This document shows, one piece after another, positions 1 through 64,000 of a stretch of 64,000 nucleotides of DNA. The stretch is from Lophium mytilinum (taxonomy: Eukaryota): contig MU004190.1 of the NCBI GenBank assembly GCA_010093605.1, positions 682,001 to 746,000 on the forward strand. The letters are read 5' to 3'. The position numbers and the translations under genes were made by a program. The notes below the pieces were generated by a model. That model worked only from the letters and a program-made list of their open reading frames with translations, did no database searches and was not told the origin of the DNA. Numbering within the stretch: the stretch's first letter is position 1; each line of letters starts with the position of its first letter.

Positions 1-1252
1 GACAATCCAGATAATTGGAGAGGTAGCCAACGAGAGATCTTCTTCCCGCCGTTATCCCACGTCTACGCGCTGTACGTGTGCATCACCGGGTGTTTTTGGC
101 TCGGGGCGTACGTTTGTTTGATGCCGAGATTCGATTTGGAGCTGTACTGCCGCCTGATGCAGGATCGCAAGGCGACACTGGCGAGGCTCGTGCCGCCGAT
201 TGCGAAGATGCTGGCGGAGCATCTGGTTGTGAGGAAGTATGAGTATCCGTGTTTGGAGTACTTTTCTTGCTCTGCGGCGCCGTTGACGGTGAGAACTACT
301 TACCAACGGATGTTTAGACGAGAGGATGTCTAACTGTTGTTAGGCTGAGACAGCTGAAAAGCTTTCGCTGGCATTTCCACATGTAGCCCTTTGTCAAAGT
401 TAGTCCGTCCCCAGTGTCTTGCGCTCCAGCTACTGACACAAGTTTGATCCGCAGCTTACGGATGTACCGAACTGTCCGGCCCATGTGTGCAGAGTGGCGT
501 TCGCGACAATACCATGGCTTTAGGAGCAAGTGGAAAGTTAATCGCAAATACAGAGATGAGGTTTCTAGATCTCGATGGTAAGGATGTGGGCGCAAGTGGA
601 CCCGGTGAGATAACTGTCCGAGGTCCAAACGTGTACATGTGAGTACCCATATCTCAATATGAGCCCTGATAGTTGAGATCCTTCCTATGCAGGCAAGGTG
701 CTGACCGATATAGGGGCTACAAAGATGACGAAGCGACGACACAAGAATCGATGATCGACGGAGATTGGTTACGCACTGGCGATCTGGGGTATATCGACAA
801 GAAGGGATTTCTTGTTCTTTACGATCGGCTCAAGGACATTATCAAGTACAAAGGGTGAGCCACTCTTGTTTCCTGCCCGTGTTGTTCAACACGTCGCTAA
901 GACTCCAAGCAGGTTCCAAGTCTCGCCGCTAGAGCTGGAGGATATCGCTCATCGACACCCACTCGTCGATGAAGTTGCTGTGTGCGGAGTATGGAGTGAA
1001 GCTGAAGCCACCGAGCTACCTCGCGCATACGTCGTGCTTAAGCAGGGGGTCGAAACGTCACCGACGCAGCTGTCACGGCATGCAGAATCGATATCGGCCT
1101 TTGTCTCTGGGAAAGTGTCCACGTACAAGCAACTACGCGGTATCGTATTCGTAGATGGCTTACCAAAGAACCCAACTGGAAAGGTGTTGCGGCGAGTACT
1201 TCGAGCGGAGAGGGAAAAGTATGAAACGGGGCCAATTCGCGCGAAGCTTTAG
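1..1252 (+). CDS. 4-coumarate-CoA ligase-like acyl-CoA synthetase (AMP-binding), 5'-partial, multi-exon, PTS1 -AKL
   Basis: Motifs [62 protein letters not shown] across intron-split ORFs; ends GCG AAG CTT TAG. Confidence 0.9.
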
Positions 1253-1400
1253 ACTTAGCGATCATCACAATGGAAGGCATTTTCGCATGTGTAGCGTTTC
1301 TGTGATATATCCATTTGGTGATTTGGTTATTAAACATCCGGTCTCGTGGAAATATCATGATGATGAACTCAAGTCTTATTCATAGTCGATGTTCGTAATC

Positions 1401-3898
1401 TTACGTGTCCCAGTCGCCGTAAGTGTTTGCTAATCCTTGCATGAAGTCCAAGTTTTGACCTGATGTTTCGTGTGGAGAGTGCCGGAAGATGGTATGAGGG
1501 TCAGGCACCATCATTTGCGGTGCTTCCAGGACTGGATGTGACCCAGTCTGGTCCATCATGAGATCCGGCGTATGTATCGAAAAGTTGTTTAAGTTGAAGT
1601 CCATGACTGGTTGATCGTCTTGTTGTGAGAGTTCTTCAATCACTGTGTCGCGGTCTTGTCGCTGAATAGACTCATCTACGACGCGGTCGCGCTCTTGGTT
1701 CATCGAGGCTGTACCTGAGGAGCCAAACATCTCATAGTCGCTTGACGAGATGGCAATTTTGAGAGCCTCGAGAGCATGTTTTGCAGCCTCTATGGTTTCA
1801 GCGAGCTCAACTAACAGTTGGTATGCGCTATGGAAAGACTCCAGAGCTGCAGATCCATCTGTCTGTAACTCTGGATCTTTGAGAAGGTAGGCGAGGTGAT
1901 ATATACACTCAACCAACGCAGTGCTGATGAAGTAGCCGGAAGGTCGAATGCCGGGACAAACACTAGCAAACGCAGCAATGGCTTCGATACTGTCTCGTGC
2001 GAGGACGGCGCAGAATTTCCTCGCTTCTTGGCCACTTTCGCCTGACAAGATAGGATTCTGGCGAATCGTCATGCGGAGTAGATTTATTCTCTATTTAGTC
2101 ATTAGAATGCAATAACACTGAACGAAGGAATCCTGTCTATGACTTACGATGAATATGAACAAGCGTCGTCGTAGTTGAGGCTCCGTCTCACCTTCTGAAG
2201 TATATGTTTCCAGCAAATCCGTGTCCCAAGTCAATTCGGAAGGCAGTTGGCGACGTACGAGAATCACACGAGTGTCTGCTATCTCCACTTCTCGCCAGTC
2301 TGTTCGCTTTGGAGCTGATGCCGCGAAGAAATTATCCCATATTTGACCCCAGAGCTTGGCGAAGTTGATTAAAACCTGGAAGTACGGCTGATGAAGTGCA
2401 ATATGACTTGATGGCTCGCTTAGAGCATCACCTGGTTCGTGTCGTGAGCGCGGATTTGCCAGACTTTGCTCAAAGTCTTCAACTGCGACCTCGATATCTC
2501 GGATGAGATATGGGCTTCCATTGCGTTGCGCAATCCTGCGATCGAAAAAGTATATCGTCCACCACAACTTCTTCCGGGCCGAGATTTCGCTTTCGGGGCA
2601 ATCCCTCCATGCAGCCTGATTATTCAGGCGAGCTTTTATGGCCAACTGGACAGTAGTGCCTATGGCCTGCAATGCAGGCTGGAGTAGTTCTGAGTGCATC
2701 ATATAGAGAGCGCTAAGGAGGTGGTATCGTACCAGATCCAAGGACACGGTTTTGGAAGTGGGGAAATAGTGCATCAGCTTGCGACCCCTTACGTAGATTG
2801 CCCAGCCTGGTCTCACATCGTCTGCCTTAACACGTTGAGGATCCATACAATCGCCCATTGCAAGAATGTTGCATAGAAGCGCTGTGATGGGATGCCGCGG
2901 GAAGTCTATGTCAACGATCAGATTGTAGTCGGAATAACCTAGGCTTTGTAAAGTCTGGAATATTCGAGCTTCTGTATCCGTTTGATCCAGATAAGGGAAA
3001 AAAGAGTCCATGTCGCGAAAATAAATGTCAAGTAGATGTTTCAATCTTGACGGTCGAGGAAGCTCTAGGGGAAAAGTACGGTCAGGATTTGCGGGTGTTG
3101 CCACTGGCCGAGCTTTGGCGGAGCCCGCACTCAGCAGCTCATGCAGTGCGACGAGCTGCGAGGACAGTGATAGGCTGCGGTAGTCATTTCCAGTGAGATC
3201 AAACGTGTCTGTTTCATCCCGCAGCGGTTGCGTAAGGTCCACCAGATACGGCGTCAGATTTGACGCATTGCTGGGCCGCGAGGTGCGTTGCACACTAGAG
3301 AACACATCAACTGGGTCATTATAACATGCTGAAAGATGAATCGAGACTGACCTTGCGTTAGTCTGCTTGGGGTTGGCCTCTGATACACGTCGAACCTCTT
3401 CTTGCAGGAGGGCAAGCCGGTCCTCAAGAGATACGCCGCGAGAGTGAGATTTCGAGTGTCGTCCACTTCGACCATTCGCTTCCGTGGCTGTGCTTCTATA
3501 GCAGGTTACCAAGCTGGGCTATTCTGAGGTCTCATGGGTAAAGTACTTAGATGAATTGCCCGTTCGCTGGCGTTTCCGCCTCCCGTCGTTTTCTGGTTTC
3601 GGCGGGTAGACGCACACAACATCTCTTGCACGACAGTGGAGACAGACGTCTTCGCCGGAGCACTGGGAAAAGGCCATCTAGTCAGAAGGTGCTGCGGGGT
3701 GTGGCATTGATCTGAGGGTACCTTGACCTTCCGTCGCTGGCAATCCTGGCTACAATGAGCTGCTTAGATATGAATGCTCCCATGCAGGACCACGGAGGCT
3801 TACCACGCGCGAGCAATATACTTATTTCGTCGTCGGCCGCTGCCATTGCTGACCTGCTTCTCGGTGCGGTGTGGAGAGGTCGACGGGGATTGTGACAT
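1401..3898 (-). CDS. Zn(II)2Cys6 fungal transcription factor with fungal-specific TF domain
   Basis: Spliced N-terminus MSQSP...RRNKYIARAC|QDCQRRKVK|CSGEDVCLHCRARDVVC; middle homology region RKKLWWTIYFFDR in ORF 2091-3512; C-terminal exon 1401-~2090. Confidence 0.88.
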
Positions 3899-4352
3899 GG
3901 CTATATACACGCGCCTTTCACGCACTTGGGTTGAAGGTGGTCCGGGCAGTTCCAGCAGCTAGAGACGATGAGGGACGTGTCACGTCAATATGGGGTGGTG
4001 ATGGTGGAGCTGGCGAGGAGCGTGGGACGGTGGCAGCAGAAACATGGGCCCCGGGTCATGGAGACACAGTCGGGCCGATTGACCCCAGACAGGATCCTCC
4101 CCCCAGCCCCTAACGCCCCTAACCCCACAGCAAGCGGGCCTATAAACCTGGGGCACAGGGGGAAAGGGGGGGCAAATGTCTCCCGGTTATGACTGCCAGC
4201 CAGCCGGCTTCCCCGCATTTCCAAGGTTTCTATCGCATGCCTTGCACTTGCTCTGAGATGCTCGCTCACATGCTGAAAATCCGTCGTAACGCAGCATCAC
4301 TCAACCACCGCAAACCACGCCCACCCACGCCAACCCACGAAGACTGCATTCT

Positions 4353-6646
4353 ATGACTCCCTCTCTGAACCACGAAGCTGGGGCATCTGCTCCTCGACGC
4401 AAAGTAACCAAGCCAAGCTCGCAGCCGCTCCGCAGAGCTTCTGTAGCCTGTGTGACGTGCCGCGACAGGAGAGTCAAGTGTGACGGCGACTCGGATCCCC
4501 GGGGGAGTGCTGCGAAGCCATGTTCGCAATGCAAGCAGTCAAACAGATCATGCACTTTTCGCTTCGATGACCGTCGAAAAATGTATGCGGAGCCTTTGGA
4601 AAGCCAGAAACCAGTAGACCGACTTATTGATAGCATCGTAGATCTTCGTCCAAGGCATATGTTCAGCAGCTCCAGGAACGCATCGCGGCACTAGAACGGA
4701 AACAGGCCCCATCCGTCGAAAGAAGTTCGAGCGACGCCAGTCCGGGTGCCTACATCCATAATCCTGACGATGAATCTACGTGGGCTTCCATTCCGGACAC
4801 CTTCGTGGATAGCGACGCGTTAGGGGCGCCGGACCAACAATACGATCAAAGCAACTTGTTCCAAATCATCTTGGATCAGCAGTCCATCGCTAGAGACTTT
4901 GGTTTGAAATCGCCCACACCAATTTCATCCGCGATTTGTGGAACGATTCTGCCAATGGCGTCAAAAATGGGGCTGATGAAAGGGACCTTGAGTTCCGACG
5001 AGAATGGTCAATCGCACTACTTTGGCTACACCTCGAATCTGCAAGTCGTGTCGTTTCTGCCGCACTCACCAACCTCAAGCACGACACTACCAACCTACTC
5101 CCAAGACGAGGAGCTTGAGCACCTGGCTGATTCGGAGGCCACCCGGACACATTTGCTGGAGCTATACTTCACATATCACCACCCGGCCGTACCAATTCTA
5201 GACGAGGAAACATTTAGAGAGGGCCACGAAAAAGGCGTAAAGTCGCAGTTCTACTCACTATTCCTGCTCTACGCAATACTGCTGAGATCAATACGACTAA
5301 GCAAAAAGATTGGTATACGAAGTCTTGCCGCGGTATATCTCCACCGAGCAAAGGCGGAGTTGCTTTCTGAGCTGGAGCAGCCTACCATCTCCACAATTCA
5401 GGCACTCTGCATATTTGGCCACTACCTGGGAAGCACTGGAAATGATAGGGCTTGCTGGCTATATCCAGGAATTGCCTTTCGGCTTGTGCATGATTTCGGC
5501 CTCCATCAGGATCCCACCGACCTCGTACGAGAAGGCCAGCTTACGGAGAAGGAAAACAAGGTTCGACACGTGACATTGTGGGGATGCTACACGATAGACA
5601 AACTGTACAGCTCTTTCCATGGCAGGCCAACCGCATTGAGATTTCCTGATATCACTGTCCCTCTTCCTACCTTCGCTACTGTTGGACCCCAGCATCAACT
5701 ACTCTCCTCATGGGTCCAGCTATCCATAATTCTCGATGATATCATCAGCGTCATCAACGGTCCCATAGAGCTCTTGGATCACCCCAGTACATTATCTACT
5801 CTATCCGAGGCGAGTCTAAGACTTCTACAGTTCCTCAAATCATTACCGAGTGAACTAGAATGGAGCGCCAAATCCGAGTTGCCTAGCTCGGGAGTTTGTT
5901 CGCTACATATGCAATTCCTTGCCACCACAATACTCTTACACCGACCTTTTGCTGCCTGTATGCTTGGGTCCGAAGCGTCCAAGAGCAGTCCTAAGCGGCA
6001 ACTGGATGGCTATACTCCTCAAGTCTCTCAACACATATGTACAGTGAACGCCATGCGTATAGCGAGGATGTTGCAAGCCTTCCGTCAACACTACGGGATC
6101 GAGAAGATGTTTTCGACAGTAGTCTATGTGACTATGACCTCGGCGCTGAGTTTAATCACCGAAATCTCAATGGGAGACAGCAACAAAGATAAGAGCGCCG
6201 AGATTGCTTGCGTAAAGATATGTTTCGAAATCCTTGATGACTTGGCACCATCAACTCCGGTAGCGGGACGTAATTATGCGATCCTCAGATCGATCATGGA
6301 GTACTGCGGATGCTCAGACCTGGTTCCACCTCCTACGAACGTCATGCAGGAGACTTCAAGCAATCAGCAACCGAGTAGATCCAGACCGCCACGAGAGAGT
6401 TCGACAGCATCTGACCAACTGTGTCCTCCAGACATCGAGCAGGAGCAGATGAATACCTGGGCAGCTGGGCCTGATGTTCAACCAGACTTCAATACAGGTA
6501 TGGGATATGCAGATTTCAATTTGCCAGACTTTCTATTCCAGCCAATGGGGCCTATGGACCTTGGTCGGTATGGCTCTGATGCGCTCTTTGGGTTAGAGCA
6601 GGGCGCTATATACCCCGATGGATTTCATACAGTCCAAAGCCATTAG
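4353..6646 (+). CDS. Zn(II)2Cys6 fungal transcription factor with fungal-specific TF domain
   Basis: ACVTCRDRRVKCDG..PCSQCKQSNRSC zinc cluster; long exon 4805-6646 with YFGYTS, LLELYF, TLWGCYTIDK..GRP. Confidence 0.9.
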
Positions 6647-6982
6647 TCTTCGTACGCCAATTTGCTACTACCTGATTACTACTGTTTTAAGCATAGCCGG
6701 AATGTAATCTCTGTCATAGCAAGACTGGGTTTGGTCTCAATTACTTGTAATCAATGCGTTACCCAAACAAGCTACCCTAGAAGCTAGCGTTCATCAATCA
6801 CAATACCACCGTAGTAGTGGTGAGTCCGTAAGAACAGACGAGTGACCTAGTCTATATATTCGAGCTACATGAAGCGTAATCATGTAGAGGCCCATACACA
6901 TCATTCAAGATTTCATTCACGGAGTACGAATCATCTCAATCCATGCATCAAAGCAATATTCATTCACACGCTATAAATATCT

Positions 6983-7876
6983 CTACTGGAAGCCTCCGTC
7001 TACGTTGATTGTCTGTGAGTATCAGGTTAGTATTGTATCGCGGACATGAAGGGAGGAGGCCGCTCACGCTGCCAGTGATATATCCCGCGGCGTCGCTCAG
7101 CAAGAAAAGAATCACTTTAGAGACTTCCTCGGGCTGAGCTATGCGCTTCAACGCTGTCCGAGATAGCAAGCGGTCGTGAATTTGCTCTTGACTGCCTAGA
7201 GCTTTCGCAAGAGGGGTATCAATAACGCCACTGCAACGCATCATTAGTAAGATTGCCCCATAACGGACCAGGAGATAAAAGTTGATTTGAGATCGGCTGA
7301 AACTTACGGCGCAACTGCATTAACTCGAACACCTCGAGGCCCGTACTCTTGCGCCGCACACTTGCTCAGCGAGATCACTCCCCATTTCGCCGTCCCATAT
7401 GGAGCATTCCACGGAGTGCCACGCTGGCCCGCAATGCTAGCCGCGTTGACGATGGATCCGTCGTCCTTAATATGTCTTAATTCGGCCTTTATGCTATTCT
7501 TAACGCCAGTCAAGTTTACGCTCATCATCCAGTCCCAGTCCTTATCTTCAATGGTATCGAGGGCGTAGCCCTTGCCGTTGAAGCCCTGCGTGCCAATGAC
7601 TCCGGCCATATTCGCCGCGCCGTCAATGCCTCCAAACTTGTCCGAGGTGGCTTTCACGGCAGCCTCGACGGCGGCGTAGTCTACAACATTGGCTGCGAAT
7701 GCGAGGGCCTTTGCTCCGATTCTTTCCACTTCAGCGAGGACGTCTTCAGGCTTTTGGAGATCTAGGAGCCCGAGGTTTGCGCCTTGCTTTGCTAGCATGA
7801 GCGCTGTGGTTCGACCCTGGCCTGAAGCGGCGCCGGTGATGATGTAGGTCTTGCCTTTGAGATCGCTGTAAGACAT
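6983..7876 (-). CDS. Short-chain dehydrogenase/reductase (classical SDR)
   Basis: MSYSDLKGKTYIITGAASGQG (TGxxxGxG), NAAS, YGTAK (YxxxK), RVNAVAPG, last exon INVDGGFQ*. Confidence 0.92.
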
Positions 7877-8392
7877 GTTTGCTGGTAGATTGGAGGAATA
7901 AAATGTATGATGATTCTTAGAAGGTGCACGATACCATCTCAATATAGCATCTCGTCTGGGGAAGTAACCCCGCAAACGAGATGCAGTGATGACCACGAGT
8001 CCAGGAACGCTAAAACGGAGCTTAGTCTCGATAGCTCGACCGAAGCATCGTAGAATCTCGGAATGGGGTTTTCGGGAGCAGCAACACGCCGGTTTGCGGG
8101 TATGCACAGCTCGGTCGGGGAATTGATTCGGGGCAGCTTGCATGGATGTCGATCATGTTCGTTCCGGAATTTGAACTCCGCCCAGCCCACAACTTTCCCC
8201 AGGAAAGCACAACACCATCGAGCATGCATGGGGAGCTTGTGTAGCTAACCCTAGGATGGAGCTCAAGCTTCTTATTAGTCGTCGTTCTGGCTTAGCCTAT
8301 CGACTTCTCCTTAATAGAGCTCTTGTTCAATCTTTCTCTGGAAGCTTTCATCGCTTGCGTTCTCTCCTACTTCGAAACTACTATCTTCCAAT

Positions 8393-10445
8393 ATGACGGC
8401 CAACGATACCATCAAGGGTCCCAAGAATGAGGCGCCCGTCGCTAATGGGGTTGTCAAAGGGCACCCTGAGGAGCCGGCCTTGAAGCCGATCCAGTCCACA
8501 GCAGCGTACAAGGAAAAGTACCCGAAAGCGTACGAGATGTCTAAGCAGTACTTTGATGCTCCGCGCAAGCTCAAGGTCATAGTTGCGGGGGCTGGATGTA
8601 GTGGTTTGGATCTCGCTCATGCAGTTGAGACGGGCGTACTTAAGAACATCGACCTTAAGATTTACGAAAAGAACGCCGGACTTGGAGGGACATGGTATGA
8701 GAATCGCTACCCTGGCTGCGCATGGTAAGTTCATCATGCAGTATTTCAATGTGAATCAGTGCGGATCAGGCTGACCGTCATACGTCAGCGATATTCCATC
8801 ACATAATTACTTGGTAAGTCGCTCGCGGCGTCTTCGTTGTGCCAACTAGAGCTGACACACCGGCCTAGTTTACCTGGGCACCAAACCCCAACTGGTCTTC
8901 ATTCTATGTCAGCGCGCCGGAGATCTTAGAGTACATGGAAGACGTCGCCGACAAATTCCACCTCCGGAGGTACATCACCCCTCGACGGAAAGTGATCGGA
9001 GCGCGCTGGGTGCAAGAGAAGCAGAAGTGGGAGGTTGTAAGTAGACGCACCGACGGCCGACGAAACGTCGTCTCTGCTCAAGGCGTCACCGCTGGCGAAA
9101 CGGGCGAGGACATCATCGAAGAGTGTGACATTTTCATCAACGCGAGCGGATTCTTCAATGCCTGGCGCTGGCCAAAGGTTGCCAAACGAGAGGATTACGA
9201 GGGTACTCTCGTCCATAGCGCCGACTACAATCCCGCTGTCAACCTGCGCGGAAAGCGCGTCGCTGTCATTGGAAATGGAAGCAGTGGGATCCAGGCTACC
9301 GCCGCCGCTCAGAAACTGGCCTCCCATCTGACAGTCTTTGTCAGGAATCCCACATACATCACCTCCAACATGGGATCGCGGTTCATTCCTCCGGGACAAA
9401 AGCAGCTATACTTCGATGACGAGCAAAAGAAGAAGTGGATCGAAGATCCACAGTCGTATCTACACTACCGGAAAGAAGTCGAGAAAGAACTCAACATCAG
9501 ATTCCCCATGTTCATCCGCGACACTCCCCAGCAAGCGATGGCCAAAGACTTCACCATAAAAGACATGAACGCAAAACTAGCCTCAAAGCCCGAGCTCCAG
9601 GGCCTGCTTGTACCTGATTTCGCAGTTGGATGCCGTCGCCCAACACCCGGCACTGGCTACCTCGAGGCGCTCTGCGCAGACAACTGCGACGTGGTCTGGG
9701 GCGAACTCGACAGCTTCACAAAGACCGGGATAAAGTCTGCCGATGGCAAGGAGAGGGACTTCGATGTTATCATCGCCGCTACAGGCTTCGACATGTCGTT
9801 CATCCCCCGGTGGCCGATCATCGGCGCCAACGGGACCGACCTGCAAAAGGAATGGACCAAGAATCCCGCCTGCTACATGTCAGCTATCGCGGAAGACATG
9901 CCCAACTACTTCGTCTACTTAGGGCCCGGAAGCCCCGTGGGCCACGGTAGTCTAATCACCTCCATCGAACGCATCACCATTTACGTTTGCGACATCATCA
10001 AGAAGCTGCAGAGGGAGAACTACACGTCTTTCAAACTCAAGCCCGGCAAAGCGCTTTCTTACCAGGCTCAGATGTTGACGTGGTTGGACAAGACGGTCTG
10101 GGGTGATTCGTGTCAGAGCTCCTTCAAGAACGGAACGGTGGATGGCGCTCTTCACGCTTTCCATCCCGGATCTCGGCTGCACTACTTCGAATTACTTAAC
10201 CGGCATAGATATGAGGACTTTGACTGGACTAGTGGGTGCCCGGAGCCGGAGCTTGACTTTGCGTGGTTCAATAATGGCTTTTTGGAACATGAGTTGGAGC
10301 CTGATGTGGAGGCTGATCCTACGTAAGATATTCCTAGATCCACTTGTGCTCTTGAGAATGATTGCTGACTTTACTTGATTATAGGTGGTATTTGGACCAG
10401 GATGTGGACACGTTGACGAAGTTTCTTGCTTCGGCGAAGGTGTAG
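8393..10445 (+). CDS. FAD/NAD(P)H-dependent Baeyer-Villiger-type monooxygenase (class B flavoprotein)
   Basis: VAGAGCSG Rossmann motif, GGTWYENRYPGCA(C)D, YEGTLVHSADY fingerprint variant, VIGNGSSG, ATGF; short last exon ends ..SAKV*. Confidence 0.92.
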
Positions 10446-10960
10446 AGCACTAGAGATGTCGTAGTCTTATGCCATAGATGTCAATATATACGCGCAATGC
10501 CTCATGATACTATCAGGGTGTATACTCTACGAATAGTGAACTGATTTGACTTGCGCAAGTTTCTACACGCAAGCTTTCGGGGATCTTATGGACTCTAAAT
10601 ACAGTGCCTTATCAAAACCGAGAAACATTGCGGCGATCCGACCGACACATGAAGCCCCTACCGCCGCGGACAGGCCTAACGATAACCAAGGCTCGAGCCT
10701 TTGAGTCAGGGGTCTAATAGGCGACTCTTATACGGCTGTCCAGACCGGGCGTTAACGATCAGGAAATTTTTTATGGCGTTACTTCCAGATGCTCGGGACC
10801 AGTTTATCAAGCATTCAATCAAGCCACCCAAGAGGCTATTTCCCGCCGTCATAATCCTACCTTTAATATCAATACACCTGCACAAGTACTTTGGAGGACA
10901 ATACGCAGCGGTGAAAGCGATAAGTAAAAACATCATGATCTATAAATCTACACTGCTACA

Positions 10961-12623
10961 CTACAACTTCGCCAACCTCCTCTGGCTCTTCGCAACCATA
11001 TCCATCAAAATCTCCTCACTCCCCCCACTAACCACCAACACCCTCACATCCCTGCTAATCTGCTCGACCCTGCCCCCTCCCCCGCCCCTCGAGTACCCCA
11101 ACCCCCCAAAAATCTGCTGCGCCTCCCTACTAATCTTCTCGAGGTTATGCGCCGCCTGCACCTTCAGCAGCGCCGCCAGCGGCGAGAACTCGAGCGGCGA
11201 CGTGCGCACGGAGCGGTAGACGAGGTTCTCCATGAAGAAATGGACGGGCTCGAGTAGGCCCGTCATTTTGGCGATCTTTTGGCGGATCACTTGGTTGGAG
11301 AAGAGGGGCGCGCCGAAGGTCTCGCGCCGCAGGGCGTGTTTGTAGGAGTCTTCGAGGGCGATGCGGCCAAGGCGGAGGGCGGTGATGCCGACCCAGAGGC
11401 GTTCGTGGGTGAATGCTGTAGAGGCAGACGACGGTTAGTTATTCGTTCGTTGAGTCAAGTACAAGTGAAGGAGAAGGGAGGACTGACTCGACATCACGAT
11501 CTCGAAGCCCTTGTTTTCAGGGCCGATGAGGTTGTCGGCGGGTACCTGGACTTCGTCGAGATCAATGAAGGCGGAGCCTAGGTTGATTAGCAGGGTTTGG
11601 GGATTGAAGGGGGTGGGGATGCAGCGTACCGCTCGAACTGACGCCGGAGTTCTCCATCTTCTTTCTTGTGACGCCGGGCGAGTTTAGGGGGAATATGAAG
11701 ACTGAGATTCCTTTTGCGCCTTTGTTCCCGGTACGCGCTGCGATGAGGCCGTGGCTCGCCCATTGGCCTTGCGTTACCCATTTCTTTTGGCCGCTGAGGG
11801 TGTAGTGCTTTCCGTCTGCGGATTTGGTGGCTGTGGTGGTTAGGCCCGCGACGTCGGAACCAGCTGGGTTTCAATTAGCCTGGGTTCTTTTTCACTTAAT
11901 GGTATAGTCGAAGCTTGTGGTTCATATCTCATATATCAACCTCCAATTGCATGATCTTGAGCGTACTTTGGAGATCTGCGGCGATTGGTACTTCAAAGAA
12001 AGGGGTCATACCATCTGGTTCCGTAATCATGAGACAATGTCTCTGCTCGCCTCTCAAAAGAGGTGCAAGGTACTTCTGCTTCTGCTCTGGCGATGCGTAG
12101 ATTGAAAGAGGAGCTCCTCCGACAGTTGCTCCGCCGTTTATACCCCACACAGTTCCGAGGCACCCACAGCGCGCCATTTCGTCAATGAGCTTCCCTACAT
12201 TAGCACAGTATCATCTGAATCTTCCTAACAGCACTCACAATCGCATCATGAAACTCATCCCATTCCTCCGCATCTATACCTCCAGGCAGTTTCACCCCTT
12301 TCAAATACTCCTTCGGTAGTGGGAATACCGCGGCGGCTAGGAAACCTAGTGATGCATGGCGCTTGAAATTCTAGAACATCGACATATGTGTCAGTGACTG
12401 TCAGGCTAGCTTGAAGGCCCGAAAAATGATAATCCTAGCGTACCTTCTCAGGAACAAACCCCTGCTTTTCCCACTGTTCAACATTCGGCGCTACTTCCGC
12501 GTCTATGTACTCTCTAATAAATTTTTGAAGTTTGCGGTGGCTGTCTTTGTAATAGGGGTGGTGTTTATCGGTATGCCAGGAGGGATCCGCAGAGGGGATG
12601 TTTGAGGTGATGCAGTCAGCCAT
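10961..12623 (-). CDS. Acyl-CoA dehydrogenase, multi-exon, PTS1 -AKL
   Basis: HPYYKDSHRKL, CLMITEPD|AGSDVAGL, GQKKWVT, REAQQIFGGLGYSRGG, VSGGSEEI; ends RRLAKL*. Confidence 0.92.
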
Positions 12624-13038
12624 TGTGGATGTGAGGCAAAGAGAAATGGCGTGGAGATTTGTTTTATGACATTTTGCCTGGTCTTGTTTATTTTGAGTAT
12701 ATGGAACCAAGACGCGAGTAATGCGGCTCGGAGAATCCTGGGCTTTGCTTCGGTAGCAGTGCACTTCCCGAAATCCGACTGGGTTAGTGTGCTGATGGGC
12801 ACTTCTCCGAACATCTAACCGAAATTCGTGGTACGGAAAATGTGATTTTTTTAGAGACTAGAGTAACTTGTGTGAGCAAAAACATTCAGATGAATGACAA
12901 GAGTTGTAACTGATAGACAGTCTAGTGCATTGTCTTTATGAGCAAATCACTGAAATGTGAGGATTGCGAAATCCAAGCAAAACTTAAAGGTGTTCATTTT
13001 CAGAAGACTTGCGGGATACAATACGGAGGTCTAGCTAT

Positions 13039-14107
13039 CTAATACTCTGCCATCTTGCCACCATCCGCCATAACCATAGACCCATGCATATAGCTCGCCA
13101 TAGAGCTGCTCAAGAAAACGCAAATATCTGCAATCTCCTCCGCCACAGCCAGTCTCCCGATTGGAGGATCATCAGCAATCTTTCTTGCTCCAATCTGTGC
13201 CTCCGACTCCTTCAACATAGCAATGCGCTGTAAGAGCATCGGCGTCTCAACGATGCCCGGGCAAACGGCGTTGATGCGAATTCCTTCTTTGCCGTGATCC
13301 ACAGCGAATGCTCTCGTAACTCCAACCACTGCGTGCTTAGAAACGACGTCTAGGGAACGTTAGATGAGCTTGGGGCGGTCCGATCGAGTGGCTTACAAGG
13401 CATGATGTCTGAAAGAGCTGAAAGACCGCAGGTGGATGCGATGTTGATAATGCTCCCCCGCTGCGCTCTGCGCTCTGGATAGCCCTCGATCGTCACCTTG
13501 AAGGCCTGCTCCCGCATCGCTCTAGTCTCTGCTTGAACGCAGAACATGAGACCCCGGGCATTAACGTTATTGACACGGTCGAACTCAGAGATTGGGTAGT
13601 CGGCCGATAGCGAGCGAGCTGTGCAAGTTACCTAAAACGGTTATTCCACTGTGCCTTCAAAGAAAACATTAGGCTTTATTACCCCAGCAACATTCGCCGC
13701 TTCATCAAGAGACATATGATTAGCCTTTGCTACAAGAGATGCAGACGTCCGGGAAATCTCACCATAATCAAGACTGCCAAAAGCTTCCACGGTCTTCTTA
13801 ACCATATTGTCTACCGACGTTTGATCGGAAACATCAGTGACGACCCCTAAGGTTTTGACATTTGGCCACTGCTTCCCGATCAACTGCGCCGTGTTCGCTA
13901 TGCTTGATTCATCTCTGTCTGCTAGAGCTATGTTTTGGCAACCTCCTCGAGCGTAGGCCAGCGCCGTCGCTTGACCAATGCCGGAACCTTCAAAGGTCAG
14001 TAAAATGCACAGGTCTTGTTCGCATCTGAGCAGCAAGAAATCGTACCTGCGCCAGTCACCAATGCTGTACCATTCAATAAAGCCATATTTTTGGCTAGCA
14101 GAGACAT
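13039..14107 (-). CDS. Short-chain dehydrogenase/reductase
   Basis: ALVTGA|GSGIG, IINIAS, YVVSKHAVVG, IRINAVCPG, ADGG; start is ATG 14107 or 14086. Confidence 0.9.
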
Positions 14108-14463
14108 CCGCACAGACAATGTCTATATCCCAGCGGCATAACGCCCCCTCACGTGCAGTATCCCTCGCTCTCCTCGGAAGCATCGTCGAATGCCTAGCAA
14201 GGGTAAAAGATGGGGATGCGGAGAAAATCTGGGGCAAACAGGGATGCGCGTTTCACCCGCATGTCGCTTCGATTGGCCCGTGCCTTCAACGGGTATCGTC
14301 GTCCCCAAGTTCCGAATCACGTTCCGAACTCTTCGACTGACTAGTCCGGTTCCGAGAAAAGCGAGAAACGCTACTATTGGTCGTTGAATTCAACGTCGCG
14401 ATGAAGCGTATTGAAGAAACGATGTCTGGAGCTTGTGTTGCGGGATGAAGCAACGTAGAGACC

Positions 14464-15498
14464 ATGTCTGCTTCAAATCGACTGCAGCAAGTGCAGAGCC
14501 ATCTGGAGGCTGCTGATCCATTCGCTCAAGACCGTACTCGGATTGATGGCCATGTTGTCCTGATAACGGGAGCTGCGCAAGGTGAGTTCATCCTAGAATC
14601 CTGATCATCTGGATACTGCTGACCACCGAAGAGGCATTGGTAGAGCTACGGCGAGTCTGCTGGCTCGACAGGGCGCGAGGATTGCCATCAATGATCTGGA
14701 CGAAGCGAAAGCAAAGCTAGCCGTGGACGAGCTGACGGCTGCTGGACATGAAGCGTTTCACGTTGCGGGGGATATGCTGGATGAGGGCTTTCCGCCCAAG
14801 TTGGTCAATGCTGTTATCCAACGCTTCGGCAAGATCAACTGCTTGATAAACAATGCAGGTAGGGTGAACTGAGAGTTCTGTGGTGTTGATGCTAACGTTG
14901 CGCAGGCTTCTGCTTTGACAGTGCCCTTCACAAAATGTCGGAAGAGAAGTTCGACGTGATAATGAAGATCCACAACTATGTGCCTTACCGCATGATCAAG
15001 GCTCTGTCAACGCACTGGATGGACCCGGCAAACCTCGAAATGCCAAAATGTGTAATAAACATAGCTTCCACATCCGGTCTACACGGAGCGATGGGGCAGA
15101 TCAACTATTCCACAGCCAAAGCAGGAATCATCGGGATGACGAAGACGGTCGCATCAGAATGGGCTCGGTGAGTCCATCATACTCTCTTACCCCCTTCTCT
15201 AGGACACATACTGACACATTATAGTTATAATGTGCGTGCCAATACGGTGGCATACGGATGGATAGATACGCGTATAACGCGCCCTCCTACAGGCGCGGAA
15301 AAGATGGTTCTTGCTGGCCAGGAGATTGTTAGCGGAATTCCACTCAATGCTAAGAAATGGAGAGATACGAGCGATATTCCTCTGGGAAGACCTGGAACCA
15401 TAACTGATGCCGCTGGCGTAATGCTATTTTTAGCTTGTCCGCTGTCTTCTTATGTGACGGGGACCGTTATCGAGTGTACGGGAGGGCGTTATATGTAG
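14464..15498 (+). CDS. SDR, 3-oxoacyl-reductase/hydroxyacyl-CoA dehydrogenase-like, N-terminal PTS2
   Basis: MSASNRLQQVQSHL (RL-x5-HL), LITGAAQ|GIG, INNAG, GQINYSTAKAG, ECTGGRYM*. Confidence 0.9.
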
Positions 15499-15754
15499 TA
15501 AAGAACCAATAAGCTCCGTACCATCCCAGCCTTTTCCATAATATGAAGATTTGTAGTGGCATTAGGTAGCAACCCATGGTGCACTGATCGAAGCTTACGC
15601 CAGCTAGCGAGCACGCGCTTACGGTTTGCTATCTTGTATGCCGCCAGCTAGCAATCCCATGTCCAAAAGCAATCTTGGTTTTTCTCAGCCGTGGGGGCGG
15701 AGTTGGACGCAAAGGATTCCCATCCCAGAGTAGGGAAAAGGTTGTGAGAGCCTT

Positions 15755-16494
15755 CCTTAGCGCGCTAATCCCGTACGCGAACACGATGCCAGCATCATGT
15801 CCAGATGCTTTTGAAAGATGAAATCATTTCAACCTTAATATAATGGGACAATGATGTCTCATAGAACTTATGTTGTATGAACATGGTTTTAGGGCCTTAA
15901 CACGATTTCCTTAGAACATAATATCCTGGTCAAACATGATCTTCCTTGCGAACATGGTATTTCTACCTAGCTTACGTAAGCTTGTATTATTTTACCTTGG
16001 CACCCTCCGGCACCGGGCACCACCTTAACTACGGTAGGTAGGGGTACCTAGGTACGTTGCCACCCGTGGTGCCGTGAATAATAGACCGGTCTAGGGTAAA
16101 CTTTCTAAAAGAGGAATTATTAAGAAAGATTTAGCTTTTAAGCGTTGGTGTGCCAAAAGATACAGTATTACCGAGGGAGTAAAAGAGGGGTACCCGAGGT
16201 AATCTTAAAATGTATGTTTTTGAACATGGTATTACAGCTTAACATGATGTTATACCGAACATGGTTTTTCTTGGCAACACTTGTCCTATTAGCATGCTCT
16301 CCCAATACTAATAGGATAATACCGTGGCCTCCCTAAAATAATGCTAATCGCTAGCAAGATATTGATACAACAGGCCAATGTAAGGATCTCCAGTAGAACA
16401 CGCATGTTAACATCATGCTAGCATCATGTCAACATAATCCTCACGGCAGCACGGTTGCAGCATCATGCTCGCGTACGGGCTTAGCGCGCTAAGG
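15755..16494. mobile_element. MITE-like non-coding element (~740 bp) with 34-bp terminal inverted repeats
   Basis: CCTTAGCGCGCTAATCCCGTACGCGAACACGATG (15755-15788) vs reverse complement of 16461-16494 with 3 mismatches; AT-rich interior with repeated AACATG(A/G)T motifs; no TSD seen. Confidence 0.65.
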
Positions 16495-17077
16495 TTGTTA
16501 AGGAGGCTGCCACCAGCCACAGCTGCACCCCATTCCCGTAAACCACTTACCGCAAAGTCAAGAAAATGCCGACCCACGTGGGCGGAGCGACCCCGAACCC
16601 AAGAGAATGGGCACAGGTAGGAGCCTGAGGTTGGTGATGGTGGCAAGGCTGCAATCAGCCAATGGGGCTGCAGTCAGCCACAAGTTGCATCGCCACAGCA
16701 GCCACAGCACAGCATTACTAGGCCTATTTTGGGCCAGCTCATCTCGTGTACAAGGTCGTTTTGGGTAGGAGGGGAGTACCCATCCGTGAGATAGACTCAG
16801 GTAAGGGTTTAGGCTGTGGTGTATATGAATGTGAGAGTCCTGGAGTCCAAGGCGTATATCGACGTCGCTATATGCATTTCTCCCGCGCGTATCACCCCTG
16901 AATCCTAGTCAGTCCTTTCAAAGAGCATAGAAGATATTGAAGAATCCTACCCTCAACCCTGTGTCCCACAATCAGCTTCTCGACGCCCGAATCACCCTCT
17001 CAAGGAGCACAAAGATCCCCAAAATACTAGAGTCCCCAACCTGGACACTTCTTCTACCTAGGGACCCACTCTCAACC

Positions 17078-18073
17078 ATGGATGGATCCCTCCCTCAAAA
17101 GAAAAAGCACACAACCTTTCAAAAACCCTCCAACAACCTCCAACCCCCAACCGCATCCATGCCTTACCACGAAGCCAACGGCAACGGCAACCGCAAAACC
17201 CTCACCGTCCACCATTCCCACCCTCAAAACAAGAAGCAAACCAATCAAGCATCCCACCCCAAGACCATCAACAATGCCCCATCACTCTCACCCATGAGCT
17301 ACGACCAAGCCAACCGCAACCGCAACCACAACCCCCTCCACCGCCTCCACTCACTCTCTCCGCGCCGCCTCCGCACCCTCTTCCGCTCCCCCTCTTCCCA
17401 CACCCCTTTCCCCCTCCTCGCCCTCCCCGCCGAACTCCGCAACGCCATCTACACCCGCGCCCTAACCCCCTGCATCACCACCCCCTCTCTCTCCATCCAC
17501 TCACCCCGCCACCCCCCCTCCTCCCCCCTCTTCGCCGTCTCGCGCCAAATCCGCCACGAAGCCCTCGACGTCTTCTACCGCACTCTCTACCACCTCCAGC
17601 GCTTCCACGCGCCCTACCCCCACCGCACCTTCGCGACCTTCGCGTCCCACCTCGGCGCGGATAGGTTGAAATCGCTGCGGCAGATTAGTGTTTCGTTGCC
17701 CGCGGAGGGCTACCGCTTCGATGTGGACGAGGTGCTCGCGACGCTGCCGCAGCTGAGGAGTGTGGAGGGGCGGATTGATGATATGAGCGTGACGGCGTGT
17801 GAGTGTAAAGTGAGGATACGGTGTCGGTGTGGCGCGCCGTATTACCGGGATTGGAGGGGGGTGTTGGGGGAGAGTGAGGAGTTTAGGGTGTTGAGGGAGT
17901 TGGTGGGGAAAGGGATGCGGGTGAGGGTGGTGTGGAAGACGCAGGAGAGAGATGAGGAGGGGGGCTGGTTGGTGAGGGATGATATGTTTAGGACGACGCA
18001 GCATAAAAGGTGGTTGGCCGAAGTGGAGGAGTGGATTGGGTGTGAGAGGAGGGAGGTGGAGGGGGTGAGATGA
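17078..18073 (+). CDS. Hypothetical protein with F-box-like motif
   Basis: Intronless ORF; FPLLALPAELRNAIY and LFAVSRQIRHEALDVFY motifs typical of fungal F-box-like orphan families; start uncertain. Confidence 0.7.
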   Translation: MDGSLPQKKKHTTFQKPSNNLQPPTASMPYHEANGNGNRKTLTVHHSHPQNKKQTNQASHPKTINNAPSLSPMSYDQANRNRNHNPLHRLHSLSPRRLRTLFRSPSSHTPFPLLALPAELRNAIYTRALTPCITTPSLSIHSPRHPPSSPLFAVSRQIRHEALDVFYRTLYHLQRFHAPYPHRTFATFASHLGADRLKSLRQISVSLPAEGYRFDVDEVLATLPQLRSVEGRIDDMSVTACECKVRIRCRCGAPYYRDWRGVLGESEEFRVLRELVGKGMRVRVVWKTQERDEEGGWLVRDDMFRTTQHKRWLAEVEEWIGCERREVEGVR

Positions 18074-18540
18074 AAGAGGGCGATGATAGGTTGTGCAGAG
18101 CTTGGAAGACGTTGAACGAAGCTGTTGAATGGGAATGATGGTGAGACGGTGGCTCGCATAGCTGCAATGCAGCCTCCTGTGTATATGTAGGCATCTAGCA
18201 GTTTTTCAGCTTGTTCGTTGAGGACTCTCCAAACTTGCGCGAGGTTATTACAATTTCGGGTTGGCGAAATGTTAGACTTGAATCAATACATAACCTACAT
18301 TTCGCGCATGTTTCATAGTGCTTGAGTTTCCACTCTTCCCTAGCTTCTCCTCGCCGACGCCGCGATAAAATTCGGGTACTGGTTGCGCAATGTGCGCGAC
18401 AAGCCAATCCCACAAGATTCAAATTCCTTCGTGAGTAATAGCCTTCGTACAATTGTCGAGCCCAACCTCACAAAACCTGATCAAGCTCAATTCCAATTTA
18501 CTAAAACGAGAACTAGGCGGCTCTGCATCATTCCCTGCAC

Positions 18541-18860
18541 CATGAACATAACCTCCGTGTCCTTCTCATCGAAGCTGGCAAGTTAACCGACCCTTGCTCT
18601 GTCCTGTTGGAGGAGAAGAGGACGAGGTGGCGCAAAGTTGGACTACCACTCTTTTCCCACGTATAGGGTGACACTAGGCTCCGCGCTTCAGTCTGTATTC
18701 GGAAAGGCGAAGGGCAAGACTATGCGAAACTTAAGATAACCGAAGACCTGAACGTCGCTCTCTTTCGAAGGAAGACGTTTACCATCGAATTTTCGCAATG
18801 ATCGAGGGTGGGTTCACCCGTGATATGGAAGACCACGATAATGTGATAGAACCAGCTACG
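18541..18860 (+). pseudogene. Probable HET (heterokaryon incompatibility) domain relic
   Basis: Manual translation LRVLLIEAG..DP...SHV*GD...LKITEDLNVAL...VIW...**NQ resembles the HET pattern IRLL..G..DP/ALSYVWGD/ITENL..AL/WIDAICINQ; TAG at 18664-18666 where W is expected; frameshift likely. Confidence 0.4.
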
Positions 18861-19325
18861 CGCATCTTGGAGATATTGGGACGAGATCCGCCAAGGATCA
18901 TGGTTAAGTCACGGGCTCACTCTTTCTCTCTTCCACAGGTAGTCTCCGCCGCATGGGATCTCCATCTCCAGCGTCCTCGTCTTAGCGAAAATACCTGGCT
19001 CTATACTCCGCCTCTAGTACCTCCTGTCCGTGATGGTTTAAGTCTGAGACTAGGTAGTAGTAATAGCACCATGACCTACAAGCGACGCCGCATGTGTTTG
19101 CGAGTCGTGTAATTCTTTCGAGATTTGGTATCCAACACCTGGTCTATCGTAAAGGCTCCTTATTGACCATGGAGGGCATCAGAGCGTTGTGAACTCGGGG
19201 AAGAAGACCGTCAAAGGCTCGGTAAAGGGCGCTGACGTCGAACAGAGGGTCCAGCATGCCGAATTGATGAGTTGTTCCTTGCCGAATGGATGAAAAGTAA
19301 ATTAAGCCCATCTAAAGCGGTTCCC

Positions 19326-21516
19326 TCAGCTATAGCCGCCGACTTCTCCGGGAAACGAGGCCCAGAAGTCTTGTGTTGCAGTGGCCATGATCGCTTCAAC
19401 TTCAGCATCGGTCATATCGAAGTTAAAGTCCAAATCGAAGTTTGTGTCATTGTAGGCGTGGTAAGACTGTGCCGAGTCGAAGAAAGATCCGTTATTGGCT
19501 AAGGGAGTAGTGGACGGCGGTGATACGAGTTGTGTGCCATGGCCCATGGTCTGTAATATGATTAGCATCGACATTAGCGATAACTAGGTTAATAATCAAT
19601 CGAAGCTTACTTCACGAATGGGCTCTCGTTCTCGCTCTCGTTCTCGCTCTCGGTCTAGCTGCTGCGGTGCTTCCTTACTCTGAGGCTGGACGGGTGACGG
19701 TTGAAGTGCGCCGTAGTCGATCATTGCGTTCCGCAGCACGCGTCGTTCGTCCGGAGAAGCAGGACCCTCTTCGCTGTGCAGAGTTCGGTAGTATGCTTGC
19801 ATGCGCTTGATTGTTTCAAACTGCGTTGAAAATGTGGTCAGTAAAGAAAGCAAAGATGACGAAGAATAGATACGCACCCAAGTATCAGCCATCGGCCACT
19901 GGTTCTTCATCTCTTTGAGAAAAAGACAACCTTGGATGACGCGCTCGCGCGCCTTTTGCGTTATAGCAGGATCGTCGTCATCGCTAGGGAAGTTATAGCT
20001 GTACAGGACCACACCAACAGCAGTATAGATGGTAAAACCAATCCATGGAACGAGACCTCGGAGAAAGAAGACTCCAAATGTACGCATCTCTTCAAGCATC
20101 TCGCACACCATTGTAGCTTCTCTGAAGAGCTCTTTGCGAGACATCCTCTGCCATTGCTTCCAAGATTCCGAATGCTCGTTGTATGATTTGGGCGTCTCAT
20201 CTGAATGACCGTTCTGAGGCCCAAGGACTGGCAGATAGGCGCGATGGAGAAACATGAATGACATGAAATGAATACAATGCATGTAGCAAAACGCTTGGCC
20301 TTGATCGACAGCGTTGTGTGAGTGCAGAGAAAACAAATCATATTGTAATCGTGGAGGAAGAGACCCCTGCCAGGCATTGAGATCATGTATCAGTTTGTGA
20401 AACTCAGACGTTTTTGCCCATGGTAGTTCATTGTTGACGGTCGATGAGCACGCCCAGCGGGCCACCATGCCCCAGATGTTCGCTGCGCGCAAGCTATACG
20501 CGATGATGCCGAGCTCACCAACGTCGAGAGAGATTGGTGGCATCACGATCTGACCGTCTATGTTCTCGCAACATACGGGCTCTCCGAAGACGAAGTCGTC
20601 CTTTTCGCATGGCAGCTGTATCATCATATCCGACGCATCCAGCGATCGCTTTCGACCCTTCCCACCACTGAGGAGGCTATCCATCAGGAAACAGGTCCAG
20701 GCAGTCCTTCGCCTTTCTTCCATCTTGATGAACTCTTCCCGGGTGGGAAGCCGGTCTTTGGGGTACTTTGGCTCTTGGCACAAGTCCAGCATTTGCACCA
20801 TGCGGATTGCCATTCCCAGGTACATCCACGCCCGCCGACCGTTTCCTGCTCCCCAATCGTGTCCTGTGAGCATCAGGAGGGCTTGTACGCGACTAACGCT
20901 CGGTGTCTCGAGGTCGCCTTGTAGAATCTGTCTGGCATGAGCGGCAAACGCGTTGCTGGCTTCTATCTGGCTTTTGAAGGGGGCTGGAGGTTCGCGTACG
21001 AATCTGGCGGAGGTATTAGTCCCTTATCTGGCCAATAGTTGAGATGCCGACTTACCTGATAGCCAGCGCGAGGATTGCCCACGCAACCCAAGTCTCCAGT
21101 GTTTTGTCGCGCATTCGCCGCAACAGCGTCGGCGTGTGATGGAAGCTCCATTTGTAGGAGCACCGGAGATAGCTGTTCTTCACTTCGTCGGTAAGAAGAT
21201 CGTAGGGGTCGAGGGCGGCGACATGCGCCGTCGGGCTTGAGGTTTGCGGCGAGTCTTGAGGGGTGGAGCTGTTGGCATTGGATGGATCGCCGAGTCGACT
21301 GGGTGAGTCCAGAAGAGTTGGTGTATGTCCGGAGGTGCCTGGAGAGTGCAGACGCGGGCGCTTTGGCTGTCGATGGATTGAAGAAGTGCCCGGCGGAGGG
21401 AATTGGCACGAGCTGGCGCGGTTGGTAGCTTTGCATCGATCGCATGGTGGAGCGTCGTTGTGGATGCATTTCTGCTTGGCACTGCGACACGCAATACATG
21501 CCACGGGATTCCTCAT
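19326..21516 (-). CDS. Zn(II)2Cys6 fungal transcription factor
   Basis: MRNPVACIACRSAKQKCIHNDAPPCDRCKATNRASSC; RRAWMYLGMAIRM and EERRRTAWTCFLMD; RE dipeptide run near C-terminus. Confidence 0.9.
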
Positions 21517-22154
21517 GGCGGCGACGCTTTTTGGCAGCGCGAAGGCATTGGAGATGCTAGCGGGGCCGCGATGGTGTTGACTTGGGCTGTCGGCTCGTCT
21601 CGTCTCGCAGCCTTCCGAAGATCTTCGCTGGGAGCTAGGAACCTCTTTCACCGAAGCTACCCCGCCACCAAGCTGCTTTTCTGCCTACCACTCGATATCC
21701 TAATGCAAAGTCATCGATACCAGTATATATTCTGTCCGAGTGGTGCAGCATTCGTTCTACCAGCTTCTGTACTCTCTGCTCCATAGCTCTCAATCAACGG
21801 GTCCTTGCTACAGAGGTACGTCCAGCTGTTTGTTCACATGCACATAGTATATAATCGAGGAAGAACCTTTTCATCTCTCAGTGTTTAGCACGCGTCGGTG
21901 TTTCTCGGAATCATCTATATTATCTATTCGCACCTGTTTCAAATCTTCTATCCTCTCATCTTCCCCTGGTAGTAGTGCAAGACTCTGATTTTAGCTGTCT
22001 AGCGTTCGACATCAAGATCAGGAGCCTAGATAAGGAGGTCGCTTCAGTCCAGTTGAGGTACAGGACAGTAATTCGAAACAATTCTAGCCATCATACCTGA
22101 CTCGCTTTCCAAGGCCCAATTCTCCTTGCTCAGCTTCGATATCAACTATCAACC

Positions 22155-22976
22155 ATGGGCCCTACTCCACTAGAAGATACCCAATCGCCCATGCACAAGG
22201 AGACCACGAACGCAACGGACGCTTTGGGTCAAACGTCTCCTCCCCCAGACGTAGATTCTCAGATCAACAGCAATGACTCCGGACCGAGCGAGGGCAGCTC
22301 CCCGTTCCGCTTCCTCGACCTTCCAGCTGAGCTCCGCCTCCGCATTTACGAGTACTACCTCGAAGGCAAAGAGTGTACCGTACGTATTGGGTGCTTTCCC
22401 TCTAAATGCGACCATCTCCTGCCCGACGACTTGTGCACAGGACGTTATTTCTTCCTTCCGCACCCCTCTCTCATCGCTCTCCCGCGCGTCAACCATCAGA
22501 TTCGCCTAGAGATCGCGCCCTTAGTCTTCGCAACAGTACTCAGAATCTATGTCAGAGACCATATAGGCCTGATAAACTTCGCTCGCAATGTCGGCGATCT
22601 CGGCCGGAAGCGCATTGAGGTGCTACATTTCTTTTGCATCAAGAATGCCACTTTTTCTAGTTCGAAAACCTGTCCCTACAATGAGGGGCTGAGCAAATTC
22701 TCAAATCTAAAGAAACTCGACATCCAGATCTACCCAGGACCACATGACTTTATATCGCCCGTTGAGTTCGTCCAAGTGCATGGTTTGAGAAAACTGCGCG
22801 CTGCTAAAGTCGACATCACTTTCGCCGTCGTCCCATGGCACCGCCAGTACGCTGTTACGCGCGCTAAAGCACGAAAGTGGCGAGATGACCTCCGGAAAGC
22901 GATCAAGAGACCCATTCGAGGACGCAGGTCAATTGCTTCGCCTCACAGTCTCATACCGGGCAACACTCCAACGTAA
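22155..22976 (+). CDS. Hypothetical protein with F-box-like motif (273 aa)
   Basis: PFRFLDLPAELRLRIYEY and LPRVNHQIRLE motifs; intronless ATG-to-stop ORF. Confidence 0.75.
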   Translation: MGPTPLEDTQSPMHKETTNATDALGQTSPPPDVDSQINSNDSGPSEGSSPFRFLDLPAELRLRIYEYYLEGKECTVRIGCFPSKCDHLLPDDLCTGRYFFLPHPSLIALPRVNHQIRLEIAPLVFATVLRIYVRDHIGLINFARNVGDLGRKRIEVLHFFCIKNATFSSSKTCPYNEGLSKFSNLKKLDIQIYPGPHDFISPVEFVQVHGLRKLRAAKVDITFAVVPWHRQYAVTRAKARKWRDDLRKAIKRPIRGRRSIASPHSLIPGNTPT

Positions 22977-23036
22977 AAATGCAATATCATTCGTGCTCTC
23001 GCCAAGAAACACTCTATCCATCCAACACCCCTCCTC

Positions 23037-23991
23037 CTATGTCCCAACCTCATCCAAGCTCGCCACAACCACCTCCCCTCCACTCGGATTATTCGGCTGC
23101 ATTCCCTCCGTCTTAGACTTCAAAAAGCAATTCCCCGGAATCTTCACTGCGTCGAATGCCATCGTCGCATTCACCCACGCAGGCACCCACTTCACACCCA
23201 GACATGTTGCGTTCACTGCTGAATAATGGTTCAAGCTCCAGCATGCCTCAACACAGCTAGACACCGTATCCGCCATGCTGGTCACAATGTCGAAGCCCAG
23301 CCAATTGGTCGCACAGTGCAGGGTATACGGCACGTTCGCGACGGTACTCGATAGGCTATGGTTGTTGAGGTCCGGACAGCCGGTTGAAGGAGCAGCCGCT
23401 ACGGCGGAGCAAACGCCGAACGTGCTTTGACAATCCGCATTGCAGTAGTCGGCTGTGGATCCACTGTGAAAGATGTTAGGAGCAAATACAGACTCTAAGA
23501 GGATGAGAAACGTACCACCAGCCTCTCGCAGAGCAGCAATCGCCATATACCGAATCTTTGCATGTATAGCCGTTTTTCCCGCCGCATGTACCGTCCGGGG
23601 ATATCTTCCCAGTCGAAGTTGGAAGAGCTGAGGTTGATGTCGGCGAGCCTCCGGCTATGCTCGTGGAGGCCTGGCTGGGGCTCTGATTCTGTTGCGCCTT
23701 TAGTCGAGATGTCGACGCGGAGCAGGCGTCGTGTTCAATCTTCTTGGATACCATTCCGCCGATTACAGCCGCAATGACCGCAACAAGTAGAAACGCTGCT
23801 ACCGCCAAGGCGATGGTGAGTCCTTTTCGCCGCGAGGTTGTGGGAGAGGGAGGTGTCTGAGTATAGCCGGCATCCTTTTTGTACCACGGTGCACTACTGG
23901 GTACCACTTCCGGGAACTCCTCATATGCGTTGTGGACCTCGAGATCTGAGTGCTGTACCACCGGGGCTGTCATCTTGTCGTTGCGGTCCAT
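23037..23991 (-). CDS. Membrane-anchored protein with hevein/CBM18 chitin-binding module and C-terminal Cys (PAN/apple-like) module
   Basis: TM segment TIALAVAAFLLVAVIAAVIGG; S/T linker; SPDGTCGGKNGYTC..CCSARGW|CGSTADYC..CQSTFGVC; then C..CVEAC..CLGV..CFLKS; one intron ~23465-23516. Confidence 0.8.
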
Positions 23992-25469
23992 GCTTTCTGC
24001 GTCGCCAGAAGCTAAACGAAAGACTTAAAAGATACTGAGAAGGATCATGCAAAGCGGAGAACTAAAGAAATGGGTGGGGGGAGAGACCTAAAGGATGAGA
24101 GCCACGGGAAGGAAGGTTTCATGCTGCCCTGCTAAATACGCTCTATAGCAGGTGTTGGCATCTGACAGCTAGCATGATTCAACTCCTACCATCTACTTTG
24201 GGATTAAACATAGAGCTGCTCTTGGCACGCTAGGAGATCCCCTAAACTCATCAGGTCCGAAGCTGAGCTGCTAAGCGCCGCCTAGCCCAGACTCCAACTC
24301 GATAGGGCTGCAATAACGCGCCAAGAGTGGCGAGTCCTCGCCGCGGAGCCTCTCGCGTAAGCTTAACATCTTATTCCTCCGCTTCTACGTACGTACCGAC
24401 CAAGTTTTGGCGCAGAGACGTTGAGGATGTGGGAATGCAATTAGCATGCCAAGGAGCACCAACATCACAACCAACTCCCATCGTCTGCTTACCACTTCTC
24501 CTCCTCCCACACAGCCATAGAGTAAATACAAAACAACGACCTCTCCCGCTCCTCCCGCGCTAGCATTCTTCAGCCAAGGAACGAGGCGTCCCACTGCCCG
24601 CAAATCTTATTCTGACGGCGAAACGTGCGCCGCAGCAAGGGTTGCTGCGGCCTGCCCCCTGTTGGTGGCCGACGCCTCCTGAGTGGGCACGCACCAGGAA
24701 AAGCGTTGGAGCTGCCCCACCACAGCCTCTCCTCATAGGGCTCGAGGTCAACGAAATTATTAACGTCGAACCGTGCGCTGCAGTGGTGGCGGCTGTTCGG
24801 CGCCTTGGCGAAGGGGACTAGCGGCTGCTCGGCTGATGAAGCGTGCCAAGGGGCTGCTAAATGTTGGGTCATTCTGGGGCTGTGGGTGTTGGTGTGTTTG
24901 GGGTTTTTATTGCAGGTTGGGACATCTTTGTAGAGAGCGTGACTCGTGGAGAGCGGAGGGGGGCTTGCATGCTCGGTTCTGGAAGTTCTGGAAATTGTGC
25001 GACTTGTGAAACTACGTAATTAGGTGCTGGGGAGACGGGCCGTTATCCTGGTGCTGTCTGGGAATGGTTGATTTTGAGGGTGGTCGGTTATATCTAGAGC
25101 TTTTTTAAATTGCTTGGTTTCTTACGCCAAGGAGGCGGGATGGTGAAGGGAAGGATTGGGATCCTTACATGGAGATTTACGCGATGTCCGGTATTTCGAG
25201 ATGTCGATAAGCAGTGCAGGCATTAAATAGCTTTCACTCATGATGGGAAAGTGATGTGGTGTGCTTGATCGTAGCGTCGTTTTCTAGCCTACGTCGGGCA
25301 CTAAAAGCAGTGGGATACCCCGGCCCCTATGAGCCACCTCGAACAGCGCCAACCACTTGTTGAAATCCCCTGTATACACTACACTTACATCTCTACGAAG
25401 TCACTCAAACACCACCATACAGCTATCTTGATATCTATCGAGTTGCCTGGAGTGCCTACATACACATCC

Positions 25470-27830
25470 CCCCGAAACCGTCTAAGGCGACCTGGCGACC
25501 TAGCGAGCTTAAAGGTGGTTCGAAACCGTTTATTTGGGTTTCTAGAAATATCATAAGGTACCTCCTGCGGCGTCAATCAGTTGTATTAGTTGCATATGAT
25601 ATGTAATAGTGGCCTTGTCCAAGTCGACTGAGTGGCTTTTGAACCCTACATGTGTAAATCTATCTGATACCGTCTGAGGAGGCCTCACGAGCTTAACGGA
25701 CCGTCAAACCGGTCCGACTCAGATTCCTAGGAGCAGTACAGGGCACCTCAAACAGTGGCAAGTAACAGTTCTTGGTTACGCACTATGCGGATTATTGAGG
25801 CTATCTGTGTAATCTCCTCACCATTCCTAGTCGACCTAGTTGCTAAAATCACACTCGTGTACCACCGTCTGAGGTGCTTTCACGATCTTACCGGCCGTTC
25901 AAAACGCAATAGCTCGGCTTTCTAGAGTTCGTACAAGACACCTCAGACAGCGGCAAGAGGGGGTTGATAATTACGCATTAAGGTTAGCATATGCTTTGGC
26001 CGAATAGCTTTATACTACTCAGGGCACCCCTTACAGTAGTATCGAGCGTGCAGAAAGAAAGCCCTATCACTGTTATATCTATGCACTAAAATGCATCCCT
26101 TGAAACAGGATATTAAAGTCAACAACAGGGAAGTCAGCATACATTTTGCCTGCACAAGCCCCTGCTATCCAGGCCCCTCTTTACAGCGGCGTCTAGGGTG
26201 CAAGGTAAGCCTCCAACACTATAGTATCTAAGCACCTAACTATAGTACTTCAACTATCTATTACGTGAATGTTCAGGTCAACACTACAGAAATTAGCCTC
26301 CCTTTTACCTACACAAGCCTCTACTACCCAGGGTACCCCTTACAGTAGTATCGCACATCCAGAAAGAAAGCCGTAGCGCTGTAATATCCGTCCACCAAAA
26401 TACAGCCCTTGGAACGGGATGTTAAAATCAACACCACGGAAATCAGCATACCTTCTAACGTCACGAGCACCTAATCCCCAGGGCCCTCCTTACGGTGGTA
26501 TTGGGCAACTAAATACAAAGCTATAGCAGCGCTATACACATTCATGAGGAACTCTACCTAGGATTAGCACACCACATCAACATTGGCCTCAACACCACGA
26601 AAACCAGCCTACCTTTGCACTCCCCCACCCACCTTTCACCCAGAGCTCCCCTCACAGCGGTATCAGAAGCGCAATACGAGAGTCCAAGTGATACCATGAC
26701 CACCTCCTTCCCTCTCATACACCACATCACATGACGTAGTCACAACAACACCCACGTATGTCGATGTCATCAACCCCTTATCGAATTTACTTCCAGTCTT
26801 GAACTCTATATCGAGTTGCGTTCAGCATGCATGTTTACACTGCTTTGACACCACTTGAGGTGGCCTTACTAGGTTTCAGACTGTCTAAAACGCAGTAGTT
26901 CATAATTCAGCGATTAGCACGGGGCACCCCATACAGTGGCAGGAAGCGCTCAATACGTAGGAATTCATATTTTAGAGAACAGCACGAAGCACCTCATACA
27001 GCGGCAGGAAGCAGCCAAAACGCAGCAATCCATATTTCAGAGAGTAGCACGGGACACCTCATACGGTGGCAGGAAGCAGTTAGAACGCAGCAATTCGCAT
27101 TTCAAGGAAATGGCACGGGGTACCCCACACAGTAGCAGAAAGCGGTCAAAACTCAGCATATCGATTTTCGGAAAATGGGGCAGGGCGCCTCAAACAGGGG
27201 TAGAAAGAGGTTAGCCATTCTAGTCTACCGCCGTTTAAGGTGCCCTCATGAGGTTTTCGGCTGTCCAAAACGTAGCAATTTAGATATATGGAAATAGTAG
27301 AGGCCACCTCAGACAGTGGCATCACGGGGTTTGTGATTTCCATCTGATACCGTCTGAGGTAGCCTCACAAGCTTCCCAACCGTCCAAAACGCATCGATTC
27401 AGAATTTAGGAAATAGCACGGGGCACCTCAGACAGTGGCATCAAGGGGTTGTTGACTCCCATCTAATGCCGTCTGAGGTGGCCTAACGAGGTTCCCAACC
27501 GTCCAAAATGTAGGTATTCGGAATTTTGGAGACGGTACAGGGCACCTCAGACGACGGCAAGTAGATGTTGTTGATCACGTTCTGACGCCGTCAGAGGTGC
27601 CCTGACGAGCTTCCTAACCCTCCAAAACGTAGGCATTCAGGATGCTGGAAAGGGCACAGGGCACCTCAGACAGTGGCAAAAAGGGCTTGCTAGTTACGTG
27701 GTGTGTGTATGATGTCAGGTTTTCTACAGTTTTGACACCGTTTGAGGTGCCCTCACGAGCTTTCCCAAACGTCCAAAACGCAATAGTTCAGACTTCGGAA
27801 ATGGTACAGGGTGCCTCAGACAGTGGCAAG
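25470..27830. repeat. Composite non-coding tandem array of a palindromic ~96-bp element and its half-sites
   Basis: Repeated arms (T)GAYRCCGTCTGAGGTGCC and GGGCACCTCAGACAGTGGCA; 119-bp period at 27230-27680, 65-66-bp period at 26926-27187, 150/~160-bp period at 26020-26660. Confidence 0.9.
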
Positions 27831-28024
27831 CAGGCGCTGTCATTTACGCAGAGTGTGTATCATTAGGATCATCGCCAACAACTACAACTTTCAACTACCC
27901 AGACCGCCAAATAGCCGGCAAAGCACTCCCCAACGCCAAAATGCCACCAAATGCCCCCAATTCCAAGAAAAGCCTAAATATACATAGAAGAAAAGAATTA
28001 GAAGCATACCTTCGCATTTATTGA

Positions 28025-28873
28025 TTACAAAAACAGTTCCGGCGCAAATGTGACCATTCCCATGACCGCCGCGTCCAGCCCCTCCTCGTCCTCCATATCT
28101 GACGCGTCGTCCATGCTCATGTCATCAATGTTGTCAAATGTCAGATCTTCCTCCACAAAGTCCCCCACGCTCACTGGACTGTTGTGATAAGTTCCGGTGA
28201 CGGCGCGTTCGCATTTGGTAGTATCAGTGACAATATTCCCCGAAGCGTAGGAGGAGCCAACGTAGAACGTAAGGGTGGCCTTGGCTTGGTGATTCTCCCG
28301 GAAAACCTTCTGCAGAACTGCGACGGTATTGGTGGCGAAGCGTGCGGCATTGAGGCGGATGCGGAGGTGCTTCACAACGCGTGAGCGGATGAGGAAGCAC
28401 AAGGCGTAGGTGAATGGGTGCATTTGAGTCAAAAGGGAGTCGTCGAAGTGGTCGACGATCAAAGGGTGGAGCTTGGAGCAGACTTCGACGCTGACTTGAT
28501 CCAGTTTGAGGTTGGCAACGGCTGGTGCCTTGATAAGCTGGGCTCTGTCAAGCGTAGTGGGCAGATCTGGGTGGTCGGTGCAGAGGGAGATCGCGATCTT
28601 TCGCAGGAAGTGTAGATTTCCGGAGGCGATGGGTCCGAGCGGCTGGGCGGCGTTGCATGTAAAAAGGAACTCGTTTTTCGAGTAGAAGGTTTCGGCGGCC
28701 TGAAGATGCCAGGACGAAGTCTGCATAATTGCCAGCATGTTCGCAGGAGTGGGCGTGTCGACAGGCACAAAGCCGTCAGTAACGAGCAACTCTTCGTATA
28801 CCATGAGCAGGAGCTCAACAGGTATCGCGCTTAGGTAATCCATCTTGTTCTCTTCAGTGGTTCGGGTAGACAT
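28025..28873 (-). CDS. Hypothetical protein, F-box-like N-terminus and acidic C-terminus (282 aa)
   Basis: YLSAIPVELLLMVYEELL, AAETFYSKNEFLF; D/E-rich tail; intronless. Confidence 0.7.
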   Translation of the reverse strand: MSTRTTEENKMDYLSAIPVELLLMVYEELLVTDGFVPVDTPTPANMLAIMQTSSWHLQAAETFYSKNEFLFTCNAAQPLGPIASGNLHFLRKIAISLCTDHPDLPTTLDRAQLIKAPAVANLKLDQVSVEVCSKLHPLIVDHFDDSLLTQMHPFTYALCFLIRSRVVKHLRIRLNAARFATNTVAVLQKVFRENHQAKATLTFYVGSSYASGNIVTDTTKCERAVTGTYHNSPVSVGDFVEEDLTFDNIDDMSMDDASDMEDEEGLDAAVMGMVTFAPELFL

Positions 28874-31098
28874 TCTTGGTGGTTGTTGAGTGTCGCTGTA
28901 GGAGTCGCGATGTAAAGGTTGCGGGTGGATTGAGTGTGGGAGGGCTAGTTGGGCGGTATTGTTGTGCGCGGACTATAGGCTTGGACGACGATGGCGCTCT
29001 GATCAAAGCCCTGTTTATTGAGTCGGGAACGGAACCGTGGTAGCCTATGTGTCCTAAAGTGGGGCACGTGCCGAATGGAGTATCAAGACAAACGCGCTTG
29101 GCAACACGCTACAAGACTTTCCAGCGACTTGAGATTTAGTACGGAGTTTGATACGAATGCCGGAGCCTTGAAAGGTGACGAGATGAGGTGGCGGAGTTGG
29201 ATACATATTACCTGAATCGATCAAAGTCGAGCCTCAATTGAACCGCGGGCCTCGAACGTGTCGGACGTGATGTGGAAGTAGCCGCCGCCAGTAAAGAAAA
29301 AGTGGAGAGTAGGAAGGATAGAGGAACAGTGGTGCGGTCGAGGGAAGGATAAGCCTATATAGGCGTCGGGTTGTTGTGATCTTGCGCGTGCTTGGCAGTA
29401 GCGAGCGTTGAGCAAGCGGGGTTTAACCGGCCGGTCATGGGACAACGTGATCCAACGCGTACTTTGAGAGCTGCAGGCTGCAATGCGGGTTGCCGAACAC
29501 TAGATCTGGAGGGCAGGTGATCTGAGCACGGCCGAAACAGCAATGGCGATAGTCCTCGAGGCAACGCTTTTGATGCAACCTCAATTAGATGCTGCACCTG
29601 AACTCTGTGCCGACTTCAAATTCCTAGATGAAGCACGCGTAGATGGCCTGAGAGCTGATGTGGCAGTAGCAGCCTTAAAAGTGGAAGACGCGACGCCACG
29701 CGGACACGTCTTGAGGTTGGTTGCGTAGGACCTGGAACACATACGCCAGCCCATAGGTCCTGCGGCACGGGCTTCCGGTGTTCGCCTCCCGATTTCTTCC
29801 CTGGCATTTGCCTCGATGTGTGCGACATCTGCCCCACAGCTCCAATCCGTGATGCTTCATCATACTACTTCCCTTCCATAATCGTGGAATCAGAGTCACA
29901 TATAAAAGAGGACGAGGAAAAGAGAAGCTGGAGAACGTAATATGGTAGAAGAGGCCCATCTTGTTCTTGATTTTATTCATTAGGGACAGGAGTCCAACTA
30001 TCTCATCATCTTATGCATTTTTGAGGGTTTTCATTGAGGCCGGTAAGGCGGAGAGCAAGAGGGACGGACTCGTTTTCGCGACGCAGACCCACGGCCAACG
30101 GTGCCGCATAACATGCCCGTGGCTGGTGGGGAAAATGAAGATGCCGGCGGGCACATGTCGATCGCGATGACGGCGTAACGGCGCGGCTACCTCATGACGA
30201 GGAGATGGCGGAAGCCTGAGCATGCTGCGCATCTGATCATATCATCCTATGAACAGCTTAACGTCGAAGATGCCAACTAAAAAGGAGATACTCGTCCCCT
30301 ATTGCTCTACTAAGCGCAACATCCACAGGCAGGTAGTAGAGGAAGCTGCCGAGCGAGGCTATCGCACGCGCACGCGCATCCGCATCATTTGCAGAGTGAG
30401 TTAGCTTGTGAATACCGGCTCAGGTATAGGTTTTGCAAAGTTCTGGGTTCTCTGCAATTAGAAGTACATCACCTGGTGGTATTGACAGGAACAGATGTCG
30501 TGGCCCTGGTAGAAATTGGCGTGGGTGCCGGATCGGATTATTAGAACGCCGACAATGCACGTTCCCTCTTGTCAGCCTCACGTGCCTCAGTACCTTCTTG
30601 GTCGCGCGAAGGTCTCTATCTCTGTCCTAGGCTTCCTTTGCCCTTGCTTAGCTAGAGTAGAAGAAAATGAAGGATCTGGACGTATGTAAGGCTAAGAGAG
30701 TAGAGGCGATGTGTACAAAGACTGAATTAGTTTTACTTGTTTTCTCATCCACCGACACTGAGGAACAAACTGCAGTGAAATGTATTAGGAACATAAGTGT
30801 CAAATCAGTCGAGCCGTTGTTCGAACAAGAGAGAATCATCGCATTTTCCTGTGCTGGTCCTTCCAGCCCTTTCGAAAACCGGCCTCCCAAGCCAAAGCAG
30901 TGCCCGCCAACGAGATAAATATATTACAGTAACCGTAAACCAAGCACCCAGACATTTTCGCTGCGGAGGCCCTCTCACAGCGTATCTAGGTACTGTTTTG
31001 TCCTCCAAGAAAAAGCTGCCAGTATCAACAGGGCGCAGCACTCGATCGCATCAAAACCAATACTTCAAAACACCCACTCGCTCGTCTCGACTCACGTC

Positions 31099-33435
31099 TC
31101 AATGATGGTCTCCCCCTAATAGCGGCGCACTTTCTCCAGCACCGCCCTTGTTCCTTTTCTTGCCAGCCCTCTTCTTGCGCTTCTTCTTCCCGCCGCTCTG
31201 CGCCTTGTCGCCTGCGCCATCAGCGTCAGTATGATCAGCTCCGTTTTGTTTCGAATCCTCGCTTTTGTCTCCAGAGTGATTGCCCTCCTCAGTATCCGAC
31301 GAGCTCGTCGTCTCGAGTACCATCTTCTTGATGCCGCCAATATCTACAAAGTTCTCTGTAATACTGCCACTCCGTGCCGTTGCACGCTTTTTGGGAGCTT
31401 TCGGAGACGATGAGCCCACCGAGTGCAAAGAGCCAAGTGTGCTGGTGGAATTTGTTCTTCCTCGTCGATTATCGATGATGATTTTCGCATCCGAGTCCGC
31501 AGTCTTGGGTCTTTGTGACGCAGGCCCGTCCTCACCGTCGGTTTGGGATTGCGGTGCACCAGAGCTCATGGTTCCGTATCCAACAGCTAGGCTGTGAACA
31601 CCGTCGCTCGCATCGCGGCCCGCTGATTCTAGCAAACCGTCTCCGATGCCGCCTTGGGTCTCATTGGGACTGTAGTGTACTTTCTGGGCGTTTTCTGGTA
31701 TTGGGGCAACGCCTGGCTTGATTTTGACGGTGTTGATGCGGGTCTGCTTGGGCCGTGTTGCCACATTCGAGGGGCCGAGATGCTTGAGGTGTTTCTGGAA
31801 TTCTGGATCAGTGCTACGGATAGGGAATGTTCCGTTGGTTCTGTCCATCGAGCCAGTCCCGCTGCTTCTCCGGCGTATCATGAAGGTTGCTACCTTCGGA
31901 CTGGCAGCCATCTCCGACATCGATGGTTTCGGCTTGTCTGCTCCAGCGATATCTACAGCTCGGTCTTCCGGTACAGTTGTTATGCTCGTGGGCTCGTCTT
32001 TTGAGTGTGCGGAGTCTGCAACGACCTCGCCCTTGGGCACACGAGATCGAGGCGCAGGTGCCATGCGTCGAATAGCTTTATGAACGTCGATGAAGACATC
32101 AGACTCGTCAATGATTTCCCTATGCTTTCGTTAGTGGTTGAGCATCCAGCAACGTAAAGTGAACTCACTCTCCAATCAGCTCTTCAATCACGTCTTCCAG
32201 AGTTACCACGCCAGATGCGCCATATGATTCCCCAGGGAAGTCGGATATAAGGACCATGTGCGATTTGCCCTCTTGAAAGAAGTTAACGATGTCCAGACAG
32301 CTTGTCTCCGGCCTGGTCTCCGGCAATGTAGCTAGCGCAAAGTCTCTAACACGCAATGCGTCCTCCGGGTCATAGGTGATGAGCATTTTAACAAGCAGCA
32401 TGCCGACAAAGTTGCGCTCGTTATCCGGTGAGTATATAGGGATCCTAGAATATCCAGCCGAGAGGATAATATCCATCATCTTCTCATCAAGCACGGTATC
32501 GGCGGACATGGTGAAAACGTCATTCAACGGCGTCATAATGCTACCAACGGACTTATCCTTGAGATCAAGAACAGCGCTGATGATGGTGACCTCGTCCTGG
32601 TTGAGTCGGTCATCTGGACTCGTCCCCAAGGTCTTGTGCAAATCAACCAGAGTCTTCAATCCAGCCTTCTTGTATGTCGCGCCGTGGTTCTTTCCGAGTA
32701 GGTAGTCGAGCAGCTTTGCGATGGGCCAGGCGATCGGTGACATGATCCACATGAGAACGTGGATGGTAGGAGCCAGCATGGCACCAATAGGTAGGCCGTA
32801 GCGCGCGCATACTGATTGCGGAACAACTTCGCCGAATATGACTGCGAAGGTCAGCTAATTATCCCCGAGCAGAGAGCAGAAGACGTACCAATCAACGCAG
32901 TACTGCCCAGTACAGCGGGCCAGCCTCCACCGAGAGATCTGTCCAAGACTATAGGCAGTGTTTCATTGGTGATGGTATTGCTGAGGAGGAGCGTGACAAG
33001 AACCCAATGTTTGCCCTTCTTCAGAAGATTGAGTACCTTTTCCGCGTTCTTTCGCTCGGAACCTTCTCCGGAGGATGCAATGACTTGAAGGTAGATTTCG
33101 TCCTGGCCCATGAGGCTTTGTGGAAGCTGTGTCAGTATCGTGTAGCACAAGAGCTAAGACAAGCGCAGAACGTACGCAATAGTCAAGCCGGCGAAAGCCC
33201 CTCCGAGGAGTACCAGAATAGCAGCAGTGCCCAGATATATCCACAGGCTGGGGTCATCGGCGGGTTTGGGTTCATCTTTCTCCAGAAGCCCAACCGAGGT
33301 TCGTTCGACAGGCGCTCCATGGGAAAGAGGGAGGTAGGCGAGGACCAGAAAGAGGAGGCTGATGGTGGTGAAAGCAGCGGGTCTCACGGAGGCCAAAACA
33401 TTGCGACTGCTCGCAGCACCGGAGGCCGAATTCAT
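31099..33435 (-). CDS. MAM3: CNNM/DUF21-CBS domain membrane protein (Mam3-like)
   Basis: [45 protein letters not shown] pair ([32 protein letters not shown]). Confidence 0.92.
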
Positions 33436-34502
33436 GGCAAGCAGCACAGAGAGCGCGTCGCGCGGATCGGGAACTGCGTGGAAGAAGCACAGGAGGGGTC
33501 GTCTTGGGTATTTGCGACACGTTGGTGGTTGGAGGAGGTGGTAGGATCGCTATGAAAGGCGGCATGGGGATGGGCCCTGTGCTTCTAGACTTCGTTCCCC
33601 AAAACCACGGTTCCGCCGACCATAACTCCGCCGCGTCATTGCCTCATCGCCTGACGATATATTTACAAAATTATCTCCCGAGTAGCGCCAATTGCTCAGA
33701 ACAGATGCAGCTTGCTCCGCTTTTGATCTCCTGCCTTGTTCTGGCGTGCGTCGCGGGCAGAACGCTCTGTGAGCATGACAGAGCCTCCGTAAACCACGAC
33801 CAGCATACCATGCTGTGTCGACGAAAAGCCCGCACTCCACTGGTTCCACCAAATCTGCTCCTACAGCTAGCTCTCCGATTGTTCGCTGAGCATAGATTTA
33901 CGACATCAAACAGAGTTTTCTGCGGCACAAAGCGTCCTGCTCGTTCTTCGTCTATATGCCACATCCGTCATTAAGTCTAGGTACGTGATCTTAGCTTGTA
34001 CTGTACCTTCGCAAGTTGCATTCCCTAATGGCCAATCACATCACGCGGTGACACACAAGCTTCTCCTAGACTGATCTTTGGTCAAGTTTAGGCGGAGTGC
34101 TGCGCACGTCGAGAAGATCAGATTAAAAGCTGGGGCGAGCTGCAGACTTTTTATTCCTCTCTGTGTCTACATAACCAAACAGAAAGAAACGAGGGATCTG
34201 GCGGGAATCTTCCGCCAAGATTTCAGAGATCAAACGAAAATCAGGTGACTTTCACGTGCATCTCGGCGTTGCTCGGTTGCTCGCGGAGCTTTCCGCTTTC
34301 GTTTCTCACCCTTTCATTTCTGCGTGTTCGTAATGACGCGAATTCGTTATATTGCGATTCGTAATACCGAGGCGAAACTGTACATTTGAGGAATGCCAGT
34401 TGGCGCTCTTCGACGCCATTCAAAATTCCCGGAGAGACGGCCGCGATCCAAGAAAAAGGCCGGAAATCAATGTCTCCAATAACCTAAAGTCCCACAAAGC
34501 TA

Positions 34503-36338
34503 CTACAGAGAAATCCGCGAGATCTCAGTGCGGTCGGCCCTCTTTTCATCGATGTCGCTTGCTTGCAGCGGTGGGCTGTCACTACCTAGCGGGGCTGGCC
34601 CTGGTAACGTGCCGTCGAACACACGCTTGGTGGCCGCTTTCCTATTATCTCGCCAGAGAAGCAGCTGGACGATAGCAGTCAGGGCCACTAAGAGAGAAAA
34701 AAGACCGGTCAGCATACTTTCAGTGCCTTAGATGATGCTTGGTGGACTTACTGAGTAGAATTTGCAGGACGATGCACCAGAGGTATCCCTTTCTCGCGGC
34801 CGGGAACTCTGTTGTCTTCCATACAAAATTAGGCGCAACCGCCTGCACGACATACGCAAAGTCGTTGCCCATTGCAACGAGCAACGCTCTCTTCTCCGTG
34901 TCGCTCGAGCAGATCTCGTTGATCCAGCTGAGGATGAGCGGGCCAGCTCCGAAGCCAATATTACTGAGCCAATATACAACTTTACGGCCATAGAGATTCT
35001 CGTACAGCGGCATCTGGCGCATGAGGACACAGAAGATGAGCGAAATGACCGCGCCGATATAAATGAAGGGCCAGCGTGCGCCACGGAGCGGTCCATCGGA
35101 AAGCCAAGCCCACACGAAAGCCATGCCGATGAAGACACCGGATGTGACAAGAGGTAGGTTGTTGATCTGCGGTACAGTGAAATTGGTACCGGGGACGGGA
35201 TTAGGTTTGTGGTTGAAGCTCTTCAGCCAGTATCCCATGGCTGCCTGCGGCGCGCCGTTGTTCCAGAGGACGTACAACATGGGGAGGAGGTAGGTGTGCC
35301 AGCTCGTAAAGATTCGTATGAACTTGGCCTTCGTCCATGGTTCCTTGCCAGCACGTCCAATAGCGTTCATACGCTTGACTGAAAGGACGTGCTCCTCTTC
35401 GGTTGTCCACCATGTCCTCTTCCCGCCCTGGGGTAGATTGGGGAAGAATATGAAGCCCATTATGGCGAGTGGTAGTGTGATAATGCCGTCGATGATGAAC
35501 AGCCATCTCCAACCCGAATGGCCGTCCACGCCGTTCAGATTCTTGTAGGCGGCCGCCTGCAGGAAACCGCTAAACAGCTGCCCGATCGCGCCGGCGAGCC
35601 AAAACACCATAGCCCGTTTGCCAAGCTCTTTGGGTGTGTACCATGATCCCAGTAGGTAATGGATTCCGGGATAGAAGCCAGATCTGTGCAAGCGAGTTCA
35701 GTCTCCAAACAATTCAAGGGTTGAAGGACTCCGGGCTCAAGGATCATGCTTACTCGAATAGTCCTACAAAGAACCGTAAGGCGTAAAGGCCTTGGTACGA
35801 CTGCACAGAAGACTGGCAGATGGTGGCGACTCCCCAGCCAACCTCAAGCTGTAGATACAACATCAGCGGGGTTGGCACAAGAAACATGGGTAAGAAGAGG
35901 CACAAACCGTAGGTATAACCCAGCGTGGCGACACTCGGGTCAGCAGCAGATTGGCCGGTATCTGCCCAATGACATAGCCAACTGTGAAGATAGACGTCTG
36001 GGTCACGAGTTGATTACCGTACATGGACAGGTCTTCCTCCATGCCGCTAAGGAAAGCATTGTTGACATTGTATAGATCGAGATTCTTCAGGAAGTATCCG
36101 ATCTGAGTAACTCCGTGTTAGAAGACTTCTATTCTTTCCCAAGGGAGAGAATACTAGCACTTACCGAGGCAAAGGTGAGCACGAACGCGTCCAACTTGAA
36201 TAACAACCAGCGTTGGTCCTTCGGAAGTTCCCATGTGTCCCAGACATAGCCCTTCCATGTCTTGATAGGCTTTACCTCGATCTCCTCGCCCTCCAGTTCC
36301 CGGCCGTCGAGGCCAATCTCATTTTCTGCGTGTCCCAT
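34503..36338 (-). CDS. MFS transporter, allantoate/pantothenate permease family (Liz1/Fen2-like)
   Basis: LLFKLDAFVLTFAS, GYFLKNLDL.NVNNAFLSGMEEDL, GFYPGIHYLLGSWY, GWRWLFIIDGIIT. Confidence 0.9.
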
Positions 36339-36526
36339 AATGAATTGATGAAATTGGGAGATGAAACGAGATCTTCGGTCGCACCGCAGTTATAATCCAT
36401 GGCACCTCTATACTATATAAATGTACATGAAGTTCAAGATTCGGCCTGTGCTCATTGCATGCAGCAATCACGCCTTCCTGTCACCCCATGCCAACTCAAA
36501 ACTGATATCCGAAATTCTGGGTTCAT

Positions 36527-36758
36527 AAGTTGGTACCCAAGCTAGCGGGTTCGAGAATCGCACCGCCTGCCTCAAAATGCATGTCCTTATCTCGGGAACT
36601 CCCTGAGGGTGTCTATAAAAGGCCGTCGCTCCCATTTCGCAATAATCGCCACATATAACTCATGCTTTAGGGAATCGAGAGCCTACTTTTCGAACCCAAA
36701 CGCCAAACTAACAAGTTGGTTCCTAAGCTAGCGGGCTCGAGAGGGGCATCGCCTGCCT
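36527..36758 (+). repeat. Two ~46-bp imperfect direct repeats 186 bp apart upstream of the MFS permease
   Basis: AAGTTGGTACCCAAGCTAGCGGGTTCGAGAATCGCACCGCCTGCCT (36527) vs AAGTTGGTTCCTAAGCTAGCGGGCTCGAGAGGGGCATCGCCTGCCT (36713). Confidence 0.75.
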
Positions 36759-38519
36759 GTCAGAATGTCTGCATCGTTATCTGTTCCGCGGGCGCCATCC
36801 TTGAGAATCTACAGGAGGTTGCGTTTGTGGTTGCGCAATAATCGCAATATATAACCAATGCTCTAGCTAAGCGAGACTCTACCGAACCATCAGCGAGTTG
36901 ACACCACACCAAACCGGGGCCCACGCATACCCCACCCCCACCAGAAGCTGGATCCATGAGCTGGCTCTGCCTGGAACGCGGACCTGGGGTGATGTATGCG
37001 CCAGACAGCCGGTACTGACAGCCGCAATGCATCCGAGATCGACACGTCGGCCCAGGCACTGGGTATGCAGTGGAGAGGGATTCGGCAAGGAATCGGTGCA
37101 TGAAGAGAGATCCATTTCTTCTCGCGGTGATCGCGGTACGAAGGATATGGTCAAGTATACACGTGACATTCACGTGCTTGTATGGCCCGTGCTTGGTTGC
37201 TTGCGGACCTCTCCGTTTCCGTTGTTCTCCCCCGATCCTCATTCATGAACATGGCCCACCCCATCGTGGCGTTTCTCCGCTCATAATCCGACCCTAATCT
37301 AAGTGAATCTTGTTCATGGCGCTTTGCTGGAACGCTGCGGTTGGGCGACTCGTATCCGCAGAGCTGGTGAACACTCGTGGACCTTGATGGGTGTCTTTCC
37401 GGACGATCACTTCGCAGATGACTTATATTGGAAACAAGCAAACCGAAGCTTGATTACTGGCTCGATTCATCGCCTTGTGACGGACGTCTTTCCGGCGTCA
37501 CACGGATGGTACATCGTAGGGTCATAGGATCAGTCTCGAGGCTGGACCTGTCGGAAGCCACTGCTAGCTACTAGCACATTCACAAAGAAGGCACATTGCC
37601 GTTGTTTCTATTCGATTCCCTGTCTCATCATTATCGTTTTCCGTGTGATTATCGCTATGCCAGCACTTACGGCTTCTTCCATCATTGTCTCTTTTTGGAG
37701 TCGCAGGCGTTGCTTTTCGCGTGCCTTGTATATGCACCTGAATGTTATTCCGTCTTGTCGGGCGAACTTTTATCAGCCGTCCTGAAATGGCGGGGTTCGT
37801 CATACATGAGATATCCACAGATGACTACGGCAACAACGTTGCGCGACATGCTGCAAGCGAGCAGTTGCCTGATCGTAGAGTCAGAGAGAGCTTTGTATTT
37901 GTTAGGTATGTATTTTCTGACGCAATAGGGCTGCCAGGCTCTCTCAGTGGAATCTTAGGTCAGCTGTGGATGAGAATTAATTCGTGGCACATTTCAGCCA
38001 CACCCTTAGTACGTTTCATCTGTACTCACTTCTTACAATGGCAAGGAGCTTGAGCTGGTTGAGCATTCTGCCGAAAGCCAACAGTCTCTTCACAATGGAT
38101 AGTATGAAAGCTGAGTGGAGGAGCAGGCAAGAAAAACGAAGATGGCTTGAATCTCATCTGAGTCTTCACATCGCACTAACTTCTCAAAGTACAGCAGCTT
38201 TGCCATTAGCCATGTGGTCTGCGACCCCAGAGCATTGGTTGCACACTTTTACGCTGCAATACCTACCGCAACCACCATCCTTGCCGTTTGCGGTAATCAG
38301 ATGCCACTCCTCCATTCCGACTGCCTCGTTCTATAAATACAGAGCAGCCACGCTTTCTCAGTCGTGCTTCCGTGGCTGCAACATCTCACTCCGGTCCCTA
38401 CTCAACTTCCGAATTCTAGTAGCTTTGTACCACTGCGCAGACGTCCATACTTCCCTCACATACGCACAGCTCAAATAGTCCACCATTAGCGGCACTTGGA
38501 CCAGGATATCTCGCCAAAA

Positions 38520-39059
38520 ATGCTCCGCTCAATGGCCGCCATGGCTTCCGGCCTCTTCACCCTTCTCTCCCTCGCCAGCGCCCTCCCAACCATCTTCGAT
38601 GCCCCCGTCTCGCTCACTATCCGCCCCGGTACCTCCGCTGACACCTGCAAAATCCTCATCTGCAGCGACCCAAACTCTAGCGGGCAATGCGTCGACATCA
38701 CAGGCCCAGCCGCAGACTGCATCTCCATCGCCTCTGACATCGGACCCCAATAGTGTGTTTACCTCACCTCATCTCATTCTCTGAAAGCAAGTAGCTAACA
38801 CCAATCTGCAGCTCCAGTTCTGCTTCTACCTTCGTGATCGAAGATGGATGCATTTGCACTCTCACCGAGTACGTACTATTCATGTTCTTCATCTCCGATT
38901 TCCGAAGCGTGGTTGGGCTGACACAGTTTTGTTCGTAGTAATGCCTCCTGCTACCAAAATGGGGCGGCCAGGTCGATTAATCTCTCCGGAAGCGGCTCGA
39001 CGAACCTGAATGATGAAGGCTTCGACAACCTGCTGCAGAGTTACATTTGCTTTCGTTAG
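38520..39059 (+). CDS. Small secreted Cys-rich protein (136 aa, 8 Cys), possibly beta/gamma-crystallin-like
   Basis: Exons 38520-38752, 38812-38868 and 38939-39059 splice in frame with GT/AG and branch sites; hydrophobic signal peptide ..LFTLLSLASA; ends GFDNLLQSYICFR*. Confidence 0.8.
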
Positions 39060-39236
39060 GCTATGAGTCTTGGGCCGATGGATACGAACGGGGCGTGGAT
39101 TTGGAAAAGAAGAAGGATGATTATTGGATGGACTACGCTGAGACTCTAGGATCGATCGATTCATACCTTAGGTAGCAGTGAAATGTCTATATGCGTTCCA
39201 AGGATTTATATGTTCGTGTGAAATTGCTGTTCTGGT

Positions 39237-39680
39237 CTGACGCCGTCTGACGTAGCCCGAAGATCAGGCGCGTGTCAAAGTTGCCTTTTTCCGATTCACA
39301 ATAGTATATCAGGGGACCTCAGACGGTGTCAGCCGAGTATCAACAGAGTATGTTTATAGCTGAGATATGTGAAGTCTGATAACATGATCACCTGGATACG
39401 TGATATTGTTCGCCGCTCGGATTTGACGCCTCCTGGCTGGGCTGATTGATCGTAAAGCGGCATCTGTTCTGACGCCATTCTGACGCCGTCTGAGGTGGCT
39501 CGATGAGTTATCAGGTGCGTCAGAGCTGCTCTTTTTTGTTTCATAACAGCATACCAGGGGACCTCGAACAGTACCAGCCGAGCATCCAAAGAGTGGATTT
39601 ATAGCTGAGATATGTGAAGTCTTAAGAAATTGATCACCCGACTACGTGATATTGCTCGCCGCTCTAATTTGATGCCTCTT
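39237..39680 (+). repeat. ~245-bp tandem duplication, each unit starting with the palindromic ~96-bp element
   Basis: Elements at 39237-39332 and 39480-39577 (CTGACGCCGTCTGA..AGGGGACCTC); shared ATAGCTGAGATATGTGAAGTCT at 39356 and 39601. Confidence 0.88.
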
Positions 39681-39810
39681 TGTCGATGCCCTATACAATT
39701 CCTACCCTAAGATCTATGACATTACGTGCGCGACATTCACATCTCCTGAAGCCACTCAAATGCTAGCAAGACCAATAACTGAAAGGCCCTTCACTACCTC
39801 CCACTCAAGG

Positions 39811-40889
39811 TCATCGACAGCGTTTGTTCACGTAGTTCCATTCAAAAGCGTGCAGAACTCCATACAAATGCACAAAAACGCCAAAGACAATAAACAAATG
39901 GAAGATTTGGTGGGAGGCGCCCCAGATGTCGAATTTCTCAGGTTTCCGTGATTCCGGGAAATGGGTCTGCAGGGAATCAGTCAGTCAACCTCTCGCCTAG
40001 TGTTAATGGTATGACCTACTGCATAGAACGCAACCCCGATTATGATGAGCAAGCCTTCTAGGTAATAATATCTCAACCCAGCTTGCTTGTCGAGTTGCTC
40101 ATAGGGAAATATGCTCGCAGCGTGGATAATTGGGGCAAATGCTGAGAATCCAGTGGCCACAAAGGCTAAGAGGCGTACAAATCTCCACTTCTTGCCCTGT
40201 AGACGTGGATTTACTCCGGCGAAGCCAGTCACGAAGCATAGAGTGCCAATCTGGAACAGGGTAAATCAGTGATGCTACATCGAACGCGTACTAAGGCAGG
40301 GAATGAAATTATACAAACTGATGACTTGAAGGAACGACAGTACACCTACCATAGACCAATATATTTTCTGCAAATTTGGCTCGCAATAGAAGCCGACGTA
40401 TATGCCCGAGATGAAAGATCCCAGTATTTGAAAGACGATGGTAACATAATCCAAACGACTCCAAAGCTCGCAAATACGAGCAGAGTGGCACAGCAGCGTG
40501 TGGTACGCCGATGAGATACCGAAGCAGACCACTGAAGTTGTCAAATAAACGTGGAATATGAGCTGATCTTTCCAGGAAGCGTTAGGGAAGTGCGAGGTGA
40601 AATATTGGGCCAGAATGCAGTTGCCCAGCAAAGCTAAGACCGTGGGAACCAGGTGCGAGTAGATGTTCACCGTCTCGTTATGAGGGTACGTTAGGCTTCG
40701 GAAGCAAAGATGTGTAGACGTTGTGACTGGTCGATAACCAGTGCGGATATAAGCATTATGGGCATACCAAGAGGGCACTTGGTCCCTGTTGAGCAGTCGC
40801 CGGGTGGAGCTGTTTTCGCGCAACTTTGGGGCATTATCTCGGGCCGGCTCGCTCTTAGCGGCTGGGGACAGCCTTCTGGGCGATGCCAT
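39811..40889 (-). CDS. PAQR/hemolysin-III family membrane protein (IZH/adiponectin receptor-like)
   Basis: NAYIRTGYRP, HNETVNIYSHL, SSAYHTLLCHS, LDY, FPE..PEKFDIWGASHQIFH. Confidence 0.92.
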
Positions 40890-41081
40890 ATGTAGCAGAC
40901 TCCAGAACTCGAAGAGAGATCTGGGGGAGATAGACCTGGCACAACAATGTCGGAGAAGAGAGCTAGGGAGGAAGTATAGCAGAGAAAGAATCAGACCCGA
41001 AGTCGATGACTGGTTCAGCCTGAGTCCTGACCCTACTACCACCTACCGCCATAGCTCGAATGTGTTGATTCGCCTGGTGTT

Positions 41082-41849
41082 GTGCTGAGGCCACGGGTCT
41101 GGGCACGCCCCAACCTTAGACCAGAGCTGCCCGTTACAATGGTACCTGTCCTTCGAAGAGCTAGTCGTATCGCGGCACGTCCTTACCGACAAACACCCTT
41201 GGACTTTGTCGACGATCTCAAACCTAGCTGGGCGTTAAACGTCCAGACTTTCATGAAGATGCCCGTTGGACCATCCGAGCGGCCCATACAAAGAATCGGC
41301 GATACCTGGCTTCCGTGGTTGACTTGGACGGAGAGGACCTGTCTTTGTTTAGCTACGATGGTATATTCAGCGATTCATTTGAGCGGTTGGAACTTCCACT
41401 TTCCAACCCGCACCGAGCAGATCCTGTGGCGTGTATCGAGCCTCATCTTACTGGGGGCAACATCGGTATTCTGGCTGCTTAAATGTCCAGCGATAATATG
41501 GCGACATCACGGCGGCCAGGAGCTCTTCGTGCGATTCTTCACCAGGAAGAGTAATCCTCCCGCAGTAGAACCCACGACTGCGAAGTCTGACCCCAACACT
41601 GCAGCTTTGCCTAGGCAGGATTCCGCCAAGCTGGACACCGTTGAGTCACAGCAAAAATGTTTGCACGAAACCCCTTTCGAGCCTCGAGAGCTGCCATTGG
41701 TATGGGAATTCTGGGGCATCTTTCCGGTTGCCTTCATATATGCCCTGGCCCGGTTTTACATTGTCGTTGAATCTATTCTAAGCTTAAGGTCTTTGCCTTT
41801 GACGGCATATCTTACGGTGGACGGGTCTTCATTCATTCCCAACATCTGA
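41082..41849 (+). pseudogene. 5'-truncated fragment of an uncharacterised fungal multi-pass membrane protein
   Basis: C-terminal motifs YSAIHLSGWNFHFPTRTEQILWR and YALARFYIVVE..LRSLP..AY.TV; no room for an N-terminal half before the divergent PAQR start at 40889. Confidence 0.55.
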
Positions 41850-41943
41850 ATTACGATCAGGCTCGTCCAAAATATGTAGAGTCGAGGGAAGGCTTCACCT
41901 TAAACGTATTTCCCTACTATTTATGTGCTTCTTTACCCTTGTT

Positions 41944-42038
41944 TGACACTACTTGAGGTCCCCTAATATGTTATTGCGAATCAGAAAAGAGCAACTCTGA
42001 TACACCTGATAGCTCATCGAGCCACCTCAGACAGCGAA
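41944..42038 (-). repeat. Inverted copy of the palindromic ~96-bp element
   Basis: Aligns end to end with the reverse complement of 39480-39577 (GAGGTCCCCT..AAAAGAGCA.CTCTGA..CACCTGATA.CTCATCGAGCCACCTCAGAC). Confidence 0.88.
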
Positions 42039-42241
42039 GATAAGGTAGAAGGCGGAGAGGAGGGCGGAGATAGGAGAATCTAGCTGTAGGAAGTAATGTC
42101 TTAGCTGCGGAGGAGATAGCTGGTCCCTTCAGCAGTGGAATAGAAGGAGGCATTTGAGTGTTGAAGAAAAGGCATGGTGGTATACTTTGATCCCTAGATG
42201 TGCTGCTGGAATCCAATATTAAACCAAAAACCGCTAGTAGT

Positions 42242-44552
42242 CTACAGCTCTAGCTTCTCAGGCGCGATAGGCACCTGAAACCGTTTCCGCCCACTGAACA
42301 CCCAGTCAATTAATCCCCCAAGAATAATCGCTCCCATAATTGGCCCCGCATAATTCATCGTATCGCGTGTGACCGGTAGCGTTGTCGGGAACGGCGTCCA
42401 GATTACAATAAAAACAATATAGCATAGTGCGAAAATATTAAGCGGAATCCCCCACGCCCCTAGCCGGAATGGCCCATAGATTGGTTTATTCTTAGAGAGG
42501 CGTGTAATAAGGAAGAAGAGGATTGGCAGGATATACGAGACGTATAGCCCGAGTGCGACGATTGAGATGAATGCATTGAAGGCTGTGGCGGAGCCGATGT
42601 TGATAAGGGCAAGAAGGAGGGTGCAGATTCCTACGAGGCTGAGCGCGTTGAGTGGCATTTTTAGGCGCGTGTTGACCTAGGATAGCTAAGTGTCAGTTAC
42701 GAAGCATAGACTTTCGGAATTGGGTTCTTAGAATATGCCTATCCCCATGTCATTCGTATCCTCTCGGTGAAGTGAGAAGCCCCCTTCGCATGGTAGTCAA
42801 CACCTTGAACTTAAGAGCGTCGAAGAGTGGACTGCAATATAAACGTCGGGCAGACTCAGGCGCGGATAGCCCACAGCCCAAGTCGCTGGCTCTGACTTGA
42901 TACGCGGAGAATTCATGTTTGAGATAGTGTACCAAGGGGAACTTCTCAGTTGACCGAGAGAGGTTGATTCTGGAGAAAGGATATGTAAGTGGAACGATGA
43001 CCTTACCTTTCCGAAGAAACTCGAGAATGGAAGCCCATTGTCTCTTGAGAAAGCCCAAACGAGACGCGATACCGATGCGAATACATTGAAGAAGGCTATC
43101 AATAAGATGACTGCAAAGACAACGATGAACAAATTTGTAGCGCCTTTGGAGCCGGTTGCCTCGTAGAAGACTTCGATGATAGGGAGACCCGTTGGTGAGC
43201 CGGCAACTTTATCAACATCGCCTATCGTAAAAAGGAGGCAAACTACAAAGGCACACGACATTACGGAGTTCATCACAACGGCGGCAACCATACTACGGGG
43301 AACGCGGATCTTGGGCTGTTGGACTTCGTCGCCTAGAAGTTACGTTAGAGGTAGTGATATTCCGAAGTGGACGCAATTCACCTACTCATATGAAGCACGC
43401 CGTCGAAGCCTAGTAGTTTATTAGCCGTTTGGTCTTACGAAATGCAACGTCGCTCACTCCGAGCGAGAACCATTCCACATTCAAGAATTGGAGGAGAATT
43501 CGATGAGGCGAGCCCGAGCGTAACCAAAATGGTCGCGGATCTTTAACGGAGACTCTGGGATGGTGATGGACGACGTTATGCCGACTTTGGCAACTTACCT
43601 GAGAGTGGAAACGTCACGGTCAACAGTCCTATCCCCCAAGCTACCGCCGGATCCGTCCATCCACTAACGTCATGGGTCAAAGTAGTAAACACATAGTCGG
43701 CAGTGCTCCGCTTTGCGAGTACCGCTAGGATGATGATAGTAATAAAAAAGAAGAGCACGTGCAAAACTGCACCAATGGCCTCCAGAGGATTAAGGAGGCG
43801 CCTGAACCAGAAGTTTGCAATAAACGGGATGATAGTGAAGGCCCACATGACCAGTGTAAGATGCCATCTTTCGGGCACATAATCCGGAAAATTGAAGATG
43901 ACTAACCCTGCGACGACGTTGGACAGAATGGCAGGACTCGAAGTAACTGTGCAAATCCAGGCAAATACAGTGATCCAGCCTTGTAAGGTCCACAGTCAAT
44001 TGCTGTCCAAATATCAATCGGAGAAAGGAAGTGTATACCTTGCATCAGGCCGAAAAACTCGTTCCATTTGGGGGCATATTTGGCACTCCACTGTTCGAAC
44101 TCTCGTTAGCATCCTTGCCGGCCCGGTTTGATTATGCTTACTCTATACTGGGCGCCGACAGCGGGGTCGATTGAGGCTATTTCAGCAAGCGAGAGGACTA
44201 CGATGGTAGTACCAACGCCGGCAAACATACTGCCGTATATGATAGCAGCAGGCCCGCCATTCAAGAGGGCGAACTGAAAGGTGAGTGCTGTCGCTTCCCA
44301 GGAACATTGCAGAATGAAGCCGAAATTGATGGCCGAGATAAAGTTGATGTATCGCTGAGCAAGGTTAGCGAGCTCGGGCTCCAGACTTTGGCATCTTACT
44401 TCCAGAGTGCCACCGTTATGGTGCATACGCTTCTCGTCGCTATTAATGGGCGTGCTAGACATCGTCTCCCGGGCTCTAGCGAGCTCGGGCACCGAATTCT
44501 CGCCATCTGCCCTAGTAATCGCCAGTTCAATATCTCCCTTGACTTGTGCCAT
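42242..44552 (-). CDS. Amino-acid/choline/GABA permease (APC superfamily, Hnm1-like), multi-exon
   Basis: FALLNGGPAA, SLAEIASIDP..GAQY, GFDGVLHM.DEV, SRLVWAFSRDNGLPFS, GPFRLG, MNYAGP. Confidence 0.9.
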
Positions 44553-46095
44553 CGTGCATTCGGAAGGAGCTATATAATTTGATAGCAGGGGAGTAGAGTA
44601 CTGGATCAGTAGTGGGCCGAACAGATAATGGGTATCATCGCCTTTTAAAAGTTTGCTCCAATTCGATAAGCTTGAAAGCGATGTATGGACTGCTCCTCGC
44701 GAGGACCGGGCGTCTCCTATGAATGACTGCGGGGTCCCAGTGGCTTGTTCATCGGTATATGCAGCCTCTTCTGCTTCGAGAGACGCCAGCACCTGGCCAT
44801 TGGACCGTAACCCGTGCGTGGTATCGCGGTACCTACACGCTCCCCTGGAGCCGTGCTGATAACGCCGCTTGTTGCGGGCTATCTTTTGCTAAGTACGCGG
44901 CTCTTTAAATGTCCAGGAGGCTTCTTATGTTTCTCGTAGCTTTCATGCTGCAGATGTATCGGTCGCTTGCCCTGCTGGCGCATCACAGGGCGTAGTCCTA
45001 ACCGAGAAGCTTCCGTTCCCATGAAATATGGAGCCACGTGGCAGCTCAATCTGATGGTGAAGCTTTCGTGGGCTTCGTAGACGTCTGATTGCTGTGAAAC
45101 TTGCTGATCTATGTAGATCCAAAGCCATTTCTAGCCAGGCGTGGGGCTTGCGGGCGGGCGCCATGGGAGTCGGGAGCGGGTGCGACGACGCGCAGTGCCG
45201 CCATTCGCTGCCTACCCCCTCGTCTCGCCCATAGATTACCTACCGAGAAGAAGGTCCCGCTTGGAAACCTCCAGTTGACAATCAATAACTGTTAGCGGCG
45301 AAGACGAGTACAACGAGGAGGAGGAAAGAGTAATCTACGAGAACGAAAAACATGTATTCCATGACGAGAGCGAGGAGAGGGCACGGCTAGCCCTGTAGAA
45401 ATCAGGGCCCCTGTCAAATTTTATTTAAGACGATGATAGGTAAGATCCCTTGTACCCCCAAGAAATACGCGTGTTAGACAGTCTAATAGAAGGAGACCTA
45501 CTGACTATTTACGGCTTTGTTCACTCAAGTCCACTAATGAGGTGTTTTGTGTTGGATTAGAGTATACCAACCTGTTGCATTCACTTCCGTTACCTCGATG
45601 TCCTTGAGGCCTGTACATCATCCATGAGTATACATGCGAGTTAGTGGCCTCATGCGTATACTATCAAGAACGCGTAGAGCCAGATACTACCCATGACGAT
45701 ACTTATCTGTCCGAGTCGTCCCTGTCGACGTGCGGGGATGGCGATGCCTAGCAGCCGGGCTGATGCATCACCAGAATGCTTCCCCGCTCTCGAACGAGCA
45801 CTAAAACTCCTATAACCGACAGTATGATTCGCAATGCTTCGTAAAAAGCCGTCAGCAGTATGCTTTCTTACGTTATCTCTAAGTTCCACATCAGCGCTTT
45901 GCATTCCGAACCGCTTTCCAAGAACCCCGCCCTAAGCGTCACGAAAAGTTGAGTGTGCGGTAATGCAGACCCGTCTCCGCATTCTGCGTAGATCAGTATA
46001 AACCATGCACTTCAGGGTCTATACACACCTGCAGCCACGAAAAGCTATATCTTAGAATCGATTCTACATAATTTTATTTCATCTACCGACCAACC

Positions 46096-47182
46096 ATGTC
46101 ACGCCGTTCCGGTCCCCTTGCACCCGGCATAGCGTTCATCACCGGCGGAGCACGAGGCTTGGGGAACGCTATCGCCGTCTCCTTTGCAAAAGAAGGCTCC
46201 GGAGGCGTTGCTATCGTGGACATCCAGGATGAAGAGACGATGAATGCGGGGAAGAGGAAAGTAGAGGCGTACGGGACAAAAGTACGTTTCAAGCGAGCTT
46301 AGAAGCGTATATAGTTGGCGAACTGACCTGTCTCAGTGCCTAGCTATCCGAGCAGACGTGACGAAGGAGGCGGAAGTGGAGCGAGCCGTCGCGGAAGCGG
46401 TTGCGGAGTTTGGGAGGATCGATTATGCCGCGTGAGATGATCGCAGCTCTCAAGTCTGGACCACTAACTAATGAAGTGCAGGAATTTTGCTGGTATAACG
46501 GGAGGCGCAGCTTCTGTTATTGATGGCAGCATTGAACACTTTCAGAAGGTCCAGGATGTCAACTCGACGGGCGTATTTCTGTGCACAAAACACGAACTGA
46601 GGCAGATGATAAAGCAGTCATCAATTGAGGTGTACGTCGTTCATTGCCGCACCATAAATAAGACGCTGAGTAACATTATTTAGTGAGTCGGGACGAGTCC
46701 CCCAAGTAGGCTCCGTCGTGAACTGCGCGTCAGTCAATTCGATTCAGACGATGGCGGGAAGCACAGCCTATACCGCATCAAAGCACGCTGTTGTCGGAAT
46801 TACTAAAACAGTGAGTCGACAGAGAAAATCTTACCGCGTGCATACATGATTAACGGACTCCAGGCCGCAATAGAGGCCCGTGGACATAATATCAGAGTGA
46901 ACGCAGTCTCGCCCGGGTTCCTCCCAACAGCAATCGTCGCAGGCTTAGCGGATGCCACTAGCGGGCCTGGCAAAGACATGTGGGACGCATTCAATGCCAG
47001 GCAGGGTAGGCCTGGGCAGGTCGAGGAGATTGGAGATGCGGTTGTATTGCTGAGTACCCCGAGGATGAGCTTGGTGAATGGTCATAACCTTGTCGTTGAT
47101 GGGTAAGTCGAAGGCCTTTCTGAGAGGTGATATGCTCGCTAACGAAACAAGGGGTTTTACTATTAACGAGGGATTGGACTAG
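46096..47182 (+). CDS. Short-chain dehydrogenase/reductase, multi-exon
   Basis: FITGGARGLG, VVNCAS, YTASKHAVVG, IRVNAVSPG, LVVDG|GFTINEGLD*. Confidence 0.9.
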
Positions 47183-48046
47183 ATGATATTGCGCTAACAC
47201 TACGTATTGGCTCTTGCGAGGCCTGATACGCTCATAGTAGTCCCAATAATAGGAGCCCTCACGAGACTTCTTGGCATCATGCGAAGGACTCTAAGTGACG
47301 GAGATAAGTGATACTAGCTTGGTATTTACTAGCAACCAGAGATAGATATACAAATGCCTCTAGCGGTTTGCCTTAAGAGAGGAGAAGCAACACATATAGT
47401 ATCATTAGCGGGGCCAGCACTTATCAACGCGGAGCTTATAACCTCCCGACGGGGTGATGAACATCCGGGTACATCACGTGTTCGAGCTTCAGTTTGGCAA
47501 GGATCAACTATCCCTCCAACAAAACTTGTGATGAAGACACGGAGATATCGCTCCTTGGTACACCTATACTCGACATCTATCAGCAGGCTGACAAATATTA
47601 AGCTCGTACGACGTACAGATCGAAATCTTGGAATTTGCAAGCATTATACCCTATTGGCCGAACATCTCGTATTTCGAATTAGCCGAAGCATTTTACCGGT
47701 CAAACCTCCTTCCAACCTCAACTGCTGATCGTTTGCAGCCTCTAGACGCATCTCGTGGTCAGCGGTACAAGTGGTTTCCTTGCTACGATAGCTTTTAATC
47801 CCTGAGAAAGCTGCTTTAAACCAGTTAGCCCTCATGGAGCTCCCATCTCCTACACCCTGGAAACCCACCTGCACACTAACCACTACATGCGTCTGAGGGC
47901 TGTAGGCAGATCGGTTGTCTAACTATATAAACACGAAAACTGCTGCCTACGCCCACATAACCAGGAAAGTCAATATACCTCCTCTTTCAACTACAAACAA
48001 TCATTCTCAGACCTCCCCGGCGCAACCGCGTAAGATCAGCCCAGCC

Positions 48047-48901
48047 ATGGACTTCAACTCTCTCAAAAAAGGCACCACAACCAACGAATCCTGCCCCCTC
48101 CACTTCTGGTCCACCGGCACCGGCCCCCTCCTCCTCTTCATCCCCGGCGGCGCCGGCTACGCCTCCCAATTCTTCCCGCTCCTCACGCACCTCACGCCGC
48201 ACTACACCGCCGCGTCCTTCGACCGGCGCCAGCACCACCTCTCCCAACCCTCCGGCCCCTTCAAGCACTTCAACCCCGTGCAGCAATGCCGCGACATCAT
48301 CGCCATCGCCGCCGCGCTCGGCTTCGCCAAGTTCTCCGTCTTCGGCAACAGCCTCGGCGGCGTGCTGGCGCTGCAGCTAGCCGCCAGCTACCCGGACGTG
48401 CTTGACCGCGTCATCGTGCACGAGGCGCCGACCATGGCGCTGCTGCCGCGGGATGAGATGAACGACGAGATCGACTACTGCTTCCAAGTGCAGGGCATCC
48501 GGGTGACGGAGGGGGTGGAGGCGGCGATGGCGTTTTTCGCGAAAAAGCTGGTGGGGTATGAGGGGTTGGAGGTGGTGGATCCGATTGTGCAGTCTGGGTT
48601 CCGCGTGCAGGATCAGTTGATGTTTCTGGAGTTTGAGTATATCGTGGCTACCATTTATTGTCCGGATATGCTGAAGATTAGGGAGGCTGGGGTGAGGGTG
48701 GCGGTGGCGTCGGGGCTGGGGAGTGGGGAGGCGGCGTATGTGAGGACCGGGGTGGAGCAGGCGAGGATTTTGGGGTGTGAAAGGTTTAGGGTGCCGGGGA
48801 ATCATACGTGGTGGTCTTTTGAGCCGGAGGAGTTTGCGGGGCATGTTTTGAAGATTATGGATAGTTTGAAGGATGGGAAAGGGGAGGTTGAGGGTCAGTG
48901 A
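48047..48901 (+). CDS. Alpha/beta-hydrolase (esterase/acyltransferase-like)
   Basis: GTGPLLLFIPGG, FDRR, VFGNSLGG nucleophile elbow, VHEAP, PGNH catalytic His. Confidence 0.88.
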   Translation: MDFNSLKKGTTTNESCPLHFWSTGTGPLLLFIPGGAGYASQFFPLLTHLTPHYTAASFDRRQHHLSQPSGPFKHFNPVQQCRDIIAIAAALGFAKFSVFGNSLGGVLALQLAASYPDVLDRVIVHEAPTMALLPRDEMNDEIDYCFQVQGIRVTEGVEAAMAFFAKKLVGYEGLEVVDPIVQSGFRVQDQLMFLEFEYIVATIYCPDMLKIREAGVRVAVASGLGSGEAAYVRTGVEQARILGCERFRVPGNHTWWSFEPEEFAGHVLKIMDSLKDGKGEVEGQ

Positions 48902-49315
48902 GCTTTTAAGAAATTTGACAGAGCATTCGCTTTCAGGAGTTTGTTAGAGTTACATTTTTACTTAGGATGAGAAGGCCGCTTGAAATTGACAGCCTAGAAA
49001 GGTTTAAGCAAAGACATTAAATGAAGCAGAGACACCTCGCCATGATTGCTTGAACGAGGCCACGAACTTAGGCCCAAAACTGTGGAAGACTAGGGAAACC
49101 AGCTCACATTCGCGTCCTTTTGGCGCAGCCCAACTGAAAAGGCCCAACCCAAAGAAATTCATGTCGTCGTGATCCCCCGAAAAGGATGACAAGTAGAGCC
49201 TGAAGCATTGCAGAGAGTAAAGAGATAACCAGGAGTGGACGTCTCCTGAAGTGCAACCCGCTGATTGGGCAGAAACCCGGAACCCCGACTCCTGCAGGAT
49301 CCCGCGTCGTATGTC

Positions 49316-50335
49316 TCACTTCTTTCCGACGTGGATGATAATCTTCCCCTTCGCACGACCGGTCCTCAGCTTCTCAAAAGCTTTCCGCGCGTCTTCATAC
49401 TCAAACTTCGAATCGATTACGGCCTTCAACTTCCCATCTCGCATCCACTTGCCCAACTGCAAGAAATCCTCGTAGCTGGGCTTGATACTGAGGAACTCGT
49501 ACTTGCGAGATCCACCGCCGAAGAAGCGGGGGGTCATGAAGTTGCCCATTATGTTTGCTGTCGCTGAAAGGGACGTGTCTGCGCCGACCTGGACGTACTT
49601 GCCCTTCGGTAGCAAGAACGCATTGGACGCCTTGTACAAGCCAGCTGGAGTACCAACGTTATCAATGATAAGTGAGAAGACCTCCCCCTTCTTCTTCAGT
49701 TCTTCGATCAGATCAACTGACTTGTAGTCGATCACCTCATCAGCTCCAATGCTCTTGCACAGCTCCGCATTCGCGCCAGAGCACGAGACTGTCACGTGAC
49801 ATCCGAGAATCTTGCCGATCTGGATTGCAAAAGTGCCAACGCCTCCCGATCCGCCGTTGATGAAGATCTTGTCACCCTCCTTTACGTTTCCCTTGATGGA
49901 TTGGTAGGCGGTTAGGCCAGCGCCGGGAAGCGCAGCCGCATCGTCGACGTCGACTCCAGCCGGGAGAGGAACGCAGCAATCCTTGGGAGCAATGCAGAAT
50001 TGGCCTAGAGTGCCAAATTTGACAGGGCCTCCGGTGTAGCCGAAGACGAGTTCACCGATCTGGAGAGAGTCAATGGCACGGCCGGTTTCTGCGACACGGC
50101 CGCAGAAGTCCATGCCTGGGGATGCCGGTGTGGAGACCATGGCTTTTGCGATAAGGCCGAGTTCTGGGATCTTGTAGTCGGCCGGGTTCAGCGCCATGCT
50201 GATGACTTCGACCATGACTTGCTGGTTGGAGAGGGAGGCCGTGAGAGGTTTGTGGTAGACGGCGGGCTGGTACAGGTTCTTCTCGAGGCCTCCGGCGGCG
50301 CCATCGTAAACCCAGGCTTTCATGTTTTCAGGCAT
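49316..50335 (-). CDS. MDR-family NAD(P)H quinone/enoyl oxidoreductase (RTN4IP1/Yim1-like)
   Basis: ALNPADYK, PGMDFCG, INGGSGGVG, ADEVIDY, GRAKGKII; intronless, 339 aa. Confidence 0.92.
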   Translation of the reverse strand: MPENMKAWVYDGAAGGLEKNLYQPAVYHKPLTASLSNQQVMVEVISMALNPADYKIPELGLIAKAMVSTPASPGMDFCGRVAETGRAIDSLQIGELVFGYTGGPVKFGTLGQFCIAPKDCCVPLPAGVDVDDAAALPGAGLTAYQSIKGNVKEGDKIFINGGSGGVGTFAIQIGKILGCHVTVSCSGANAELCKSIGADEVIDYKSVDLIEELKKKGEVFSLIIDNVGTPAGLYKASNAFLLPKGKYVQVGADTSLSATANIMGNFMTPRFFGGGSRKYEFLSIKPSYEDFLQLGKWMRDGKLKAVIDSKFEYEDARKAFEKLRTGRAKGKIIIHVGKK

Positions 50336-50906
50336 GTTGGCGGTGTTAGAGATGTGGTGGTTTGTAGGAGCTGGCTTTGGGTGAGGAGTGGTGAGTTTGT
50401 GGAGAGTCTCAGGAAAGGAGGTCTCTCAGACAGACTTGTGTCGAGGTGGACAAGCGCAGTTCACGGGGTGGCAATGAATTATCAACTAGCGCACGCCATC
50501 GTCACTGCCTTGGCCCCCCTCAGCTGCCCTGATCGCCGCCAGGTTTTGTGAGAGCTCGGATCCGGAGCTATAATATATCCGCAGGCAGTAGAATTGGCCA
50601 TTTAGGTACTATTCTGGAATACAAGTTCGGCCCCTAACGAGCGTAGTCTGTGATATCAAACCTTCTAAAGTAAGCGTCTGAGCTGCAGCGAATCAAGCGG
50701 CGAGGAAGGGCCCCATCTCACCGCCCACGTGCTCAGGCCCTAATCCCGTCTAGCACTAGCGCCAAGGGATCGCTGCCGACGGACCGGATGCCCCACCAGC
50801 TCTCTGACGATTACGAAGCTAGGTAGAGTCAACACCAAAAAAGCTATACAGACCCGTCCCTCCTCCCCCCTCAATACCTACGCTAAAAGCTACCTCACAA
50901 CCCACC

Positions 50907-51854
50907 ATGCCTCCACCATCAGGACCCCGGGACCCCATCGCCGGCCCAGACACCCCCGAACCGCCCTTCCCCCTCAAGCTCAGCGGCGAAGTCATCAAGG
51001 GCTTCGGACGGGGCAGCGCAGAGGTACGGCCTCTTTCTCTTCGCTTTCCTTTCTTCCAGGCTAGACTCACTGTTCCACTTTCTTACTATCTTCCCATCAA
51101 TCACATGCTTCCCGCTCCCTCTCAAGCCCGCACTTCCACAAGCCCCTCACCTCTCGCGCACTTGTTTCAAACCCAGGCAACGTAGGGCCGACACAATATA
51201 TACACAACTCTCCACCACATCATGCAATGCACTGCATGCACCCGCGTTCCACACCCCTCGTACCCCATCGGGCGCAAAATAACGCACCCCCAATTCCCTC
51301 GAACCTTCCCAATCTAAGACAACTCCCCCTCCCATCCTCCTATCCGCCTCCCCCTCTTTTCCCTTCCACGCCTATCGCATCATTCTCCACTCTGTCAGAG
51401 TCACACACAACTAACCCCCCACCCTCCCCAGTAGCTCGGCATCCCAACCGCCAACATCCCGATCTCCGGCCTCGACGTCGGCGGCCACTCGGACCTCGCG
51501 TCGGGCATCTACTATGGCTGGTCTGCGTTGACCATCGCCACCCCTACGCCCACGACCACCATATACCCCATGGTGATGTCGCTTGGCTATAATCCGTATT
51601 ACAAGAACACGGTACGCAGTGTGGAGGTGCATATCATGCATGATTTCGAGTCGGACTTCTATGGCGCAAGGCTGTCGCTCGCTATATTAGGCTTCATCCG
51701 CCCGGAGTACGACTACGTGAGCAAGGAGAGCTTGATAGATGATATTCGGACCGACATCAAGGTCGCCGAGAAGAGTCTGGAGCGTGAGGCGTATAAAGCC
51801 GTGAAGGAGGATGGGTGGTTAGTCCGCGGCGGGAAAGAAGAAGCGGAGAGTTGA
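50907..51854 (+). CDS. FMN1: Riboflavin kinase
   Basis: [47 protein letters not shown]; intron 51024-51434. Confidence 0.93.
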
Positions 51855-52103
51855 GGCTATAGGCGCGAGATGCCTCAGCAACGCACAACACGAGTAGATC
51901 ACGGAGTCACGGTTCTTAAGACCAGGTAGTGTGGATGATATCTTTAGACCAGCGACCGGCGTATACATACATAGATCAGGAATGGCCTAATCTCAAGAGT
52001 ACTCATGAAAAACTCGCCCCCTCTTCCCTGCTACCCCGTCTTCCCATTCACCGAACGTTATATGCAACCAAATGAAGGGATCACCATGTCGCCGAAGGCA
52101 TAG

Positions 52104-52109
52104 AAAAAA
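52104..52109 (-). terminator. Pol III T6 terminator of the tRNA-like gene
   Basis: TTTTTT on the minus strand 11 nt downstream of the 3' end. Confidence 0.6.
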
Positions 52110-52120
52110 GTAAATAAGAT

Positions 52121-52237
52121 GTCCGGCGCCGAGGATCGAACTCGGGTCTCCGACTTGAAAATCACTTTGTCTACAAGCTACCTTTCGATACGCAGGCACT
52201 CTGCTGCGGTTATTATAGCCAACTAAACCACACCGGA
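52121..52237 (-). tRNA. Atypical tRNA/tRNA-like Pol III gene, isotype undetermined (117 nt)
   Basis: Acceptor TCCGGTG/CGCCGGA, A-box TGGTTTAGTTGG, T-arm CCGAG-TTCGATC-CTCGG (B-box); anticodon arm non-canonical with ~45 extra nt. Confidence 0.65.
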
Positions 52238-53545
52238 TTGAGCATTGGCACGACTTATATCTCTATATTAGCCAGTAATTCAGAATTGCTAGGTGCCTAT
52301 AGGTAACCGCGGGGCTAAGGGGCTAATGGTGAGTGAATATGACATCAAGAAATGTCTGGACGTCAAATGTCGCCTGCGACAACAGGCCGACTACCTCGCG
52401 TCTCTAGATGCTTCCCACACTGAGGCACCTTTTTGCCCTCCTATATTACAAATACTTCCCACTCAAACCGCATACAACCATTCTTAATTGTACGCGGTAT
52501 ACTTTGTAGCCGCAACGTCCTGATCTATCTCCATGTAGAGACATTGCTTGTTCCCCGTTTCTTATAAACTTCCTCCATTGAACAACATGAGTTCTTTCTT
52601 CTGTTAGATGCGGTATAGACGTAGCGTAGGAATTGTTCGATACGCTGAGGCACCTCCTCGTACCCCTTTTTTTGCAAAATACTTCCCAATTGTACCGCAC
52701 ACATTAACTTTAATTCGATGCAGCTTAAACAAATCACCACTCTTACCTCCCCTACATTACGGCACCTCCTCGTGCCTGTTAGGCACAAGTACTCCTTGAT
52801 CGAACCGTGGACATCACTCCATATCAGACACAAAACATCGCATCTCACATCTCACATATTCTTCGAATCTCGAGGATCACACACTCCAATTCTCTAACCC
52901 ACATTACCCAGATACTTCCGCATATCGATAACATACACCCCCTCCCTTCTTCCCAACCCCCTACGCCTCAACACCTCAACACCCCCTACTCCCACAAAAA
53001 ATAAATATCAACACGAACCCTTAGTACCAAATGACCAAAACAAGTACAACAACCCATACAAATACCCAATATCCCAACTTTTTTTGGACGCGGCAACCGC
53101 ATCGAGTCATGCAAACATGTCCAATGGAGATGACTACCTCATATGGGGTGCATAGATACCCAACCAACCAACCACCATGATGAAACGGAAAGACTGAAAG
53201 ACTAGAATCGCGATTCGAGAACAGCAGAGCTACTGCTGCAGCATCGCAAGTGCCGAACGCCGTGTGACGCCGGAGATGAGCAAGGAAAATTGACGGAGAA
53301 GGAACAGAGGAGGAGGAGCACGTGCTCGTGTTTCGAGGAGGATATATCTGACTCGGTCCGGAAATGGGTGGGCTGGAAAGGGTGTAGTTGATGCGCGGCT
53401 TTCGGGAACTCGGAATATGCGTAGCGGAGGATGTCCAACTGTCCAGAGATCTCCACGGTTTGTCGAAAGAGAAGGCGATATGGTCGAATAGTAGTAACCT
53501 CGCCCTCGCCAAAAGTATTTTGCTTGGCGAGCCCGATTGCGATCC

Positions 53546-55920
53546 TCAAATCCACGGCAGGATCTACCCAAACATTAGCAGCGCCCATCAAAACCCTCAA
53601 ACCCATCATCCAACTTACATTCATCACAATCAGCATCGGCATATCAAAGTTATCCCGCCGAATATGCCACACACACATACACTTCACCATCCCCTCCTTC
53701 TGCCCCAGCTTATACATGCCCGCCTCATTATGAATCGCATTCTCCGTCTTCACCACCGACTCCCCCTTGCCCCCACTCGAATGCCCATTCCCATTCCCAT
53801 TCCCATTCTTCTCGTCATGCTTCGCCACCTCCTCAAACCGCATCATGTCCTCCTTCGTGCGATACTTTAGGAAATTGACGCAGCGGCTCTTCGACCCCCG
53901 CGAGTCTTCAAACGCCATGGTGGCGTAGTCCTCGTAGAACTGCACCACCGAGTCCTCGTCCATGAGCTCGACGATTGAGACGGGGCGTGGCCCGTTGTCT
54001 TCGTCGTCCGCGCTTTTGCCGGGGAGGATATAGGGAGAGCGCGTCATGCGACTGGAACTGCCGCTCGCGTTCGGGCTGTTGCCCCAGTTGACGTTGAGAT
54101 TAGGGTCTTTGCCGAGCAGGACTTCGCGCGGCCAGCCGGTGAGAATGGTGAATTCCTTTCCGAGTGCCACGACCTCGCCTGTCCGACGTAGGACGAGAGT
54201 CGGGGTGCCGAGGTGGTCGATGGAGTCCTCGAGGGTTAGCAGTTGCCGTTGGAGGTTCTTCTCGCTGAAGATTAGGTCGTTTTCGTCGAGTTCTTTCGAG
54301 CAGGCTACGAAAGAGGGCCGGAAGGTGGCCATGGCTTTTCCGATTCGGGCTTGCTTGTCTTTGGATATGCGCGTGGCTACGTCGCCCATCACCCGGTGGA
54401 ATGACATGCTGTACGGATACGGCTTCTTGATACCTTCGTAGATGTAGTTGGTATCGCGCCGCCGTTTTCGCGTCATAGCATTAGACTGTATCGGTTGGAG
54501 GGCTACGCTTTGCCGAGACTGAGATGGCGATTGAGCGGGATGATGATGTTGTTGTTGCTGGTGTTGTTGGGCTTGCTGTATTTGCTGACGGGTGTAGGCT
54601 TGGTGTGATGGCCTTTGGGGAGCGTTCGAGTTTACGAAGAATGTAGCAGGCGACAGAGGTCCGTTGTCGAAGTTCGAACCCAGATCTGCTGCATTAGATG
54701 CAGGGCTCGAGGTCGAGAGACTGCTGGGACCTTGTCCAATAGCGTACGCATGCGGAAGTCCAGCAGTGCTATCATGACGCTGAACATTATCCAAATTGGC
54801 AGACATTGGCGTATTGTGGGGTGTCTGGATCTGCGCAATGCTGTTATGCCTTGAATGTGAGTTCTGCCAGTCGGAACTCGGAAGACCATCCGTTTGATAG
54901 GGCAGAGCGCCAGGGGCCATTACCGAGACCGCTGCATTCTCCGTGTACCCGCCCGACACCTGAGGTCCATACATGTTGGCCGCTTGATTCAGTGGGTTCA
55001 TCAGATTGTTGTCGCTTGGTGGTGTATCAGCAGCTCCTGATGACATGTGACCGAGCATTCCAAACTCCAGAGCGCCATAGTGATTTCCGAAATTCAAGCT
55101 CGCAATGTCGAAGTTGAACAACGCAGGGTCACTGGGATCAAACAATGGCCCGCCGAAATTGTGCATTTGTGATACGTTGCCCTGAGACACTTGGGAGCTC
55201 GGTATCGTCTGAATAGGAGGACTTTGCTGCGGATTCTGGCCGTAGGTGGGGGATATGGGCGTGGGCTGACCATTGAAAGAGCCGATAGGGGGGCCTTCGG
55301 GCATGTGCTGGGGAAGTTGGCCGTGCGGAGGCGGCTGCTGGTACATGTTGAAGTTTCCGGGCTGAGGCTGGGCAAAGAAGGTGCCTTGTTGAGCAGAGAC
55401 CGGCGTGTTAGGCAGAGATACTTGTCCAGCGGTGGATGTTTGGTTACCATTGATGTGAGGGTAGTGCCCGCCCACGCCCGGCATGAGAGCCTCGTTGGGC
55501 GTATCGTGCAGATATTTGGCCTTCTTGCGCACGCCGTCCTGACAGCCGTCTTGCAGGCCGCGCTTGACACACCTGTTGCAGGGCCGTTCGTCGCCTGTGC
55601 ACGCGTCAGTCACGGGTCTGGTCAGACATCAGGGCGTGATAGCGTGGAGAAATCCCCCGATATCAAAATCAACACTTCAGAGGAACGGACTTACCACAAG
55701 TCAGATGGGCGCGCTGACAAGCAAAGCAGGCGCGCCGTGCCTTCTTCCGCCGTGGGCGCAGCGGGTCCTTTGCATTGGCCTTGGACATGATGGACGGGGT
55801 GTGGTTGGGCGAGGCTTCGCTGGAGGCGCGGAGGTCGTTCTGGTCAGCCATGTCTGCGCCGTCCTGGTCGCCGCTGTACTCGGGCGAGGGCGAGGCATCG
55901 TCGGCGTCTGGGGTAGTCAT
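53546..55920 (-). CDS. acuK: Zn2Cys6 transcription activator of gluconeogenesis (AcuK/Ert1)
   Basis: [69 protein letters not shown]-like [13 protein letters not shown]; last exon ILPWI*. Confidence 0.9.
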
Positions 55921-57528
55921 AATATCTGGCACTTGGGACACAGGCTCCGCACCGCTCACGGGCACGGATGCAGCTGCGTGTCCTGGACGGTACGGCTGGT
56001 GTCTTCGCACGTTTATTCTGCGCACTGCCGGCGCGGGTCCCGGGACAGTGGATTGCTGCTACTGCGCTGCGCTGCACGGCGCTTCTCCTGCACGGCGCGC
56101 AGGGGCGTGTTTCTTTGGGCCCAGTTGGGGGTTTCGAGAGAGCGATCACGCGTGGGCTGCGGGCTGCTGTGGCACCGCTGCGAGGCCAATGGCACGCGCG
56201 GGTCAGGTCTGGCTGCTGCCCAAGGCCAGTGGCGGCGGCGACGCTGGTCAATCCGGCACGCAGGAATGGGACGATGCTGCCGTGGCACGCGCCGGGGGTC
56301 CATGCAATCGCGGAGTGAGCAGTCCAGAGCGCGCGCTCATGGCGACGCGGAGCGGGCAGCGGTAGAGTCGAGCATCGGGGGAGAGGAGCGGGAGAGGCGG
56401 TGCGGTGGGGACGCTGTAACGGGAGCCTCGAGACTCGGCGCGCGACGAGGGCGAGGGATTGGAATCGAGGGACTGGCTGGCAGGGAGCAGCTCGCGCGCT
56501 GGAGAAAGCCGATGCAGTTCTGCTGCCGTGGGACGGGATACGGCGTGCGGTCGAGGTTGAGGGCTGGGAGCGTCGTCTGGGGGCCGCAAATTGCGCGGGC
56601 TGCCGCGTGCCGGGGCGCGCAGTGGTGGCGAGGGGGAGGCAATGGGAAGGGCCGTATGCGCTCTCGTGGTGGGAATTGACGCCGTAGAGATGTTCCCCGC
56701 TGTATGGGCGCCGTGGTGTCGTGTGGGTTGTTCGAAGTCGTTGAGCGCAAATCTCACGGAGCAGCTTCCCTCTTTGCCGAGCCAGGCCGAGCGGACGATC
56801 TGGAGCTCTGCCCAGCTATTGCCCCGCCGCGACCTATCAGCCTTCCGCCATAGCACGCTAAACACTTCACTCCTCTGCTCCACCCCTCCCGTCCCCAGCA
56901 CTTGCAGCGATTGTCCGCGAAAAAGCAACCCCAGGTGCAGAGACAGATGCTCGGATATACACTAACGAGCCTGGCCCTGAGGCATGATGTACTGCGGCCC
57001 TGATGCACTAATTGCCTGATGCACTAACTAATTGTCCGGAGCACTTACTGACGGCACTCATGGCACTAACAACAAGACAGAGCTATTCGGCCATACCGCA
57101 CAGTATTGTACATTCCAATTGTCCATGCCATTCAATTGTCCACGTCTGACGTCTCTCTCTATTCTCATCCCCTCCCTCAGTCACACCCATACCATCCCGT
57201 ACCACTCCACCCCATCCAGACTCCCCACCCCCGCCACGTTCCTCAACCCACCGGGCTCCCAACCCCCAATCGCCCTCGCCCCTGTGCGCTCTGTGCCGCC
57301 CTCGCCGGCGTGGCTGCCCTCGTGGCGTCACTCAGCGTCGCACAAACGGACCTGGCACCGCGGATCGGCCAGCATGCCTCCACGCCGTGTCACGTGGACC
57401 CACCCACACCACCACAGCTCGCCAACCAGTCGAAAATTCCAATAACCACAACGCCGTGCAACCTGCTATATATAGGGCCCGGCGCCCACTCATTTCGCGC
57501 CGCCCCGCCCCCCCCTTTTAATCCCGTT

Positions 57529-60447
57529 TCAGCCCGTGGTCGTCGACGACGCAAACCGACTGTTGCCCCTGAGGCGCTTGCCGTACCGGTAGAAGAGGAT
57601 AGGAAACCTGCGCGACCGTCGCACCGCCGCGACCTCGCGTTAGCTAGCCGACTTCTCTCCACACCCAGCTCCGCGGGCCCTGTACTCGAAATTGGGGAGG
57701 TTGTGGACTTACGGGGCCATGGCCAATGCCAGGAAGGCTAGCACCGATGTCGCCCACTGGTAGCCCAGGTCTGCTCCCACACACCATCATCAGTGACCGC
57801 CTTTTTACAGCGCCGAAAGGGTGGGTTGGCCGCGACGACGACGGCGTGTTGTCTCAGACTAATTGACTACTCACTGTTGTACATCTGAACCCCGAATAAG
57901 GGAAAGGCGGCTGCGAAGCTCGACCGTGCGAAGCTGTTCGCGGCCAGCGCCGACGCGGCATACACTGGGTACTAGATAGCCGTGTTACTGAAATGCTCTG
58001 AAAGCCTGCCCACATCCGCCCCGATCTCGGAGCCCCAACTTACGCAGTCGACGAGGAATGTGAAGACGCCCGAGTAGACCCAGATGACGCTATTGTGCAC
58101 CACCCAGCGGTCAGCAAATTCCAGAACTTGTTTCAAGCGAGCGCGTGGCTGCACCGACCATGGCGCTGGGGAAGGAAAGAAAAATCGATAGTGTCTCACC
58201 CAATGCCAAAGATGGTCGAGAAGATTATTGGAACTGCAGGTGATCAGCTATTATTACATTTCCCTGTGCATGGACGAGCTTGCGTACCTATCCAGTGCAC
58301 CTAACAAGGAACAAGGATTCATCAGCAAAAAAAAGTCCAAGCAGCAGGATAGTTGACCCTTCGACAGATCAGCGATCTCTTCTTACTTACCCATGGATAT
58401 GTGGTCCATCCAAACCCTGCGTGGATCAAGGTTAGCAAGTGCAGATCACCCCTCCAAGAGCAAATGTCGTGGCCAGCCTACCAAACAGCGCGATGGGTAC
58501 CACAAACGCCCCGAAGATGGTGGGCGGAAGCCGGTACTCTGGTTCAGACCCGCCAGGCTCGCCTCCCTGCGCCTCCCGCTGGCGCACGAGCCTGGCGTAG
58601 TTCCGCCGCCATAGCGGATCGCTCAATATCCCCAGCACCATGCCCACAAACATGCCGAGGAACGTTAGGCCGGTTTGGGCGACGCTGAAGCCGTGGTTCT
58701 TCTGGAACACTAGCGGGAACGCGCCGAAAAAGAGATAGAGGATCCCCAGCAGGATTGCAGACAGTATGCACAGGTTCAGGCACTAACCGAGGGGGCGCGT
58801 CAAGTCAGTCATGTGCCCAATACTTGGCTTCGCCGTTTCAGGCACGTCGCGCCAAACTCACCATTGGCTCGAAGAAGAGCAGCTGGAACGGGCGGATGCA
58901 GGACCAAAGAATCGTCTTGGGAATCGACCGAGAGAGGTTCTCGATGGGCGCCTTCCACGCCGCGTTGCCCGTCTCTTTGCGGAGCCGCTGGGCCTTCACC
59001 CGCAGCAGCACTGGATGGTATGTCTCGGGTACGAGGAAGAAGATCGCGCCTAGCTGCACCCCGGCCCAGATCAGCAGCACGTAAAACGACCATCGCCAGG
59101 TCGTATACTGGGTGATAAACCCGCCAATCAGCGGGCCGACCTCTGGACTACACAAAAACAAGATTAGCTCATGCGCCAGGTTTGAGGTTTGGTGCTCCCC
59201 CAGCACTGCAAGCAACGGTCATGCCGAGAGCGGCGCTGCAGGAAGGTGGGAAAATGCCCCAAGCGCTGTCTGCATAATCCGTTCTCCCCTCGTTTCTCTC
59301 TCACAACCTTAGGCCTGCAGCTAGAAGGGGATTGCGGTTACAAATACTACACTTACCCAATGAACGGACTGGCTGTGTATATCATCATCAAATCTTTCAG
59401 TTAGCGGCCGTGTTTCAGATGCCGCGCAAGGCCGGGGCGGAGGAAAAAGGAAGCTCACTGGTGCGGACAGGTCCTGCTTTGCGAAGATGTCCCCAACCGT
59501 GCCACCAGCAACGCTGAGAAAGGCGGAGCCGGAGAAGCCTGACAAAAAGCGGGCCACCAACATGGTCGCGATGTTAGGTGCCACGGCACATGGGATAAGC
59601 CAGATAAGAAAGAAGAGGAAGCTGTAGATGTAGATTGGCCGGCGGCCGTAGAACTGTGTGGAGGGTCGTCAGTCAGTAGGGGGAGCATGGGGCACTCGCC
59701 ACAAACACGCAGGGTCGGGGTCTGATGCGAGACAAGAGAGAGGAGAAGGGGAGAGGGTTTTTTGCGTGGTTCTGTAAGACGTACTTCCGATAAGGGGCTC
59801 AGCACCATGGGGCCTAATCCCAGGCCTGCGACGAACAGTGACAGCCCCAGCGTGGCTATCTCGCGCGAGGTGTGGAACTCGGGGATCATTTGGCTGTAAG
59901 TTGTTGTGTACTGTGATGAAGCGCACGTTCTGCGCACCCGTCAGCTACCTCTCCCTACTAACCCCCCCTACCGCCACTTCGCGTGACTTCAATGACTATC
60001 TCTTCGCGATCCCCTTCACACTCGCTGTGAGATCTCAGCGAACATCACTTACACACAAAGCGAACTACTCGACACAATAATCACAATCACCCACCGCCGC
60101 AGCTTGCTCATGCTACGCGGGTTCAGCGGATCGCCATCGCCCCCCTCCCACGCCACCACGTAGTCGCGCGGCGCCGTGTCACCGTCGCTGGCGTCGTCGC
60201 CTGGGAAGACGGTATAGCCATCGCCCCCCGCGACGGAGCGGTGAGATCGCGTTTGCGAGAGGAGGGTGGCGGGCCGCGTCGGCGGGTCTTGGTTTTGTTT
60301 TTCCAAGTCGATGATGCCCTCGCCGTCGGTTTTGGGGCCGCCTCCGCCAAGCTGCAACGACGATACTTTCTCCAGATCGAGGGAGCGCGAGTCGCGTGCT
60401 GCGTTTGTGCTACTCGAAGTGCTTGGCCGAGAGGTGGTGGAGGGCAT
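57529..60447 (-). CDS. MFS drug:H+ antiporter (DHA1 family), multi-exon
   Basis: DPLNPRSMS..RRW, GLGPMVLSPLSE|FYGRRP, GGTVGDIF, VPETYHPVLL, PEYRLPP, YAASALAANSFAR; ends ..RFASSTTTG*. Confidence 0.92.
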
Positions 60448-63400
60448 GGCGGCGAATTAGACGGGTTGTGGTACCATGCGATGCAGGACCCTGAAACAGC
60501 GCGTAGACAATTTACACTAATCGAGCGATTGAGGGGCGGAGTGTGGTGATGGATATGGAAATAGAAAGAAACGGCATCGAGAAAAAAAAATCACGGTGTT
60601 TAGGTAGCAACTGTCGTAACTTTAACCTTTCCCTGACTCTTAAATTTGCCGTCGAGTCGTCGTTAGCTCTAGCACCCTAAGCAGGCGGGAATAAAGTGGC
60701 CGAGTTTTTTGCTAGCCCCGGGCGACGGGGGATGTGGTGGGTTTCGCTCGAAAGGGCTGCGGATTCCGTAGAGCGCGAATCACGGGCTTGCTAGACCCCT
60801 CATGTCGCAAGTGCGAAGCTTGCGTTCGGGGTTCTAGAAAGCATTACTGTGTGGTTGTTTAGGGCTTTGTAAAAGGGCTGGGCTACGAATGATGACGAAG
60901 CGGCGCGGCAGTTCCGCGAGGTTGCGGGTGTTTGTCTAATGGCCCTGGGGAGAGCGTCGTCGGCTGTTTCTAAGGCGGATGCTTTAAGCGAACGCTTGTT
61001 TGCGAAGTAGTCGGCAATAATTCCGCTGTTTGAGGGTTTTGCGGGGAAGCAGAATGAGGTCACGGGAGTGGGCGGATAGGACGGATGTTCGGGATTGTAG
61101 AGAGTGGTGGAGGATCTCCAGACGGAGAAAATTACGGCTAGCAGAAGAGCGCATGTCTCCTTGGGACATCTCCTTTGAAGATTAGTGTACTGTAGATAAT
61201 TGAGCCGCGTGGTGTTGCTGGAACGTCTGAACAGTGTGAAGGGCTGTTGTTCTCACGATGGTGATACAAGATGCTCGATTTGAGGCAAACCGAACCGGTC
61301 ACGTGATTAGGCAATGTGTAATTGCTCAACAATTATTTCTGTAGCTTATCCTCTCCTATGGTTTCCCGACGTTTGAGGCTTCTTACTCAGGTCTCCTAAG
61401 TAGTTTTCTTCTTAACATAAAGTGACATTTGGCAGCCTGACAGGTGCTCCACAAATTGATTACGGTACGCCAGGGTCTTCCTTTTAGTCTACCATTCCCA
61501 CGGATAATACCAGACTATCCAATCATAATAACAAGCTCTCAAACCTCAACTTCAAGTTTCGGGTTCCAGTAAACTTCACGGTGTAGCGATACAACCTCGG
61601 GAAGGTTCATGACGAGATTTGACGTCAAGCGGAGCAATGTCCGAAAATAGGAGTCTAGAGCGAAAACTTGGAAAATGGGCGTCCGATGAAGCTCAAAACA
61701 GAGCAACGCCCCAGAGACAGGTTCGCACTTTTTTGAAACGACCACTCACCTTGAAATTTGACGCGACCGCACGACATTCTTGATTGCGGTTCAAATACCG
61801 CGGACGTCCGGTTGTCAAGTGATTCTAACAACGATCCCCGAACTATCCCCCCGCGGCATGTTTGCGACTGTTTGCATGTAACCAACAGTTCCGTCTGTTA
61901 CTCTATGGTACTCTCCCATCTGCAACGTCGTGAGGGAAATTCGCGACTCGCTCGTCGACTCGCATGCCACAGTTAGTTAGAATTAGAGTAGGGGCCTCCG
62001 GTACCAATACCAGCCCTTCGATCGAATTCGTTCGGACAGTCTGCTCCAGTAGGTGTGATCACGGTAGAAGTAACGCTCTGTATCTTCGACTGTGCTAGGT
62101 ACTATCCTGCGTTGTCGGGGAGAGAGCTACTGATGAACGGCCACTAAAAGTTTAGATGAACGAAGAAATGTGCGACAATGGAGACGTCCAAGGCCCCAAG
62201 ATGTTAGACGGTTGCCGACCCGACGGTTGACCTTTCATTGATACCTTCTAAACTGATGCGACAGATACTTTGAGAGATCAAGCCAGCTTCGGACACGGTA
62301 AGCTAGACGACTCAGTGTGAGCAGCGCGCGAAGCCTTGACGACGGACTGGCCATAGCCCCCGAGAATGTGACTGCGATAGAACCTGGCCTCGTCCGCTCT
62401 CTCCCTATCTATTCTTCGACATTGGGTCCTCGGGAGCTCTGCTGTCCAGCCCTGAGGAAACGTTTCTCTGTAATCAATGCTCGTTGATTCGTCACTCTGC
62501 CGCGTGCAGCGTCCAGGCGTGCAGATCGCGGGATCCAACCGGCGGATCAGGCTGCCAAGCCTCCAAACTTCCTTTCATCGTGTCGACGTGAACAACTTCA
62601 AGGAAAGAGCCTCATCCTTCGTTTCGAGTTGAAAGGTGAGGCAGAGGTCAGCCCGTCCAGCTCCCATCGATCTCTAGGGGAAGGACCCCGTATCTGATAT
62701 TGACGGTAATTGGATTGGAGAAAGCTGCTGACTGATTGGCGATCACCTTGCAGAGATCAACTGCAGCATGTCGCCGAGGCCTCAACCTTTCGCTGTGCCT
62801 CTTCCTTGCACCACAGGCTGCTTCAGAGTGCTCTGCCTCCCAGGCTTTGCCACGACTGCCAACCAGGTTGCTGCACAGCTCTGTTCTGGATGTCTGGAGT
62901 CAGCAACAGCATCATCTGAGGTCAGCACGGCGCGCCCCCTGGACAGATCGACTCTTCCCGCCCCATCTCGCGACCTCGACCCCAAATCCAGCAGCCTGCC
63001 CCCTTGGATCTGGTGTCTGGAGTCAGCCTTGCGCCGTTTCTCGCCGCTCGCGGACGGCGGAGCGGCAGGGTTGGCTGTTGGAGATTTTTGGAGTTGATGT
63101 CCCCCGCCAAGCCCCGTAGAAGCTCGTATTCCTCGGTGCAATCTTGATCCAGGCTCGCCGCACTGCGCACTGCCAGCGAAACGCCAATCAGGCGCGGCCT
63201 TTTGGTGATGGTCTCGATGCCGGGAGCCGGCGGAGCATGATCTCCCTCGCTGCGCATTTCTTGGCCTCAGTCGACTCGCGCAACTGCTCGCTGGGCTGAG
63301 GCGCGATGCGGATTTGCCAAGCGCATGCCATGGCGCCAGAGCTAACGCCGCCCGCCAGTGTGCTAAAAGTAACTTTGGACCCTTAGTGAAGCGGCGGGTC

Positions 63401-63489
63401 ATCTCACGATCTATCTAAACGTCTTCACCACCTCTCATTTCCGACTGTCTGCCTCCAACTCCTGCCTTTTGTTCCGCCTCTCCCTTGCA

Positions 63490-64000
63490 ATGGTGCTTCC
63501 CATCCTGGGCGCGCGCTCAGCACCATGGATGTCCAATTTCGTCGCCGTGTCCGTCATTGGAGTAGTGCTGTTCGTGACCGTCCTCGGTTTCTGGGCCTTC
63601 CAGCCGCCAATGCCCAGGCCCGGCTACCACGGCGGTACTACCGTTGAAGTGTGCGTATTGTCGTTACAGATTCTGCTTTCCTCTCATCTAAGTCAAAATA
63701 GCACAATTCCCGTCGAACCGTCTGGACCTGTTTCCATACAGGAAGTCCTCCGACTCCTCTATGCGCCTCTCAAGATGAAGCCTACCACTCCTTCTTTTAC
63801 GGACGACCTCGGACGGTCTTATAAGCTCCCCGCGAACCCTCTGTTCCCTAATCCCCTTGGAAAAGACCTGCTGGTGGTGGACTTGGAGACTCGGCCGCTG
63901 GACAAGAATGGTCAGCTTATGCACAAGGGGGCGTTCAAGTGGGGCGATCTAGACTATCTGTCTGGTGGAGTCATGAACCACTATACCTACGGTACACTTT
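63490..64000 (+). CDS. Type II membrane glycosyltransferase, GT34 (Mnn10/Gma12)-like, 3'-partial
   Basis: N-terminal TM (VSVIGVVLFVTVLGFWAF); second exon PLGKDLLVVDLETRPL...GGVMNHYTY; not in the ORF track because of an intron and the window edge. Confidence 0.65.
   Translation, partial: MVLPILGARSAPWMSNFVAVSVIGVVLFVTVLGFWAFQPPMPRPGYHGGTTVEVCVLSLQILLSSHLSQNSTIPVEPSGPVSIQEVLRLLYAPLKMKPTTPSFTDDLGRSYKLPANPLFPNPLGKDLLVVDLETRPLDKNGQLMHKGAFKWGDLDYLSGGVMNHYTYGTL

Follow-up and report, generated by a model that had tools for sequence, protein, structure and literature searches.

Among the closest described systems are the fungal MITEs, of which EFT (Epichloe festucae), Guest (Neurospora) and mimp (Fusarium) are short, non-coding elements with TIRs that lie between or near genes (PMC3227409, in the portion available). 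The same portion describes degenerate Epichloe families with 62-83% pairwise identity, some of whose sub-families have the TIRs alone in common and dissimilar interiors; copies are termed 'homogeneous in size', and the degenerate families vary far more in length, e.g. 109-177 bp, than the repeat described here (PMC3227409). Small elements can also give rise to tandem arrays. MITE-derived arrays are known in animals and plants, as set out in the available text of a review from whose main text, to that extent, the word 'fungi' is absent (PMC9659126), and tandem arrays carried by Helentrons have been described from oysters and Drosophila (PMC7492417 and PMC4067079, in excerpt). The Cenococcum genome paper (PMC12910237) makes no use of the word 'MITE'.

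In the window (the whole stretch of 64,000 nucleotides of Lophium mytilinum DNA that was analysed), a pair of inverted arms recurs 12 times. On balance, we think it probable that these copies belong to an old, decayed MITE-like or foldback repeat family of a Dothideomycete that was secondarily amplified in tandem, and that their spacing is mainly inherited. Like EFT, Guest and mimp, the repeat is short, non-coding, intergenic and bounded by TIRs; as in these degenerate fungal families, its copy number is low by plant standards, its copies are diverged (62-83% identity there, 58-77% here), and sub-families have common ends and different interiors. Unlike them, it has no TSD that could be found in 12 copies and no known parent element, most of the window's copies come from local tandem duplication, and its length varies far less than that of the Epichloe families (comparisons with the available part of PMC3227409). 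At ~98 bp and without coding capacity, the unit lies well below the <500-800 bp that bounds MITEs in size, and it is present at three loci in 64 kb and as partial matches on other contigs.

Each arm pair was re-measured between the last letter of GAGGT and the first of ACCTC, and all 12 pairs of the original prediction are at their positions with the gaps it gave. The gap is 64 nt in ten pairs (25680/25745, 25875/25940, 26861/26926, 27241/27306, 27360/27425, 27479/27544, 27598/27663, 27748/27813, 39496/39561 and 41959/42024); the pair 39253/39316 has 62 nt and the pair 25488/25560 has 71 nt. This last excess had been ascribed to an 8-nt GGCGACCT duplication, which is present; because removing 8 nt leaves 63 nt, not 64, a second 1-nt change is needed in that copy. 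Arm pairs recur far above chance: the exact pattern CCGTCTGAGGT-N50..80-ACCTCAGAC is found 3 times in the window against 0.00 expected (100 shuffles), and GTCTGAGGT 11 times against a shuffle mean of 0.55 and a shuffle maximum of 4. Some arms are degenerate (for example GAGGA at 25680, ACCCC at 26926, GCCTC at 27813 and AAGGC at 25488), and those of copies 25488, 26861 and 41959 are badly decayed. The arms are also longer than first drawn. The inverted repeat continues past them on both sides: GSCC/GGSC adds ~4 nt on the inside and TGAYRC/GYRTCA adds ~6 nt on the outside. The unit therefore measures ~98 bp and its unpaired middle is shorter than 64 nt; its layout would be ~17 nt of arm, 64 nt of spacer and ~17 nt of arm.

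A profile search (all 31 rows) confines the copies to three places, at 25.47-27.85, 39.23-39.59 and 41.93-42.04 kb. Nine of the 12 lie in one 2.4-kb cluster in a single orientation, four of these forming a 119-bp tandem array, and all 8 strong profile matches, plus a weaker one at 25472-25583, are on the plus strand of 25.47-27.85 kb. The features of this cluster, whose copies we call family-1, are as follows.

25469..25579, plus strand: degenerate family-1 copy with a 71-nt spacer and a GGCGACCT micro-duplication (x2.6); nhmmer E 3.6e-07, fold z +1.58
25661..25764, plus strand: family-1 copy, spacer 64 nt; nhmmer E 3.1e-32
25856..25959, plus strand: family-1 copy, spacer 64 nt; nhmmer E 7.4e-34, fold z -2.87
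26013..26700, plus strand: filler repeat of the cluster, 4-5 direct units of ~151-161 bp, each headed by an arm-B-like motif
26842..26945, plus strand: family-1 copy, spacer 64 nt, whose right half begins the half-unit array; nhmmer E 3.1e-32
26887..27214, plus strand: tandem half-unit array of five 65-66-bp units; TRF period 65, 4.2 copies
27211..27697, plus strand: tandem array of four 119-bp units, spacing 119, 119, 119; TRF period 119, nhmmer E 8e-34 to 9e-38
27729..27832, plus strand: family-1 copy, spacer 64 nt by way of a +1/-1 compensated indel pair; nhmmer E 5.8e-34

The filler repeat comprises families D3 and D4, with arm-B-like motifs at, for example, 26022 and 26331, and pieces of it are present on other contigs of the same genome. 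Each half-unit consists of the right spacer half and arm B, without arm A; the arm-B motifs stand at 26922, 26987, 27052, 27118 and 27183, in units of 65, 65, 66, 65 and 66 bp. The 119-bp array contains four full copies with 64-nt spacers (27222-27325, 27341-27444, 27460-27563 and 27579-27682), joined by linkers that have the same length in 3 of 3 cases. The minus-strand ORF 28025-28972 has its stop ~190 nt away from the copy at 27729..27832, which lies downstream of it. The single orientation of the cluster (9/9; two-sided p 0.004) fits local duplication, not independent insertion. The second lineage, family-2, occupies the other two places.

39234..39335, plus strand: family-2 copy with a spacer of 62 nt, the first of two tandem 243-bp units; fold z -3.18
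39336..39440, plus strand, second copy at ~39581-39680: ~105-nt tail co-duplicated with the family-2 copies, as seen by alignment
39477..39580, plus strand: family-2 copy with a spacer of 64 nt, the second of these 243-bp units
41940..42043, minus strand: inverted family-2 copy, 64-nt spacer, identical to that of 39496 at 52 of 64 positions after reverse-complementing

The left terminus of the 39477..39580 copy is itself duplicated (11 nt x1.9 at 39467-39487), a segment of the tail (39363-39403) also matches another contig, and the inverted copy lies ~200 nt downstream of the stop of a minus-strand amino-acid permease gene (Pfam). To call the element 'dispersed', as was done at first, is an overstatement: copies are confined to these three loci, and many are local tandem duplicates. 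The 12 copies represent about three independent placements and two spacer lineages.

We propose that the arms are the TIRs of an old, low-copy, non-coding palindromic repeat of the nuclear genome, which resembles in its behaviour a decayed non-autonomous DNA element of the MITE or foldback type and whose two sub-families would have kept their ends in common as their interiors drifted apart. After its arrival, local tandem duplication or unequal crossing-over may have produced the units of 119, 65, 243 and ~155 bp, and this amplification could have built the 2.4-kb satellite-like cluster. In the satellite-like arrays derived from MITEs and Helentrons, a small non-autonomous element or a part of it multiplies head to tail into short arrays scattered in euchromatin; similarly, both whole units (119 bp) and half-units (65 bp) form arrays here; unlike those of animals and plants, the present arrays are tiny (4-5 units) and old, and their host is a fungus (compared with the available text of PMC9659126).

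Every copy is non-coding and sits between genes, at 190-420 nt past a gene stop; the copies lie outside ORFs with Pfam matches and in both orientations relative to neighbouring genes, and the ORFs that do cross copies (26918-27214 and 39354-39641) match no Pfam family. As had been reported, no transposase or recombinase is encoded in the window (none among 53 ORF translations), nor does the 64 kb contain an autonomous element with the same ends. We therefore only infer that the element was mobile, presumably through a transposase acting on its arms. No exact TSD was found at symmetric boundaries of the 12 copies (d 0-30, k 2-10), and relaxed matching found none in 7 non-tandem copies, in which mean flank identity outside the arms is <=0.36 for k >=8. 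This counts only weakly against a MITE because the copies are old, their exact termini are uncertain and a 2-3-bp duplication is erasable.

Other loci of the same genome add to this picture. Of 29 contigs from run X1 that match the window, 26 do so only in part, and loose ends start at 27733 and 39479, the outer edges of left arms. Two other-locus copies could be rebuilt from joints, and both have 64-nt spacers (17+37+10 and 26+6+32, the latter verified against the record coordinates). On other contigs, the joints from 27073 to 39481 and from 27440 to 27590 put an arm B ahead of an arm A at further places in the genome.

Helitrons are marked by 5'-TC and 3'-CTRR ends, and Helentrons by sub-terminal repeats and a 3' hairpin; they insert at A-T or T-T without duplication. 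The palindrome could be the recognition hairpin of a non-autonomous, TSD-free, array-forming class, either rolling-circle elements of Helitron/Helentron type or another single-strand system that recognises hairpins. The missing TSDs, the head-to-tail units with co-repeated linker and the arm-B-before-arm-A joints all point in this direction, as do the Helentron-borne arrays of oysters and Drosophila. We nonetheless regard this origin as unlikely: the flanks, compared by eye over too few independent insertions for a firm verdict, have no consistent 5'-TC or 3'-CTRR ends and no A-T or T-T context, the window contains no Rep/helicase ORF, the hairpin is not maintained by covariation, and unequal crossing-over explains the arrays equally well.

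The constancy of the spacer had been taken to suggest a geometry-constrained bipartite site, the more so as the 25-28 and 39-42 kb spacers seemed barely alignable. Their length is indeed kept, but the two lineages are not unrelated: in-register matches remain at 19-21 of the inner 48 positions. In one orientation the permutation p values are 0.014 and 0.002; in the other they are 0.27-0.37. Because the lineages are homologous in register, equal length follows from descent without net indels. Including the two other-locus copies, 12 of 14 known spacers are exactly 64 nt at pairwise identities of 58-77%. Length deviates in 2 of these 14 and in 4 of 9 control units of adjacent repeats (p 0.16), and the linkers of the 119-bp array and the neighbouring 65-bp and ~155-bp units keep their lengths nearly as well. 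Spacers have fewer gap events per substitution than neighbouring units (31 per 581 and 61 per 436), a comparison that is descriptive only since its sums run over non-independent pairs and the aligner is biased by sequences of equal length. RIP was rejected as the cause of substitutions without indels, given 100 transitions against 80 transversions relative to the consensus of 8 copies.

Under the family history that we favour, all copies would derive from one ancestor with a 64-nt spacer, substitutions would far outnumber net indels, and many copies would simply be duplicates of their neighbours. The constant spacing would then be mostly an inheritance from a common ancestor, and is no proof of a special geometric constraint. 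Of the bipartite-site proposal, a transposon-end signal, i.e. TIRs, is the most plausible nature of the arms; the constraint on geometry is not established because the copies amount to about three placements and two lineages, in-register homology persists, control units keep comparable lengths, and arm B is conserved in half-units as well.

Conservation of the arms and a compensated indel pair in copy 27748 remain as two oddities under this history. Arms are better conserved than the sequence between and around them: within the 119-bp array, 5 of 88 cells have changed in the 11-nt arm cores against 72 of 388 in spacer and linker (Fisher p 0.002), and across all 8 family-1 copies the changes are 14/176 in arm cores against 129/512 (p 3e-07). 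Divergence of the arms in the array is about three times below that of spacer and linker, which plain neutral decay after local duplication would not predict, given that all parts of the array should be equally old. The arms could instead be a sequence-specific recognition site under selection in place, bound by a host protein or a domesticated transposase, with a functional constraint on the 64-nt distance. Besides arm conservation, this reading draws on the 12 of 14 spacers that retain 64 nt despite their divergence, on one clear compensated indel pair and possibly more (in copy 27748 the matches rise from 35 to 49 once two gaps are allowed), and on the similar distance of the three loci downstream of gene stops. 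However, the 65-bp half-units, which have no arm A 64 nt away, show comparable conservation of their arm-B motifs, linkers and control units keep their lengths about equally, copies of 62 and 71 nt exist, and the arms of 25488, 26861 and 41959 have badly decayed. Only two spacer lineages are sampled, and a simple dimer would presumably be unable to span a stiff 64-bp gap without looping. We consider such a site doubtful.

A more far-reaching version, suggested by the three-fold lower divergence of the arms inside an equal-aged tandem array, would make the arm pair a living signal of an undescribed Dothideomycete recombinase, transposase or host-protein system, with selection in place and 64 nt restored by compensating indels. 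Such a system might read two inverted sites a set distance apart, or a single extruded stem, and it might lay the units head to tail without target-site duplication. We judge this quite improbable.

The arms do behave as TIRs in their pairing: 75.2% of cells pair across 21 arm positions, whereas sliding the partner by 1-3 columns leaves 30-48%, and the arm motif is found on both strands. No covariation links the arms, however, since column shuffles pair at 77.0% and 484 of 500 reach the observed value, and in the same comparison compensatory changes are not in excess. Since pairing does not rise above the shuffles, homogenisation of the arms through hairpin templating was rejected. Folding is clearly better than in shuffles in 4 of 12 copies (z -6.0, -3.2, -2.9 and -2.8); the full range, from -6.0 to +1.6, fits decaying copies. 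Self-complementarity of the whole spacer is not significant in the family-1 consensus (22/64, p 0.14), and three single copies have p 0.009-0.02.

The structured RNA or hairpin that had been offered as another form of the constraint is therefore without support. Units that are structured-RNA genes or precursors, such as a cluster of microRNA-like hairpins or another small RNA, would account for the long hairpins of the four well-folded copies, and contigs of run X3 that bear spliced gene joints also bear repeat joints from other loci. Against this, pairing does not exceed column shuffles, 8 of the 12 copies fold not clearly better than shuffles, and copies occur in both orientations relative to neighbouring genes. 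At gathering score Rfam has nothing to offer; with E relaxed to 5 it yields only three weak rows (0.36 to 3.4), of which one falls on family-1 copies at 27425-27504 and two lie off the copies. ARAGORN finds no tRNA. An RNA gene is, in our view, highly improbable.

If the MITE-like or foldback family is real, it adds an uncharacterised member to the repeats of poorly studied fungi, the relatives of Mytilinidion, and provides a small example of the conversion of an element into a minisatellite; it would be useful for repeat annotation and masking, and not surprising. It also illustrates how a striking 'invariant spacer' can come from non-independent copies. Should in-place arm conservation and compensated indels hold genome-wide, the finding would gain weight and point to a bipartite palindromic site read by a system that is either active or domesticated.

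A cross-species pattern scan of metagenome contigs gave 5 loci, whose spacers measure 69, 70, 59, 70 and 65 nt and of which two are identical in sequence; the scan is insensitive, as the exact pattern recovers only 3 of 12 window copies. These loci are GC-rich with unrelated interiors, and were set aside as chance matches. In the literature, 233 papers contain one of four 10-11-mers of the arms; the 15 matches listed are all unrelated and mostly biomedical.

Dothideomycete introner-like elements are likewise multi-copy, similar in size and stable in predicted secondary structure; they are spliceosomal introns inside genes, whereas the copies here are intergenic and partly tandem (available portions of PMC4457414 and PMC3609843). 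This identity was rejected, as the copies are intergenic, no spliced joint of run X3 falls on one of them and the available portion of PMC4457414 contains nothing that matches. Judged by eye against the donor consensus, GTCTGA at the start of the arm would make a poor donor site.

Contigs of run X3 cover 25.7-26.9 kb little or not at all and 40.7-41.9 kb not at all, a pattern that we do not read as evidence on expression. One contig stops at 27824, within the right arm of copy 27748, which we do not take as a transcript end because contigs break at repeats. The spliced joints of this run are at 32118-32168, 32841-32889, 33115-33176, 34706-34767 and 38868-38939, and repeat joints from other loci occur on the same contigs as spliced gene joints.

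The inverted arms and their spacers belong to a real, old, uncharacterised palindromic repeat family with local tandem amplification. All 12 arm pairs listed in the original prediction were found with the gaps assigned to them, 64 nt in 10 of the 12 and 62 and 71 nt in the other two. The exact bipartite pattern occurs three times against 0.00 expected by chance, and GTCTGAGGT is present 11 times where 0.55 is expected; chance therefore does not explain the arm pairs. Because the inverted repeat exceeds the arms first described by ~4 nt inward and ~6 nt outward, the unit is ~98 bp long and takes the form TGAYRCCGTCTGAGGTGSCC ... GGSCACCTCAGACRGYRTCA. When we searched the window with a profile derived from the eight copies at 25-28 kb and took rows at E up to 10, all 31 matches were confined to 25.47-27.85 kb, 39.23-39.59 kb and 41.93-42.04 kb.

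Repeat features of the three loci. Copies are named by the end of arm A, the left arm; half-units consist of the right half of the spacer plus arm B, the right arm.
25488, first locus: degenerate copy
25680, 25875 and 27748, first locus: solo copies, in the same orientation throughout the locus
26013-26700, first locus: four to five direct units of ~155 bp (151-161 bp), each with an arm-B-like motif at its head
26861, first locus: copy whose right half enters the half-unit array
First locus: array of five half-units of 65-66 bp, without arm A
First locus: 119-bp array of four units
39228-39720, second locus: 243-bp tandem duplication of a copy plus its ~105-nt tail
41959, third locus: solo copy, in reverse orientation relative to 39496
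26413-26502, 26639-26711, 39284-39324, 39363-39403 and 39479-39538: examples of partial matches to contigs of sequencing run X1, each to a different long contig

All parts of the first locus, a 2.4-kb composite, share one orientation. All nine of its copies are oriented alike (two-sided p 0.004 against random orientation), which argues for an origin by local duplication. Stretches 26413-26502 and 26639-26711 of the ~155-bp units have matches on other long contigs of this genome too; the filler is therefore a dispersed repeat in its own right, related to the palindrome. At the second locus, the tail piece 39363-39403 recurs on another contig; near 39424-39443 the tail terminates in a solo left arm that is degenerate. 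An 11-nt duplication (x1.9) at 39467-39487 repeats the outermost left end of copy 39496 and directly abuts the element. Once reverse-complemented, the spacer of 41959 is identical to that of 39496 at 52 of 64 positions, and the 39-42 kb class of spacers is one sub-family, here family 2. Copies 39496 (+) and 41959 (-) are mutually inverted (39477-42043) and bracket ~2.4 kb containing an HlyIII-like gene (39981-41042, minus strand) and an ORF at 41055-41849, a composite-transposon-like arrangement with no flanking duplication by eye.

Contigs of two sequencing runs that contain the whole stretch and may be its source, X1 among them, were aligned to 24.5-42.5 kb of the window at 80% likeness. In this region 26 of the 29 aligned X1 contigs match in part only, and loose contig ends start at 27733 and 39479, the outer edges of left arms. 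Two copies at other loci could be rebuilt from contig joints, with spacers of 17+37+10 = 64 nt and 26+6+32 = 64 nt, the latter confirmed from record coordinates. Together, the partial matches and rebuilt copies indicate that the family is dispersed beyond the window, apparently in modest numbers of copies. At two further joints on other contigs arm B precedes arm A, so that the tandem arrangement is not unique to the window locus.

With the rebuilt copies, 12 of 14 known copies carry a 64-nt spacer. The original prediction took this length, kept without sequence conservation, to suggest a geometry-constrained bipartite site. The lengths hold; the pattern they form is largely a product of non-independent copies and shared ancestry. 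Nine of the 12 window copies lie at one locus and two more are a tandem pair. Further, when the consensus of family 1, the 25-28 kb copies, is set against the family-2 spacers, 19 and 21 of the 48 inner positions agree (p 0.014 and 0.002 by permutation), with no signal in the opposite orientation (p 0.27-0.37). The two sub-families thus remain homologous in register, and descent from a common ancestor without net indels accounts for their equal spacer length.

Neighbouring repeats of the cluster served as an internal length control. In the 119-bp array all three linkers have the same length, the half-units measure 65, 65, 66, 65 and 66 nt, and the ~155-bp units measure 155, 154, 151 and 151 nt. 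Of the 14 spacers 2 deviate in length, compared with 4 of the 9 control units (p 0.16, Fisher). Per substitution, gap events are fewer in spacers (31 per 581) than in controls (61 per 436), a comparison from one aligner that we treat as descriptive because pairs are non-independent and equal lengths force gaps to be paired. Copy 27748 contains a convincing +1/-1 indel pair 30 nt apart, its matches rising from 35 ungapped to 49 with two gaps, and copy 25680 may also contain compensated indel pairs. The lower spacer gap rate and the indel pair of 27748 run counter to a reading without constraint. What is left is a residual case for length constraint, resting on compensated indels and on conservation of the arms in place. 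RIP was considered as a cause of many substitutions with few indels and was rejected, as the divergence (100 transitions, 80 transversions) is not RIP-like.

The arms themselves have diverged less than the DNA around them. The four units of the 119-bp array should share one age, yet in them the two 11-nt arm cores show 5 changes in 88 cells versus 72 in 388 for spacer plus linker (p 0.002); across the eight family-1 copies the counts are 14 of 176 versus 129 of 512 (p 3e-07). Simple decay does not explain this gap. In the half-units, which lack a partner arm, the arm-B motif is likewise the part kept best, indicating that each arm is conserved as a sequence in its own right, whatever its partner or the 64-nt distance. 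This could stem from selection during copying, with only good-ended units being re-copied, from conversion by other copies, or from protein binding.

A hairpin or structured RNA, also raised in the original prediction, fared poorly. Folded as single-stranded DNA, 4 of 12 copies clearly beat their shuffles (z -6.0, -3.2, -2.9 and -2.8), and z for the others ranges from -1.7 to +1.6. In a 10-copy alignment with a 21-pair arm stem, pairing was 75.2% versus 77.0% in 500 column shuffles, 484 of which reached the observed value, and changes on both sides of a pair were no commoner than in the shuffles. Arm complementarity is thus inherited column by column, not upheld by compensation. Neither Rfam at gathering score nor ARAGORN returned a match. 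Relaxing Rfam to E up to 5 gave three weak rows, including bxd_6 (E 0.75, 27425-27504), which overlaps family-1 copies and is taken as a chance match.

No target-site duplication was found at any symmetric boundary (offsets 0-30, lengths 2-10, 12 copies). The seven non-tandem copies likewise gave none when matching was relaxed or boundaries were asymmetric, and on this ground we describe the element as MITE-like without assigning it to the MITEs. The family fits the picture of degenerate fungal MITEs in Epichloe, which have 62-83% pairwise identity, include sub-families sharing TIRs alone and sometimes lack a clear duplication (PMC3227409). Its tandem amplification also fits the conversion of elements to satellites reviewed for animals and plants (PMC9659126). 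An element of rolling-circle type would also fit, being compatible with both the absent duplication and the head-to-tail arrays, but no consistent termini are seen by eye, and no Rep/helicase gene is encoded among the 53 ORF translations checked in the window. The same 53 contain no transposase or recombinase, in agreement with the original prediction. An introner-like element was excluded by location: the spliced joints of sequencing run X3 lie in genes and none falls on a copy.

The window comes from the nuclear genome of an ascomycete and encodes several Zn2Cys6 'Fungal_trans' regulators, an ERT1/acuK PAS protein, an MFS transporter, an amino-acid permease and the HlyIII-like gene. The acuK-like ORF shares 93% identity with a protein of Mytilinidion resinicola and 60% with one from Glonium stellatum, placing the host among Dothideomycetes near Mytilinidion. 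All three repeat loci are intergenic, 190-420 nt downstream of minus-strand gene stops; the genes upstream of them are an ORF at 28025-28972, the HlyIII-like gene and the amino-acid permease (reference positions 27824-27832, 39981 and 42242). X3 contigs skip 47-70 nt at 32118-32168, 32841-32889, 33115-33176, 34706-34767 and 38868-38939, each stretch bounded by GT..AG (CT..AC on the minus strand), and otherwise do not differ from the window; X3 thus behaves as spliced RNA from the same or a near-identical strain. The introns so marked belong to a CNNM/CBS gene, the MFS gene and a gene on the plus strand that ends near 39.1 kb. Elsewhere, three ORFs with a fungal-specific transcription factor domain and one with a Zn2Cys6 cluster (2091-6646 and 19596-21684) are adjoined by short-chain dehydrogenase and flavin monooxygenase-like ORFs (7304-10326, 13641-14252), and together these may form a small metabolic gene neighbourhood.
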